From NCBI GenBank assembly GCA_964035545.1, contig OZ037768.1, forward strand, positions 17,219,875 through 17,283,874: a DNA stretch of 64,000 bases, given 5' to 3'. The stretch is from Bugula neritina. Taxonomy: Eukaryota; Animalia; Bryozoa. This document shows, one piece after another, positions 1-64,000 of the stretch. The translations under genes were made by a program, and so were the position numbers. The notes below the pieces were generated by a model. The model searched no databases. It saw only the letters and a list, made by a program, of their open reading frames with translations, and was not told the origin of the DNA. The first letter of the stretch is position 1, and the number at the start of each line of letters is the position of its first letter.

Positions 1-51
1 TCTAAGTGACCATTAAGACTAAGTGATTTCAGTCTTACTTATATATGACAG

Positions 52-2755
52 GTGACTTGCGGGTTTACTTGCTGTCTCGTCGCGAACTCGTTGGCATGAA
101 CACGAAAGAGGCTGAAGACGTGTCGGGCAGCAGTCTCACAAAGATGGCTATGGACATCATAGAAGGCATCCACTACCTCCATACCAGGGAGTATGTTCAC
201 CGAGATATAGCTTGTAGAAACTGCCTCGTTTCTGCCAACAAAACTATTAAGATTGGCGACTTTGGTATGGCCAGGAGAGTCTACGATGACGGCTTGTACT
301 TGTTCACTCGACGAGGTAAGCGCAAGACTAAATAAAGTCATTTTAAATTTGAACAAGATGATATATGAGCACCTTGTGTTGAAGAGTGTTTTCAATATAA
401 TACATAGTAGTATATAGTTATTATTGGTGCTACTTCTCTGTATTCTTGACATGTTGATTTACGCTTTTAATTTCCTTTGAGGCAATTCTTAAGTTGTCTT
501 TAAATTTTCAACTCCTATTAAATCTTGGAAATGGAACTCAATAAGTTTTATATCTTTCTTTTCCTTTCCTTTACCCATAACATGGGTTGTCTACTCATTG
601 GTACATAGTTGATTACTATCACCATCTAGTGTGTATCACCTCACTGGAGTGTTTATCACCTGGTATTAACTAATATAAATTGTGTGTCTTTGCAGGTAAA
701 CTACCTGTTCGGTGGATGGCCCCCGAGAGCTTTGTTGAAGGTGTTTTCACTTATAAGACAGATATATGGAGTCTGGGGGTTTTGCTGTATGAGATTGTGA
801 CATTCGGCAGCACCCCCTACCAGATGCTGACTAATGGAGAGGTGTACGAGAGAGTCAAAAGTGGAGGGACTCTGAACCTGCCAGAGGAGTGTACAGATGA
901 ACTGTGAGTTCTTGTTTATTGTTTCGCTGTAAAAGTTCAAAGTTTAACCTTTCAAGCCAACTCAGTTATTAGGCTGTTTGTTGCAGCTACTATAAATAGC
1001 ATGCAATGAAAGTTAACTACAATTATTAGTTTCGTAATAGTGGTAAATGCAAAGCAACCAGAAACGTCATCTGCAAGATCAGAAATCTCAAATCAATTCA
1101 GCACAAAATTAATTAGCACTTTAGGAACAAAATTGTTTGAGCAAACATCCCTAACACAGTATGTAGATGAAAGGTAATATGGGTAAGAATATTTTAATAC
1201 TGCATAAGTGAAGGGTATCATGGATTCTTTAATATCTATAGTCTAATGCTATCACCAAAATGACGTGTCAGAAATTCACCATTTTTAAGCCAGTAGTTTC
1301 AACATCTACAAATAGCTGTTAACTCAGTAAATATACAGAGGTGAAAACTATTTTCAGGAAGACCCTGCTGTTAGCGTGCTGGCACAAGGAGCCATCTCGT
1401 AGACCGAGTGCCGTGGATGTGTACGCAACCCTGGCTGAGAATGACAACATGATACACCCTCTTCTCGACTGCCCAGTCTACGCTGAAATACAAGACTGTG
1501 ACACCGTAGAGGTGAACATGTCCCTGGCTCCTCTCAAACCATCAACCATTCTGAAGAGACCTTTTCTACGTCAATCCTCATCCGTAATCTCTGTTGATAG
1601 TAAGTGTCTTTCCGAGTCGTATTCAAGTCAACTTTGCACTGGCACCAAGTAAATTGAGTTTCTTTTGTCGCTATGGCAATGAGAATATTAATTTCCTTCT
1701 GTTTTCCGAAAGCAGAAGTTGCAGATATCCTGTTGAAAGACATGTTTGTAGCTTTCTAAGTCAATTATTTTCATATAGATATGTTTGTATTGATGTACAC
1801 TTGAAATACTTATCAGCCCAATTATTTTACAAACTTATTCAACATTTTTATTAATTATTTTAAACATCAAATGGTTATCAGAAGCAGTTGGTGTGCTAAA
1901 CTCTTGATTTCTGATGGTGCCAGCTTTCTGCCATACATCTCTCCAACTCTGATATCAATTGTTCATTTGGGAAAATTATTCTTGAAACTGCTATGTTGTA
2001 ATTCAATGTACTCCCATATTTTAGCTGGAATGTCTACCATGTCACGGTGCAGAAATCAGTCAGATGTACCGCCCTATAAACGTTCCGCCTCTTCCAACAG
2101 ACGAAGATCTTCCCACTCTGTAGTAGACTTGTTCTCCCTCGTTCACCCAAATCTCACCACTCAAGTCTCTTCCCCGTCTCCCACCCTCAGCCCTGACCAA
2201 GGCTCTAGCTTCCAGTTCTCTGGTGACAGTCGGTAAGTCTTGCAAATCCATGGTCTGTCCGTGTACTGGTTCTACAGTACACATGGCAAAACACTGTCTG
2301 GTGGCCATATCTCTGCTCCAACTGCACAGTTTCTGTGGATATTCAGTGATAAAATGCGATTTGATTTTTTAAGATAAATAACTTTTTGTAATGTAAGCCT
2401 TTAATCTTAAATACCAACTCACATGCATTGACACTTTGATGGCTTCTAGTTGGAGGTTGTATTTAAGAATAAATGTAAGCATATAGTTAACTATTTTTTG
2501 AAAAAAAAATTTATTTTGCTCCACCTTGTTTGCAAATCTGGAATTGTTGATTATTTTAGTAGAGTTTTGAGTGAAGCATCACAGCTAGGGGCCGATACTC
2601 GATACAAGCATCTTTCTGGATCACAATCCGTTGACCAGCAAGTCAGGACAGAGAACGCTTATCTGCTGACAACTCGAAGCTGCGCAGAAATTGATGACTC
2701 ATCATACAGCTCTCACACACCACTAGTACATTCTACGGGAGAGACTGTTATATGA
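52..2755 (+). CDS. 3' part of a receptor tyrosine kinase, insulin-receptor-type kinase domain, most similar to Venus kinase receptors (VKR); the 5' part lies outside the window
   Basis: Exons 52-315, 696-903, 1358-1599, 2025-2232 and 2560-2755 join in frame via GT-AG introns. Motifs GDLRVYLLSRR, YVHRDIACRNCLV, IGDFGMAR, LPVRWMAPES and DIWSLGVLLYEIVTFG. HRDIACRNCL with GDLxxYLLxRR and YEIxTFGSxP matches my recollection of invertebrate VKR kinase domains. C-terminus is ...GETVI*. Tyrosine kinase call is near certain; the VKR subfamily call is about 0.7. Confidence 0.9.
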
Positions 2756-2899
2756 CATCATTACTGTACTCCATAGGATAGGCTGTTATATGAATAGATA
2801 GCCTACATGGTCTTTACCTTCCATGGAGTTGATTTTTAAGTTTAACAATAATTTTAGGAATAGAAATACAGCTAAGTCAGGTCACCTCCTTATTGGGTA

Positions 2900-3027
2900 C
2901 TCTGTACATCTACCCTGTACGTATATACCCTGTACATCTACCCTGTACGTCTACCCTGTACATCTACCCTAAATGTCTACCCTGTACGTCTACCCTGTAC
3001 GTCTACCCTGTACGTCTACCCTGTACG
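2900..3027. repeat. 13-bp tandem minisatellite (TCTACCCTGTACR)
   Basis: About 9 imperfect copies are visible downstream of the kinase stop codon. Confidence 0.85.
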
Positions 3028-4384
3028 CAAGGGCTCTGTCTTATTCAATCACGTCATGGTGCTGATGGAATAGTCTTACTATTCTAGCCTTCTGATCACC
3101 TTTTCTGCATGGCTCATATCTGGCTGTATACTACGTGTGTGTATGACTTCTACCTCACCTTGCATTGTTTAGCTGCTCCCATGCAGTCTACTGACTACGC
3201 ATCATATATGGTGTATATAATTATATATTCAAACTGTAAATATTTCAGAAATACTGTAATCAAAAATGCACCAATCACCTAATTTTTATATTATCTTTTC
3301 GTTTACATTCATTTCATACAGATGTCATATGTATATAATGTATATCTATTTTCTGTACTTATACAAAGCAGTTGACGTATGTAATGGTACATGTGCTCTC
3401 AGTCTGTGATAATGTCACAACAGTAACTGATTATTGCTGTTTGAAACTTCAACTGTACTTACATGGTTTTTTAATACAGAATTCTGTATATTTGCTTAGC
3501 AAAATATGAACATCCATTCCTATATTTTATGTGATATTTTTACGGTTTCATTATAAATGTTTGATACACAGTGTAGGGGTCTCCTAGAAGCTATATAATA
3601 TATATGAGAGGTTTTATCAAAAGTTGGCTCAAGGAATTGTGTTTATTTAGATTTTAGATTACTGATTTTAAGAGAATTAATGTTATTTTGTTGATTATTT
3701 TATGATTGTCAGTGAATAAATTTGTCTATGATCACCGAGGGCATTTAGCATCCATACTCTTTATGCAGTGTGCATATATGTTGGTTTTCTGTTTTCTTTG
3801 GCTTAAATATTTTGCCTTCTACTTAGGATACAAGTCATATATGCATTGTACTGCTCAGTGATGGAATAAATTCATTCGTACCAAAATATCCAATGCTTAG
3901 TGATCACTAGTGTTCGACTACAAAGATATAATTTTCTATTTTATTAGTTTGGTTGCCTGACATTGGTTGATTTTACAGAAATCAATTTTAAGCATACAAG
4001 CATGCTAATGTGGATATTCCAGTGCTAAAATATAGATAGCTGAGTAAAACAAATTTAAAATGATCTTTGAAATTGATTCTTAAATTTTCTTGTATTACAG
4101 TTGAAAGCTAAATAAATAATACCCTTGAATATTTCATAATAATTTGGAACGCTATTCTATTTAAAATAGCATACAAGTTAACTTACTGTTAGGATATATT
4201 ATTTTAGTACACCAAGAAAGAATTAAATCATATTCTACATAGCAAAAATAGACACGCAAGAAAAGAAACAATATGATTTGCTATTTATTATAATAATTTT
4301 TTTTCAGATTTTTCATCCAGATACATGCAAATGTAAACTACAGTATTGTTGGCTATGTTTTATATTAACGGGCCTCTCAAGTAG

Positions 4385-6689
4385 CTAATGCTTCATTAGT
4401 TGCTTTCTCTTTCTGTTGTATTCCCAATAAATGTTAAATTTACTGCCAATAATGGCAATTGGCAAAGCTGTTAGCAGAATCCCCGATAGGGCACACAAAA
4501 CTCCAACAAAGTATCCACCAACTGTAGAAGGATAGAAGTCTCCGTATCCAACTGTCGTCATGGTGACGATCGCCCACCAGTATCCTTACAATGGTATGAT
4601 AAAAATGTTGCATAACATAAAATACAAAACTAAAAAATATTTGCAGTACCTTCAGACAAAAGACACAACAATTTATAGTTATTAAAATAGTTTTATAAGT
4701 TTATCTAGGTCTATGTTTAAAATTCAATAAAAACTAAAAAATGATATTTACATTTGCAGCAGTTTACTTTTCACAAAACAAAGTCATCTGCATCTGGCAC
4801 TTTACAATTACAGGTACAAGTATATGGCAATGTAAATGATATCACATAATAGCTTTGCGACACACATGTTTGACCCAACTCACTCTCATTAAAGAGATGT
4901 TTAGACTCCAAACATGTGAAGAACCAAAATACTGTCCCAACTCTTTACCATGATAGTGTTTTCATCGTAATAAATGTACAATTAACTTCAAAGTAACCAT
5001 CTTCACAGTCGGAGAACTGCTTACAGATGACAAAAATTCTGTACAGGAACTAGTTGCAAAAAATTTCCTTTAAGTAAAGACTGATTTTCAGCAGACAACT
5101 TTTGCATGAAAAGTTGTCTGTTCCTTAACTAAGAAATTTGTTGCATTCGAATCAACTTGAAATTTTGATTCAATCATTAATAAACTGAAGCTAAATTATA
5201 TAAAACTTTTGTCCCGATTGGGATTCGGACCTGAGACCTTCGATTTGCAAGCAGGCAAGCTACTATTACAATACAGGGGCTACTGGGTAAACTCAACACT
5301 GCACTAAAAAAACTTGCAACATTACGCAATGTATTGATAACTTAAGACAAAAGCAATGAGTTGTACAAACACTACGGTATGTTATTCAAAACAAAAGAAC
5401 TTTTACTGTCACATTGATTATGCATCCCAGAAGAATATACTATAAACAGAGATCACATTACCGTAGTTTACATCAGGAATGCCAACATCAAACCAGGAAG
5501 CCAGCTCAGCATATGAAATCAAAATGGCAAATATGAACATCGCAATGATTAGATGTAAGACCAGAATGAGCAGTTCCTTGATGCTCGCCTTCAGAGTCAA
5601 GACAATCACCATCAGCCCATCTACTACACTGGCATACTAAAATTATATATAATATAATATGTGTGTGTGTTATTTATTTAGTATACCCAAAAAAATGTTA
5701 AATATTTAAATTGACTTTATATTAACAATTACCTGAAAGATCTTTAAAATCCTCAAGACTTGTACAGACTTCAACACTGGTAAGACGATGTACAGATTTG
5801 ACTCATGTCGTTCAAGATATAATTCTTCTCTTGGACTGACGAACTGAATAGTAAAAAAACTACAAGCATTTAGTCCAGCTATTATGTCAATCCATGTCAA
5901 CAGAGACTTGAAGTATGCCTTGCCAGGACAAACAAGCAGACGTAGAACAGTTTCTGCAATGAATAATGACATCAGGAATCTTTCTACAGAAAGTATCCAG
6001 GGGAGAGGTTGACTCCCAATATAGCAGACTATTTTCTGCCTGCTGGCACATCCTGTTTGAAAGTAGGCATCCTCCAGGCTATGGGGGTCGTATTGCTCCA
6101 GATGGCTGTTGTTCAATGGTGTTCTGAAGAACATACTAGACTCTAGCCCATATACCACCAGGTAGAGTACAATTAATACGATGGAACACGCAGCATATGC
6201 AATGGAGAGCTTTGGAAAAGGTGTGTGCGGTCCAAATGGGTCTGTGAGAAAACACCAGAGTTTATATCTGAAAACCATCAGACTGTTAGACCCTGGAGGA
6301 GGTGGTGGTGCCCTGTTTTCCAGCCACTGAAACTCTGCTTCCAAATGTGATTCTTCATCATCTTGAACTCCTTTGATATCTTCTTTTGGAACATTCCAGA
6401 AGTTTATTTCTTCTATCACCAGGTCTTTGTCATATCCAGATGGTACATTCAGCACATTGTATCTGAGAATATTCAGGGCTGCATTGAATAATGCAGGATC
6501 TCTATCAAAATAGAATGCATTGAGCTCTTCAATCCAATGATCTGCTAGTAAATGTGGAGAAGCAAACTTGCTGTGTGGGTAACTTTTTATCAGCTGATTA
6601 GAAACAATAAACTTCTGACCCGAAATGTTGAAATTGATGAGCTCTGATGTAGATTTCTTGGTATTACTTATTGTCTTTACATTCGACAT
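4385..6689 (-). CDS. Voltage-gated K+ channel family subunit, Shaw/Kv3-like and divergent (paralog A)
   Basis: Coding exons 6689-5733 (T1 domain FYFDRDP, S1-S4), 5636-5462 (S5) and 4584-4385 ([18 protein letters not shown] pore, S6, stop TAG). The last exon is absent from the ORF track. A splice acceptor at 6711-6712 lies just upstream of the ATG. Confidence 0.9.
5211..5283 (-). mobile_element. Degenerate tRNA-like sequence (tRNA pseudogene or head of a second SINE family)
   Basis: The minus strand has a B-box-like GGTCCGAATCCC and an anticodon-arm-like CTTGCAA; the stems pair poorly. Confidence 0.35.
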
Positions 6690-8039
6690 CTTTAAACCTT
6701 GTGACTTGACCTGAAAAAGTGAAATAAAATTGTTGAAGAATGGTTTTAAAAGCTGCATATGCAAACTCAGTTGTGTGAAACTATGGTAATTTGCAAAAAT
6801 TACTTTGGTTTACTGATTATACTGGTAATGAGAATTAATTATCAATTTGCTTATTGAGAATTTGATCATGTCTCTCATGTCTGCACAGCCCTTTCAAAAT
6901 ACTATTTATTAATAAAAACACTGACGGAAAATATAATTATTAATAATAAAATCATTAAAGAAATTATATCATTATGCTCCCATGCAACCGAAAATCTATC
7001 TGTACGAGCATCCATCTGGATCCACTCAAACTATAGGATTGTAGTGATTATAATGTTTATTTTCAATATAAGTCTAACATAAAAGTTTACTAAGGTAAGA
7101 AGCACTAAGCAGGGCTTTTCAATTCCCGTGTGTAGTTTATTTTCTTTTGCAATATTTCAATTTATTTATTATATCACTTTTCTATGAATTGTTTTAAAAT
7201 AGATCTAATACAAAAGAATGAAGCCTGGCTTTTTGTTTTTCATCAAATTTATTCGCAGCAAGAAAACTCTTTGCTCATTAATTCTGCACGGAATCAATAA
7301 GTCACAACTACTGACCATATCTCTAACCCAATTAAGTATTTAATAGATTATATTAATAATATAGTATATTCATTAGTTTTTAGAAAAGTTACGTCAGCTT
7401 TAAGAATTATCTGCGTCTGCAGATTCATTTGATATGCGCTCTATTTCATATGCACTTCGTATCTATTGCTTCAAGAAAATTAAAGTAACAAATCAATCCA
7501 TAACAGAATTATAACAAAACATACCTGTAAAGCTGTATATCTGTAAATACAGAATTTTATAGGTTCTGTTAGAATTCTCGTATGGGTGGATATTAAGCAC
7601 AGATTCTGACTTGTAACATGACACTCCCTATGAAGTTGGTTAAGCTGACTGCTTTATAGAGGTTGTTGATATCTCCATCTATTAATAAATTGAGTGAAGT
7701 ATACTAACAATTGAAGTGCTATCAATTACCAATGAGTTTATAAGAGGTTTGCTGTCAGCTTTTTGTGAAACTGTGAACAGCTTTATTCAAGGCATTATAT
7801 GCTTCATTTTGTAAATAGGAAATATATGCTAAAAATATTTGAAAATATAAGCAATTTGTGGTTTCAGTTACAATATTATTGATCACATTGGTAACATATG
7901 ACAACTAATATTACATAAGTATGAAATTTTCTGCAGGTTTTGAATTAGCTCGATTTATTCAAATTTAAAACATCAACAGTTTTGTCAATACTGGAATACA
8001 CTTCATAAAATAGTAACATGTGTATAATGCATGTAATAG

Positions 8040-8255
8040 GGAGTAGCCGTGGTCTAGGGGTTAGAGCATTTGCTAAGTAAGCACGAAGTCATGGGTTCTT
8101 GCCGCGGCAAAGGCCATTGGTGATGTTAGAAAGAGCATCCAGTCATAATTACTCTTGTGTCTCATTTAAATAAGTCCTTAGCCCGATTTAACAAAAACCC
8201 TTTGCATCAGAGGTTTTATCACTAGGATGGTGACTATAAACTTGCTTGAGTTTTT
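8040..8255 (+). mobile_element. tRNA-derived SINE (about 210 bp), copy 1
   Basis: A-box-like TAGCCGTGGTCTAGGGGTTAGAGC, B-box-like GGTTC, conserved core GGTGATGTTAGRAAGAGCATCCAGTCATAA and T-rich end. Six related copies occur in the window. Confidence 0.8.
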
Positions 8256-8895
8256 ATAATGCATGTAGTGCTTAGCTACACGGTAACTAAACCCAAGTAT
8301 GAATAAGAAATTTATCTACTTTAACTAAAGTGAAATAGATTTTTATGTATTGGTGAATGATTACATAGTTCAACAAGCAGTAATGTTACAATGCGAAGTA
8401 CATACACTACATTTCCATGCTTTTCATCACCATTTCTCATTCAGTGTTTAGAAACAGTTGCATGAAATATAGCCACAACCATATGTTCATCCATACAAGC
8501 ATTCATTCCCATAATGCTAAGTTATGAAAAACTAATGATATTGTATATTTGTATGTGGTTCTTAACCATACATTATATAGACTTATTGTATTTAAAATTT
8601 GCTTCAACATGCAATAAGTTTACAATGTGGTTATATAGTAGGCTGACAAAAAGTGAATATTATTTGAAATAACATACTAGGAGAGAAACAGGATAAAAAA
8701 GAAAATTCAGAATCACAGACTTTTTAATATATCAAACACTGAAGAAGAGGAAAAGCTATAGCTTAACATAAGAACTTTATAATATTATCTAGCTTAAACG
8801 TCTAAGCTTGCATATCAAAAGTTTATTTTTCCTGTAGTTGTTGAAAGTATTCAATTTTTCTATACAACTTATAAATTTATAAAAGGCATCTCTCC

Positions 8896-11800
8896 TTATA
8901 GCTGCAAATACTCAATATCAAGTTGTACATTCTCATGGCTGTCATGTATCTCTCTGTCCTCTTTCTCTCTCTCACTCTCTCGCTTTAGTGCTGCCATCAG
9001 TAATTGTCTTCTCCTCTTATTATGCTCCCAGTAGACATTAAAGTTGCTTCCAATAACAGCTACTGGTAGAGCAGTGAGAATTATTCCAGTGAGGGAGCAC
9101 ATAACTCCAATAATATAACCAACAACTGTAGTAGGATAGAAGTCGCCATATCCAACTGTTGTCATGGTGATAATTGCCCACCAGTATCCTGAAACAATCA
9201 GACACTCTTACAATTTGCAAGACATATTCAATTATATCTGATTATTCAGTTCATTTGTTTTTTGTTAAAACCAAAAGACGAGTCTGAGAAAGAAATCAGA
9301 CCAAAAGCTGCATGCATGCAGCTTTTTGAGACACTGGGATGTTTAGTGTTAGATCTAGCCTATATAGTCTGTCTTCTCAACATGGCTGGAGTTGCATGTG
9401 CTCTACAACTGAGGGTCAAAAGTTTTATTCAATATTTCAGTATAGATTTAAACTGAAGCTCTTATATTGCAAGAAATCCTCAAAACAATTAGTTTTATGG
9501 TAGTTAAAGTTTAAATTAAACTGGGTTATTTTAAAAATGCATGTTTCACTTGTAAAAGTAAACACAAATGTGAAAAATCTTTAACCAATGTCAAGTTTAG
9601 ATTACATACAGGTTGATAACTTATACTATAATAGGCTTCTGTTAAAATTATTCACTTTATAATGTGGTATGCATGCAAATATTATACTTGGATATTAGAA
9701 AACTATTGTAATAATATTACACAACTTTTATGGCTATAGCTAATGAATGCTATTACCAATTCCCCTTCATTATTAGACATTAGAGAAAAGCTGTGGTCTA
9801 GGGGTTAGAGCGGTTGCCTAGTAAACCCGAAGTCATGGATTCGAGCCCTGACAAAGGCCATTGGTGATGCTATGTATTGAACTAGCCTTGTCAATACACC
9901 ACATAGATGCATATTATGACATACCACATTTTATGTGCTCGGTTACTTTTTATTCTAATGTCTATTTGTTTAAACTCATTATATACAGTTTTTGCCATAT
10001 CAATATACAAGCCAGTTGTTATTCTGTCACTGTTTATCTACATGTATTTTTATGTCAGTTACTTGTTAGCTTCAATACAATACAGTCATACATTCTACTC
10101 TACAGCCAATCTTACTTATACGTGCTTAATCTTACTGTTTACTCTTGTTTAACATAAATAACAAGAACACAACAACTGGTGTCAGAACTGGGATAAATAC
10201 AACCACATCATTTTGAAATGGAGGAAGTTATAAAACAACTTGTAACAATAATGCAGCAACAACAGCAGCAGCAGATGGAGCAATTCGCTCAAATACTGGG
10301 ACAATTTACTACAGCTGTAAAGCCTGGTGAACCTGCACAAAATAAATCTGTAACTGTGCCTAGATTCGACTCTTATGACAGAGACAAGGAATCATGGACT
10401 CAGTATTTACAGCGGCTCAATCAACACTTTACTGTTTACAACGTAAGTGACAGTGAACAAAAACGAGCTTGCTTACTTTCATGGATTGGCTCAGAATGTT
10501 ATGAATTGCTAACAAAACTGTATGGCTCGGAGGACATAACTACCATGTCGTTCGATAATCTAGCAGGTAAGCTTAGCACACATTTTATTGAAACAAAACA
10601 TGTGCAAGCAGCTAGATATCAGTTTTATAACTGTAAAATGAAACCTAACCAGTCATACTCAGATTGGGCAGCTGATTTACGGGGTTTAGCTCGTAACTGC
10701 AATTTTACCTGTAAAAAGGAAGACTGTGGTGAAAGTTATGTTGATGATCAAATTCGTGACATAATTATTAAAGAAACTCCACATGCTGATGTACGTAGAC
10801 AATGCTTATTGGATCCAGATCCTACACTGGAAAATGTGTTAAAGAAGGCAGCTACATACATTCAAACAGCAGAAACTGATAAAGTTTTGAAGGGTGAGAC
10901 CTCTACACCTGTTACCACAAATCAAATGTCCTCAACATACAAACGTCAAAACAAAGGTAGTCAGGGCAAGAGACCACAATTTCACAAGTCTGAAAACCAG
11001 ACTGCTATGCCAACACAGCCTTCCAAGTTGAAATCGTGTCCACAATGTTACATTAGCCACGATCGTAAACAATGTCCTCATCGTAACAAACAATGTAAGC
11101 TGTGCAACAAAACAGGACATATTTCTAGCGTCTGCAAAACTTCATCAAAATCAAGTGGGAACAACTCTCACTTCGTAGAAGAATCTTCAAGTAGTGTTTA
11201 CAATATATATGAACGCAAGGGGAAACAAATATGGATTAACACTACTGTGAACAACAAACAAACACAATTTCAGTGGGACACAGGCGCTACTTGTTCTATG
11301 GTAGGGAACAAAGGCTACGAAGCCCTAGGCTCTCCACCATATCAACAGACAGACACGACCCTTCATTCATATGGAAATACCGCTATGCAGGTACGTGGTG
11401 AATGCTATGTAACAGTAACCATTGGTCAGACTACAAAAAACAATCTTCGATTATTAATAGTAGACTCAGATGAAGGTGTCAACTTACTGGGTGTAGACTG
11501 GAGTGACAGTTTTGGACTATCACAACAGGGTCTATCTGCTGTAGACAGTGACACCGAGGTTACTAACGCGGTACACAATGTTGATACCAAGGTCAAAGTT
11601 CTCACAACAAAATATCCCGATGTTTTCAAACCTGGAATAGGACATTGTAAAACATTCAAAGTACCAATTTACCTCAAATCAGAACAGAAACCTTGTTTTT
11701 CTAAACCTAGAGAAATCCCCTATTCTCAACATGAGGCCACTAGGGCTGAATTGAACAGGCTTGAAGCTGAAGGTGTCATACAACGTATTAACTTCAGTAA

Positions 11801-14800
11801 CTGGGCCGCTCCTATAGTAGTGGTTACCAAACCGTCTGGCAAAGTTCGCATCTGTGGAGATTTCAAGCGACTCAATCAGTGCATCTCCATAGATCAGCAT
11901 CCACTACCAAAACTGGATGATTTAATGAACAGGCTTAGAGGAGGTAAATTCTTCACCAAACTTGACTTGGCTGATGCTTACCTACAACTTGAGCTAGAAG
12001 ATGATGCCAAACAGCTGTGTGTGATAAACACTCCATTCGGATTATACCAATATAATAGAATGTGCTTTGGAATTGCCCCTGGTCCAGCTCAGTTTCAACG
12101 GTGTATGGATACCTTGACTCAAAAATTACCAGGAGTTGCTGCATACCTTGATGATTTAATCATTACTGGTAAAACGGAGGAAGAACACTGGACTAATCTG
12201 ACAAACCTGCTTTCAACACTTCAAGAGCATGGTTTTCGAATACGATTAGACAAGTGTGAATTCTTCAAGCACTCTGTTGAGTATCTGGGTCACACCATCG
12301 ACAAGGATGGCAAACGACCAACAGCTGCTTCCATGGCAGCTCTCTCTCAATTACCTCGACCACAGGACTTGCACCAACTGCAAGCATTTCTAGGAAAGGT
12401 TAACTACTATGGGCGCTTCATCTCTAATCTTGCGGATAAAGCAGCTCCACTGTACAAGCTCCTCAAGAATGATACCACATTCACATGGTCAAATGAATGT
12501 GAACAAGCCTTTACCCAGCTGAAGAATAGCATTATCAATGCTACTAGCCTGACACACTATGATGAGACAAAACCCCTAATTCTTGCAGCCGATGCGTCAT
12601 CCTATGGATTAGGAGTTGTTCTCTCACAGGATACTGATCAGGGAGAAGTTCCAGTGGCTTACGCTTCAAAAACAAGGAAATGCTATCTACATAGTACAAA
12701 CAGACAGTGGCAACTGGAAGAGGCATGCTAATCAGCTTCAAATTCGCCTTCCATCTACAAATATGAACAAATCAGTGGTACCCAACACACCCCAAGCTGA
12801 TAATAATATTTTCCATCCTCATGAGAGGCGCTATCCAACCAGAGAGCGCAGACAGCCAGATTGGTACAAGCCATAACTCTTAAGTCTAAATTTGTGAGGG
12901 AGGAGTGCTATGTATTGAACTAGCCTTGTCAATACACCACATAGATGCATATTATGACATACCACATTTTATGTGCTCGGTTACTTTTTATTCTAATGTC
13001 TATTTGTTTAAACTCATTATATACAGTTTTTGCCATATCAATATACAAGCCAGTTGTTATTCTGTCACTGTTTATCTACATGTATTTTTATGTCAGTTAC
13101 TTGTTAGCTTCAATACAATACAGTCATACATTCTACTCTACAGCCAATCTTACTTATACGTGCTTAATCTTACTGTTTACTCTTGTTTAACATAAATAAC
13201 AAGAACACAACAGGTGATGCTAGGAAGAGCATCCAGTCATAGTCGCTCCTGTGACCCATTTAACAAAAACCCATTCCATCAAGGGTTTTCTCACAGGGAT
13301 GGCGACTATAAACATTTGTAAGCTTTTTATTAGACAGTGCAACTACTGTCTGCATGGTGTGTGCTGTAACTGTATAAAATACAATAACCGATTACCGTAA
13401 ATGCAGTCAGGAATTCCTGCTCCTGTGTCAGACTGCAGCTCAACAAAAGAGATGGTGGTAGCGAAAAGAAACATGGCGATCATCAGATACAACACCATGA
13501 TGGTCAACTCCTTTAGACAGGCTTTTAGAGTTAATATTATAATCATTAGCCCGTCCACAAAACTTGCAAACTACAAAACAAGTATATAACAGCTCAAAGT
13601 TTACAATGTGCTGTAAATGTTATTTAGAAAGCATCCTGTGAAATGTGTATTAAGCACCAACTACTGGAAAATAACTTATGTTAAATAATAAGGTTGTGGC
13701 CATCTTCTATTTGATGTCATTTTAGCTTCTGTAAATAGAAATGAAACTGCTCGTATATACTGCTTTAGGTACGTTGAATAGTGCATATCCTAAAAAGTCT
13801 TTTGTTATGTTGAGAAAAAAACTGGAATAAGCAAAAACCATAACACAAAATTATTCAAAGTGACCCAATTATATGAAAAGAACTGTCCATATAATATCCA
13901 AATGTGTAAGTATAGGTGTAGGTCTAAGTGTAGGTGTAGGTGTAGATCTGTAGATGTAAGTGTAGGTGTATTGTGTAGGTGTATTGTGTAGGTGTAAGTG
14001 TAAATGTAGGTGTAAGTGTAGGTGTAAGTGTAAGTGTAAGTGTAGATGTAAGTGTAGGTGTAAGTGTAGGTGTAAGTGTAGATGTAAATGTAGGTGTAAG
14101 TGTAGGTGTAAGTGTAAGTGTAGGTGTGAGTGTAGGTGTGAGTGTAGGTGTGAGTGTAGGTGTAAGTGTAAGTGTAGGTGTAGATGTAAGTGTAGGTGTA
14201 AGTGTAGGTGTAAGTGTAGGTGTAAGTGTAGGTGTAAGTGTAGGTGTAAGTGTAGGTGTAAGTATAGATGTAAATGTAGGTGTAAGTGTAGGTGTAAGTA
14301 TAAGTCTAGGTAGGTCAAGTAGAATGCCTAATCAATTTTGCAGTTTTAGCAGTTTGAAAAAATCTGCAAATAAATTTAGGAATTATTATTTCAGATTTGC
14401 CTAATTACAAACAGAAAACCGTTGGAGGTAATTTAAAATTTAAAGTTAGCAATTTAATTAAAATTTTACTGAGCTTACTGATCAGCTCAGCTTATGTACT
14501 AATAGGAACAAGTTTACAGCTCCCATTGACTGTGCGTCACAACTGTGAGTAATGAAAGATTGAATTTCTGGTATATTGCATTGATGTGTGTGTAAATATT
14601 GTAAACAAAATTAAATTATCAATAATTTGCTAAATGCAAACTCTTGAAAAATATAGCTTTTCAAACCAATAATATCATTATAAACATTATTTGTGCAGAA
14701 AATACTGCAACTAGACCCAATTTTAAAATGAAGTCTGTTGAATAAGTATTGAGAAGGTAAAAGATCTAGCAAAAATATTATCAACTGTAAATAGGAAGGA

Positions 14801-16003
14801 ATGTGACTACCAATGTTTCAGCCAACCCACAATTTATTTTTTTTTTAATTATAATTTCTGTTTATATAAAGTAATTAGGTTAGAGCTGTTTTCCTTGAGA
14901 ACAAAATTGAAGTGCTGTCTAGAATAAAGTTATACCCTATCAAAAGAAAATATTAAAAGTTAAAGTACCTGAAATATCTTGAAAATCTTCAAGACCTGCA
15001 ACGACTGGAATATCATCAATACTCTATGTATTTCTTTGTCATAGTGCTCATCAAAGTCGTACGAATTTGATATCGATGTCAGTGCAAACGAGCTAACAGC
15101 ACAGAGCCCTGAAAATATGTCCATCCAGTTAATAAATGATTTGAAATACATCAATCCTGGGCACAGAATCAAACGCAGTACTGTTTCAAAAACGAAAAAT
15201 GTCATGAAAACTCTCTTGGCTGTAATGATCCAAGGTTTTGGTGAGCTGTGGACGTAGCAATCAATTTTCTTCATTCCCGAGCAACCGATATTTTCTATGG
15301 CCTGCTCCATGTCACCAGTTAGGTTTCTGACAAAGCTTCTAGCTTCCTTCTCCGGGTTCGGTTGTCTGTAGTGCACACTGGTTCCTAGACCATGGATAAT
15401 CAAATACAGAAATACAGAAGCAATGGTGATCACAGCATACATGACTGACAGTCTTCTAAACTTTGTATATGGACCAAGTGGGTCAGTTATAAAACACCAA
15501 CATGTATATCTCAGCTCTAAAAACTTGTTAGACCCTGGAGGAGGTGGTGGTGCTCGGTTTTCCAGCCACTGGAACTCGGCTTCCAAACGGGATTCTTCAT
15601 CATCTTGAATTCCATTGATACCATCACTCGGAATATTCCAGAAGTTTATTTCTTCCATCACCAGCTCTTTGTCATATCCAGATGGTACATTCAGCACATT
15701 ATATCTGAGAATATTCAGAACTGCATTGAATAATGCAGGATCTCTATCAAAATAGAATGCGTTGAGCTCTTCAATCCAATGATCTGCTAGTAAATGCGGA
15801 GAAGCAAACTTGCTGTGTGGGTAACTTTTTATCAGCTGATTAGAAACAATAAACTTTTCTCCTGATATGTTGAAATGAAAGAGTTGAAGTGAAACCTTGC
15901 TTTTCTCTTTAGTGTGTTTTACAGCCATCTTTTCATTTTCTACGCCCACTTTATTTTTGCTGATAGCAAAAACTGCCGTAGCTACAGCCGCAAAGTCAGC
16001 CAT
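8896..16003 (-). CDS. Voltage-gated K+ channel family subunit, Shaw/Kv3-like and divergent (paralog B)
   Basis: Coding exons 16003-14969, 13570-13396 and 9188-8896. Exon phases and the 175-bp middle exon match paralog A; filter [12 protein letters not shown]. The second coding intron carries the Gypsy insertion. Confidence 0.9.
9868..13212 (+). mobile_element. Ty3/Gypsy LTR retrotransposon (Mag-like), internally deleted and non-autonomous
   Basis: LTRs of 307 bp at 9868-10174 and 12906-13212 (TG...CA, no differences seen by eye). 5-bp TSD GGTGA at 9863-9867 and 13213-13217. PBS TGGTGTCAGAACTGGGAT at 10177-10194, a near-complement of the tRNA-Leu 3' end. PPT GAGGGAGGAG at 12896-12905. Confidence 0.97.
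10218..12731 (+). CDS. Gag-protease-reverse transcriptase polyprotein, truncated in RNase H
   Basis: 837-aa ORF with tandem Cys/His knuckles (CPQCYISHDRKQC, CKLCNKTGHISSVC), protease WDTGA, RT motifs WAAPIVVV, RICGDFK and YLDD, and the RNase H start ADASSYGLGVVL...VAYASKT. Homology then breaks off and there is no integrase core. Confidence 0.93.
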   Translation: MEEVIKQLVTIMQQQQQQQMEQFAQILGQFTTAVKPGEPAQNKSVTVPRFDSYDRDKESWTQYLQRLNQHFTVYNVSDSEQKRACLLSWIGSECYELLTKLYGSEDITTMSFDNLAGKLSTHFIETKHVQAARYQFYNCKMKPNQSYSDWAADLRGLARNCNFTCKKEDCGESYVDDQIRDIIIKETPHADVRRQCLLDPDPTLENVLKKAATYIQTAETDKVLKGETSTPVTTNQMSSTYKRQNKGSQGKRPQFHKSENQTAMPTQPSKLKSCPQCYISHDRKQCPHRNKQCKLCNKTGHISSVCKTSSKSSGNNSHFVEESSSSVYNIYERKGKQIWINTTVNNKQTQFQWDTGATCSMVGNKGYEALGSPPYQQTDTTLHSYGNTAMQVRGECYVTVTIGQTTKNNLRLLIVDSDEGVNLLGVDWSDSFGLSQQGLSAVDSDTEVTNAVHNVDTKVKVLTTKYPDVFKPGIGHCKTFKVPIYLKSEQKPCFSKPREIPYSQHEATRAELNRLEAEGVIQRINFSNWAAPIVVVTKPSGKVRICGDFKRLNQCISIDQHPLPKLDDLMNRLRGGKFFTKLDLADAYLQLELEDDAKQLCVINTPFGLYQYNRMCFGIAPGPAQFQRCMDTLTQKLPGVAAYLDDLIITGKTEEEHWTNLTNLLSTLQEHGFRIRLDKCEFFKHSVEYLGHTIDKDGKRPTAASMAALSQLPRPQDLHQLQAFLGKVNYYGRFISNLADKAAPLYKLLKNDTTFTWSNECEQAFTQLKNSIINATSLTHYDETKPLILAADASSYGLGVVLSQDTDQGEVPVAYASKTRKCYLHSTNRQWQLEEAC
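13905..14312. repeat. Hexamer microsatellite (GTGTAA/GTGTAG)n
   Basis: About 400 bp of GTGTAR units in an intron of Kv paralog B; it explains the HLHL, CRCK and VGVS ORFs. Confidence 0.97.
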
Positions 16004-18211
16004 ATTTCTTATATAGATACTACCTGCGAGTAAAGGATACAAATTATTTAACCTAGAAACAACACTGAAATGCCGTGAACATTTATTGATTGCATATAAA
16101 CACACATGAATTATTGAATAAATTCAACATATAAAGACAATCCTCATCATGATGGCTTATTATAATACATTTATTGTATTACGATTTGTAATAAATTCTT
16201 TTTAGATGAACTCGAATTTTTGTTTGCTACAGTATATAGACTAATGCCAGCTTGAATCTTTGTTTATTTTAAAAACTAATGACAGAAAAAAAATGTGATG
16301 AAATCTATTTGAAAACATAAAAGCCAAGCTGAGATGAAGTGCTTGTATTTAAATGTTTTACTTACTCAAACTTTCAGTTTCTAGAAGAGTAGACTCATGA
16401 ACTCGCTCTATCCTTATCCTTGCATCCTCTCAGAAGCTCATGCTGGCACACACTAAATTTATATACTATGCAGTGACCACATTTCACAATAAAATAATCC
16501 TGTATAATACTGGTTGATCAGACACTTATCCCATATTACAACTACTAAACACTGATTCTATTCAATAATGAAGAGAGCTAAAAAATCAACCTATTTGATT
16601 GCAGGTTTATCGACATGGCTCTTTCACTTTATTCAAATATTGATTTAAGATTTTCCATTTTCCTGGAAAAGTTCATTGCCATTACTGAATATATTATAAA
16701 TGTTAAATATTATTCCATCCCACATTTTACATAAAAGGTAATCTCCCTCTTGTGCCCATTTGAAATCCATTTCAAGCTTTATTTTCTATCATAATAAAAT
16801 ACTGTGTAGGCAAATATAACTGCATGGCTTTGATATTAACCATTGGATGGCCAACATGATATAGCATTAAACTAAACCACAATGAAGAAAATTAGGATGA
16901 GTTATGAAATTATGTTGCACCAAAATCACATGGGGCAGTTAATTAAGTTATATATTTACAATAATTTGTGCAATTGTTGTATATGTAGCTTGTGTCCGAA
17001 TCAATTGCTGTCATTATTTGCTTGCTTCGGGTTAATAAACACAAATGATTTCAAACACAAATTATTTCAAAAGTAATATGTAATAGCATGAATACATAGC
17101 TCTAATTGTCAACTCACTCTGCTCTTTGAATAGACATGTATACACGATTTCTGTTACTTCCTCAAGCAATGAAAACGACTGAATATGAATTGGTTTGATA
17201 TTTGAAACTGCATGTGGATATACAATGCCCATGTGCAACTAAGTGCTCTACACATTTTATTATCATAATTTATCAGTTATACATGTATAGCAGATGCCAG
17301 TGAAAGGAAATACAGCATATTATATGCAACAGATATTGGACTTTAGTGCCAAAACATCCTTATTACTGCTGCTGTAATATGTACTATAGACTATATCAAT
17401 AATGAAGCATGTAATTTTATTGCCTTTTCATTTCGCTTCATATGACTGACATCATGGCAGATGGATGCTGCCTTGCGGTGTGTTTTTTCACAATATGGAG
17501 TTGTTCCTCTTGGTACAGCTAATGCTTATACTCTTGTAGCTGTCATCCTTTCAACTGTGTGAGCATAATGTATATTGTGTTAGCAGGATTGATCATGGAA
17601 TGAAATGACAAAATATGATAACATTTGCATGTATGGAATTGAATAAAACAATGGCCAAAGCAATGGTCCACAATGATGATGTAAAACTTAAACATATTAA
17701 ATTCATTTACTGACTGCTAATTAAGTTTTAAAAATTTTCTTTAACACTTGGGGTGAAAAAATTGTTGCTGGTAATTAAATTGTTGTTACATATAATATTT
17801 TTGACTACTATTAGAGATCAAGCCCAGTCAACAAAAATTCATTTACTACTATTAGCATTATTATTTAATCATATAAACTAACCTGCCAGCTGCCCAATAC
17901 TTTAACTTTCACTAATACTCCTAGTCTGTTGTCTAGAAAGTTATTTAATCTACCAGGGTGAGGCTATGAAGACTCGCCAGAAGAGAGCATTTGTGAGACA
18001 CATGGACCAGAAACACTGGTTTGACAATACAATGAAGTCTAATAGCAGAGTTACAACTATAGCATAAGCTAGACAGGATGTGGTGAAAGAGGTGCCATCA
18101 GCCATTGTAATTCACCTACAACAATAGCGAAGTCTTTTAACACACTGTATATGCTGTCTGCCAACTCTCCCTTCCCGATGACCTCTGCAGGTTGAAATAG
18201 AAGCCTTGAAT

Positions 18212-18405
18212 AAAAAGCTCACGCAAGCTTATAGTCGCTATCCCGTCAGAAAGCCCCTTATGGAAGGGTTTTTTGTTAAAATCAGGCTAAGGATGAGGCA
18301 CAGGAGCAATTATGACTGAATGCTCTTCCTAACATCACCAATGGCCTTTGTCCGGACTCATGTTTACTAGGCAAGCGCTCTAACCCCTAGACTACGGCTA
18401 CTCTC
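18212..18405 (-). mobile_element. tRNA-derived SINE copy 3
   Basis: Reverse complement of the SINE core and head (...TGCTCTTCCTAACATCACCAATGGCC...CTAACCCCTAGACTACGGCTACTC). Confidence 0.8.
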
Positions 18406-18578
18406 TGAGTTAAATACTTTGAATGATCTAGATATAAGTAGCATAATTTATAGTTCCTATAGATGCTATAAAACTCGTTTTATTTGCAGAATATTTGTGC
18501 AATTAAGTTCAATGAGTAGACCGTTCTATATTTTTGGAGTGAATAGTTAAATAAAGGCAAAGTTCTACCCAAGACAGA

Positions 18579-18582
<4 letters not shown>

Positions 18583-18642
<60 letters not shown>
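18583..18642. repeat. (TA)n microsatellite
   Basis: About 30 TA units; the tract resumes at about 18957-18975 on the far side of the ribozyme-bearing insert. Confidence 0.95.
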
Positions 18643-18645
<3 letters not shown>

Positions 18646-18957
18646 CAATCTGTGGACAGCAGCTGTTTCGGGGTTTGTCCCCTCATCAGCACAGAACAGA
18701 GTACCATGGCCCACACCTTCGCAATAGTAGAAACTTATGTTTCTACTAAAGCATATTTAAAAGGTGTGTAAACTCAAGCCAGAGAGCTCAAGTGACTCTA
18801 GGGTCACCTAGGAGTCACGAGCCTTGCAAAATGCTAGCAGCTTGAGTTTGTGACCATGGTGAGAGAGCTCAATCACTGAATGTCATTGCTGAGCATTAAG
18901 TGAGAGCATAATACCTCAATCTGTGGACAGCAGCTGTTTCGGGGTTTGTCCCCTCAT
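18642..18957 (-). mobile_element. Retrozyme-like or Penelope-associated non-autonomous retroelement (271-nt period, about 1.17 monomers)
   Basis: A direct repeat of about 45 bp at 18642-18686 and 18913-18957 contains the hammerhead; the second copy is truncated. There are internal hairpins and (TA)n on both flanks. Confidence 0.7.
18649..18695 (-). ncRNA. Type I hammerhead ribozyme
   Basis: The minus strand reads TCTGTG-CTGATGA-GGGG-ACAAA-CCCC-GAAA-CAG-CTG-CTG-TC-CACAGA: stem I TCTGTG/CACAGA, core CUGAUGA, stem II GGGG/CCCC, GAAA, a minimal stem III and a GUC cleavage triplet. Confidence 0.9.
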
Positions 18958-19206
18958 ATATATATATATATATATGTTGGAGGAGTCATGGGCCTTGCAT
19001 TATAATGCAAATTGAATTCATGATATCTCTGAGCATAAATTATGTATGCATTATATTAAATATGTAAATGCATACATAAACTAGTTTTGGGAATTGGGAC
19101 ATAGAATGTATATCATTGATATTTTTCATATGCAGATATGTTTAAATTCCTTAATCATAAAATGATATAGAAAACTGAGCTTCAATTATTTATAGCCTAT
19201 TGTTTT

Positions 19207-19208
<2 letters not shown>

Positions 19209-19286
<78 letters not shown>
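19209..19286. repeat. (TA)n microsatellite
   Basis: About 39 TA units. Confidence 0.95.
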
Positions 19287-19292
<6 letters not shown>

Positions 19293-19630
19293 ATAAATAT
19301 ACGAGAAAAATTATTGATTCATTATTTTATTAGGCAAAGTAATTATACTGATATATATATATATATGTACAAATTTGTCATAAAACTCACCACATAAAAT
19401 TATAAAGATTATCCTGCTTTACATCATAACAAGTAAATCATTGTATTAATATGCAATAAAACATGTCAAAATATCAAATATGCTGCAATCACTAGCCGCT
19501 TTAACATGTTGTATACCCTTATTAAGTAGTACGCATTAAATGTAATGTAACAAGTGATGACAACCACGTAAACACACTACTATGAAAGTATATATAACAT
19601 TGATGACAAATGATAATAATTTTATTCTTT

Positions 19631-22600
19631 TCATTCTTGAGAGTTGAGTTTTGAAATATCTGAAGTTGTCGTTCCAGCAGAAGTGTTTTTCTGTTTGTGT
19701 TTCTTCTTCAAGGCAGCAAACAACAGCCTTCTTCTCTTCCTATTGTGCTCCCAGTAGACGTTAAAATGGCTGCCAATAATGGCCACTGGCAAAGCCGTAA
19801 GAATAATTCCAGAAATAGCGCACAAAACTCCGACAAAGTATCCACCAACTGTAGAAGGATAGAAGTCACCGTATCCAACTGTTGTCATGGTGATGATTGC
19901 CCACCAATATCCTAAAACCCAAAGAAATACTTGGCTATAAAGAATATCCGTTGTAAAGTCACAATGCAATGCTAGCCTACAGGCTTTATTTTGCATTTTT
20001 CATCATAAATTGACCAAAGAGCATAGAGATTTTGGTTCGCCGACTATTGGGTTCAAAAACTTCAGCTTATTAGCAACATGAAATGCCTATTACTGATGGA
20101 TGTATTTTTCTGCTTCTGCTCACTTGCCTTTGAAGAAACACCTATTTGTTACACACTGATGCAAAATAGACCAGTTTCGCAGTGATTTCAACAATTGCTT
20201 TAATTTCCCAACTGGTGATATAATATATCAGTTAATTAAAAGAATTTTTCTGAGTGCCAACAACAATAAAAATTCACACATCAATGAAGTCACAAGACAA
20301 ATGTTTAGTGTCCTAATATAATTTGCCTGACAATTACATCAAGTTTTATATCTTTCAGCACAGTGTGAGTAACTTTGCCTTGGCCCTAGACCAAGGCTGT
20401 CCAACAGCCGGGCCCCAGGGCCGGATGTGGCCCCCTGCCTACATTTATGTGGCTCTCAAAGACATAAAACTAAAATTATTTTTCACAGCATATACATGAA
20501 TTAGAGTGAAAAACCACCTGCCTGATTTATACACATGCTATAAAACATGCAGCCAGCATCAACTATTGGGACTTTATTCTGTAATGATTCATAAGAATTT
20601 GGAATAAAATAATTCATTAAATACTGTGGCTGTGGCCCCCAGCACAAACTAAAGTTTACAATGCGGCCTTCCCCACAAAAAATTCAGTGGCCCTCGATCT
20701 AAAAAGTTTGGACACTCCCGCCCTAAACAGTGTGGTTTTAGTCAACAAGTGTAAAGGCCTTAGTATTGGTCAGCCTACCCACACTGGCTAGTTTATTAAC
20801 GTATAATGATAGTATAATGATGACTACAATGCCGAGGTTGTATGGTCACTTACTGGGTTACCTTTATAGTTTATAGCATTACCAGCCAGTGACTTATTTA
20901 ATCAATAATTTTCTTTCCTTTTATTTTCTAAAGTTCACAGTCAACACTCACCATCCAAGCTTAAAATTCATTGCTTTTACAAAATATAATTGGCCTATGT
21001 AAAGAATAATAAGCAATTGCTTTGTAGATAGTTTTATGTTATTAGAAGTTGTAACTGCAAATTGTTAGAAAAAGAGGAATACAAAATCATTGATACAAAA
21101 AGCTTTGAGGTGAGGTGGATTAATGAAGAGGTTAGGAAAAGCCTGTGTTCTAAATCAAAAATGCAACAAATAAAGTTATGTTCTTTCAAAGATTATTCAA
21201 GCTATATCTCAAGCCTAATTCATAATGAAAATTAAAAAACTTAATCTATTGAAATTTCTTTCTTACTGAACCTAAATATTTCTACCACAAAGATACTTGT
21301 ACAGCAAAATACCAAAAATAGATTCAGCCCCTAATTAAATGTTTACACATTTATACTAACTGTAGTGCCAGTTCTCTGTAACATGAAAAATTGATATCTG
21401 AACATATTGTTGTCCAATTTTGTTGTTGTCACATAAAGAGTTCAATAGAATTGCCTCCTCCACCTATAGGCCTTAAGGTGGTAAACTTCAAAGCAAAGAA
21501 TCTTAAGAATTTTGAAAAATAGATAAAGGATGTTTTATGCCGATCTTCAGTATTTCTTGATATATTACACAGTATCCTCCATATAGACATGCAAGTGCTT
21601 TTGCAGTCACTGTCCACTTTTAATTTAATAGGGGCTGCTAGAATGGTATGATAAATCATATCTGTTGACTATATTGGTCATAGTAAAATATGATTGGTAT
21701 GAGCTTTGCTAATAAATTTTAACAAAGCTTTCTTGTGTCAAGCAGGTATAATTTATTTATGATAAATTTGCATGCTTGTCAAAGGTTTTCACATGCATTT
21801 TTAGACACACCTAAAAGTTAATGCAGTTTTTGATGTTGCATTAGGCAACCTAACATAGATTTTATTAGACTGTCTATGAAAATCTTAGCAAGTAAACGCA
21901 ACTATTAATTCCTTAGCTTTTAAAAATTAATCCCTGACCAGAAGTACCACACATGGTCATAAAATATGAGCAATTTCTCCAGCAGATATGCTGAAAGAAG
22001 TGAAGATATTTGATCATATGGTTGACTGACTTTGATCAACACTATAAACCTTGTTGGAGAATAAGTGTGATAGTAATGGCATCAGCCTGCATGGAAGAGC
22101 ACAAGAGGAATGATGAGATCAGAGGCATGGCAGGAGTAAAAGCAGTAACTGTATCGATGAGGAAGAGTTAGCCTAGGGCCACACAGTGCGTATTTTCGCA
22201 TGCGAAAATTGAAATCACAAGTAGCAAAGGTGTCCACTGTAGCGTCAGTGACGCGTGATAAATAAAGCATTCATTTTAAAAAATCGCACTCGCTTTCAAT
22301 AAAACGCAATTACTGGAATATAGCACTAAAATAAAGAAATTGGGCTCGCTGAATAACTACCAGCCAATTAGGTGACGATGACCGAGACGATTCGCACTTG
22401 CGTTGAAAATGCAGAGCGACAAGTGCGAATGTTTTCTCAATGCGCACAGTGGATACCTTTGCTACTTGTGATTTCAATTTTCGCATGCGAAAATACGCAC
22501 CGTGTGGCCCTAGGCTAAGCTGAAATGGTATGGGCATGTATGCAGGTGAGACAAAGAGGAGGGCATAAAGAGAATCAGCAACATCAGTGTGGAAGGCAAG

Positions 22601-24292
22601 AGAGACAAATAGGTGAATGAATACCATAAGATGGGGATATGAGAGCGTGGAGCTTGCATAGCAAGGACACATGTAATAGAATTAGATAGAAACCATTAAT
22701 TGAGTTGGTTATGCAGAACAGTACTTAAATAGGTCGGATGAGAATAAGTGTGGTATGACTAGACTGTAAGTCTATGCAAAAGAATTTTAAGTATCTGATG
22801 CTGTGGTTCCCAGACTACCATACAGCATGAAGGCAGCGCTAGTTGATGGTTTAAGGCAGCACTCACCATAAACACAATCAGGCACTCCAACACCCATTTC
22901 TGATTGCAGCTCTAGGAACGAAACGGATGTAGCAAATATAAACATTGCTATCATTAGATACATAACCAGAAGGAAAAGTTCTTTCAAACAGGCTTTGAGT
23001 GTAAGCATCATCACCATGAGCCCATCTATCAGACTTGCGTACTGTAATGAAGAGAATTTGATGCTATAATTAATATATAGCTTTATTACTAATACAAGGT
23101 ATAACATCACAGCCCTATATATATTAATTACTTACTTTTGGCACTGCAAATGAAGTCAATATAAGATTATAGATTCAATGATATTATTTATCGACTATGT
23201 TTAATTTATTTGTTCAGAAAATAAGAAATTCTAAACAATTATAGAATTTGACTTTACCTGAAAAATTTTGAAAATCCTCAAAATCTGAATGGACTGCAGA
23301 CAGATAACAATGTAATGCAAATGCATTTCAGCTTCTCCCACAATCTCTTTGGTAACCACAACAATTTCGATGGCAAAAGCTGCCAACGCACCTATTCCAG
23401 CTAGAATGTCAATCCAAGTTATTATAGACCTAAAATACGCCAAGCCTGGACATAGGATCAATCGAATTAATGTTTCCAGGATAAAAACAAATTTTAAAGC
23501 GTATTTGGAGTAGGTTATCCAAAGTAAAGGTGTTGTTCGAATGTAGCATGATATTTTTGACATTTGAGAACAACCTAGATTGTCTATAGCAGAGTCTAGG
23601 TTGGTGGTCTCCGCAGTCTTGTTAGTGTAAAGAGCAGGTAAAGCGTGCTCATCAATAACTCTGTAATGTGGGCTGGTGCCTATGCCATAAAGTATCATGT
23701 ATAAAACCACTGCGACAATCGAAAACACGGCATATGCGATAGACATTCGCCGATATTTTGTATATGGACCAAGTGGGTCAGTTATAAAACACCAACATTT
23801 ATATCTCAGCTCTAAAAACTTGCTAGACCCTGGAGGAGGTGGTGGTATTCGGTTTTCCAGCCACTGGAACTCGGCTTCCAAACGTAACTCTTCATCATCC
23901 TGAACTCCTTCGACATCTTCTTTTGGAACATTCCAGAAGTTAATTTCTTCCATCACCAGCTCTTTGTCATATCCAGATGGTACATTCAACACATTGTATC
24001 TGAGAATATTCAGGACTGCATTGAATAATGCAGGGTCTCTATCAAAATAGAATGCATTGAGCTCTTCAATCCAATGATCTGCTAGTAAATGTGGAGAAGC
24101 AAACTTGCTGTGTGGGTAACTTTTTACCAGCTGATTAGAAACAATAAACTTCTGACCCGAAATGTTAATATGGAGAAAATGTAAATCTTTGACAGCATTA
24201 TCTTCCACCTTATTTGTCGTCATCTTTTTCAGATCTTCATTTGATAAGCTCATATTAATCACAGCACTAGCAACTGCAGCAACGTCACTCAT
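19631..24292 (-). CDS. Voltage-gated K+ channel family subunit, Shaw/Kv3-like and divergent (paralog C)
   Basis: Coding exons 24292-23258, 23041-22867 (175 bp) and 19911-19631; structure matches A and B; filter [12 protein letters not shown]. Confidence 0.9.
20392..20720. mobile_element. hAT-type MITE
   Basis: Imperfect TIRs CAAGGCTGTCCAAC...TTTGGACACTCCCG, subterminal GGCCC motifs and an 8-bp TSD CCCTAGAC/CCCTAAAC (20384-20391, 20721-20728). Confidence 0.75.
21106..21290 (+). repeat. Unclassified interspersed repeat of about 170 bp, copy 1 of 4
   Basis: GAGGT...GAAAAGCCTGTGTTCTA...AAGTTATGTTC...CTAAAT; related copies at about 35925-36092, 38215-38382 and 56379-56540. Confidence 0.7.
22085..22680 (+). 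mobile_element. Decayed 3' end of an RTE-clade non-LTR retrotransposon, interrupted by a MITE
   Basis: Removing the MITE gives [31 protein letters not shown]...VEGKR, which resembles the RTE C-terminal RNxxIR...LxWxGHVxR...GKR signature; it contains an in-frame stop. Confidence 0.65.
22171..22515. mobile_element. MITE with TIRs of about 70 bp, probably PIF/Harbinger
   Basis: GCCTAGGGCCACACAGTGCGTATTTTCGCATGCGAAAATTGAAATCACAAGTAGCAAAGG... with its near-perfect inverse ending at 22515; flanks are TTA and TAA. Confidence 0.85.
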
Positions 24293-26452
24293 ATTGAATG
24301 CTTTATGGGCTTGAATCCAGAGTAATGCTGTTATGAAAAAGAAAAATGTTTAATAAGAACAAATAATGATGCAAGACTGACAATTTTCATTCAACATAAT
24401 AAAATACATTTTAAGTAAATGAATTTTATTTACAAATTCTTACCTGAGAGCTTGAGAAAGGTAGAGGATGACCCTAACGCTTGATTTGTGGTTGTAAAAC
24501 TGCCTAAATAGTTAACAAGCTGCTGCCTACTTGAACAAAACAAGTCAATTGTCAAGAGCTGCCAAATCTCTGCACGAGAGGTGTTAAGAAATTAGTTCTC
24601 CAGCTGTGCCTTCTCAGTGTTACTTGCGGAGTGAATAATAGTTTGTAAGTAGCTAATTATTGAGTCTAAGTTCTTAGTGCTGCTTCTAGCTGAGGCTACA
24701 AACTAGGTGATTAGCATAGCCCTGCCCGAACAGAAATGAATGAATTGTGGCACACATTACTTTTAAGTAGATCATCTACCCTGGCTTATCCTTTCACACT
24801 ACAGTAATTACAGCTCCACAATAATACGTAATTTTATCCTGTCGTAAAATACATAAATCTAATTTAATAAATTGCCAAGACTGAAGAATGTCACAAACCT
24901 ACATTTAGAGCATAGACTGGTACCATATAACTAGTAAAATGGGGATGATTAGTCTCTTAGAGGCTGTATTGCCATAAGGTTATTGCACCATAAAGTAGTG
25001 GTGAATTTTCTTTTACATAATATTCAAAAATTATTTATTCAAGAACATACTAGGCCCTATAACTAAAAGTATTTTTTATATTTTTCTAAAATATAGTAAT
25101 TATATATGCTTGTTTAAAATAAAAGGTTGAATAAATGTCTGATACAATTAAGGGATTGTTTTAAATAGACAGTAAATTTTTCAGTATAAGCTAGTAAATA
25201 GCATATAGGAAAACCACTGAATATAATAATATGTAGGCATCTTGAACTAAATACTACCATCATTCTCAAAAATGCTCACAATGTTGTAAAGATATAATGG
25301 CAGGTCTGTAGCCACTTGCCTTTAAACATTCAATTGCTTAGCAATATGATGCAAGCACCTACTATTTGTACCATCAGACCAGCCACAAAAACAAGGTCAA
25401 CCGAGTGATCTTAGTATTATATTATAACAAAGCAATAAGCCCACTGTCAATATGTCAATGTGAATATTTGTAAACATACATCTGTTTTGTGAACTAGAAG
25501 TATTTTTTGTTGTATTATATGAAATGACTTTGGTTGACAACAGTCACAGCACTTTATACTTAAATACCTTGCAGTTTTAGTTCTAAAAACTTACATTGAA
25601 ATTTGGACTTGCAATATCAGTAATAAACACATGTTTTTTCTGACTGCATAAAGAACTGGTGACAGCTTGGCACATTCTATAGAAAGTAATAGCAATAGTT
25701 GGTCTACACTCTACAATCTACATCATTAAATGTTGAAAATTACAACTTTACAAAAAAAATAATGAAGGAAGCTTGGTAGGTTAGCAAGTGCTTTGTTTTA
25801 TTTTAACTTGTTTTCAGCCCATCTCTTAAAGTTAACTGTAGGCTCCCAGAAGAAATATATTTAGTGAAAGCTGCCATCGAAATAAAAAAAGTAATTCAAA
25901 CATGGATAAAATAAAAGCACAGCACCAACAAAACAATGATCATCAACCCATACCCTCGTAAAAACACCAAAAAGATTGTATTAAGTATTTTTTTCCCAAA
26001 AGAATGTATATGTTAGACTAAGAAAAACATTCGTTTAAAAACCTCACCATACCAACTTCTGCAATATTAAGATAAAAATACAAGATTAATGCTAAGTTGT
26101 ACTTCTAACAATTGAGATTACTGATGAAATTTAAACAGAACAACATTTTTCTATCTGCAAGAAAATAACATTAATATTCTTTAAAAAGAAACAACCTTAT
26201 TTATGGCTGTAAGCATTGGAACATATTTCATTGAATGAAATGTTTAAATGTCACTGCTCTAACTGTGACAAGATAATGCATTTCCAACATGATCAGCAGC
26301 TATGATATGGCATACATATAAACACACACACAAACATATTTAGTTTACAGTTTCAGAGCTGTGAGAATTAGCAATATGGAGATTCAAGCACTCATGGAAG
26401 GGAGAGGGGAGTAAATAAGTAACACAAAAACAATCCATCATTAAGGATTGCA

Positions 26453-29400
26453 TCATCCAGAAGACATCTTTGAAAAGGCATCGTTTAGCACATGCTCGTC
26501 CACAAAGTTGGGTAACGTGACACGAAACATGCTGTTCTCTTTCATGGATCTTCTCACAGTCTCATCGGCGTTTGCATTTCCAGCCCAGCATCTCCGAGCC
26601 ACCTGAAAATATATAAATGTTATTATGTTCATCAGCATGTCATACATTATGTAATAACTGAATTGAACCACTAGCCGCTCATTCAAGTGAATATACTGGA
26701 GGAGTGGCAGTACAACCCTTTTAGAGAGCACAAAAAACAAAACTCATTAAAACAGGATAGTAGGGTGCGATTTCAGCTAAGCACTGTTACCAGTGCTCTC
26801 GGAGCTTGAACTTTCATCAGTTGATTTTTGCAGCTAGTTTCTAGTAAAAGCATAAAGTTAAATGCATGATATACCAGAAACATTACGCATTTAGGATACA
26901 GCACTCAGGTGAAGGTACAAGTTGTTACCAAAATACTAGTAATTTTTGATTAATTGATTTTAGCAACTCTCTTCAACATATCTTCAATTTATGAAGTAAA
27001 TAATTTGGTGAACTTCAAATTGACAACATAAATGTATATATTCATATTCAAAATAAATATGATAGTGAGCATTTGTAACATGGAGCATTTTTGAGTCAGC
27101 TATATTTTAATCCATTTTGCAAAAATAATTTCCAATATGGATATAGCAAGAGTCTTCATGTTAAACCTAAAGCACTGCTATGACCTCTATTGTTTACTAC
27201 AATTAATTAACTACACTGTATCAAGTAAACAGACTAGATACTAGAGCTGTGAGCACACCATAGAATACTGACCCCATTTGACACATCCCACTGTAACATA
27301 GACATGGCTCTCTGTTCAGCCTCCTCACTACCATCCAGCACTAAACCAAACCCCCCATTGATAACCTCTCCCCAACCACAACCCCCACCATTGTGAAGGG
27401 CCACCCACGTTGCCCCTCTGAAACTATCACCAATACAGTTCTGCACAGCCATATCTACAATACAGAAAGAATATTCAAACTATACAATATTTTACACTGA
27501 AATTTACACAAAACTGACTTGAGAACCAGAAACCTCCTCTTCTTGAATAACCTAATTAACCTTTATGATTGCATAATAAGCAGTGGGTTACTGCAGTTCA
27601 GTGGACACCGTCTAGACAACTGTGAGCTTCAATGGCTGCACACAGCGGCAGCACACAGCGGCAGCATTCTCATAAAAGGTAGTAACTCATAACATATTAA
27701 GTGCGGAGGTACTAATCTGATGCAAAGGTTTGATGTAATGTATGCTTTTAATACACATGAAAATGCTAATAAATAATTCAGTACAAGTATTCCAGTGAGT
27801 GTATTCAGTGCAAGACCCACTAACCGGCACAGAAGGCTGAGCCATCGTATATGTTTGACGTCTCCCTGAATGGGCTGTCTGTGCCACTAACATCGTGGTG
27901 GTCTCTACTCAACACCACTGGTGCCTGAATGCAATGTAACATGCAATGAAATATGATGCAACTTCATGGCTATAATCTTACATACACAGCCGCTGCGGTT
28001 GACAACCCTTTGATGTAGTAAACTGTCAGCACAACACTATTTCCATGAGGCAGAAACCAAGTTTTAAAAATGTTCAAAAGGTGAATTCATCTTTTCAATT
28101 AGCAAAGAAGTAATTTTATCAAAATTCTGTCCATAAAAATAAGATCTGTTTCTTAGAAGTTGAAGGAAAATTTATTACCAAACTTCCTTTTTCAATTAAA
28201 TTTTTTTTCAAAATGTTCTTTTAACCATAAAAGAAGCGTAATTTTCTATCGCATAACCTGCTAGTATAAAAAGAAGTGTTAGACTAATTAATCACAACTT
28301 TCGTATACTGAGCAAATACTCATGCTTTAAGCTATGAAACACATAAAAGAAATTGTATATGTAATTTGTTAGAACGGAATGCTTAATGTCTGGAAAAAGC
28401 CATATGCTAAGCACATGTCATCAGTGGAGCTGAAACGTGATACACTCACTCTATTAAAAGATGGAAAAAAATACTAAAATATAATCCAACTTTTTTACGT
28501 TTCTGCACTGCCACCAAAACTTTTCTAAGAGCTGATGTAAATATTTCTCAGTACTATAGACAGTAGATATTTGTGTAATATATAGCAAGAGTAAAGAGTT
28601 CACCTTGAGACGGCCGCTGCGGATAGCCTTGTTGAAGGCCACAGCTATTTTTACTCTGCCTGTCTGGTCAGCGTAAAGGATTCTAGCCTGGGATCCAACA
28701 ACCTAACAACCAGATATCATGATACACGAACGGGTGAGCATACTGTCAGAGTATTGTGCTTTAAGGCTACAGCTGATGTTTGGATGTTAGTCTAAGGTCT
28801 AACCAAACTGTATAATGTACGGTGGCTGTAGCCAGATACCCTATTTTAAAACCTTGACAAAACACCAGGTTATAATTTTGATACAACATGGAAATGAATA
28901 TAAATTATGAAACAATTTGACAGGAATAAATAGGGTATACGTTGTGAATTGCTCTCCTTTTAATATTTAAAATGATCAAACATAACCACAGGTTAATGGC
29001 TCCCACCTAGTATTTCAGTAGCTCTATTGATGCTGTCTTTGAATGATTAATTGTACTGAGCATAGATGTGTGGCACAAAGGCCCTTAGCTAAGTTGGTGA
29101 ATTGAGAAATAAATAATTTAGTATGTGACACAATATATTTAGTGATATACAGTGATGTTGCTATGCAGTACTGTAGCTATACAGTGCTGTTGCTATACAG
29201 TGCTGTTGTTATTCAGTGATGTTGCTATACAGTAATGTTACTATACAGTAATGTTGCTATATAATACTGTTGCCCTACAGTAGTGTTGCTATGCAGTAGT
29301 GTTGCTATGCAGTAGTGTTGCTATGCAGTACTGTTGCTATGCAGTAATGTTGCTATACAGTACTGTACCTACAAGTTTGTTATGCTTTGCTTCTTTAATC

Positions 29401-32400
29401 CATCTGAGGTTATCATTGTATTGTTGGGCAGTCTTCATCGATACTAAAACAAGAGGCATGATGAAGGTATATGTACAATTACAGCTCACAATAATATATG
29501 AGTTAATACTAATTAGCATAGATATAGTTGTATTGGCAGCTTATAATTCTATCCTCAGTATATGATCAAACTTCCTTAATAAAAGCATAATACTCCTAGT
29601 ATTGCCAGATCTTTAATTGGTCATCACCACTAGAAATACTTAGCCTTGGATTAACATATTTGTCAAGTTTAGTTGGGGGAGGAAAAGAAAATCCCAACAA
29701 ATATAATGAAAAAATGAATAAAAAGTAAAATGAGAAGAGAAATTTGTCATTACAACCCTGAGTGAACCAACTGCCTACCATCTGACTTGAGGATGTTTTC
29801 AATAACTTCAGCCGCAATTTCATCAGTCGTATCAAGGTCACATTCATCACAGGAAGTACACACCCACCTGAATGGACCGAACCCAAGAGAAAAGACATCC
29901 CCCATGATGTGCTGAACATAAGAAGGGTACTTAAATTCATTAGCGCCCCCTCCTTTTGCCAATACATCCACCCCTATTAATAGGAAAATGATACACTAAT
30001 TATACCGATTGCTATACCATTAGCTGAAATCTATAAATAGTAAATATAATGTATATATATATATATATATATACACATATTTACTACACACAGGAAAAGG
30101 AAATACATTCATTTAATATAGTAATCAACGGAGTCCTACCAGCACGAGATGCTTCCAGCAGGAAGGCATTTCCGTAGTCAAAGAAATGCAGACCATGGCT
30201 GGCTAATTTCTCTATAGCAGACACTTGTCTTCGCAAACTGCAACAAGGTGACATAATATATGGCGACATGAGGTAGAAGAGCAGATCTGATGGCAACTTA
30301 TAGATTCAAGTTATATTTGTAGTAGAGTTAAAAGTATACATCTAGTACCAACTATCTCTCTACTTGAAAAGAGTTTAAATTTTTTGGGTTAAATCAGTAC
30401 TAATTTTCTTACTAAAAGTGTCTATTAAACAATAAGTAATTCACTAAAACTACTACAATAATGCTTCATTGCTACTAATTTTTTTGGAATACATACTCTC
30501 AAATTTAAAAATGATGCAAATGTATACCTAATTTTAGGTAATGTTGAGTCTATTCAGAAACAATTATTCATGATTTGTATAAATAATAAAGACAGGCAGT
30601 GCACCTAGTTCCCCGCCTCATCTATATTTTATGTGTGCTACTGTTGACCCGTTAACCAGTGCTATCAGTCTAAAGTTTAATACACCAGTAACATTCACAG
30701 GAAATGCACATGTATATAGTCATACTGACTGCACCAGACTAGGCACTTTGTATTTAATGCAACAAGAGGACGCAACTCGCAAACAACTCACGCAAATTTA
30801 TATTCACTACTCCTGTGAGAACCACTGATGGAAGGGGTTTATAAATCGGGCTAAGGATTTATTCAAATGGGGCACAGTAACAATTATGACTGAATGCTCT
30901 TCCTAACATCACCAACCGCCTTTACAGGGGATTAAACCCATGACTTTGTGTTTACTAAGCCATCACTTTTACCCCTAGACCATGGCTGGTAACAACACTA
31001 AGTAATACGCAACTGAAAAAAAACAGGCAATTATGACAATAATAAGGAGTTGTCTTCTACCATTGTTTGATTACTCGGTCAGTATACTTCAGCCAGTTTG
31101 TTACCTCTCCTGCACAAGAGCCTTGAACTGAGACGGGTCTTCATGCATCATCGTCCTCGCCTGTTCATACGTCAGCTGAACCGGGTAATAGCCACCCAGG
31201 AAGGGGTTGTGACAGGACGTCTGGTCAGATCCCAACTCCACCAGCATCTCACCCTGCTCTGCCAACTCAGCCAGTTTCTCCCACAGCGACACCACATTGC
31301 CTGCACAGTGATAAAATCTGTATCATTAATATGTTATGTTTTGCTTAGGTAAACAGACACTTTTTTAAAATCAACATACTTTAATTGGCTAAATAGTTCC
31401 AAATTATATATTTGCAAGAAACGTGTACATAGTTTTACAACTCACTGCACTGGTAATTAAATGAGTCTCAATTTTTATAATAATTTTATTGCATAAGCAA
31501 GCTTCGCCAATAGAAAATGACAAAAATATACTTGTATTATTGCGCCTATCTACTCTGGTGTCGGTTAGTTTCAAAAGCTACCAGAACCAGTCACCAGAGT
31601 ATTTCACAGGTAATAGTAAAATATTACACCCGCAGTATTATAAGACACATAGCATACAACATAAAATACATAGATATAGTGTGACAATAACATTAATACA
31701 GAAAATGAAAACCAAACATACCTAACACCTTGACACAAAGTTACAATACTATCTTAGTCATGCTAAGGAGAAAGTATAGATGAGCCTACCTAAGAAACCT
31801 ATACTGGTGCTGATACTATTTCTTCTACCCTCTCGGATCATGTTGATGCAATCCTCCAAATTAGTAACCTTGTGAAGCACCCAACCCTGCTTATATCTTT
31901 TATCTAGAGCCTCTTCGCTAACCTGTAGCATTACTGAACTGTGCAGCATTATGGATAGATGAAATATCAAGTATAGCCTTGGGATAAGCACTCTGAGCGG
32001 GGCATGGTCAAAACCATACTTGATATAATGAAGGGTCATATACATGCAGGTCAAGGGCATTTGGGCTACTGCTTTCCTTACCTGACTCTAGCAGTCAGGT
32101 AGTTGTAGTTTAAAACTTTATCCAAATCACTTTTTGGATAAGATTCCCTTGTGCCGTTTATCTTATACAAAAAATGAGTTTAATAAAGTTTTAAACTGTA
32201 GCTACCTTTATACCTATGTACTGAGATTATCAATTTTGTCTAGTAAGACAACTCCCATATAATGTACGAGAGAATCACTCAAGTCACTCATTATTGTCTC
32301 AATAACAAGTCAACTTCTACTGCACTTCAATAAGATTTTAATCAGTAATGATAAACAACCTGGAGCTGCTTTAGCAGTCACTGTGAAATCGTAGAAAATG

Positions 32401-35400
32401 ATGAGACAAGATTTGGAGTTGTCTCTGCAACCCGAGCAGGACATGGATGAAAGTCTAGTCTTACCTCAGCAATCACTCCAATACATCCGGACACCGTAGC
32501 GGCTTTAGGCTGAGCTCCACTCATACCACCCAATCCAGAGCTAACAAACACCTTACCCTTTAGAGTATCAGAACCCAGGTATCTCCTGCCTGCATTCAAC
32601 ACTGTCAGCTACAAGCCAATCACAAGATGCAACATATTTTTATATTACATAATATTTTGGAACACAATTTTTACTCTCAAGTCAGGTTTATTGACCTAAT
32701 TTTGGATTAATAAAACTTAAGCATTTTGCAGTGCTAGGGGTTAGAACGCTGGCTTAGTAAACATGTTACCATGGGTTCGATCCCCAGTAAGAGCCATTGG
32801 TGATGTTAGGAAGAGCATCCAGTCATAAGTGCACCTCATAGAAAACAAGACTTTAGCCAGCTTAAAGAAGCTCTTTTCATTAATGGTCTTAACAGGGGTG
32901 GCGATTAAAAACCTACGCAACTAATTGTGAATGCTACGGTTTGACATGAGTTAGACAATATGCTGTGTCTTCAGGTGTTTTAGGGTGTGCATGTGTAATA
33001 TCATATTTAAACTTACAGTTGTGCCGTGGACAATCCCCTGAGGGCCGATGTAACAGTAACTCCCAGCAGTCATCTGCCCATACCTGCGTGCAAACAGCTA
33101 ATATGAGACTAGAAGATAATGTCACAAATGCTTATAGTTTTATATTTTGTCAAATTTACAAACAATAGTTTTACTGAGAAGATAACTCTTAAATATTGGG
33201 ACTAGGCTGAAAAGGAAAATTACTCCCATATAAACTAGAACAGGCTTTGCATGCTATGGATGTCCTGATGTTGACTCTCACAAGATAATGAGAATGTGTA
33301 TTTATTAAGGAATCTATTTCCTACAGGCACTATTTCTTAACATCAGCTGGTAGAGCACACTGCTTGAAACTGATTCATAAGAGAACATGAAGCTGTTTAC
33401 CCTGTGCCTCTCTCTGCTGCTAGTTGTCATGTATTCAGAGGCAGCAGTTACTTACAGCTGCCACCCCGACAGCGCTATGTAAGCATATTATTTGAACCTA
33501 ATTCTTTGACTACAATTTGAACTAAATTCTTTGACCAGAAGTAGCATTATAGTATACCTAGATTTCTTTTAGTTTAGTCAGAAATAAAATTTGTATTCAA
33601 TTGCTAAGCTGAGAAAGTTTCATGCCAAAAATTTCTCTACTCCTCTATAGAGGTTTAGATGTGAAAATCTGTTCCATATGCTGGATGAATAGATGCATAG
33701 GCAAGTTTCATAATACTTTCACACATACTGCATGTTATGTAGAAAATTTCAAATCTCAAAAGAAAAGAGCAAATCATGCTTTCATATTTCTGTAACGCTC
33801 AAAACTATTACCCTATAAAAGTTTACATCAGTTATGCAGTTTAATTAGATTATACTAAAATAATATCATGATAAACAAGTTTAAAGGTTTATCTAAATTG
33901 TAAACCATACTAAATTTTCAACTTCATTTCTATATGGCTCAATGAATTCTGCTAAACACTTATTTGTTTCAATAAATTTTTTATATGTTTCTGGTAATTC
34001 TATCAACAATAAAAACTTAAAATTCAATTGGATATTTTTAACCAACACTACTAAACATGGCAATACTTTTCTTAGGTATGATTAACTAAAATGTACATAT
34101 ACAATACTATTGCTAGGTACGATGAAGTAAGATGTAGGAAACTAGGATGTGATCCGAATGTACCCGGGTGTCCTTACAACCAAGCTTTAGTTAAGACGTC
34201 ATACAGTTGCCACCCAGATAGTGATAGGTCAAGTTATTTCATTACTTTTATACTGATGACATAATGTAAAGGAAGAAGACAACTCTAATTAACATTTTCT
34301 TGAAATTACACACAGCATAGCACAACTTTTTGCATATATTACAAAATCGTTGGAAAATTGAATAGTTTTATTCTTTAGTGTATCCAATCCAATTAAAACC
34401 AAAAGAAGTTTACTAAAGGAATTTGACAATATAATTTTATTCTCAATTTCTAATCAGCAGTATTTTACCCTATATAGTAGTTTTCTATCTCTAAAACATT
34501 CACTATGTGATTACAGGTACGACCCAGTGAAATGTGGATTCGGAAAATAGAGTGTTGCAGGAGAAAAGAAAAAGGCTGAAAATATACAGCAGCTCCAAGG
34601 AATAGCTCAACATAAACTTTATGCTCGATATAATGATGTTATAAATAAACTGTTTAATCAATTCTTGATTGTGGTTATAGTTTAGTGAACATATATTAAT
34701 AATATCCAACACTATTGGTTAGATGAAATATGACATCACAACATATAAAATCTGCAGGTCCAGAGTGATTTATTAACCAGAGCGGGTGTCCGCCATTTTG
34801 TGACTTATCACAGGAGCCATGGTTCATACTACTGTAATATGTTTACAGTGAATAGTTAATTGACGAATTGATCCAGTTTTACTAGTTTTTGCACCTTTGT
34901 TACGTGCACAAAAAATTGTGATGGGAACTATACAATAAATACATTATTTACTCACACAATTTATGTCTAATTATCAACAGAAACAGGCTTCAATTGCAAT
35001 ATAAATTTGGGTGTCTTTTTATTCTGCACATCTTATTACCACTTAACATGGGTGTAATTTATGAGCTTGATTCATATAGTATTTTTACACGTCTTAATTT
35101 TATGTAAAACTTTAAAAAAAAATTTTCACAAAAAAACTATTCGAAGAATTCAATGATAAAGTTATTGATTGTTCGTATGACTAAAAAGATATGAACTTAC
35201 ATGTTTTTTAAAATAATAATAATATTCCTAGGCCTTCAAATAAGTTTATAATAGTTAAATTGACTAACTTTTGGCTCTATATCATCAATCCATTAAGTTA
35301 GACACACATAACTATTAGTAATAATTAAATAATTTATTAAATTTTGCAGTTACCAAGTATAATCATGTAATAATTAATATATACATTTTTACAGTAATTA

Positions 35401-38400
35401 CATTACTAGTATTTTTGATTAATTTTTTGAAGAAATCACTTAATCATTTAATTTGTCAAATAATAATATGTTAGAGTTTAGTAAAAGTTAAATTTTAAAT
35501 AAAACCAAACGGTGATAGTAAATTCTTGAGTTCTATAAAAGGAAAATTACTCCCATATAAACTAAAACAGACTTTGCATGCTATGGATGTCCTGATGTTA
35601 ACTCTCACAAGATAATGAGGATGTGTATTTATTAAGGAATCTATTTCCTACAGACACTATTTCTTAACATCAGCTGGTAGAGCACACTGTTTGAAACTGA
35701 TTCATAAGAGAACATGAAGCTGTTTACCCTGTGCCTCTCTCTGCTGCTAGTTGTCATGTATTCAGAGGCAGCAGTTACTTACAGCTGTCATCCCGACAGC
35801 CGCATGTAAGCATATTTGAACCTAATTCTTTGACCAGAAATATTATTGTAGCATAGATTTCTTTAAGTTTAGTCAGAAATATTTTTTGCATTCAATAGTC
35901 TAGCCAAAAAAGGTATAGCAAGTGAGGTAGGTACAGTAATAGAGAAATTGAGAAAAGCCTGTGTTCTAGATTAGAAATGTAGCCAAAGAAGTTATGTTCT
36001 TGCAAGAATTTTAACCCTTGACCCAAAGTAAAATTCAATAAAAAAATTAAAGAACCTAGGCTATTTCCATTTCTCCACTACTGCTCCTAAATTGAGTGTA
36101 GTATAGCAAAAAATTTTGCATATTACAAAAATGGTTGGAAAATTGAGTATTTCTATTCTTTGGTTTATAACAATGGAGTATAATAATTGGCAGAAATTTC
36201 CACTATTTTAGGTTTGATCGAGTCAAGTGTGGATATGCAACACAGAGACCGACAGTGAAACCAGATTCCTCCTTTAGCTGTCACCCGGACAGCCGACTGT
36301 AAGTGTAGAAAACAGTGTAAGTGTAGAACTAGTGTAGGTGTATGGAATAGTGTAAGTGTAGAAATAATGTAGGTGTTTGAAAGCATGGAAGGTTAACCTA
36401 GGGGGAAGAATCTGTGAGAAATGCAGTATTAATCTTTCTGCAACTATAGCCTTGAATGTAGCGTACATGTGTATACCACACTTACTTAATATACCATACA
36501 GCGTATTTACACCTATACTTAAAGTACATTGCCTTATTTCTATTATCAATTTTTCACAGACAATTTACATATAGGTCTACAGCTATTATAGGTGAAGTAC
36601 AAAAATAGCAATTGTGACTCATCCAACTATTGTCACCAAAACATCAGGTCAAATAAATCAAACTTGTGGCAATTTTAGATACAATCCAACTAAATGTGGA
36701 ATTCCTACTTCAAAACCAGCAGCTGGCAAGCCAGACAATTCTTATAGTTGTCATCCTGATAGTCGAAAGTGAGTTCAACTATTACATAATATGTTACATA
36801 ATATTATATAACATAATATATTACATAATATATCATATGATGATCAGTTGGTATAGAGTATAGAGTATAGACTATTACATTAGTTGAGAGACCACTACAA
36901 ACAAATTGCTAAGTTTTAGTCCACCAACACTGCTACTTCCAGTTTTACTACTACCACTAGTCACTAGTGCATGTCTAGTGAGGCTTCTCTTTCTCTATAG
37001 TTGACTAGTTGAAGACCACATTTTCCCATGAGCAGGGCGGCAGGTTATATCTAGACGTACTCTTACTTTGGGCTTTTTTCTAAAACTTTCATCAGACTGC
37101 TTGAAGTGTTGTTACAGTAACAATTCATGTATATCACTGCTCTGAAAAATGCTATTTTATGTACTCAAAATCACTGAGGTGACAAGTATTTCCCTGCTAT
37201 ATCTACTACCTCTACAAAACATAGTCTGCACAGTATAGTTCTCCAGTTTGAAGTTGGGTTTTATTGAAACACCCAACTTCAAACTCGAGAACAGCGAACT
37301 ACTGCACTCAATCACCCCCAACTTGGAGCTGCTATTATACCAAGTTACCACATATAACTCATGCAAATCATAGCTAACATATGCTGAAAAAATAAAAAGA
37401 GAAGACGAATCACATATTCTAGGGATTACAATAAAAGTAAACTGATTATTTTGTCTCTTTAGCTACAACCCAGCGAAATGCGGGATTCCTACTTCAAGGC
37501 CAGCAGCCTCTAAGCCAGACTACTCTTACAGCTGTCACCCCGACAGTCCTAAGTGAGTGAAACACATTGTCTGCTATTAGAACAATCGCTTTTTGGAGGA
37601 GAGAAAAAAGTCTCGATGACATACTTAAATTTTAAAAGATAGAAAGTTAATTTTTTACAACTACATTTGCAAACAACAGAAGTTTAACAACATAATTGGA
37701 GTTTAGCAATATAATTTTATTCTCTATTTTCAATCAGTAGTATTCTACGTGGTACATGGTCTATAAATTAAAGTAGTTTTCTATCTCCAAAACATTCACT
37801 ATGTGATTACAGGTACAACCCAGTGAAATGTGGATTCGGAAAATAGAGTGTTGCAGGAGAAAAGAAAAAGGCTGAAAATATACAGCAGCTCCAAGGAATA
37901 ACTCAACATAAACTTTATGCTCGATATAATGATGTTATAAATAAACTGTTTAATTAATTCTTGATTGTGGTTATAATTTAGTGAACATATATAACTGATA
38001 TCCTACACTATTGGTTAGACATCAGGAAACATCCCAATCTGTAGGTCTACCATTATAGAAATCATCAATTGATGACAATTATATTTGCTGAGACTAACCT
38101 ACACGCAGGCTTAAATAAAAAACATGTATAAAGCAAGACTTTACATATAGAATGGCTACACCTGAGTGCTACACTCAATAGAAGTTGTTGTTAATATTGC
38201 GTTAGGTTTCCACGAGGTAGGTGCAGTAATAGAGAAATTGAGGAAAGCCTGTGTTCTAGATTATAAATGTATCCAAAGAAGTTATGTTCCCTCAAGAATT
38301 TCAACCTGCGCCCAAACCAAAATTTAATAATAAAATTATAGAACTTAGGCTATCTCAATTTCTTCACTACTACTTCTAAATGGTTTCTACAAGTAGGCAC

Positions 38401-41400
38401 TGAAAACAATTTGTTGCAAATTTGAAAGTTAATGAAAGGTATTTTTTGTGCTTCCTCCATTTTTGCAACATTTTTGAAAATTCTTTACAACTCACTGCAA
38501 CATAACTTTTTAACAAATTGTCAAAGGATAGAAAGCAGAAAAGAATAATAATGGTCTATTTAAATACTGAAGAAAACACCTAATATATATTCCCCAATTA
38601 GTTAGGGGAGTAAGAAGTAGTATGCCTAAGCATAGTCAGTAGCTCAAGCAGCAAAACTTGGGGAAGTAATTATTTTCTACTGAGCTAGAACAAGATATGC
38701 TGATTCAATGCACACTTATTGTAATTAGACAGGAGATATACAATGAGCTTCCATGGTGCCCCTACGATGAATTTGTGGTTGTGGTTTACACGAACCTATG
38801 GCAGTGGTTTCATTTGATGCAACTGTTTCCAAAATTTCAATGAAAAATCCATTTGGAAAAGTAGCAATAAGCTAGAATCTGGTGAACTTACATAGTGACA
38901 CCGAGAGCAAAGAACCTCTCGTAATCCTGGCGAGATGAATAGTTTGGAATCATCATACCGTTAGTTATGACGACTCTAGGAGCTGATGGTTGACTCGGGA
39001 ACAAACCACTGGGGTGGCCGGAGTACATGACCAGAGTCTGATTCTCAGTCATCTCACTCAGGTAGTTCATTACTAGCCAGAACTATAAACACCATTACAA
39101 GCTGGTGAAATACTAGATATCTTGAATGTGAACTATGCTATAAACTGTAACAATCAATGCTCTGACAGAAAAAAACAGCAGAAGGAGTTTTAAACATTAA
39201 ATTACCAAGCATTTTAAGGCAGACTAATACTCTTCTTTCCTGTTTAAAGTAGATATGGGAGTGAAGGACTCACTACATCACAATGCTATGCCAATAGTAA
39301 AATATCTGTTTATCATAATTGAAGCAACTTACATAAAAAATACAAAATATTCAACTCAATTAAAGACAAGACTACAAGACTTTATATAAAATAGTTCTAC
39401 CCGCATAAAATTCTAGTAAGGTATAAAAAATAGTATAGGGCTCTAAATAGTTGTACATTGGAAACTGTAGCATGCTAATCTTTTAAAGACAACCACAGCT
39501 CTTTAGTGACTACCAGTAAAGATGCTTATTTGTTGTGAGTAGTTAGAGATACTGTTCATACCTGAGCCCAGTTGCCCAGGACCTGCCCATTGCCACCGTA
39601 TGTTACCAACTCGTGAGGGAACTGGGCTACTTTGTGGTCCAAGTTATTCATGATCATCAGCATTATAGCTGCAGCCTGTGTACACTTGGCAGGGTAAAGG
39701 TGTATAGGGTAAGCCCTGGGCACAAGATACAACTGATGACAAAGTAGCAATAATCATGCATATGATAAATTTGTAATTATATGAGTTTTTGGAATACAAG
39801 ACAAGCATGGTTTTTAGGATTTTAGCTTAAAACGGCGCAGGTAATAATGGCACAATTGGAAAAGTAGGCAAAAATGGCACACTGATGGTAAATTTGGCCA
39901 AACCTTTACACTCAAACCTAAGCCCCCAACCTCCACCTCAAACCCAATATAAAAAATGTGCCATTTTTACCAGACACCTGCTTTTAGTGATGCCATTAGC
40001 CAAAATATCATGATATTTTGATGATTGCGATTATTTGAAAGTAAATTATACAACTTTCGGAAAAAAATATGAGTCAACTCACTTCATCTGAATATGTGAG
40101 GGTAAAAACCGATACATATAAATGTGGCCATATAGCTTCAGCTCCTGAGCAAACTCAGCCGCCAGTTCTTTGTGGACATCCTTTGGGAAGTATCGCAAGG
40201 CATTTTTCACAGCTAGCTAAAATGAATTATCAACAAATAACTTCAATTATACAACAATTCTGTTTGAGTATACTGCTGAAAAACAATACTTGAACAAAAG
40301 GCAATAATTATCAATTGTCTTTGGGTAAATCTTTGGAATTGTTATATAAGTGATCAACTACAATAAAAACTTGCATATTAACATGGAGTGAATTTTGGTT
40401 ACATAAGTTACATGTGCCCAAACCACACATTGCATACAAATCTTCTTCCAGGAAACATAACCAGAATGAAGCACAATGACTTATATTTATACGAAGCAAT
40501 GAATTAAAACAGCTTTATCACTATAAATCACACATTACTGCAAAAATTGATATTGTTGAATAAAATACAAACAATTTGATTGAGTAGTACTATTAGTAAA
40601 TGGAAATGAAAACAGAAAATGTGAGGTTAGGAGAGGAGTTTCACCGATACAGATCTTGAATAGCAGACAACTAGTAACCGATCACCAAGGAGTAGCTAAT
40701 GCAAGGTTATATTATACTTACTAACTGCAGGACTATATTATACTTACTAACTGCAGGACTATATTATACTTACTAACTGCAGGGTTATATTACACGTACT
40801 AACTGCAGGGTTATATTATACTTACTAACTGCAGGGCTATATTACACTTACTAACTGCAGGGTTATATTATACTTACTAACTACAGGGCTATATTATACT
40901 TACTAACTGCAGGGCTATATTATACTTACTAACTGCAGAGTTATATTATACTTACTAACTGCAGGGCTATATTATACTTACTAACTGCAGGGTTATATTA
41001 TACTTACTAACTACAGGGCTATATTATACTTACTAACTGCAGGGCTATATTATACTTACTAACTGCAGAGTTATATTATACTTACTAACTGCAGGGCTAT
41101 ATTATACTTACTAACTGCAGGGCTATATTATACTTACTAACTGCAGGGTTATATTATACTTACTAACTGCAGGGTTATATTATACTTACTAACTGCAGGG
41201 CTATATTATACTTACTAACTGCAGGGTTATATTGTACTTACTAACTGCAGGGCTATATTATACTTACTAACTGCAGGGTTATATTATACTTACTAACTGC
41301 AGGGCTATATTATACTTACTAACTGCAGGGCTATATTAGACTTACTAACTGCAGAGTTATATTAGACTTACTAACTGCAGGGCTATATTATACTTACTAA

Positions 41401-41752
41401 CTGCAGGGTTATATTATACTTACCAACTGCAGGACTATATTATACTTACTAACTGCATGGTTATATTATACTTACTAACTGCAGGGCTATATTATACTTA
41501 CTAACTGCAGGGCTATATTATACTTACTAACTGCAGGGTTATATTATACTTACTAACTGCAGGGTTATATTATACTTACTAACTGCAGGGCTATATTATA
41601 CTTACTTTGCAGTCTTGCTCAGAGAGAACTGGTGTACGGACTGGTGCATGGGGGAGACTTTCATCTCTCTTCTCAACTTTTGGCGGCAAAGGACTGAGAG
41701 GAATACCACTGCATAGTCTTACAAGTTGAGCTTTAATATCCCCTTCAGACAT
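26453..41752 (-). CDS. UROC1: Urocanate hydratase (urocanase), eukaryotic type, 15 coding exons
   Basis: Exons 41752-41606, 40216-40083, 39715-39562, 39082-38892, 33083-33017, 32608-32465, 31922-31790, 31300-31105, 30237-30140, 29973-29779, 29443-29373, 28702-28604, 27924-27825, 27454-27273 and 26602-26453 are all phase-compatible. Motifs PHAPVRTP, FPHELVTYGGNGQ, YGQMTAGSYCYIGPQGIVHGT, GLGGMSGAQPKA, SDQTSCHNP, FFDYGNAFL, GFGPFRWVC, RDHHDVSGTDSPFRETSN and HNGGGCGWGEVINGGFG. Confidence 0.98.
29150..29366. repeat. 16-bp tandem minisatellite (CAGTRRTGTTGCTATR)
   Basis: About 13 imperfect copies start a few bases inside the intron that follows the UROC1 exon ending at 29373. Confidence 0.85.
30785..30988 (-). 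mobile_element. tRNA-derived SINE copy 4
   Basis: TATGACTGAATGCTCTTCCTAACATCACCA...CCCCTAGACCATGGCT. Confidence 0.75.
32735..32920 (+). mobile_element. tRNA-derived SINE copy 5
   Basis: CTAGGGGTTAGAAC...GGGTTCGATCCC...GGTGATGTTAGGAAGAGCATCCAGTCATAA. Confidence 0.75.
33387..34550 (+). CDS. Small secreted Cys-loop peptide precursor 1 (78 aa), nested antisense in UROC1 intron 4
   Basis: Exons 33387-33478, 34117-34227 and 34517-34550 (phase-2 GT-AG introns) give MKLFTLCLSLLLVVMYSEA-AVTYSCHPDSAMYDEVRCRKLGCDPNVPGCPYNQALVKTSYSCHPDSDRYDPVKCGFGK*. It has a signal peptide, two SCHPDS loops and a terminal GK; AATAAA lies near 34644. Confidence 0.85.
35714..37846 (+). CDS. Small secreted Cys-loop peptide precursor 2 (130 aa), nested antisense in UROC1 intron 4
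   Basis: Exons 35714-35805, 36212-36298, 36679-36768, 37463-37552 and 37813-37846 give MKLFTLCLSLLLVVMYSEA-AVTYSCHPDSRMFDRVKC-GYATQRPTVKPDSS-FSCHPDSRLYNPTKC-GIPTSKPAAGKPDNS-YSCHPDSRNYNPAKC-GIPTSRPAASKPDYS-YSCHPDSPKYNPVKC-GFGK*. Codons of the motif vary synonymously between repeats. Confidence 0.88.
39818..39980 (-). mobile_element. Short copy of a Helentron/DINE-1-like non-autonomous element
   Basis: Reverse-complement match to 60494-60809, with AAAAATGGCAC/GTGCCATTTTT inverted motifs around an AAACC-rich tract. Confidence 0.55.
40703..41605. repeat. 26-bp tandem minisatellite (AGGGYTATATTATACTTACTAACTGC), about 34-35 copies
   Basis: A homogeneous array that begins exactly at the donor site of the first UROC1 coding exon. 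Confidence 0.97.
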
Positions 41753-43869
41753 TTTATTATGCGGTCTTTCAACAGTAAACTACTATAATATAGTAGTTTA
41801 CTATTATAATATATATTATAACATGACGCAATACTATGCTTAGGCATACAATTTATTATTTGTGAATTATAGTTATACTACAATTATACCAATAGTCACA
41901 AAAATACTTAGTATTATTGTTAAGAAGCAATTATGCAACCCTATTGCTAATACAATTCACAATTGACAAATATCTTCGAGTAGATCACTGTAGAAATGGT
42001 TTTTCATACTTTCAGTTTTTCTGCACACTACATGCTTTTTTAAAATTTATATAGTTTTACTGGAAGAAATCAGATTGCGCACTTTATCCAGGCATTTACT
42101 AGTAAGTAATAATAACCAAAACATAAACATTGCAAAGTGTTCAACAAAACATCACAGAAAAAAGTTTATTAACAGACAGCTAGCTTTTAATTTTGTGAAA
42201 GAAGGCAATTTATACGTTTTACCTACAAATGTTGGACCACTGCTTGCAACAATGACAACTGACCTCACCTAACCACACAGCTGCAATCTAACCTCAGACA
42301 ACTAACTTGACAAAAACTATAGACCACATATTGACAACTGACTCTATTTCTCAAGACTCTCCATGAAAAACATTAAGCACTACAAAACCTTATTTTAATT
42401 CAGCTTAGAAAGGTGATGGCAGTTATGATCATCATGGGAACAAAACATGAAACAACGTACAATACACGTCACAAAACAGCCTCACAGGTAAGGTGAAAAA
42501 CCCGACCTAGCTACACAACCAGTACAATGTGTACACTCTGATATGCCTCTGATCTCGAGGACCTATAACACTAAATGCTAAAGGTGGACCAAGCTACATC
42601 ATGAACTTCATAGATGCACAATATCAGTATGCTGCTTTCCTATAACATCTGTTACAATGATGGATGATTTTAATAGTTATTACTACACCGGAAAAAAGTA
42701 ATCTCAGATGCATCAGCAAAAGAAACTTTGAAGAAGATTCACAATGACACCGACAGGCAATACCTTAGATAGCCATCTTCGACCATACTACTTGAGAGGT
42801 TTTCCACTCGCCCTATCAAAACAGCCAATCAAAGAGGACATGACATGATACCTCTTCAAAAACTTGCCAAATCTTTTAGTTTCTGCAGCTTTGCTATCAA
42901 TAAAGCTAAATACTTGTAAACCCAGAGCTATTACAGGCATACTCAAACTACAGTTTATGAGTTATTTACAGGCACTATACCTGACATCAGAAAGAGTCAC
43001 AATTTTGAATCACATTACACTACTCTGAAGGAACTAAGCCGAAGCTCAGTACACACAGCTAGCTTTTCATTTTGAGTGAGTGTGACACCCAAATCCAAAT
43101 ACTGGGCTTGTTAAGGAATCATTATGTTAATGTTTTTTTTGATACATTCTAGTTCTTGGCTACATATAAAATTATAACATTAACATAGCATAAATATATA
43201 CTTAATGATTAAGTATATATTTATGCTAATGTTTATACATGATTTAAACTGTATAACTATATCAATATAACTAACAAATAACTTGGTCTATATAAATATT
43301 GAATATCAGTATCACTTTTATAATTATGATAATCATAATGATTACCATACGCATAGGCATAGCCAATAGCCAATAGGCCTATGCTTAGCCCTATGATATA
43401 TCAATAAGAATATTAATATCAGCCGTTTTGGTCTTAGTATTACTATTAGTATTACAGTAATAGTAATACTATTAGTATTAGTATTACTATTAGTATTAGT
43501 ATTAGATAATTAGTATTACTATTACTATCAGCATCAGTTACGGTATCATCATTATGATTATTATATTAATATTATTATCATAAATATAAATAAAATTAAA
43601 TATAATTTAAATTAAAATTTAATACATTAATGATTAATCATTTAATGATTATATTTATAATTATTAAATTTCAATTTAATATTAATATTATCATTATCAT
43701 TATTGAATCGTATTGTCATTCAAATTGTGTTTACTTTTACAGTTTTAGGCTTTAGCACAAACGCATAATGATAATCCTCATAATAATGAGTACTACTAAC
43801 CAAACTAAGCAGTGATTGTAAGAGCCAACTTTACATAATAATTATAATACGATCAGTCAAAAAACACGC

Positions 43870-44060
43870 TTTATGCAACCAACCAATTGCAAAGGATTGA
43901 TAGCTCAGAACGGGCTCCAATAATAAATCATTAAAATATATACAACCAATCACTACTGTGAACTCAGACAAGCAACGTGCGCAGTCAGCAATAAATGGAC
44001 TCGCCTATCAGCGATCCAGCCAATAAAAGATCAGCTCTTACTTTGATGGAAGCAGGTACT
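43870..44060. promoter_or_regulatory. Possible promoter between the divergent UROC1 and DECR1 genes
   Basis: A locally GC-richer patch with clustered CCAAT motifs (about 43883, 43917, 43946, 44020) inside very AT-rich DNA; donor-like GCAG|GTAC near 44055. Confidence 0.3.
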
Positions 44061-44751
44061 TGCCCACTTTTTACAATAACAGTGATTGTATAATTATATG
44101 GAATCATAACAAGTATTTGTGCCTTTAAAAATAAAAAATAAGCTCAAACAATGCACCCAAATAGCGGTGTTTCTTTTTCAATTTTTTGCGACTTGCAAGG
44201 AGATTCTATTTCCAATTTCATTGGGTATCAATGTGTTTATCGTTATGCATTATAATTTACTAATTTAAATTATTATTATTTTTAATTTCAAATTCATTTA
44301 ATTTTAACATTCTGATTCCGATTCTGATAGTGATTCTCAGGCTGGGAATCAGTCTCATACCCATATTTTGTTTAATTTAGTAATTGTAGTTGTACTCATA
44401 CTCATGATCATAATGATAATCATAATCACAATGATGTTGATACTTGGTTTTTTGCAATAACTATAACTATAAGTTAGTATAACTATAAGTGTTTCTGGTT
44501 ATTAACTCAAACTGTGGTTATCATAAGCACTGTTGTAATAGATATTGTAGTGAACTTTGGTTTGTTATCAAAATAGATTAAGCAGTCTGCGTGCCTTTTA
44601 CTATATTGACCAAATAAAGGTCTTCTTGAATATTCTTGATATAATGCCTTTATTCTATTTAGATGCGTCTTGGTTGAGCTCCAGTGGTCGACTGGCTTAG
44701 CATTGAAAACTCTCCCAGTTATATACTAACAAAATTTCCCGCCACTTTGGG

Positions 44752-44873
44752 TGTCCAAAACTCGGACCGAAATTCGGAGTTCCGCTGGCCGAAGTCAGAA
44801 AGGGTCTGCTCGAAATCGTACAGACCCTTCCGAAATCGTACCCTCGGGCTCCGATTTCGGTCGAGTTTCGACA
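44752..44873. repeat. GC-rich inverted repeat (fold-back or MITE remnant)
   Basis: TGTCCAAAACTCGGACCGAAATTCGGAG pairs imperfectly with CTCCGATTTCGGTCGAGTTTCGACA. Confidence 0.6.
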
Positions 44874-46078
44874 AAAATTATTTACAAAAAGTAGCGGGGA
44901 ACATAACTCAACAAAAACTATTACAGTATTTTATAAACAAAAGAAAATAGGAAGGGCAATTCACAATCATTACGCTAAGAGCTTAGCTATAATTACAACA
45001 TTTAACAGCATTTAGAAAGTTACGCCAAGTTAGTTATAATATAATTACTAGAGTGTTAAAATCTATGACAATATTGTATTCACTGTAGTAATGGCTGCTT
45101 TGGTGCGATCCCAATCTACTATTACATCTATTCAACGTTTTTATTCAACCAATATTACCTAAATAGTCACAATTATTAGAGTATATTTGTTAATTAATAT
45201 TATTATTATAATTATTCCAGTCACCCATACAAGACTGCGACCGTATAGGTGTGAAATTTGTTAATTTTCATTGCTCTAAATTTAAACTGATTAATACATT
45301 TAAATAAATAAGTTAGCAATAAGCAAGTTAGAGTAATTTAGTTTTTTTTACCAAATTCCTTTGCCAGATATTTTAATATCTTAGATATTTTAGATAGTTT
45401 GTTTTTACTCTAAAGCTTTATTAATATTGTAACATCTATCAACATATTTTAGAAATTGTTTTATTACACTTTACTTTAAGATGGTCATTTTATGGTTTTC
45501 TACAAATATTTTAAATTGTGCTTATTCTAATAGATTTTATTGTAAATTATGTGTGAGTATTTTAGTAATAATTACAAACACTGCCTATCTAAATCTAAAA
45601 CTTGCAAGTAAGTTATAATTGCTTACTGTGATAAGAGCCAATCTCAAATTTTGCTTGATTTTTTCAATTGTTTGTAACTCAATTTAAGATTGACTTTTCT
45701 TGACAATAACTTGATGTGATGAGCGAGTATGTTTGTTAAAGAAATTCTAACATCTATAGATTTATTTGTATTGATTCGTAGACATTGCTTATGTTATGGT
45801 ATAAGTAAAGCAAAACTGCAGAGTTAGCTCTCACAACTTTATATTATTGAAAAGTAGCGCACCCTTACAACACATCATTAATATACATACATACTTGAAT
45901 AGTACATATTTTATTAGTTTTACTTTTATTTATCAAAGACACTTTTTTGCATTGCATATACAATGATGTCAACTTTTAATAACTTGAATAGATGAATATA
46001 ATATATTCGGTTTAAGTTTTAGTTTATATGAAGTTTACAATAGTTTCTTGTTATTTTTAGAAGTAATATTTCTCCACC

Positions 46079-49874
<3,796 letters not shown>

Positions 49875-50469
49875 TCAGTTTATCTCCATGACTACGGCAT
49901 ATTGACATTGTTGCTACTATCTTTAACAGAGTCTATGTGTATAATGTGTATAAACTATGATTAAATCAGTGATTACTTACAACTTACATATATAGTATAA
50001 TTACATTGGTCTATGACGTTGAGACTTTTACCTAAGCTGTTGCGGCCTATAGCTGGAAAGTTACACTGCTGAGCTCTTTACCCTGGTTTTATTTGATACA
50101 GCTACTAATCATATTTCTGCTGGTCTCTTAGATCTCAATAAATGTCTGAAATAGCAAGATGTAGTTTTTGAGTTACAATTTTTGCATGAATCAACATCTG
50201 AAATAAGACCCTGAAATGAAATCTAATAATCCAGTGCAAAGTAAAAGTCACCTCTGTGTCTTGTAATGTTGATTTTAAATCTTGAAATTTGTATTATTAT
50301 AATAAATGATGCTAGATAGAATATTTCAAGTATTGGTAGTTTTTTAAAAATCTTTCACCTGGTGAGAACCATTTACAAAAAAGCAATTTTGTTTTCAGAA
50401 AAAAAACATTGTAAATTTCTGTAAGTTGAAATTTCTGTAAGCTTTCAACACGACATTTAATTCAAGATT

Positions 50470-50655
50470 AGGATGGATAGTGGTTACCATAGAGTTAGAT
50501 GGAGGGTGGTTACTAAGATGGTGGGTGGTTACTAGGATGGAGGGTGGTTACTAAGATGGTGGGTGGTTACTAGGATGGAGAGTGGTTACTAAGATGGTGG
50601 GTGGTTACTAAGATGGTGGGTGGTTGCTATTTACTAGGATGGAGGGTAGCTGCTA
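50470..50655. repeat. G-rich tandem minisatellite of about 18 bp (RGATGGWGGGTGGTTACTA)
   Basis: About 9 copies downstream of DECR1. Confidence 0.85.
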
Positions 50656-51770
50656 TAGCCATGAAGTAGAATTTCAAATTTGTAAATACTCCGTAGTTGA
50701 GTTATAATGGTAGAATCTATATTTCTGTAGTATTGTTTAGCTTGGGACTCTGACATGAAGTTGGAGTGCTCATCAGGGGGAGCTAACTCTAAATATGACT
50801 CATCTCTTCCTATTAGCCTTAAGATATATTTGGTATCAGCATCTAAAATAGTACAAAAATAGTATAATAGAATAATATATTAATATTTATTTGAACGTCT
50901 AATTGCTGCATGCATCTGAAGTATCATTTAGACTTTAAAGTAAATAGACATGTTGAAATAAAATGAGAAAGTGTTTGGTCAGTTAATATATGCCAAGAAT
51001 ACGTTATTAATTATGCAATGAAGATTTTATATCAATTGATTATTGCTGAATTTTGAGAGATATAATTTAAGCTGTTTTGCTTCTGATACATTGCCCTTGC
51101 ATCGAATATACTATAAGATAATACAATTTAATGTGAGCCAGCTTAACATGTCAACTCAGCAAGCAAATTTCTACCTTTAACTAATCTTAAAATTGTATTC
51201 AATTAAAAGTGGGCAGATATGGTGACTGCATGGGAGTTGAGAGTTAGTAAAATTTTGTGAGCTAAAATATCCTTTGCATTGCCTTAAGCTAGCTATTATT
51301 CAGTCTTAAAATTTCTCTAAAAGTTGTGAAATTTGTTAAAAATCAATACCACTAGGCACTTTTTATCAAAAGTGAATTAATCCGTCTTTTATAATACAAG
51401 TAGGCATATGTATCCAAACATAGTATATCGAGAGAGTATGTACATATGTACAATATGTTATATGTATGTATGTAGTATATAGAGTATGTACACATAGAAA
51501 GAGTAAGTATAAAAAGAGAGTAGGTAAGTCTGTATAAACATATTCAATCTTGCTGCTGTAGGCCTACTCTTTTTTATATCCTTTGTGTATATATTTAGAA
51601 GCATACTCTCTCTATATACTATATGTACATACATACTTTCTCTATATACTATATGTACATACATACTTTCTCTATATACTGTCTGTACATACTCTATATA
51701 TACTTTGTGTACATATACATACTCTATATGCTATGTGTACATGCTGTACATACTTACTATTTGTACTTAC

Positions 51771-52577
51771 TTATTGTCTTCATGTGTCCTATGTGGGTAT
51801 AATTCATAGCACAAATATCACAAGAGAGGTATTGTGGTCTCCCCGCATCATCAAGTTGAGATGTCCCTAAGTGCTTAGCCCGGACTATTATACATTCAAG
51901 GAAATTTTTAAACAGCAGCGTCTGTTTTCTCACAGTACCTCTGTTGTACCAGCTGCATGGCCTCTGGTGTACTCTAGCATATTCACTCTTTATAACTGTT
52001 GCCAAGTAAGCTGATACTAATCTAATCCAAGGGTCTCTGTTCAAAACAACATAAAATATTTACAAGGTTCCGCACTAAAATATTATTGCCTGTATAAACT
52101 TCACCGTTACTGAGTACCTAACAAAATATGTCTCTCAATGCAACTGAATAAATAATTTCTGTGTAAGACACCTTTTTTTAATTCACTACATCAAATTAAA
52201 CTAAAACCTGGCACACAGATATACGTACATATAGGATAATAATGCTAAAAGTTATTAGTGGCAAGAACGATTGTATAACCAAACCCCAATAGTCTATAAT
52301 AAGGCTTTTCTGCACTAGTAAATGTTTTTACCTTACAAACAAAAATTTTACTAATTTTGAACTAGTCTTCGAAAGGTGTAAGACACTGTCTGGGCTGATG
52401 ACTTGTATTGAGACGGCATAGTAATATAGGAAGGCGGGAATTTCTCTTGCTGGATCTAGCAAACTTCCGGCGAGGTAGAGGAGCATTTGCTGCCATGACT
52501 TTGATCCGCATCTTTTGACGGGACAGTAAAGTGCTTTATCACGTATGTCATGTAAAGCTGTCCAGGAAGAAGACTTG
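51771..52577 (-). pseudogene. Degenerate carbohydrate sulfotransferase (CHST/HNK-1ST, Sulfotransfer_2 family)-like gene
   Basis: Exons 52577-52332 and 52036-51771 splice to ...LYCPVKRCGSKSWQQML...KFLFVRDPWIRLVSAYL...PQYLSCDICAMNYTHIGHMKT, which echoes the family's 5'-PSB, 3'-PB (FVRDPxxRLVSAY) and CxPCxxxYxxIGxxET motifs. I could not build intact upstream or terminal exons (stops in all frames at about 52640-52880), so functional status is uncertain. Confidence 0.6.
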
Positions 52578-54501
52578 CTAAAAAAACCAGACAAAAATGG
52601 ATCATGAAAGTTTTACTCTAGTTTATTACAATATAATAACCTGCTGGAACATGTGACAAATTGTTTTGTTATGAAGCTGCTTTTCCTTGCACAAACTTTG
52701 TTTCTATGAGAGAAGTGTGCGCAATCTGCCAGTCAAATTTTGCTTTTATCAAACTTCATGTCCTCAAAGTTTTAAAACTTATGCACGAATATTCAAACAA
52801 ATTATTTTTTCTAGTAAAGAGTTCAAAAGCATTATTGATGGGCCTGTTACACAGCATGTAGTAATTAGCATCAAGACACCCTGCAGCTTTAAAAAGTGAT
52901 AAGTTTTATACTATTGTGTGTCATCTTGCAGATCTGCACAGTATTGATGGATTCTTCTTTTCCTCCTTTGCTGTAGTTCAACCATGTTTCCATCTAGTAT
53001 GTCTATTCTAGCTGCCTCATAATCTTGCAACTTCAGTATAAACTGTGTTAAGAAACGGTCACATACTCACTATAATATAGCTTTGACAACTATAGTATTA
53101 ATTTTACTCCCCGCCCCTTAAAGGTTGTTCTACACCATATATTTTAATACAACACTATTTAGGTGCAATAGAGGAGGAATTTTTATAGCTTTCTTTAATC
53201 TTCTCATCAATAGTTGATTTGAGGTGTGGGTTGAAATTCCTGCAAGAATATAACTTCTTGCGGTACATTTCTAATTTAGAGCACAAGCTTTTATCAATTG
53301 CTCCATTACTGCACCTATATGTTTAAAAAGAAGTATATGATTTAAATGTAACAGACCATCACTTTATTGGATACTGCAGGCTTTATAAATAGCATGTTAT
53401 TGGAATTTGATAAATACTCATTTGAAATTCAGATAAAATTGTAGTTGGGAAATTAAGTTTCTCTATAAAAAGAGATATCACTCTATAATCACCAACTAAT
53501 TAGATGCCCAAAATTAAAAAGTCCTGCACTATAATTACTCAGCAATGCTAAGAATTTAAAATTAATTTGTGAAATGATATTTTTACCCAAGAGCTTTGCC
53601 ATACATGATATACATGCAAAAAACATATATCTATTTATTATCTGAGTTACCACATGCAATGTTGATTCAATCACATGGCTACTTCACCCCAATTTTTTCA
53701 AACAACAATCGAAGCCTATATAACAGCAATAAGAAAGTTTCACTATTACTTACAGCTCTAACACTTGGTTTTCTGTCCGGTACAGCCCCAAGGTCTTCAT
53801 TCTCACTTTTACTAATGATTACAATCAGGATTGTGTAGCAAATAAGACACGCTGTTGCTGTTATAATGAGGAAGTTCGGTAATTTACTATTGCCATACAA
53901 CTGTCTAATTTTCATATCCCTTGTTTTGATGTAGCACACTATTTAAAGTTGTGCCTGTAAGGTTACTTCAAAGATGTTTGCTTGAGTTATATCCTATGTC
54001 AGACAGATACATATAATGTATATTTTATTGATTTTACTCATTAAAAGTTCTGAACACAATAGATCTCATTGTTTTGGAGGGTTAGAACTATACATGTATT
54101 TGTTAATCTTTACCTATCACATTGTGTTGGAGTACTAGGCTAGAAAATCCCTAGATGCAACACAAAGCTCGGGGTTTGGGGTTTTGTGGGTGTATATATA
54201 TATATATATATCAAAATTGAGCAAATACATATATTGATTATTTTGAAAAATAAAGTCGAGACCAAAGACAAAGAAAATTATCTGATTATGTAAAATTAAA
54301 ATTGTATAATTACCTGTTTTGGATTAGGTATACTACTTATTACCTGTAAAATTGTCAAACAACAAATGTCAATTTAAACAGCTGTAATTTTTATAATGAA
54401 TTAAAGCAACTCGTATAATATGCATTTCAATGTAGCCATAAAAATGTTTTAACTAGCATGTGAAACTTGAGATTGTTTTTCAGCAGGCTGAAAGTTCCGT
54501 T

Positions 54502-57500
54502 TCATAAATCAGTACTTTCTCTTATAGACTCGTCATCTTCAGGAGAAGTTTTCTCTTTGTTCTCGACAAGGTTATTTTTCTTTTTAGGAACTACATTACT
54601 GACAGCATCTGAAATTGCTGACAATGTAGATGCCATCCACACAAGACCAAAGATTACCCAGACATTTACAAACAGTCTGTACAATCTTCCTTCGGCTGAT
54701 TCACCGGATCTCCCATTGGCAAACTCTGAAAACACAAACCATATAAAATAATTCAATGGGATCGTCTATAATAGTACCTACTCTGCTGCAGCTGCAGCTA
54801 GCAAGCAATAATTTAAATTATCTTTTTTTGTAAAGGAAACCAATTAAAAAACAACTACAGTGCTCCTGCAGTAGATTTGGGGATCTATTTATTTACTTAA
54901 ATGCATTAATCTTTGTTGTTATAGTTAATCTCTTGGCAAAGCTTTCTTTGTTAGTCTTCTTTATTTTATGCAAGTTTGCATTCAGACATCCCAAAGTTCG
55001 GGATGTCTGATTCCGAAGGATCCGAACATCCTAACTGGGTTCGGGCGTCTACTCTGTGACCGATTTTGGAATGTTCTGGAATTCGGAGAGTGTCCAAATT
55101 CCAGGGTATGTCAGAGCGAGCTTCCGGAGTAGAATCAGTCTACTGCTGGAGCTTGAAGACACTGCTACTACTATCAAGACTACTGTATTTTTCAAGTGCA
55201 CCAATAATACTGTCCACTTTAGATTTTAAACAAAGAACCAAGAATTAACTAAGCCCCAGCTAGTAAACTGCATGAACAGATGCAACTAAAATGGGGACCT
55301 GATAATGCTTAAGATTATTGTAATTCAATCTACAATACCAATTAGGAAGAAATCAAACACTGCATATATCTAGTTACCTCTTTATTTTTTGCATATTATG
55401 TTACAGCCTACAGGCTATAAAATATCAATTTTAGTTATTTATTACTCTAATAATTTGCTACAAGAGAAAAGACCTGAAGGCTAAAACAACTAAGTCAATG
55501 AGTCTGTGAAGCTGCGAATTTGTGATTCATTAAAAAATCTCGTAAACTCAGCAGCATTTACTTAAATAATGCAATAAAAATGAATTTATAAACAGTAGGT
55601 ATCTTTTAAATATTTCTGTTTATAAAAGTCATCATTAGAGCTGGTCATCAGCTAAGTCTAGTTCAACTTTCACAAAATGATTTTTACAGGAGGTTCACTC
55701 ATGTGTCCCAACTTCTATTTACATGCACTAAGGCATTGTATTTTTATATAAACTAGTTGAAACAATAGTGTCTAGCATATATGTTAATTGGTTTATCTGC
55801 TGTCTTCAATGTAATATGTGAAATAAAGCTGTAACTGCATAACTCTTGTATATATTGGTGCAATACTTTCAAATTTGTTTCCATACAGTAATACATAGTA
55901 TTTTACTTGAAATTAAATATCTTGGAGTTTTAAATTGCTACTGCTAAAACCAAAGGTTTCTTATTTTTGAAAAGCTACCTCATCATAATATAATATACTG
56001 ATTGGTAGAAAAAAGTAAATAAAACAAAAATTACATTTATCTATTATATGAATCGGACAGGCAAATTCAATACTAACAGCATTATTTTTCTTATACTACA
56101 AATTCATCATAATTTATAATGAGTAATAACATTTCACAGCCTGATTCTTTAAAGTTTAAAGTATTTTTAACTAAAACACGAATGTATAACTTTGGTGTTG
56201 CATTATTATTACATGAGAGTTAATCTCTTAACTTGGAGTGGGGCACTGAGAACTTAGAGAGCAATTTTGAAAACCCCAACTGAGATTTATTATTAAGCAC
56301 TTTCATAACCACCAAGAACACCTCAATTAAAAAGAATTGCTACTCAGCCCTTAGATTGGATTCATTCAGTTTTAAGTTGAGGTAGGTGCCAGAGAAACTA
56401 AAAATGCTTGTGTTTTAAAAATGAAAAATAGCTAAAGAAGTTATGCTCCCACTATAGAATTTTAACGAAAACCAAAATTCATTTGGAAAATTAAAGAAAT
56501 TAGGCTACCAAAATTTTATTTTGCTAGATATCTAAATACCTAAGTTTGGTAGATAGTTCAAGTGACCAGATCACAAATACAAGATTAAAGAAAATATGCA
56601 TCTATTTTGTGTTTGTATTGCTTGTATATAAACTTCATTTAATTTAATTTACCTGGATAATAATCACCAAATCCTATCGTAGTTAGAGTGATGAAAGTGT
56701 AATACACAGCAATGTTGTAATTCCAACCTTCAGCATAAGTGAAGATTATTGCTGGTAAGAGACTGAACAGCAGAAAACCTAAAATATAACAATATGATAT
56801 TATAATCTGATGAGATCACCTATGTTTAGAGACTGGTAAATGTTAAAAGAAGCATATAAATGACCACTAGAGCAAATATTTGTATATAATGATACAGTTA
56901 CAGTTACAGTTGGGTTGATTTTACAACTGAAGGAAATTTCAAACATCACAGACACACTACAACCCTCTTGCCCTAATGTAGTGATTGAACTGCATGCAGT
57001 AGTAAATTGATGCAAATTTGTTTATGAAGGCTTATTGACACCACTAACTTCGTAAATAGTCATCTTTTAGTATAAAGTTCTAAAGCAAAAACTAATAACA
57101 CTTAAAAAATCTAGAGCTAAGTTTTAATCTAGCTTAGGTATTTTATGTTCATTTCATGAGACATTTAAAATGTCAAAAGAAAATTTGCAGCTGTATAGCG
57201 TAGAAATACAGAAATGTTCAAAATCTTAATATTGTTCCTCTCCAAAAGCCACAAAGCTATGAAAGTCTATATTCTGTATATTCTATAACTAGTAGAGGCA
57301 ATTTAGTATAAATTCCAATGAGTGATTAGTACTTTTCCAGGTATAAGTTAAACTCCAATGAGTACTTTTCCAGATATATAAGTATTAAGCTGAAGATCTA
57401 GATTCTAGTGTTTACTGTATGTAGCAATCAAAATAGTCATGATAGCATAGCTATATGCTTATAATGATGTAATAATTTATGACATTTCAATGAAATTTCT

Positions 57501-59307
57501 ATGTATTATAATATATAAATTAGATGAAGGAGAATAGCGTGTATACAGTATTGCTATGAGATAGCATATTACTCACCAATAGTGAATACTAGAACAAGAG
57601 AGAGAATCGATTTCCACTTTTCAGTCTTCACTTTTTTCAGCAATTTGTTTGAAATCTTTCCAAAGAGGCTGGCCATTCTCATACCAAGCTGACCAGAAGT
57701 AACCAAGAACAATGGAATGCCGAGCAATGCAAAGAACACAGTAAACACTCGGCCACCTGGAGTAGCTGGGGAGATGTTACCATAACCTAAAGTAAGTTCT
57801 AACACTTAGATATTGGCAAACAAGAGTAGCAGTAACACAAGAAATAGCAACAGCACTGAGTAATGACTGAGTACTTCCTGAGAGTACTATAACTAAACTT
57901 ACAACAAAATGAAACGGAACTCTACAAAGTTAAAGAGGGGGATTGGGATTGAATTACAAAATGGTTAGCTGTTGACAGCTTTTTTCTCTAAAACACATAA
58001 CAAATATCTTAACTCCTGGAATCAATAACAACTTGGAACTCTGTGAGGCCACTTTACAGTTGCCATGACCATGTGATAAGAAACAAGCTAAAGAGGTAGA
58101 TGTTTAGATCTATTAAATTATATGAAAGTAGATACAACACCTTACTCTATCTATCAACATAATTGTATTTGCTTTCTCAAATTTATTTGCAGAGTATTGA
58201 GCAACTCATATCAATAAATACAAGTAGTCACTGATATCATAGCATAATTATAAATGTTTCTTTTGTTGGTATACATAACATGTCATCTATAGCACATATG
58301 TAATTTATCCTTTGGAAACCGTTTGCTTGCAATATTCATAAAATTAGACTACATTTTAGCAGCCGCTGGGTATTGAAAAAGTATATGAACAATGCTGTGT
58401 TTAGAAGCACAAGCTGGTTACATGCTGGAACCATGCATTGTTTTCTATTGTAGCAAACACAATGGAATGTGGAATGTCAAAATATTAGTAATAACTTACC
58501 AATGGTTGTGACTATAGTAGTAGCGAAGAATATTGAACTAATAATATCCCAGTTGCTGTCGTGTGACTCAGTGCTATTTGATGCTGTTATTCCCAGCTCG
58601 TAGGCATCGATGACCTCCTCAATGAGTAACTTCAGCTCTTCTGCTGTCACACATGTATTATTATCTAAAATAAATTGATCTCCATATTATCTTGAATAAC
58701 ATAATTTCAGCCAAATATTTAGGAAAACCTTAGGTACCAGCTATATGTTAAAATAAAAATGTAACCCATAGGATTGAACTCAAGTAGATCATAGATATGT
58801 GTAACAACACCAAACTATGTATTGAAATGAATGCAAAATAAATGACAGAGAAGACAGACCTGTCTACTTATTATCATGTTACTTATTATGTTATAATTAC
58901 AACTAAAATAACAATAGTATTTCATAATTGACTTTATGAGTACCCGTTGAAATAGAAGCTCATTGAAGGCTACTAAAGAGAAAGTGAGCTAATTCATTTA
59001 TGAGCCCCAGTAGTAATTAATCCAACTACCAAGCCTATGGTAATAATTTGATTGAAATTGACTTACTAAGAAATTCGCTAACCCTTTGAGTGGATGCTAC
59101 AACAGTTTCCTGCTCTGGTGAGGCTTCTATAAAATGGAAAATAACTCCGCCAAGTATTACCAGCAATACATAGGACACCATAAGTATGGCCAGAACTTTC
59201 CCACTGACCCAGCCATCTGGCTGTGGCTGAGGTTCTGCCAGCTCTGGTTCTGGTGCTGAAGTTTTTTCTTCTCGGGCTGAATTTTCTGCGCTGTGTGATT
59301 TCTCCAT
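54502..59307 (-). CDS. Two-pore-domain K+ channel (K2P/KCNK, TREK/TALK-like)
   Basis: Exons 59307-59067, 58664-58500, 57786-57577, 56778-56653 and 54725-54502. M1 followed by FHFIEA, cap cysteine NNTCV, P1 FFATTIVTTIGYGNISPAT, ALLGIPL, P2 FITLTTIGFGDY and M4 WVIFGLVWMA. Confidence 0.95.
54982..55115. repeat. Hairpin-rich GC patch (probable transposon remnant) in the K2P intron
   Basis: TCAGACATCCC-AAAGTTC-GGGATGTCTGA stem-loop followed by related short motifs. Confidence 0.45.
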
Positions 59308-59990
59308 TGAATCGAATCAGCGTTGAGTCAATCAAATCTACTTTGTGCTGGTTAGCTGAGCGGAGCTGAGTGAATAAGTGAGACATTAAATCACACGAGT
59401 ATGTCTTTTTACTCGGCTAACGCATGCCTGTATAATAAAACAATTGAATTTTTGTGGCTAATAAATAAATGAAAAGCCATTAACTCAAGGAATGCATTAT
59501 TTGTATTGCATAAAAGTAAATAGAACTTCGGCATAAATACTTAGTTGCTAAAAGCAGAACAGTAATAACATCTGTAGTCATAGTTACAAGGACATTTCGT
59601 AATTCATCTGTATGCAGCACAAAGGCCACAGGCCAAAGCCACACCTATTTTAAACTAAACCTATATCTTGCAACTGTAACTCTAATGCACTGTGTTGAAT
59701 ACACACACATCTTACATAGATACCACATGTTCACGTGGCTGCAGATAATTTACATGACTTATTGTCAGATCTTGTTTAACAATAATTAGGTTCCCTCCAA
59801 GCACGTGAAAACGAGGGGAGAGGGTTATCATATTTGCAACAGCTGCACTACAGTTTGGTTTCTTTCTAGCTGCTTTATGGTTTATAGCTGGTAAATTTAA
59901 ATTATGAATCACTATAATATGATGTTGATTGCATTTAATATGAAAGTATTCAAATAGCTGAGAGTCAGAAAAGTTAAATGCCAGTGATGT

Positions 59991-60463
59991 TGGTTTCATC
60001 CCACTTAGACGTTTCCCACTTAGACATTTCCCACTTGGGCGATTTTTTTATTTCGGTACAAAATATATAGTAACTTATACAAATATAACTGTTGCATTTA
60101 CTACTAAACATGAAATAGGCTACCAAGCCAGCTATTTGCTTTAACTTAGTACTAATTTAGCTATAGTTTATTTTATTCAGAATAACAGAATAAAATGCAC
60201 AAATGCATTTTATGGTATATTACATACTGCTATATTACAACTTTTTCTTATTAGATTTTGTCTATCTTTTACCTTTAAGTTTAAGGTTTGTGCAAGATGG
60301 CTTCTTATAAAAGCATTGTTACTGTAAGTGGCTTGCTGGTGGCTTCTTTGCTTTCTATTATGTGCTAAATAATAGCATAAAATACATATATTACACTAAA
60401 ATCTATAAATATTGTCTAAGTGGGAAGCGCCCATGTGGGAAACGTTTAAGTGGGATGACACCG
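59991..60463. mobile_element. Non-autonomous DNA transposon with TIRs and subterminal repeats
   Basis: Left end GGTTTCATCCCACTTAGACGTTTCCCAC... and right end ...GTGGGAAACGTTTAAGTGGGATGACACC; TSD-like flanks TGATGT/TAATGT. Confidence 0.7.
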
Positions 60464-60493
60464 TAATGTTCACTATAATTATATAGGATCATT

Positions 60494-60809
60494 GAGGTGT
60501 CCAGCAAAAATGGCACCGGTAAAAATGGCACCGGTAAAAATGGCACCGGTAAAAATGGCACAGGCAACAATGGCACAAATAACAAAGTAGGTGAAATTGG
60601 CACAATTTGTTAGTATTACCGTTTGGGTGGGGGTTTGGAATAGGGGTTTAGGCTTGGAGATTTGAGTTTGGGGATTGGGTTTGGAGTTTAAGGGTTGAAG
60701 GTTTTTGGTAGAGGGTTTGGGTTTGGGAAAATTTAACATCAGTGTGCCATTTTTACATATACTTTTCCATTTGTGCCATTATTACCTGTGCCACTTTTAC
60801 CTAAAATCG
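60494..60809 (+). mobile_element. Helentron/DINE-1-like non-autonomous element
   Basis: 15-bp repeats GGTAAAAATGGCACC, a central GGGTTT(A/G)G-like tract and inverted GTGCCATT repeats at the other end; a second copy lies at about 39818-39980. Confidence 0.6.
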
Positions 60810-63800
60810 ATAATTAAAGTATACATGATATTCAACTTGGATATTTCTAATCTCATAATAGTTATAATAATATGTTTTAATTAAGAACTTGGCATAGTTT
60901 TTTCAGTGAGTGATCACCAATGAGTTTATAACATAAATGTATGCAAACATTCTAAAGCCAATGCATATCTAATCTAGCTTCTTCAATCAGTTTTTCTTAT
61001 TGAACTGCATGTGTGAGCTGAAAGGTTTTTGTATTCACCATTTTTAAGCATTAAAAACTAGTAATGCTATCAGATAGTTTCGACATCTAAAATAATATAG
61101 TGAGAACAGAGGCTACCATAGCAAGTAGACACAAAGTTGCTGAAAAGAAATTTCATATAGTGATGGGGAAGATAACTCTAATATTTAGCTAGTGGCACAA
61201 AACACTTCTGATGGGAAAGATAACTCTAATATTCAGTAAGACAATAAGACTGGAATTTATTCCATTTTTATTGCTGAACAGTGATTCCAAGTAATTTGAA
61301 CCTACATTACAACTAAGTATTTTCAAAATCATATGGTATGGCAAAGACAATATGTAAACAACGGCTGCTGCTTTACTTTATATTTTTGATTGTCACCTGC
61401 AGGACTGCTGTCAAGAGTAATCTAATATAATTGGAATAAAAATAGTCTAAAGCAAGAATCGTCATAAAGATAATTGTTTCTACCAACACGCAGCAAGACA
61501 CACGATTTCTGGTTGGTAAATATTGACCACTCATATTTCTGTAATAGCAGCCTATACAGTTTATTTTAAAAACTACTCTGAATGTTCGACGCTATGGAAT
61601 AAATTGCCTAGTTCTATTGGTGCTGTGGGGAGGGAGGCTGGTTTCAAAATTGCCCTGAGAGACCATCTAATGGCAAATTTCCAGATAAAAAAATAATTTT
61701 TTAAGTTGCTAAAAATTCCAAAAACCTAAACAAAAATCTTATATAACTGTCAACCATTCATGGCTCAGTGCCTCGACTAGCTACAGTGCTATTGCGCCAT
61801 AGGCCCTGTCATTTTGTTTATTTTTTTCTCAATTAATTTTTTCCCTTCTATGACAAAATAAAAACAAACAAACAAACAAACAAACTTATAATATATTATT
61901 CTGCATCATTATTTTGTTTCTGTATCTTGAAACAAACAACTATTAAGGATGTCGACTGCTGAGTTATTGTTTGATAGCAAATCTAAGATTGTTTAGATAA
62001 TATTATAAACATAATAAAGCATAATTTGCTGTTTTTTAACTTGCATTAAAAATAATTATATACCTTCATAGTACATGGCAAAAGTGCATAGTTTTGTAAG
62101 CATGAAGAAATAAAATGCTAGAAAACAATTTTATTGCTTTCAAAAATAAAGCTATCATTCCTTTTTATGGTTTGCTTAAAAAGAATGTTTTTAAAATTTT
62201 AACCATCGCTAAAGTTATATAGTACATAATCCACTATAAGTATGACCACAGTTTCGAGCGCATGATGAATCTGGAATTGCAATGTTTTATTGCCTATTGA
62301 ACAACTTTGAAAATGGAAAAAGTTATAGTAACTGTTATAACTTAATCTTAATTTCTCTTTGAGATTCTGGTATTACTTTGTAAAATATAAGGATTTTCAA
62401 TTGCGTATGTCTTTCTATAAAAACGTATGGAAAGATAACTTGCAAACTCAACCCTGAAAAAAGAGTGTTTTTTATTAGAGTTCTTTATCATTATATATTT
62501 TTGTTTGCCAATATGAGATGAAAATAATGCTCAGGGCTTACGATTTTTACCCCCTCAATACTTCATTTCTCTCTAAAGTTTATACTAGATGTCTGAGCTT
62601 TAAAGCAGTCTGGCTTTACCATTGAAATACAAGTTTAGTTGGAATTTTTCAATTCAAATTAGTATAAAGGATATTATCACTGCATGTCTGTTATAATTTC
62701 AACTATAGAGTTTATATCTTACTATACTTATTATGACTATAATTATCCTGCTTTCCTTGTTGCTTTATTTAAATCGATGAACACTGATCAATTTATATTA
62801 AAAGTCATTTGTCAAAGTGTGAATTATTAGGTTTCAGCAGCACTGCACCGGCCCCAGAATATGCAAATATAATTAGAAGCTTACTATATCATTTCCTTGC
62901 CATTAGTTAAAGTATTTTTTACAACACTGCTCAAATAACTCGATTTAAAAGTCGGACAGTTTGATTTGTTATGTTTTTAATTAGTCTGTGGATTTTATCT
63001 GTAGTTATCTAGCTTGTTTATATGACAATGAATTGTGCATGTTGGCTATATTATGTTTCAAGTGTCCTGAGTGGTTTTTAATTAGAAAATAATATCAATG
63101 TAATCTCTTAATACATTATTTTGGTTTTAATAATTACAGTACCAATTCATAACATGAAGCGAACTTATTTTGTATTGCCTTGGTTGATTGCTCGGAGATT
63201 ATGCAATAAAAAGTATATTCCACTAAGTCCATATTCTCCAGCAGCAACCTTTTTATATAGTTATATATGACAATAACAGTTTTATTTTCTCAACTAAGTC
63301 CCATTACCAGTTTGCTATTTTGTAACACATAGTTCTAGCCCACTGATTTAAAATATGAAGAACATCTTGCGCAATAGCTCAGTTGCACTTGGAGTTGCCT
63401 TTCTTATATTAGCAAACAACAGAAGTGTATAACTCTTACTGCATTTCAGGTGCGCTATGTTATTATAAATATAGCTAATTTATTTTAAAACCAATCCAAA
63501 AGTTGCAACATTCATGCGCTTAAAAAGTTAAACATGATGTTTCCTGATCTACTGCCCAACTAAATTTGCTCCAGGAAGAGTGGATGAGTCATAGCTTGTA
63601 ATTAGCTTACTTCCCTCTATGCAACCCTTGCCTACTTGTAGTATATCAGCTAATAGATGCAAGCCACGTGTTTACTGTTACTAACTATACCAAATATTGT
63701 GACAGACTATAATTTACTAAAGTATACCTACTGCTAACTTAAACCAGCAAACTAATGCTTTTAAACTATAATATATATACTAGCACAGGTTTGAAAATAT

Positions 63801-64000
63801 GAATTCTTTTGAGAAATAGTTAGTATGTTGTTAGGGTTTATTTAAAGAGTTTAGTTTGGTATGTTAATTGCACCATTACTACCTTTAGTAAAACAACCTG
63901 CCTCAATTCATTTTATCATCATCTCAAACATAAAGAGTGACAAATCCCCTAAGTGCATTTGTGTAGGGGTATCATAGTGCTATTTTATATTACTGAGTAG

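What the first reader, a model, noticed from the sequence alone, without database searches (positions are those of the whole stretch)
4385..24292. Tandem triplet of Kv-family channels with an intact pore but dismantled voltage sensor and gate
Seen in all three paralogs: the TTVGYGD filter is intact. S4 keeps only 2-3 basic residues at the every-third positions, with Gln elsewhere ([42 protein letters not shown]). The S6 gate is LPIA/LPVA rather than LPVP. The outer S2 acidic counter-charge appears to be Lys in B and C. C-termini are very short. Established: Shaker-family S4 helices carry about 4-7 Arg/Lys, and loss of the second Pro of PVP marks regulatory ('silent') subunits in vertebrates and cnidarians. 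Inference: a lineage-specific radiation of heteromer-only regulatory subunits or of voltage-insensitive K+ channels.
Basis: partly seen in the sequence, partly recalled or inferred. Interest (0 to 1): 0.78.

Follow-up and report, generated by a model that had tools for sequence, protein, structure and literature searches.

The report
Bryozoan potassium channels sharing assembly DNA
Three neighbouring, intact potassium-channel genes of a moss animal (bryozoan) have a two-charge voltage sensor and an altered gate, and carry nearly identical DNA for the domain that picks assembly partners, so they likely act as interchangeable tuning subunits of mixed channels.

Summary
Three minus-strand Kv genes (443, 500, 496 aa) have open frames, an intact filter, a Q-rich S4, a PVA/PIA gate and, in B and C, Lys at the outer S2 site. 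The host is a Bugula-like bryozoan. C is fully spliced in contigs of three studies; B and A have partial splice evidence. "Dismantled" overstates it. In 29 clade sequences S4 always keeps two basic residues and the inner counter-charges, and ordinary invertebrate Shaw already lacks the first two charges. The altered gate is shared with a wider mollusc and bryozoan group. The T1 assembly domain has lost its zinc motif in 27 of 27 clade members. The T1 DNA of the three paralogs is homogenised (95-99% amino-acid identity against about 40% in S1-S4; silent sites p<1e-10), the mark of gene conversion. Best reading (0.5): regulatory subunits, silent alone, that share one assembly code and lend different weak sensors to mixed channels. 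Main rival (0.3): a private zinc-free subfamily that conducts on its own. No function was measured. New variant of a known kind.

The parts
4385..4584 (-). Gene A exon 3: pore helix, filter (4538-4558), S6 gate LPIAIIG (4445-4465), 12-residue tail, stop
   Evidence: exon 2-3 joint in one low-depth contig of run X1
5462..5636 (-). Gene A exon 2: S4-S5 linker, S5, turret
5733..6689 (-). Gene A exon 1: T1, S1-S4. Only clade member with acids at the outer S1 and S2 sites; Lys at S4 position 1; lacks the clade's N-terminal motif
6396..6614 (-). Homogenised T1 tract of A
8896..9188 (-). Gene B exon 3: filter (9142-9162), gate LPVAVIG (9049-9069), 43-residue tail
   Evidence: covered by contigs of X1, X3, X9, X10
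9868..13212 (+). LTR retroelement in B intron 2: identical 307-bp LTRs (9868-10174, 12906-13212), 5-bp target duplication, gag-protease-RT-RNase H frame 10197-12728 with no integrase hit
13396..13570 (-). Gene B exon 2: S4-S5 linker, S5, turret
14969..16003 (-). Gene B exon 1: N-terminal motif, T1, S1-S4 (S4 14969-15007; Lys at outer S2)
15638..15856 (-). Homogenised T1 tract of B
19631..19911 (-). Gene C exon 3: filter (19865-19885), gate LPVAIIG (19772-19792), 39-residue tail
   Evidence: spliced joint in X1, X3, X9
22867..23041 (-). Gene C exon 2: S4-S5 linker, S5, turret
   Evidence: both joints in X1, X3, X9
23258..24292 (-). Gene C exon 1 coding part: N-terminal motif, T1, S1-S4 (S2 23474-23521, Cys pair 23546-23575, S4 23258-23296); a 5'UTR intron lies at about 24328-24443
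23933..24151 (-). Homogenised T1 tract of C
   Evidence: one shared contig across it in run X9

Best explanation
The three genes are intact, old tandem paralogs of a bryozoan Kv clade that likely encode regulatory subunits, predicted to be silent alone and to tune the voltage response of mixed four-subunit channels, with gene conversion likely keeping their shared assembly domain alike. Shown: gene structure, splicing (C fully, B and A partly), the two-charge S4 with intact inner counter-charges, loss of the outer S2 acid, the PVA/PIA-x-x-G gate, loss of the T1 zinc motif, and near-identical T1 DNA beside saturated silent sites in S1-S5. Inferred: the gate would not open in a homomer. Without the outer acid the raised sensor would be poorly stabilised, so each subunit would add little gating charge and would flatten or shift the activation curve of the channel it joins. 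Identical T1s would give A, B and C the same partner choice, while their diverged sensors give different tuning; A, with three charges and both outer acids, would be the most voltage-responsive. The conducting partner is not identified.
For: Gate: 4 of 4 full-length clade proteins lack Pro3 and have Gly at position 6. Gate degeneration is reported as a universal signature of regulatory subunits (27 homomer-forming against 43 regulatory; PMC6279357). Shaker P475A, the same change, is non-conducting (PMC2233862 Table I). Sensor conserved but reduced. Shaker E283 pairs with R3/R4 in the intermediate and activated states (PMC7059764). T1 homogenisation: 62-65 of 67-69 silent-capable codons identical against 34-42 of 95-101 in S1-S5, Fisher p 5e-11 to 3e-16; permutation p 0.0002 for 3 of 3 pairs; 115 other clade pairs with similar S1-S4 identity reach at most 64% in T1. 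Purifying selection: of 32 differences seen (37 counted) between window C and run X1, 22 codons are silent and 9 changed, none in S4, filter or gate; 7 of 9 listed differences in A exon 3 are silent. Some vertebrate silent subunits also lose a T1 zinc ligand (bioRxiv 10.1101/2021.11.09.467962).
Against: All four zinc ligands are gone, including the Cys that a subunit donates to its neighbour. Zinc is reported essential for Kv3 and Kv4 T1 assembly, so joining canonical Shaw is hard to picture, and no partner was found because no genome is held. The pore and S6 are well conserved. Gly at gate position 6 goes with loss of Pro3 here and in Hydra and other Watersipora proteins and could be compensatory; KCNQ channels conduct with a PAG gate (recalled, no call). 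Shaker mutants are a different background. Fly Shaw, with four S4 charges, conducts as a leak-like channel (PMC4649037). Conversion can be a by-product of tandem position rather than an adaptation.
Confidence: 0.5

Rival explanations
1. The clade is a private, zinc-free Kv subfamily that assembles only with itself and conducts as a weakly voltage-dependent, leak-like K+ channel; A, B and C mix freely because their T1s are the same.
For: Zinc motif absent in 27 of 27 clade T1s but present in 66 of 72 other full-length hits. Sharp score gap to all other Kv proteins (398 against 115 bits). Clade-specific Cys pair in the S1-S2 loop in 29 of 29. Intact pore. The two charges sit at positions 3 and 4, which canonical Shaw also keeps. 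Kv1 assembles without zinc.
Against: The 27 homomer-forming mouse and anemone subunits surveyed in PMC6279357 share the PVPVIV-type consensus; P475A silences Shaker. T1 self-assembly could not be modelled.
Confidence: 0.3
2. The subunits form channels or complexes gated mainly by something other than voltage (stretch, pH, a ligand at the disulfide loop), or have a non-conducting role, and S4 is kept as a folding scaffold.
For: Invariant extracellular Cys pair. S4-S5 linker stripped of its basic residues. The inner acids, which serve folding in Shaker, are kept while the outer acid is lost.
Against: No direct evidence for any other stimulus. Two invariant S4 charges and the S2 Phe are what a moving sensor needs.
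Confidence: 0.12
3. Current flows through the sensor itself (omega or gating-pore current), as in the flatworm channel N.at-Kv3.2.
For: Two neighbouring S4 positions (1 and 2) are uncharged in most members. A natural Kv3-type precedent exists (PMC2443804).
Against: The flatworm channel has His and Gly at positions 1 and 3; here position 3 is always basic and the substitutes are Gln. Canonical Shaw also lacks charges 1 and 2. The outer S2 site is Lys or hydrophobic, which should hinder cations.
Confidence: 0.05
4. The genes are decaying copies, or the near-identical T1 tracts are an assembly artefact.
For: A has the weakest transcript evidence (one contig, depth 3.9, 1 of 4 runs), lacks the N-terminal motif and differs more between strains. 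B carries a fresh retroelement in an intron.
Against: Open frames, exact splicing of C in three studies, mostly silent strain differences, scattered differences among the three T1 copies, and one shared T1 contig flanked by two paralog-specific contigs in run X9.
Confidence: 0.03

Closest known systems
Regulatory ('silent') Shaker-family subunits: vertebrate Kv5/6/8/9 and cnidarian Kv1, Kv3 and Kv4 regulatory groups (PMC6279357)
   Same: T1 plus six helices, intact filter, degenerate PVPVIV gate keeping only Pro1, long branches, lineage-restricted expansion.
   Different: The vertebrate silent subunit seen here (Kv8.2) keeps a full S4 and three T1 Cys; this clade has two S4 charges, no outer S2 acid and no zinc ligand. 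No report of T1 gene conversion was found. The silent phenotype is untested.
Invertebrate Shaw (Kv3), e.g. Capitella P0068 and insect Shaw-like proteins
   Same: Uncharged S4 positions 1 and 2, charges at 3 and 4, Gly before the pore-helix Trp pair, same T1 spacing.
   Different: Shaw keeps charges 5 and 6, the outer S2 Glu, PVPVIV, the zinc motif and a long tail; identity about 25%. The tree does not place the clade inside canonical Shaw.
Mollusc and bryozoan 'egl-36-like / Shaw-like' expansion (Haliotis, Patella, Pecten, Watersipora P0033/P0034; Lottia 13 and Capitella 9 Shaw genes counted in PMC3519636)
   Same: P-x-A gate, short tail, reduced S4 (three or four charges in molluscs, two in the Watersipora pair); one group with the clade at 100/99 support.
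   Different: These keep the T1 zinc motif and mostly the outer S2 acid, and lack the Cys pair. No functional study of them turned up in my searches.
N.at-Kv3.2 of the flatworm Notoplana (PMC2443804)
   Same: Natural Kv3-related channel with missing S4 charges.
   Different: It lacks positions 1 and 3 (His, Gly) and passes omega current; this clade keeps 3 and 4.

Membership tests
Shaker-like Kv family | N-terminal T1 (BTB_2) domain | tested here: met
   PF02214 above cut-off in 3 of 3
Shaker-like Kv family | Six membrane helices with a TTVGYGD filter and Kv fold | tested here: met
   AlphaFold model of the Watersipora relative, pLDDT 86, best matches Kv4, Kv1, Kv3
Shaker-like Kv family | PVP(V)IV-type S6 gate of homomer-forming subunits | tested here: not met
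   PIAIIG, PVAVIG, PVAIIG
Shaw (Kv3) subfamily | T1 zinc motif HX5CX20CC | tested here: not met
   Absent in 27 of 27 clade T1s
Shaw (Kv3) subfamily | Groups with canonical Shaw in a tree | tested here: inconclusive
   The 12-protein mollusc-bryozoan group is unresolved; joins to Shaw, Kv1, Kv2 and Shal are all unrejected (p-AU 0.42, 0.21, 0.40, 0.12)
Shaw (Kv3) subfamily | S4 positions 1 and 2 uncharged, as in invertebrate Shaw | tested here: met
   (A and three others have a basic residue at position 1)
Shaw (Kv3) subfamily | Co-assembly with Shaw subunits | not testable with these tools
   Needs co-expression; no genome held
Shaker (Kv1) subfamily | Zinc-free T1 | tested here: met
   T1 spacing is Shaw-like, so likely an independent loss
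Shaker (Kv1) subfamily | Clade is sister to Kv1 | tested here: not met
   p-AU 0.0006 with one Kv1 row, LG+G4, long branches
Regulatory (silent) Kv subunits | Atypical substitutions in the S6 gate | tested here: met
   Pro3 to Ala and Val6 to Gly in 4 of 4 full-length members
Regulatory (silent) Kv subunits | No current as homomer; function only with a conducting partner | not testable with these tools
   Needs electrophysiology
Regulatory (silent) Kv subunits | T1 self-incompatibility | not tested
Omega-current Kv (N.at-Kv3.2 type) | Small or His residues at S4 positions 1 and 3 | tested here: not met
   Position 3 basic in 29 of 29; position 1 mostly Gln or acidic

The most novel reading that the evidence does not exclude
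A fifth, zinc-free assembly class of Shaker-family channels arose in bryozoans: it conducts with a two-charge sensor and a proline-poor gate that silence textbook Kv channels, and tandem copies keep one assembly code by gene conversion of T1 while their sensors diverge, giving a mix-and-match set of channels.
Probability: 0.3. Interest if true: 0.78.

Novelty: new variant of a known kind. Interest (0 to 1): 0.55.

Why it matters
Regulatory Kv subunits are characterised in vertebrates and cnidarians; the large lophotrochozoan Shaw-like expansions have been counted, but I found no functional study of them. This clade is a natural experiment on three open points: how few S4 charges a working sensor needs, whether a gate without the second proline can conduct, and how a new T1 assembly code arises. 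The triplet supplies three subunits with nearly one T1 and three different sensors, one of which (A) has extra charges and counter-charges, so chimeras and co-expression test these points directly. Gene conversion confined mainly to the assembly domain would be a simple way for paralogs to stay compatible while their gating diverges.

Tried and rejected
No whole genome is held, so partners and further paralogs could not be listed. No holder run is on record as RNA; I rely only on intron-skipping joints. A's exon 1-2 joint and B's two exact joints were not seen (B exons 1 and 2 lay outside both laid stretches); this is no evidence of absence. The careful 60-row mixture tree did not finish, so a 28-row LG+G4 tree was used and it warns of long branches meeting. 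The S1-S4-only tree leaves the order of A, B and C unresolved (53/90). An alternative S4 register (charges at 4 and 5 plus a 3-residue insertion) came from one exon-only alignment; I set it aside because full-length alignments are gapless from S4 to the linker Gly-Leu, but the structure tools gave no residue contacts to settle it. A general charge swap between outer S2 and S4 position 1 was rejected: only A shows it, and three other members with a basic position 1 have no acid there. The S4 counts had four mis-anchored rows and were redone. The N-terminal peptide has no PDB match. Earlier scan notes held nothing. The Atlas gave only Kv clusters, nearest a mostly mollusc Shaw-like one. PMC4352839 is not held; PMC2220058 gave nothing useful.
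Full report
Gene structure. The region holds three minus-strand genes, each with three coding exons and GT-AG introns in the same two places: after S4 and just before the pore helix. They give open frames of 443 (A), 500 (B) and 496 (C) residues. Pfam finds T1 in 3 of 3 first exons and the ion-transport domain in 3 of 3 last exons.

Host and relatives. C exon 1 is 96% identical over 78% of its length to a Bugula neritina protein and 49% to a full-length Watersipora subatra protein named 'egl-36-like', so the window is from a Bugula-like bryozoan. A clade profile scores members at 398 bits or more and the next protein at 115 among 7,991 scored candidates; the search of 1.84 billion representatives added 15 members. 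I tabulated 30 sequences: the three genes and 27 others, leaving out two near-copies of C (P0001, P0002) and redundant cluster members. Only the Bugula and Watersipora records carry a name. Eight further members looked up had none, so the clade's taxonomic range is not shown.

Expression. Contigs from runs of three studies (X1, X3, X9) skip both coding introns of C and a 5'UTR intron at GT-AG ends, while run X14 does not. For B, contigs of X3 and X9 join exon 3 to sequence matching the end of exon 1, and the loose end in X3 reads as B's S3-S4 segment. For A, one contig of depth 3.9 in 1 of 4 runs joins exons 2 and 3. The runs are only guessed to be RNA; the joints are the evidence. Of 37 differences between window C and the X1 contig, 32 were listed: 22 silent and 9 changed codons, none in S4, filter or gate. 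Of 9 listed differences in A exon 3, 7 are silent.

The sensor is reduced, not dismantled. Gapless alignment from S4 to the linker places the two charges at positions 3 and 4; one exon-only alignment gave a register shifted by three, which I could not exclude structurally. Canonical invertebrate Shaw in the same alignment has Glu and Ser at positions 1 and 2, so the new losses are positions 5 and 6. In 29 of 29 sequences covering S4, positions 3 and 4 are basic and 5 is Gln; position 2 is Gln in 27. The inner S2 and the S3 acids are kept in 30 of 30 and the S2 Phe in 26 of 30; the outer S2 acid is lost in 29 of 30 and is Lys in 9. In Shaker that outer acid pairs with R3 and R4 in intermediate and activated states and with R1 at rest, and the inner acids pair with K5 (PMC7059764, passages). 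I infer a sensor with little charge whose raised state is poorly stabilised. A alone has acids at both outer sites plus Lys at position 1, which hints at a more responsive sensor; it is a single case. Fly Shaw is described as leak-like with low voltage sensitivity (PMC4649037, passages).

The gate. All four full-length members read P-[VI]-A-[VI]-I-G. Of 72 other full-length hits, 24 also have Pro at 1 and Ala, Ser or Gly at 3, so the change is widespread. A 28-row tree groups the clade with two other Watersipora proteins (99/96) and six mollusc proteins (100/99), with a long-branch warning. Its link to the four classic subfamilies is unresolved; a direct sister relation of the clade to Kv1 is rejected (p-AU 0.0006, one Kv1 row). 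PMC6279357 (passages and section 10) calls gate alteration a universal signature of regulatory subunits. PMC2233862 (passages with Table I) shows Shaker P475A is non-conducting. PMC3519636 (section 16 and passages) counts 13 Shaw genes in Lottia and 9 in Capitella; the parts I read report no function for them. Against a silent reading, Gly at position 6 may compensate, as in KCNQ's PAG gate (recalled).

The assembly domain, first new point. The zinc motif HX5CX20CC is absent in 27 of 27 clade T1s and present in 66 of 72 other full-length hits. That motif marks Kv2, Kv3 and Kv4 and is reported essential for Kv3.1 and Kv4.2 T1 tetramers; four vertebrate silent subunits lose the His but keep the Cys given to the neighbour (bioRxiv 10.1101/2021.11.09.467962, passages). 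Here all four ligands are gone, so canonical Shaw is a doubtful partner.

The assembly domain, second new point. Across about 220 bases of T1 the paralogs are 96-97% identical in DNA, while silent sites in S1-S5 are near saturation. Among codons for the same residue, 62-65 of 67-69 are identical in T1 against 34-42 of 95-101 in S1-S5 (p 5e-11 to 3e-16), and no shuffle of 5,000 matched the best window in any of three pairs. T1 is not inherently conserved in this clade: 115 other pairs with 35-50% S1-S4 identity average 51% in T1 and reach 64% at most, against 95-99% here. In run X9 two paralog-specific contigs meet one shared contig over 23974-24151, where window B and C differ at 7 of 178 sites, which suggests the process continues separately in another strain. 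The pore shows a weaker signal (p 0.03-0.08). Gene conversion is the inference; whether selection maintains it is not shown. It implies that A, B and C share one partner specificity.

Other clade marks. A Cys pair in the S1-S2 loop is present in 29 of 29, likely a disulfide. A hydrophobic N-terminal motif matches 22 of 27 by a loose pattern and is missing from A; it could be an inactivation peptide or a partner-binding helix (inference). The AlphaFold model of the Watersipora protein has a normal T1 and six helices and matches Kv1, Kv3 and Kv4 structures.

Mechanism and odds. Regulatory subunits with one shared assembly code and different weak sensors: 0.5. A self-assembling zinc-free subfamily conducting as a leak-like channel: 0.3. 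Gating by another stimulus or a non-conducting role: 0.12. Omega current as in N.at-Kv3.2 (PMC2443804, passages): 0.05. Decay or artefact: 0.03.

Novelty. A search for bryozoa, potassium channel and Shaw listed 8 unrelated papers, and one for gene conversion, T1 domain and potassium channel listed none; searches gave no study of lophotrochozoan Shaw-like subunits. The library lacks most subscription journals, PMC4352839 is not held, and I read no supplements; the sequence tables of PMC6279357 and PMC3519636 may bear on the mollusc group. Regulatory Kv subunits are a known kind that has arisen repeatedly. The two-charge sensor, zinc-free T1 and T1-focused conversion make this a new variant. Interest 0.55.

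Noticed in passing
window:9868-13212: Very recent LTR retroelement in B intron 2 with identical 307-bp LTRs and a 5-bp target duplication; its frame ends after RNase H with no integrase hit. It sits inside a short interspersed repeat that also occurs at 8037-8255.
   Followed up: partly
P0136-P0154 and similar: A second, larger set of Kv proteins with mostly two S4 charges but mostly intact zinc motif, including Watersipora P0033, P0034 and P0210; their first exon ends a few codons later than in this clade.
   Followed up: partly
P0009 and P0011: T1 identity 86% against 58% in S1-S4, the largest gap among 348 other clade pairs; possibly older T1 conversion in another species.
   Followed up: no
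window:4385-6689: Gene A differs more between strains (about 6-10% in pieces from X1 and X10) than B or C (about 2%), lacks the N-terminal motif, and an X10 contig departs from the window within A's last codons, so its 12-residue tail may be strain-specific.
   Followed up: partly
P0001 and P0002: P0001 lacks 18 residues inside T1, and the B. neritina database protein P0002 leaves the reading frame in S2; both may be assembly errors.
   Followed up: no
window:27-1649: Exons of a protein tyrosine kinase on the plus strand just downstream of gene A (Pfam PF07714).
   Followed up: no
window:26456-32087: Exons of a urocanate hydratase on the minus strand (PF01175 at 31761-32087).
   Followed up: no
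window:47775-48536: Short-chain dehydrogenase exons on the plus strand (PF00106), resembling 2,4-dienoyl-CoA reductase (name recalled).
   Followed up: no
window:57700-59316: Minus-strand exons with a TLGYGN filter that look like a two-pore K+ channel (no Pfam hit for the one exon scanned).
   Followed up: no
window:13808-14400: Long 6-base-unit tandem repeat in B intron 1; (TA)n runs at 18580 and 19210; a high-copy inverted-repeat element at 22168-22518 in C intron 2.
   Followed up: no

Follow-up and report, generated by a model that had tools for sequence, protein, structure and literature searches.

Non-LTR retrozymes of Metazoa, described in corals, mussels and the axolotl, are non-coding repeats of 170-400 nt that carry a type I hammerhead ribozyme, lie head-to-tail in many copies, lack LTRs and are predicted to give highly paired circular RNAs, most of which leave the ribozyme free (PMC7229834). 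They have been argued to be non-autonomous derivatives of Penelope-like elements (PLEs) (bioRxiv 10.64898/2026.07.22.740005), a link that in the papers compared here has so far been drawn from co-occurrence and from homology to the terminal repeats (pLTRs) of PLEs. A bias towards (TA)n targets and partial tandem copies have been described for the PLEs of the Hydra, Neptune and Naiad clades, together with a fixed 3' end, varied 5' ends, inverted joints and, in the Hydra clade, a hammerhead in the repeat (PMC8557442). A PLE examined in vitro was seen to nick AT-rich DNA, to begin reverse transcription at an internal position of its RNA and to use RNA that was uncleaved (PMC11167929). The satellite RNAs of newt and axolotl form double hammerheads, in which a weak palindromic stem III gains strength as a long two-copy duplex once the strands are swapped (PMC4209133, PMC7229834). 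A good motif is no guarantee of activity, since eight of nine Xenopus retrozyme dimers remained uncut in vitro (bioRxiv 10.64898/2026.07.22.740005). Small, highly paired, hammerhead-bearing RNAs are also known as plant LTR retrozymes and viroid-like circular RNAs.

In the 64,000-nt stretch of DNA from the bryozoan Bugula neritina analysed here (the window), an insertion of 318 nt is found on the minus strand at 18640..18957. With good confidence we regard it as one 1.17-unit copy, set in (TA)n, of a high-copy 271-nt non-coding hammerhead repeat, likely a non-autonomous non-LTR retrozyme and probably placed by a PLE. By its testable features the unit appears to belong with the metazoan non-LTR retrozymes, a class already known (PMC7229834): its 271 nt lie within the length range of that class and within the broader one of 150-450 nt used for non-coding hammerhead units, GC content is 45%, the hammerhead is of type I, copies are many (their number being rough) and head-to-tail, the monomer is highly self-paired and LTRs are absent. 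The locus differs from these retrozymes in a stem III of 4 bp with a 3-nt loop, where 1-2 bp is usual (PMC7229834), and in the fixed position of its 3' end at (TA)n, for which no counterpart was found in the passages of the same article compared here. Moreover, the copy does not hold two complete ribozymes, which places it outside the elements called active in bioRxiv 10.64898/2026.07.22.740005. In comparison with plant LTR retrozymes and viroid-like RNAs, the hammerhead is of type I rather than type III, there is no LTR and the opposite (plus) strand of the element holds no hammerhead core.

The initial annotation had read a complete type I hammerhead on the minus strand at 18649..18695, and this agrees base for base with the sequence. 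The conserved core CUGANGA / GAAA / UH is present on the minus strand from 18695 to 18649, where stem I (6 bp) pairs 18695-18690 with 18654-18649, the core box CUGAUGA occupies 18689-18683, stem II (4 bp with a 5-nt loop) pairs 18682-18679 with 18673-18670 and the GAAA box lies at 18669-18666. Stem III is a 4-bp hairpin, palindromic with a central U, at 18666-18656, followed by the GUC at 18657-18655, which sets the canonical cut at 18655/18654, as had been proposed. Constrained folding of the isolated ribozyme extends stem I past a small internal loop (18642..18703), and this extension is a candidate loop-1 partner of loop II. A helix I of 6 bp, a helix II of 4 bp and a palindromic helix III correspond to the canonical metazoan definition given in PMC4209133, with helix III above the usual length. 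The motif is thus of the canonical type I metazoan form, for which self-cleavage is predicted. A minimal, often palindromic stem III had been cited as typical of metazoan retrozymes; here the stem is palindromic, and its 4-bp arms, in a canonical ribozyme with 6-bp and 4-bp stems, are not minimal. The stem sizes likewise speak against the minimal PLE-type hammerhead, in which helix II is long and helix I short (PMC4209133).

A lax hammerhead descriptor gave a single match in the window, and two of 100 simulated windows also contained one. The Rfam scan suggested in the initial annotation did not bear the motif out: no hammerhead reached the gathering score, none appeared among the 34 weak matches of an 801-nt segment including the element, and with the 318-nt insert the only hammerhead match was RAGATH-1-hammerhead, below threshold (15.2 bits, E 5.4). 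A match in the Rfam library is an aid that stands outside the structural definition of a hammerhead. The miRNA-type Rfam matches in the TA tract are regarded as spurious.

The insertion consists of 1.17 head-to-tail turns, namely the 271-nt unit and, on its 5' side, a 47-nt truncated copy (18911..18957). The 271-nt monomer from cut to cut, which is also the predicted circle, spans 18655..18925; its longest ATG-started frame, both strands considered, has 21 codons, which speaks against a coding role. A second hammerhead copy 271 nt away, truncated inside the core at the TA tract, had been noted earlier and is confirmed by a 47-nt direct repeat (18640-18686 and 18911-18957) that is 100% identical at a spacing of 271; since the terminal repeats agree at 47/47 positions, the insertion should be young. 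The truncated copy lacks the 5' arm of stem I and the CUG of the core. It keeps stem III, the GUC and the 3' arm of stem I whole, and is therefore a predicted substrate of the intact core, to be cut at 18926/18925. At the 3' end of the element, in RNA sense, lies a (TA)30 tract of 60 nt (18582..18641), the likely target site, whose last 2-3 nt are ambiguous with the element; TA-rich loose ends in the contigs of two sequencing runs described below, X1 and X2, accord with it. At the 5' end a 20-nt (AT)10 tract (18956..18975) shares a 2-nt microhomology with the truncation point. On its 3' side the insert ends 15 nt beyond the cut site and shares 3 nt with the TA tract; a target-site duplication is unreadable within the TA repeats. 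No further copy of the unit occurs within the 64-kb window. Because the insert spans the cut site twice, its template had intact junctions, and was either an uncleaved multimer or a circle copied for 1.17 turns. The earlier suggestion of slightly more than one turn of a small circular RNA is consistent with this arrangement, but an uncleaved linear multimer would equally give the double crossing of the cut site.

A shared-word search found the stretch, or part of it, in 20 of 24 listed public sequencing runs from 13 studies, and details of the family were drawn from the contigs or reads of four of them (X1, X2, X13 and X21). Matching contigs number 913 in X1 and 1071 in X2, so that the absence of other genomic copies, which would have spoken against a retrozyme, is not what is observed; together with the TA-rich contig ends these numbers sustain the retrozyme identity, the multicopy status and the association with (TA)n claimed at the outset. 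Summed depth in X1, a run whose kind of sample is unrecorded, is at least about 41,000 at the listed places (lowest value), and the eight long X1 pieces listed have depths of 23-46 in six cases and of 9.7 and 104 in the other two. Summed contig depth is not copy number, and the figures suggest some hundreds to about a thousand copies, very roughly 10^3. The best-supported loose ends that run into TA-rich sequence are at 18644, 18645 and 18911 (10, 6 and 9 contigs, respectively, in X1, and 4 contigs in X2; 211 further rows stand outside this tally), with a consensus agreement of 0.49-0.61 in X1 and of 1 in X2. Since these ends are concentrated at the 3' boundary of the unit, the copies of the family appear to share a single 3' end abutting TA repeats.

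The head-to-tail junction (18910/18911) is bridged by at least 31 nt on each side in two of the 24 listed pieces and nearly so in three more, and one X2 contig extends from 18952 into another core; no full dimer is found among the contig pieces listed. The share of matched sequence that continues into unlike sequence is only 0.01 in X1 and 0 in X2, which, with the bridged junction, indicates that the unit closes on itself and mostly does not open into a longer element. This bears on the reading, which we hold to be distinctly unlikely, that the unit is the pLTR of an autonomous PLE and the locus a 5'-truncated partial tandem copied from PLE RNA. Partial tandems and (TA)n targets are hallmarks of PLEs (PMC8557442), and some 22-24 of the 57 retrozyme families of Xenopus correspond to known elements, which are PLEs in 21 cases (bioRxiv 10.64898/2026.07.22.740005). 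Seven X1 contigs (18643-18793), furthermore, exit the unit at 18793 with long unlike 5' sequence (the two that are listed measure 1459 and 1163 nt and match the unit at their 3' end), and one X1 contig joins 18656 to 18916 in inverted orientation, a kind of joint known from PLE insertions. However, the contigs that break at 18793 are at single-locus depth, are 86-92% alike and agree poorly with each other (0.52); they may stem from old truncated copies, from a sister family or from a parent PLE, and are the best lead to either of the latter two. The head-to-tail closure of the unit is a further argument against a pLTR, as are stem sizes of the canonical kind rather than those of the minimal hammerhead of most animal PLEs (PMC4209133). 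In comparison with the (TA)n-biased PLEs, with which the family shares the target, the partial tandem, the fixed 3' end, the varied 5' ends, one inverted joint and a hammerhead in the repeat (PMC8557442), no reverse transcriptase frame and no endonuclease frame (GIY-YIG) is found in the unit or beside the locus copy, and the Naiads are described as having no canonical hammerheads, unlike the 271-nt unit (PMC8557442). The retrozyme reading preferred here would also be compatible with a parent PLE of low copy number that has the 3' 150 nt in common with the unit.

The monomer is predicted to be strongly folded, both as a linear RNA (z -7.0) and as a circle (z -6.8; 72% paired), with none of 200 shuffles as stable in either case. 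The self-complementary segments of the spacer that had been pointed out earlier were located in a short hairpin at 18726..18747 (arms 18726-18734/18739-18747) and in a long branched rod at 18770..18849 (arms 18770-18779/18840-18849), to which a hairpin at 18871..18908 can be added, all on the minus strand. The locus carries a minority version of the first hairpin, three other letters dominating the family depth there; the rod shows a double change of the family at 18785/18823 and subfamily indels near 18793-18812, and the third hairpin shows another double change at 18876/18900. These are the two double changes among the 14 variants, out of 27 rows, that are common to X1 and X2 and entered a permutation test; the test excluded every indel and the other 13 rows, which stay under 5% in both X1 and X2 and owe their listing to X13. 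No invariant core position is changed by any of the 14. One changes a stem II G-C pair into G-U and another alters position 7 of the core, which in the standard hammerhead numbering we take to be a free (tolerant) position. On the ribozyme-competent circular fold of the locus copy, 12 of the 14 are unpaired or keep the pair (11 of the 14 on the unconstrained fold), where 100,000 permutations gave a mean of 6.7; the P values of 0.001 for the 12 and of 0.006 for the two double changes are indicative only, as the variants are unphased and not independent. The remaining two break pairs, both in the 18726-18747 hairpin of the locus copy. Common variants of the family thus seem to spare the catalytic core and to keep the predicted fold.

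Such a pattern is hard to reconcile with a family that spreads at the DNA level, as a satellite or a SINE-like repeat, through unequal crossover or the enzymes of another retroelement, and whose hammerhead is now inactive. The inactivity of most tested Xenopus dimers (bioRxiv 10.64898/2026.07.22.740005) lends this reading some ground, but variants that leave both the core and the RNA fold intact, as well as a fixed 3' end with varied 5' ends, which fits target-primed reverse transcription, make it very improbable.

Transcripts of the locus are predicted to fold in a way that differs from the simple cis ribozyme. The folding energy of stem III is -0.5 kcal/mol for a lone hairpin and -14.1 kcal/mol for a duplex with a second copy, and the unconstrained best fold of the locus transcript is a strand-swapped double hammerhead (pair probabilities 0.82-0.99), in which the intact core pairs with stem III, the GUC and the stem I arm of the truncated copy. 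This swapped fold is the minimum-energy one in all six settings (three lengths at two temperatures), with an ensemble share of 0.36-0.43 and the cis fold 6.6-12.9 kcal/mol above it, and it holds with flanks of 190 nt on each side; all energies were computed without magnesium or tertiary contacts. Since the swapped form is the best fold, the first cut of the locus transcript is predicted at 18926/18925, in the truncated copy; of the earlier proposal the canonical position 18655/18654 stands, but by this prediction it would not be cut first. Far from being dead weight, the truncated copy would then be the substrate of choice. After the first cut, the second, in cis, is 2.4-7.5 kcal/mol uphill and requires the release of a duplex of -14.3 kcal/mol; the locus alone may therefore release no monomers, and its second cut may need a partner transcript. 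The likeness to the double hammerheads of newt and axolotl lies in the weak palindromic stem III and the long helix formed on strand swap (PMC4209133, PMC7229834), and the difference in one core being incomplete here, so that only one dimer junction is predicted to be active. In the predicted circle the active fold lies 2.7 kcal/mol higher than the best one and stem III, with a probability of 0.003, is mostly unformed, in contrast to the free ribozyme of most animal circles (PMC7229834); on these values circles would be spared and multimers cut.

According to the retrozyme model that we favour, tandem copies of the family would be transcribed, and the palindromic stem III would bring two ribozymes together into a double hammerhead, whose cleavage would yield 271-nt monomers. 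Circles would arise from these by ligation, and as a single ribozyme would be mostly misfolded there, the circle would be spared. The endonuclease of a PLE would nick (TA)n, and its reverse transcriptase would engage an RNA with an intact cut site, starting about 15 nt 3' of that site where 3 nt of microhomology are available and stopping after one turn plus 47 nt. By analogy with described elements, the mover is likely a (TA)n-targeting PLE. As for the template, we put the chance of a circle slightly above even and that of an uncleaved multimer slightly below; the use of uncleaved RNA by a PLE in vitro makes the linear-multimer route a real alternative. At the locus, the intact core would cut first at the site of the truncated copy (18926/18925). 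A bolder extension of this model, which we consider unlikely, is that truncated 1.x-mer insertions are themselves live sources of circles, with reverse transcription always starting, in the manner of a PLE, 15 nt beyond the ligation junction and with targets confined to (TA)n, the host likely belonging to the Bryozoa. One intact core and a core-less half copy would then suffice: the swapped fold would cut one site, and the other would be cut by pairing with any transcript of the family through the palindromic stem III. If this is true, 'monomeric' copies that have been written off as dead belong to the replicating pool.

Three Kv channel paralogs (BTB_2 and Ion_trans domains) lie in tandem on the same strand as the insert, which is flanked by two of them. 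The genes are those of an intron-bearing animal, and the Atlas cluster closest to a Kv exon gives a weak hint of bryozoan affinity, Bryozoa being its most frequent taxon on the strength of 1 of 101 members with a record. Domain annotation places the last coding exon of the upstream paralog at 19631..19999 (minus strand); the distance from its stop codon (19631-19633) is 674 nt to the insert and about 975 nt to the cut, in good accord with the initial estimate of about 700-950 nt past the stop in the same orientation, and the next paralog starts about 2.6 kb downstream of the insert. Two AAUAAA signals (19626-19621 and 19331-19326, minus strand) lie between the stop and the insert, and the element is one of many copies, so the effect on Kv read-through that had been envisaged finds no backing here. 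For the Kv genes on either side the insertion is likely to be neutral. That the copy has been retained for cutting read-through RNA of the upstream paralog, or for acting on the downstream one, is hardly credible. The insert does lie on the Kv genes' strand and its swapped fold persists within long flanks, but both AAUAAA signals precede it, its identical terminal repeats mark a young insertion and its sister copies are many in TA tracts.

Other features were observed in the same region. The three Kv paralogs extend over 4439-24349 (minus strand) and have large first exons; the Rfam K_chan_RES matches at 4439-4552 and 9043-9156 probably reflect coding similarity only. A Gypsy-type LTR retrotransposon at 9868-13212 (plus strand), whose two 307-nt LTRs are identical and whose target duplication measures 5 bp, interrupts a SINE-like copy within a Kv paralog intron. 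Its frame of 844 aa comprises a protease, a reverse transcriptase and the start of an RNase H, with no integrase match. A SINE-like repeat lies at about 18210-18400 (minus strand), and its relatives, about 75% alike, are found near 8038-8257, 9782-9872, 13213-13331, 30781-30987, 32734-32836 and 49585-49699; the head of this repeat resembles a tRNA by eye, and ARAGORN found no tRNA in it. A long degenerate minisatellite with a period of 6 nt occupies 13805-14330 and has low-complexity frames on both strands.

In run X13, which is RNA only by guess, the unit is covered in 28 of 29 bins. Two variants that carry 39-53% of the depth in X1 and X2 are missing from it (0/120), and one 122-nt contig holds most of the depth at these two sites. 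The skewed alleles hint at few transcribed templates rather than at carry-over of DNA, and a different population would also account for them. In X21, a poly(A) RNA run with another organism label of which 12% was read, no read matched the unit, which has no bearing on its expression.

Runs labelled as organisms B to E and marine or biofilm metagenomes share 0.21-0.68 of the words of the stretch; for X8, X10, X12 and X18, which carry four other organism labels, the share is 0.36-0.68 (18642-18955). Symbiont, seawater, marine and biofilm samples are among the runs containing the stretch or part of it. Such matches are no evidence of interspecies transfer, as relatives, fouling or contamination would explain them. 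A strict search pattern had no match in metagenome contigs. A looser pattern found 40 metagenome and two viral loci, with stems I and II both of at least 4 bp in 6 of the 42; none of the 42 matches the unit outside the core, and the 6 look like unrelated hammerheads. Well-formed hammerheads with a similar stem III, unrelated to the unit beyond the core, occur in metagenome contigs at L006, L012, L019, L031, L032 and L039, and four of them are nearly identical to each other.

In a mostly open-access literature, supplements aside, no report of hammerhead retrozymes in bryozoans was found, the one match listed being on twister ribozymes, and no report of TA-targeted retrozymes was found among the listed matches on retrozymes and microsatellites; the mostly open-access literature on Penelope elements in bryozoan genomes held no title on retrozymes. 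The fixed 3' end at (TA)n would tie a retrozyme with a canonical hammerhead to PLE-type integration by its junctions. The 1.17-mer, predicted to be cut at its 'broken' copy, bears on whether copies shorter than a dimer are dead, and retrozymes may extend to another phylum.

Follow-up and report, generated by a model that had tools for sequence, protein, structure and literature searches.

Protein-coding genes nested antisense in introns are an ordinary arrangement. CBM14/peritrophin domains, with six cysteines in about 55-60 residues, form beads-on-a-string carbohydrate-binding proteins, and Kazal inhibitors have six cysteines in three bridges around a reactive loop and carry the stretch Tyr-x-Pro-Val-Cys-Gly. 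MgCRP-I of Mytilus (PMC4558851) was also counted among the closest known systems.

The window (the whole stretch of 64,000 nucleotides of Bugula neritina DNA that was analysed) contains two tandem spliced genes on the + strand, which lie antisense in an intron of the host urocanase gene (UROC1), as an earlier note on this DNA had proposed; we confirm that both genes are real. Gene 1 has three coding exons and a product of 78 aa with two C-X11-C loops, gene 2 five coding exons and a product of 130 aa with four loops. All six introns are GT..AG and in phase 2, both models translate open, and the GC content is 0.47 in the exons of the two genes compared to 0.27-0.32 in their introns. Rfam gave no matches across 32900-39100. 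The features are listed below; run X8 is probably RNA, its RNA nature being a guess and no run being on record as RNA.

33084..38891, - strand: host urocanase (UROC1) intron enclosing both genes (CT..AC joint in run X8)
33210..33386, + strand: 5' flank of gene 1, duplicated upstream of gene 2 at 35537-35713 (171/177 identical), with TATAAA at about -158
33387..33478, + strand: first exon of gene 1 (coding), with the predicted signal peptide and the first half of loop 1 (gene model; junction 33478/34117 in X8)
34076..34116, + strand: decayed copy of the acceptor region of gene 1 exon 2, containing an in-frame stop; additional duplication in runs X2, X3 and X8
34117..34227, + strand: second exon of gene 1, with the rest of loop 1, the linker holding the extra Cys pair and the first half of loop 2 (gene model; X8 contig)
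34517..34550, + strand: last coding exon of gene 1, ending Cys-Gly-Phe-Gly-Lys-stop (gene model; X8 contig)
34644..34649, + strand: AATAAA, likely polyadenylation signal of gene 1 (sequence inspection)
35714..35805, + strand: gene 2 exon 1 (coding), 87/92 bases as in gene 1 exon 1
36212..36298, + strand: gene 2 exon 2, 87 nt, phase 2-2 (gene model)
36679..36768, + strand: gene 2 exon 3, 90 nt, phase 2-2 (gene model)
37463..37552, + strand: gene 2 exon 4, 90 nt, phase 2-2 (gene model), with its flanks 78% like exon 3
37813..37846, + strand: last coding exon of gene 2 (gene model)
37940..37945, + strand: AATAAA, likely polyadenylation signal of gene 2 (sequence inspection)

Contigs of X8 join the first junction of gene 1 (GT..AG, + strand), and the contig with exon 2 has a depth of 206.9, with 4/4 placeable differences synonymous. 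Splicing of gene 1 is thereby demonstrated from the contigs of one run. As for the other junctions predicted earlier, the second of gene 1 appears in X8 as a loose end (26 letters of exon 2 directly before the last exon), and none of gene 2 was among the joints listed (the closer contig check covered gene 1 only). The CT..AC joint of the host intron has a depth of 540.3 in X8 and was not present in three other runs compared; X8 also has intron-containing contigs at a depth of about 20. The exon flanking this intron matches Urocanase_N. Splicing of its own on the + strand inside an intron of an opposite-strand host was found for gene 1 only, from contigs.

The two genes are near-identical at their ends (87/92 and 34/35 bases) and very different in their middles, and the linker of gene 1 holds an additional Cys pair (C-X6-C) that the earlier note does not mention. 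A phase-2 intron interrupts all units at one and the same codon, and internal exons therefore run from the second part of one unit into the first part of the following one; duplication or skipping of a single exon would change the count by exactly one unit. Valency can be changed neatly in this way: exon and structural unit are out of register, and each exon duplicated gives one more loop.

Homologues of the two genes, including one with the same nesting in a distant species, are newly found here. A scan of metagenome DNA, with a pattern that held only the first half of the motif, gave 27 loci, five of which carry homologues with an intron-split C-X11-C loop. The second half of the motif lay behind an acceptor just upstream in 8 of the 11 matches at these five loci, the other three being signal-peptide exons, and in none of the 22 matches outside them; these 22 loci were dropped as chance matches. 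Two of the five loci place a homologue antisense in the same urocanase intron, in a distant species, and the urocanase exons share 69-83% DNA identity between the species with nested genes. By comparison of the DNA, we show that motif, intron phase and nesting have been kept in another species. Signal peptides diverge between species more than the motif, the core of which is fixed, and shared upstream elements were not significant (154/500 shuffles reach the score). Downstream of the homologue at L007 lies a Kunitz gene. The only homologous last exon found, at L027, ends C-R-G-F-stop without a glycine donor. Because of this the Gly-Lys end, read earlier as a C-terminal amidation signal, is seen in the lineage of the window only; it stands for both window genes and is not supported as a feature of the family.

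The DNA pattern for [YF]SCHPDS has six matches in the window, compared to 0.01 expected. Across these copies 8 of the 21 core bases are variable, seven of them at third codon positions, and the pN/pS of the core is about 0.014 (a rough value, synonymous sites being saturated). Purifying selection on the core is strong, both within the species and across species, in agreement with what had been proposed from the window. For further comparison 16 units were assembled by the motif pattern, six from the window and ten from the five loci (L015, L018 and L024 being near-duplicates). A loop spacing of 11 is common to 16/16 units, position +1 is His in 15/16 and +3 is Asp in 16/16. Positions +5 and +6 vary in this fixed frame (Arg, Met, Leu and Lys included), +10 is equally variable, and +5 is Pro in 8/16 units. 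Units of the window end Tyr-Asx-Pro-x-Lys-Cys-Gly, while in the other species +9 is mostly Arg and the Cys is mostly followed by Trp. Since the inter-loop stretch varies from 3 (last exon of L007) to 24 residues, the unit is defined by the loop rather than by the exon. Thr makes up 19% and Pro 17% of the 13 linkers tallied (the shortest L007 linker excluded), and single basic residues are frequent in the linkers.

No named family was recognised for the motif in the earlier note, and we found none in Pfam, PDB, annotated proteins or the literature by searches of single exons. Pfam gave no family for 5/5 window exons and 12/12 exons, a weak test because the exons cut every loop in half. Sequence searches of PDB gave one hit (E 2.1, on linker residues only) in a first search, none in a second, and none for P0022, a hypothetical protein from JGI/IMG (575 aa, cluster of 6). 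In word-index protein searches the sole returns were the single-exon gene calls P0001 and P0021 (1/1 and 2/18 candidates), with no candidate from NCBI or UniRef. A HMMER search with a 4-exon profile over 1.84 billion representatives gave three hits, including P0022 (E 1.1e-6) and P0023, which was set aside as its match is confined to a short stretch. This profile would miss the true L007 homologue (E 0.11), and its result therefore has no bearing on absence from other bryozoans. ESM Atlas gave no usable hit for exon or P0022 repeats (best TM 0.28 for the latter). The unspliced motif pattern had one match in a 21-codon frame in prokaryote genomes, taken as chance, and none in viral contigs. SCHPDS, CHPDSR and VKCGFGK did not occur in the literature covered (subscription papers, figures and bioRxiv supplements lie outside this scope and may describe the family), nor did the motif in the passages searched of PMC13425148 and its supplement.

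We tentatively read the products as small, likely secreted proteins that would stay uncut and act as multivalent binders of a fixed extracellular target, which is itself a guess. About 19 residues at the N-terminus would be cleaved off as a signal peptide; secretion, as suggested earlier, agrees with the Met-Lys start, an 11-residue hydropathy of 2.84 and small residues at the probable cleavage site (by inspection only). The two cysteines of each C-X11-C unit would pair, so that a turn-rich loop would be stapled to a short helix after [YF][DN]. Thr/Pro-rich linkers, probably extended and O-glycosylated, would string 2-5 units like beads, and the aromatic, Ser, His and Asp residues, all near-invariant, may form a binding face to which repetition would lend avidity. 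Our guess for the target is a surface polymer of cuticle, mucus or microbes, e.g., chitin or a different glycan. In an AlphaFold model (low confidence) of a bacterial-type protein whose C-X11-C repeats have the same register, each repeat shows a loop and then a helix, and the sole helix of the exon model lies at the corresponding place; both models are poor (mean pLDDT 56 for the exon model and 44 for the bacterial-type one). No usable convertase site separates the units: gene 2, L027 and L007 have neither a dibasic nor an RxxR site, L015 has RK-Pro only and gene 1 a single RK within its linker, which makes the release of short peptides, as expected earlier, doubtful. Cleavage at the frequent single basic residues of the linkers might still occur. 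Against the binder reading stand the units without the six-cysteine framework of chitin-binding CBM14, the Gly-Lys end retained in both window genes and the predicted charge of the gene 2 product (about +8), which equally fits an antimicrobial.

This charge leads to the reading as a defence peptide, in which cationic Pro/Arg/Lys linkers and loops would act on microbes or grazers as an antimicrobial or deterrent. Small, likely secreted and Cys-stapled products with a possible amidated end in the lineage of the window would suit it, and near-identical ends with differing middles, as in genes 1 and 2, are often seen in defence-peptide families. However, the gene 1 product is neutral (neither product is acidic), the inter-cysteine residues are not hypervariable as in conotoxin-like peptides but strongly purified within and between species, and, instead of a conserved signal region, the signal peptide changes more than the motif across species. 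We regard a defence role as unlikely.

The variable positions +5 and +6 would lie near the reactive bond if each loop were one head of a multi-headed serine protease inhibitor, and the ends of the window units recall the Kazal stretch; the Kunitz gene beside the L007 homologue points the same way. Yet Pro occupies +5 in half of the units, +10 varies as much, and the variety at +6 follows from exon joining because its codon is split by the intron. With two cysteines per unit against six in Kazal domains, and nothing from Pfam for 12/12 exons, an inhibitor seems quite unlikely.

The precursor of a neuropeptide, hormone or pheromone, processed into cyclic peptides of which the last is amidated, would account for the predicted signal peptide, the near-invariant repeats and the Gly-Lys end of both window genes, and an invariant motif fits a conserved receptor. 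Such a precursor is very unlikely, as usable dibasic sites flanking the units were not found and the Gly-basic signal of 2/2 window genes is absent in L027. The genes are not among the 11 Bugula neritina precursors of Table 1 in PMC4990251 (a homology-based, shallow survey), and the motif has no hits in the passages searched. Highly improbable, finally, is a secreted metal-binding or mineral-associated protein acting through the His and Asp of each loop: their retention where bacterial-type look-alikes mostly have Asp and Thr/Ser suggests a role beyond folding, but the cysteines are predicted to be oxidised, each unit has one His, and the proteins are not acidic.

Returning to the multivalent binder, we give a small chance to the wider idea that the loop-helix of roughly 17 residues with one disulfide is a minimal module for recognition that has not been described before, with a His/Asp/aromatic face that is fixed and a copy number set by duplication of single exons. 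In this view it would serve bryozoans as a dedicated surface-recognition or signalling ligand (e.g., for microbes and symbionts, or between zooids) and would have stayed in the urocanase intron through a long evolutionary history. The secreted proteins of bryozoans have hardly been catalogued, and our searches gave no annotated product of gene 1 or 2, although a neighbouring gene is annotated. A conserved and expressed module of this size is small enough to synthesise, so its function can be tested directly, and it might serve as a small scaffold for binding. Both nested genes and lineage-specific families of cysteine-rich secreted proteins are common among invertebrates, so that the surprise is limited until a function is shown.

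Among the systems compared, P0022 has 18 tandem C-X11-C loops in the same register as the bryozoan loops, with Pro at +2 in 10/18, Ser at +4 in 11/18, and Tyr/Phe at +7 and Asp/Asn at +8 in 18/18, but it differs in Asp instead of His at +1, 4-residue spacers and a larger domain after the repeat. Its match drops to E 420 with a 12-exon profile and reaches 15.8 bits with a unit profile (best of the shuffles 3.8); the broad bryozoan profile thus gives no significant match and only the register is alike. The likeness is probably a convergent micro-fold. Multi-domain Kazal inhibitors likewise have tandem disulfide units, and the window copies a similar Tyr-x-Pro...Cys-Gly, whereas the six-cysteine fold is absent here and Pro is frequent at the would-be reactive position. 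Proteins of the peritrophin/CBM14 type share the signal peptide (predicted here), repeated small disulfide modules, conserved aromatics and Thr/Pro-rich spacers between repeats; in contrast to their six-cysteine domains, the modules here have two cysteines in about 17 residues and no exon-level Pfam match. Nested antisense genes in general are likewise whole spliced genes in an intron of an opposite-strand host with local tandem duplication, and compared to these the present pair is notable only for being kept between species.

The earlier note had proposed two tandem spliced genes on the + strand inside an intron (33084..38891) of the - strand urocanase gene UROC1, and both models hold: the frames are open, all six introns are GT..AG and of phase 2 (6/6 each), GC content is 0.47 in the exons vs 0.27-0.32 in the introns, and an AATAAA lies about 94 bases 3' of the stop in each gene. 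Gene 1 (two C-X11-C loops) has 3 coding exons and 78 aa, and gene 2 (four loops), with its ATG at 35714, has 5 coding exons and 130 aa, both translating without internal stops. For the first half of the loop motif the window has 6 matches where 0.01 are expected. An acceptor followed by the second half is found at 7 places on the + strand and at none on the - strand (0.375 expected), namely the 6 modelled exons and a decayed, stop-bearing duplicate at 34076. Of the 8 variable sites in the 7-codon core, 7 are third positions (pN/pS ~0.014); the second motif half has a pN/pS of ~0.44. The host exon matches Urocanase_N. A nearby exon of a potassium-channel gene shares 94% identity with an annotated Bugula neritina protein and 49% with a Watersipora subatra protein, which places the window in a cheilostome bryozoan of the Bugula type. 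Other features observed in the window were:

5706-24349, - strand: a tandem array of three genes for voltage-gated potassium channels, the first exon being large in all three
9852-13195: LTR retroelement whose long terminal repeats match each other, with an 844-aa gag-protease-RT-RNase H frame that appears to end short of an integrase
~33317-33326 and ~35644-35653: acceptor-like, CAG-ended pyrimidine tracts ~60 bases 5' of both start codons (these may point to a non-coding exon further upstream or to trans-splicing)
34076-34136: tandem duplication of the acceptor region of gene 1 exon 2, the upstream copy with a stop; further duplicated in the public sequencing runs X2, X3 and X8
35924-36092 and 38214-38382: two copies of a short element of very high copy number (contig depths reaching ~10^5), the second with terminal inverted repeats; probably a MITE
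near 37238-37333: another hairpin repeat

The repeated unit reads [YF]-S-C-H-P-D-S-x-x-[YF]-[DN]-x-x-[KR]-C, with Trp-Gly or Gly usually coming next; conservation of its first half is in part a product of the pattern used for the search. Thr, Pro, Gly, Arg and Lys abound in the linkers. Because the codon at loop position +6 is always split by an intron, each exon carries the unit in circularly permuted form, and one more loop is gained when an exon is duplicated. The two genes are 95-97% alike in the 5' flank, first exon, last exon and 3' UTR, and their internal exons share 41-46% protein identity; similar ends with divergent middles could reflect a recent duplication in which exons were replaced or the ends homogenised by gene conversion.

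Eight public runs cover part of the window, none on record as RNA (X8 is listed as probably RNA), and joints were compared in four of them, in contigs throughout. The host intron was joined in X8 (33080/38889 as listed, CT..AC, depth 540.3), as was the first intron of gene 1 at the predicted junction 33478/34117 (GT..AG, short side 35 letters, depth 206.9), 34117 being the acceptor used in the gene 1 transcript; neither joint was found in the three other runs compared. In an X8 contig, 26 letters from the end of exon 2 also stand directly before exon 3 of gene 1. Splicing support for gene 1 comes from contigs of one run, which also includes unspliced contigs (depth ~20). Many intron positions distinguish the X8 lineage from the window; the contig that covers exon 2 of gene 1 has 5 differences in total, and the 4 that could be placed in this exon are all synonymous. 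No gene 2 junction was among the joints listed, and the contig depth summed across the bins of its exons, a poor measure by the tool's own warning, was higher in X8 than in the same-sample DNA run.

A scan of metagenome contigs with just the first motif half yielded 27 loci with 33 matches, of which five loci (L007, L015, L018, L024 and L027; 11 matches) are homologues. A phase-2 GT lies 3' of all 11 matches; eight are in exons starting with the second motif half, and three in first exons whose N-terminus is hydrophobic. The other 22 loci (22 matches) were rejected, the upstream half being present in none. Locus L018 carries the downstream urocanase exon and then the first exons of a homologue, and L027, from the same assembly, carries the last exons of that homologue and then the upstream urocanase exon, with the urocanase intron at the same position as in the window. 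The nesting is old, since DNA identity to the window is only 69-83% over five urocanase exons, and we infer that the species is another bryozoan. L015 overlaps L018 and L027 at 91-93% identity, and therefore a composite gene with a signal peptide and five loops, assembled from different assemblies, could be put together. It ends in Cys-Arg-Gly-Phe-stop, without the glycine donor, so that the C-terminal amidation signal pointed out earlier finds no support as a general feature. L007 is a more distant homologue with at least 4 internal exons, one with just 3 residues between loops, and had no urocanase match. Just 3' of it (L007:2263-2391, +) lies a small three-exon Kunitz gene (Pfam E 1.1e-13), whose product likely has a signal peptide and whose last exon recurs ~800 bases further on.

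No match turned up in Pfam, PDB sequences, annotated proteins, the ESM Atlas or the papers searched, the sequence queries being single exons; the HMMER profile used would have missed the L007 homologue. The best fit, held tentatively, is that the loop proteins are intact multivalent binders, favoured because the module is invariant, copy number is variable, spacers are Thr/Pro-rich and processing sites are absent. A defence peptide seems unlikely, and a protease inhibitor more unlikely still. No usable convertase sites were found between the loops, and a processed signalling peptide is improbable; a metal binder is the least probable reading.

A single-exon structure model was poor (pLDDT 56) and showed nothing but a short helix, which follows [YF][DN]. 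HMMER also found P0022, a hypothetical JGI/IMG protein (cluster of 6) with 18 loops in the register of the bryozoan C-X11-C unit; it looks secreted, and after its loops comes a domain that bears an HExxH-like motif. No Pfam family passed the cut-off for it, and neither the PDB nor the Atlas gave a match. The single-sequence model of a cluster mate gave loop-plus-helix repeats (pLDDT ~50-66 there, mean 44 overall). The likeness, read as homology, was lost with broader profiles, and P0022 is probably a convergent micro-fold, a structural hint only. Comparisons with CBM14, Kazal and toxin families went by the general definitions of these families. As far as the searches reach, the loop family is undescribed but of a familiar kind, that of small secreted cysteine-rich repeat proteins, and the genomic arrangement of its genes is likewise of a familiar type.

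Follow-up and report, generated by a model that had tools for sequence, protein, structure and literature searches.

Several described gene families build secreted proteins from chains of small cysteine modules. Progranulin genes (PMC4527844) encode a signal peptide followed by a chain of cysteine modules split by introns. Their internal CN exons each begin with the second half of one module, continue through a short joining stretch and end inside the next module, of which they supply the first half; module number changes by exon duplication. The two bryozoan genes described here, which we call A and B, share all of these traits. A granulin is, however, a 12-cysteine, about 6 kDa stack of hairpins released by proteolysis (same source), whereas the A/B module has 2 cysteines in 13 residues. 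Single exons of our genes gave no granulin match in Pfam, the 12-cysteine granulin motif was not found in them, and the likeness is one of gene design only, not of membership. Nasonin-2 and nasonin-6 of Nasonia (PMC2853521) are likewise small secreted proteins that were built by exon duplication, contain 4-5 cysteine-rich repeats and lack processing signals, but they place a whole defensin-like domain on each exon in phase 1, whereas A/B exons straddle modules in phase 2; no sequence likeness was found between nasonins and the loop proteins. The spider knottins Hi1a/Hc1a and DkTx also string short cysteine modules on linkers, gain and lose modules, and serve as a model for avidity (PMC13172734), yet the Hc1a duplication is intron-less and within one exon, and knottins differ from A/B in having three disulfides and a venom role. 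Nothing indicates that A/B are toxins. More generally, symmetric exons are the subject of a published account which reports that such exons in succession are commonly homologous duplicates and that phase 2 is the rarest intron phase in human genes, at 21% (PMC3632108).

The window, that is the whole 64-kb stretch of Bugula neritina DNA analysed here, contains six copies of a SCHPDS motif, all on the + strand and between positions 33456 and 37547. These copies belong to two tandem genes (a count that covers the 64-kb window only), A (33387-34550) and B (35714-37846), with gene B starting ~1.2 kb past the stop of gene A. Both are open from ATG to stop in the spliced frame, gene A with three exons and 78 aa, gene B with five exons and 130 aa. 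In gene A, exon 1 (33387..33478, +) holds the ATG, a predicted signal peptide and the first half of module 1; exon 2 (A2; 34117..34227, +; 111 nt, phase 2-2) completes module 1, continues with a 24-residue linker that contains two additional cysteines, and supplies the first half of module 2; and exon 3 (A3; 34517..34550, +) holds the second half of module 2 and a GFGK-stop end. Gene B follows the same plan, with exon 1 (35714..35805, +; same content as exon 1 of gene A), three internal exons in phase 2-2, namely B2 (36212..36298, +; 87 nt), B3 (36679..36768, +; 90 nt) and B4 (37463..37552, +; 90 nt), and a last exon, B5 (37813..37846, +), with the second half of module 4 and again GFGK-stop. 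The GFGK C-terminus of both products is a possible amidation signal, and AATAAA follows at 34644 for gene A and at 37940 for gene B. The signal peptide prediction rests on hydropathy: the product of gene B exon 1 has a hydrophobic core (window-9 hydropathy up to 3.2), and the prediction extends to gene A through the 95% identity of its exon 1 to that of gene B.

All six introns of the two genes are GT-AG and phase 2 and begin five bases past the last SCHPDS codon, so that the single intron position proposed in an earlier note on this DNA, inside the second codon after SCHPDS, holds throughout, as do the internal exon sizes (111, 87, 90 and 90 nt) and their 2-2 symmetry. The junction residue, which that note gave as M, L, N, K or R, reads M and R in gene A and M, L, N and K in gene B. 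The interval it named for the whole cassette, 35714..37846, is correct for gene B but leaves out gene A with the 111-nt exon, 1.2-2.3 kb upstream. A degenerate pattern of motif plus junction matched six times in the window and never in 100 shuffles, even with 2 mismatches. The internal exons are homologous to one another, sharing 51-69 identical nt between exon pairs with equal flanking phase 2-2, B4 and B3 being identical at 69 of 90 nt. Copying of one exon-intron unit is sufficient to account for the common intron position and phase, and no further purpose is needed. As a separate observation, a homologue of window 34082-34261 (P0001) carries an in-frame 26-codon tandem duplication spanning the A2 acceptor and the first A2 codons; it would represent another haplotype or population with a second possible acceptor, or could be an assembly artefact.

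Over the 14 loops that can be read across the junction, the module has the 13-residue consensus C-H-P-D-S-x-x-[YF]-[DN]-x-x-[KR]-C, with 11 residues between the cysteines in all 14, counted across the intron. Positions 1-5, which are supplied by the donor exon, are invariant in 13 of the 14 loops; since the homologue search pattern required SCHPDS, this apparent conservation of the donor half is inflated. Within the window, the constancy of SCHPDS is free of search selection beyond the motif picked out in the earlier note, and the six copies there differ by synonymous codons at every position without a single residue change. Variability is greatest at positions 6, 7 and 11 and peaks at the junction codon (2.7 bits); positions 6-7 are often basic in the window, whereas in homologues N, D, S and I predominate at position 7. 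Exons end in AA or AG in 13 of 19 copies, a splice-signal bias that favours K, R and N at the junction. Linkers within exons span 3-24 residues; most have a length of 15-17, of which 6-9 are Pro/Ser/Thr and a few are Lys/Arg. Exon 1 encodes a first half-module only and the last exon a second half-module only, and these end halves, together with the constant spacing across the intron, suggest that the loop disulfide likely pairs across the intron. Pairing of cysteines within exons was considered and rejected: the distance between those cysteines ranges from 3 to 24 residues, and the first and last cysteines of the chain would have no partner. Dibasic sites are absent from gene B and limited to one RK in gene A, with none conserved between species, and the net charge is +8 for B and 0 for A. 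The two extra cysteines of the A2 linker (34136-34175) lie six residues apart and may form a small second loop that is absent from the other exons.

Two public sequencing runs cover the stretch, X1 (probable RNA) and X2. The source of the X1 contigs is a related population or species whose non-coding DNA diverges from the window by ~8%. All of the X1 joints listed at 95% likeness were considered (n = 8), and evidence was drawn only from regions with contig cover. Five of the six expected neighbour joints are present (33478-34117, 35805-36212, 36298-36679, 36768-37463 and 37552-37813), and in each case the intron removed is GT..AG, which indicates that X1 contains spliced molecules; exon 1 of gene A is thereby joined to A2, and in gene B exon 1 is joined to B2, B4 to B5, and each internal exon has joints on both sides. 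The remaining listed joints comprise two within an intronic repeat and one replaced stretch in the B2-B3 intron. The sixth neighbour joint, A2-A3, is absent from the list. A2 is nevertheless covered by a spliced contig, and another contig carries 28 unplaced letters ahead of exon A3, as many as would be predicted from a branch point that it shares with an unspliced contig (34200-34449). From this contig geometry we infer that A2 is spliced to A3, and the X1 list can thus miss real joints. None of the eight X1 joints skips an exon or links A to B, in contig-level data from which assembly drops rare forms, and one 210-nt contig spans B3, B4 and 30 nt of B5. Contig depth is 13-28 for unspliced branches versus 207-295 for spliced ones, and the survival of the former beside the latter indicates that assembly kept some minor forms. 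In X2, two contig classes of similar depth occur over 33000-38300, one equal to the window and the other ~7-9% different (e.g. 33499-33777), a pattern that suggests very high heterozygosity.

Genes A and B agree at 95-97% of positions in their upstream regions, first exons, last exons and 3' regions. A2, by contrast, shares only about half of its positions with any B exon. The gene A upstream region (33210..33386, +), with a TATA-like element at ~33229, matches its duplicate ahead of gene B (35537..35713, +) at 171 of 177 nt. A block in gene A intron 2 (34314..34388, +) is homologous to one that immediately precedes the B2 acceptor within intron 1 of gene B (36100..36174, +; 80% identity, E 1e-11); it occurs at only these two places in the window and would mark a reciprocal exon loss. 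Across introns, the 5' end of B intron 1 resembles A intron 1 (score 114 vs a shuffled maximum of 63), the 3' end of B intron 1 resembles A intron 2 (93 vs 52), and the 3' end of A intron 2 resembles B intron 4 (154 vs 63), with the other 12 of the 15 intron pairs scoring within the shuffled range. Between the intron-A1-like and intron-A2-like parts of B intron 1 sits a high-copy short repeat, MITE-like and without assigned strand (35923..36092), which has four more copies in the window and very high contig depth. This pattern of intron homology points to tandem duplication of a five-module gene followed by reciprocal exon loss. The ancestor would have consisted of a signal exon, A2, B2, B3, B4 and a last exon; after duplication, copy A would have lost B2-B4 and copy B would have lost A2. 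The module count of this putative ancestor, five, equals that of a gene model from a second animal (below). Under reciprocal loss, the A2-A3 and B1-B2 loops are likely hybrids made in DNA, although some of the identity between the gene ends could also stem from gene conversion there. The chimeric loops that the earlier note anticipated were thus likely made through DNA-level exon loss, as suggested by the intron homology; the splicing route that it proposed is unsupported. The locus is a compact case of tandem duplication with likely reciprocal exon loss and hybrid modules as a by-product, housed in a conserved host intron.

That host intron (33084..38891, -; 5.8 kb) belongs to a urocanate hydratase (urocanase) gene, identified by Pfam urocanase matches on the neighbouring exons, and the flanking exons are in frame across the junction. 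Genes A and B are nested whole and antisense within it. A motif-pattern scan of metagenome contigs gave 14 loci, of which five are true relatives with split exons (L003, L006, L009, L012 and L014). The other nine were dropped as single pattern matches without exon context, L007 and L013 resembling CxxCH heme motifs; the same kind of pattern scan of viral contigs gave no match. Three of the relatives (L006, L009 and L012) cover the 5' part of a related gene, from its signal exon to the second or third exon. L014 contains two further internal exons and the last exon, and it overlaps L006 at 91% identity. In L009 and L014, urocanase exons are 77-86% identical to those of the window and the intron ends are the same, which identifies them as orthologues of this locus from a different animal, probably also a bryozoan. 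A model combining L006 and L014, stitched from two contigs of different assemblies, is open over 150 aa with five modules and 10 cysteines spaced 11,15,11,15,11,15,11,16,11; the gene of this second animal, as seen in L014, ends without a Gly-basic/GFGK signal. Apparently from a third animal, L003 covers part of a loop gene with four internal exons, one of them with a three-residue linker, and neither a urocanase exon nor the last exon of the loop gene was found in it. One more such exon, from a further source, is present in P0016. The intron lies at one codon and phase in all relatives. Module number amounts to two in A, four in B, five in the combined model and at least four internal exons in L003, and so differs between paralogues and animals, in agreement with the suggestion of the earlier note that exon duplication sets valency. 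The 5' gene versions in L006, L009 and L012 are 87-93% identical mutually, with changes in the exon 2 linker, and may be alleles, paralogues or cryptic species. Directly after its loop gene, L003 also carries a separate small secreted Kunitz gene (2123-2530; Pfam E 2.8e-14).

Beyond these loci, a bacterial hypothetical protein (P0032) resembles the loop family in having 18 modules in uninterrupted tandem, each with the 11-residue spacing of cysteines and a comparable consensus (C-D-P-x-S/N-x-N-Y-D/N-x-x-x-C), but it differs from A/B in its four-residue spacers, its acidic character and its fusion to a C-terminal domain. For this likeness (E 1.4e-5 summed over 8 stretches), convergence would be as likely as descent, and the like spacing and consensus suggest a general small structural motif. 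P0032 is one of a set of bacterial hypothetical proteins (P0032-P0037; 507-575 aa) with a variable number of 17-residue two-cysteine tandem repeats and no family match. For the loop family itself, Pfam returned no family for any of five window exons searched singly, NCBIfam none for seven of eight queries, and PDB sequence searches nothing for A2, A3 or P0032. In the ESM Atlas, exon B3 and the P0032 repeats gave no usable feature match, with structure rows at TM 0.40 or lower. Several candidates were rejected, among them a weak YqfQ match in Pfam (E 0.28, in 1 of 12 aligned exons), a weak GreA match of P0032 in NCBIfam, proteins P0017-P0019 with only a short motif in common, and a likeness to the chitin-binding CBM14 hairpin, from which both cysteine spacing and aromatic position differ. 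Protein searches yielded no named or full-length spliced relative, P0001 and P0016 being exon fragments read as open frames. We know of almost no characterised secreted peptides from bryozoans, and a literature search for CHPDS gave no peptide paper by title among the matches listed. Searches on bryozoan secreted peptides, defence, adhesives, orphan genes, splicing and reciprocal exon loss produced no description among the listings, subscription journals being outside their scope. This bryozoan micro-domain family is apparently undescribed.

The family is real, expressed and spliced. It occurs in at least three lineages, in which it is conserved, it is missing from the family libraries searched, and its gene architecture is of a known kind. 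As to what it encodes, we think it probable that A and B are predicted-secreted, likely uncleaved multivalent binders with two and four disulfide-loop modules, respectively, in which module number changes by genomic duplication and loss of phase-2 exons and not by regulated splicing. The predicted signal peptide, the lack of conserved dibasic sites, the flexible Pro/Ser/Thr linkers, the tolerance of any module number and the charge all point to an uncleaved secreted binder. Behind the predicted signal peptide, 13-residue two-cysteine modules would likely close into loops on Pro/Ser/Thr-rich tethers, and such a chain might act as an avidity binder at the body surface, in mucus or in the cuticle, in contact with microbes or matrix. 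Secretion, disulfide pairing and the surface role are what we infer from sequence features. A peptide precursor cut to single cyclic 13-17-mers, acting as hormones, neuropeptides or defence peptides with the last one amidated, would share the signal peptide and the repeated short disulfide-type module and would give a use to the C-terminal GFGK of both window genes and to the single Lys or Arg in every long linker. We consider it unlikely, because dibasic sites flanking the repeats are missing from gene B and none is conserved between species, the second species lacks the Gly-basic end and one L003 linker is just three residues long; moreover, neither 'HPDS' nor 'KCW' is present in the body text of a Bugula neritina neuropeptide survey (PMC4990251). 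More doubtful still is a string of protease inhibitors in which each loop would present a variable P1, often Arg or Lys, at positions 6-7, as canonical inhibitors do. The variability and frequent basic character of these positions in the window would suit such a role, as would the Kunitz gene that directly follows in L003, but the residues found at position 7 of homologues are mostly not basic, the splice-signal bias of exon ends biases the junction codon to K, R and N anyway, and no match to inhibitor families (Kunitz, Kazal, pacifastin or Bowman-Birk type) was obtained in Pfam, NCBIfam or PDB with half-module queries, which lower sensitivity.

The remaining question is whether the split loop generates diversity in splicing, as do the Dscam-type and micro-exon genes that diversify proteins through alternative splicing. 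The earlier note had reasoned that exon skipping and joins from gene A into gene B would stay in frame and create new loops, and this is borne out at the level of the reading frame: each of the 21 downstream donor-acceptor combinations preserves the frame, and no two of them yield the same junction peptide. A set of hybrid loops made by skipping and A-to-B splicing in living colonies would also agree with the junction codon being the most variable loop position, with the weak A2 donor (GTCAAG) and with the short distance between the genes. Such a splice-level generator is nonetheless improbable, and this part of the earlier proposal is unsupported: the joints listed for X1 show a plain chain of neighbouring exons only, in contigs that drop rare forms, including the contig that runs from B3 through B4 into B5, each gene has its own near-identical upstream region, its own stop and its own AATAAA, and phase symmetry follows from exon copying alone. 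In addition, the donor half of the loop is nearly fixed, positions 1-5 being the same in all but one loop (in a set whose search selected for them), so that a donor swap alters one or two residues and shuffling adds little. Unlike in Dscam-type and micro-exon genes, the exons of the loop genes are nearly identical at the very donor-side positions that an exchange would recombine. A broader proposal, to which we give only a slight chance, is that the intron at the variable tip of the loop lets exon gain, loss or skipping write hybrid binding loops, such that colonies would differ in repertoire through DNA changes and low-level A/B splicing and would recognise symbionts, microbes or neighbouring colonies, making this a new bryozoan family of multivalent recognition proteins. 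The locus would be of far greater importance if the loops were a variable recognition system, which the present data do not show. A module of 13 residues with one disulfide is cheap to synthesise, and its fold and activity are thus directly testable.

Elsewhere in the window, three tandem paralogues of Shaw-like voltage-gated potassium channels lie on the - strand at 4400-24350. They are ~53-65% identical to a common reference, except for the copy at 23231-24349, and one of them is 94% identical over 287 residues to Bugula neritina EB796_014738, which points to a Bugula-like cheilostome bryozoan as the source of the DNA. Among these channel genes sits an LTR retrotransposon (9852-13195, +) whose terminal repeats match each other and whose 844-aa gag-pol frame apparently lacks integrase, as read from its translation. 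A 26-nt minisatellite (40696-41606) with 35 copies and a 93% match is located upstream of the urocanase exons seen.
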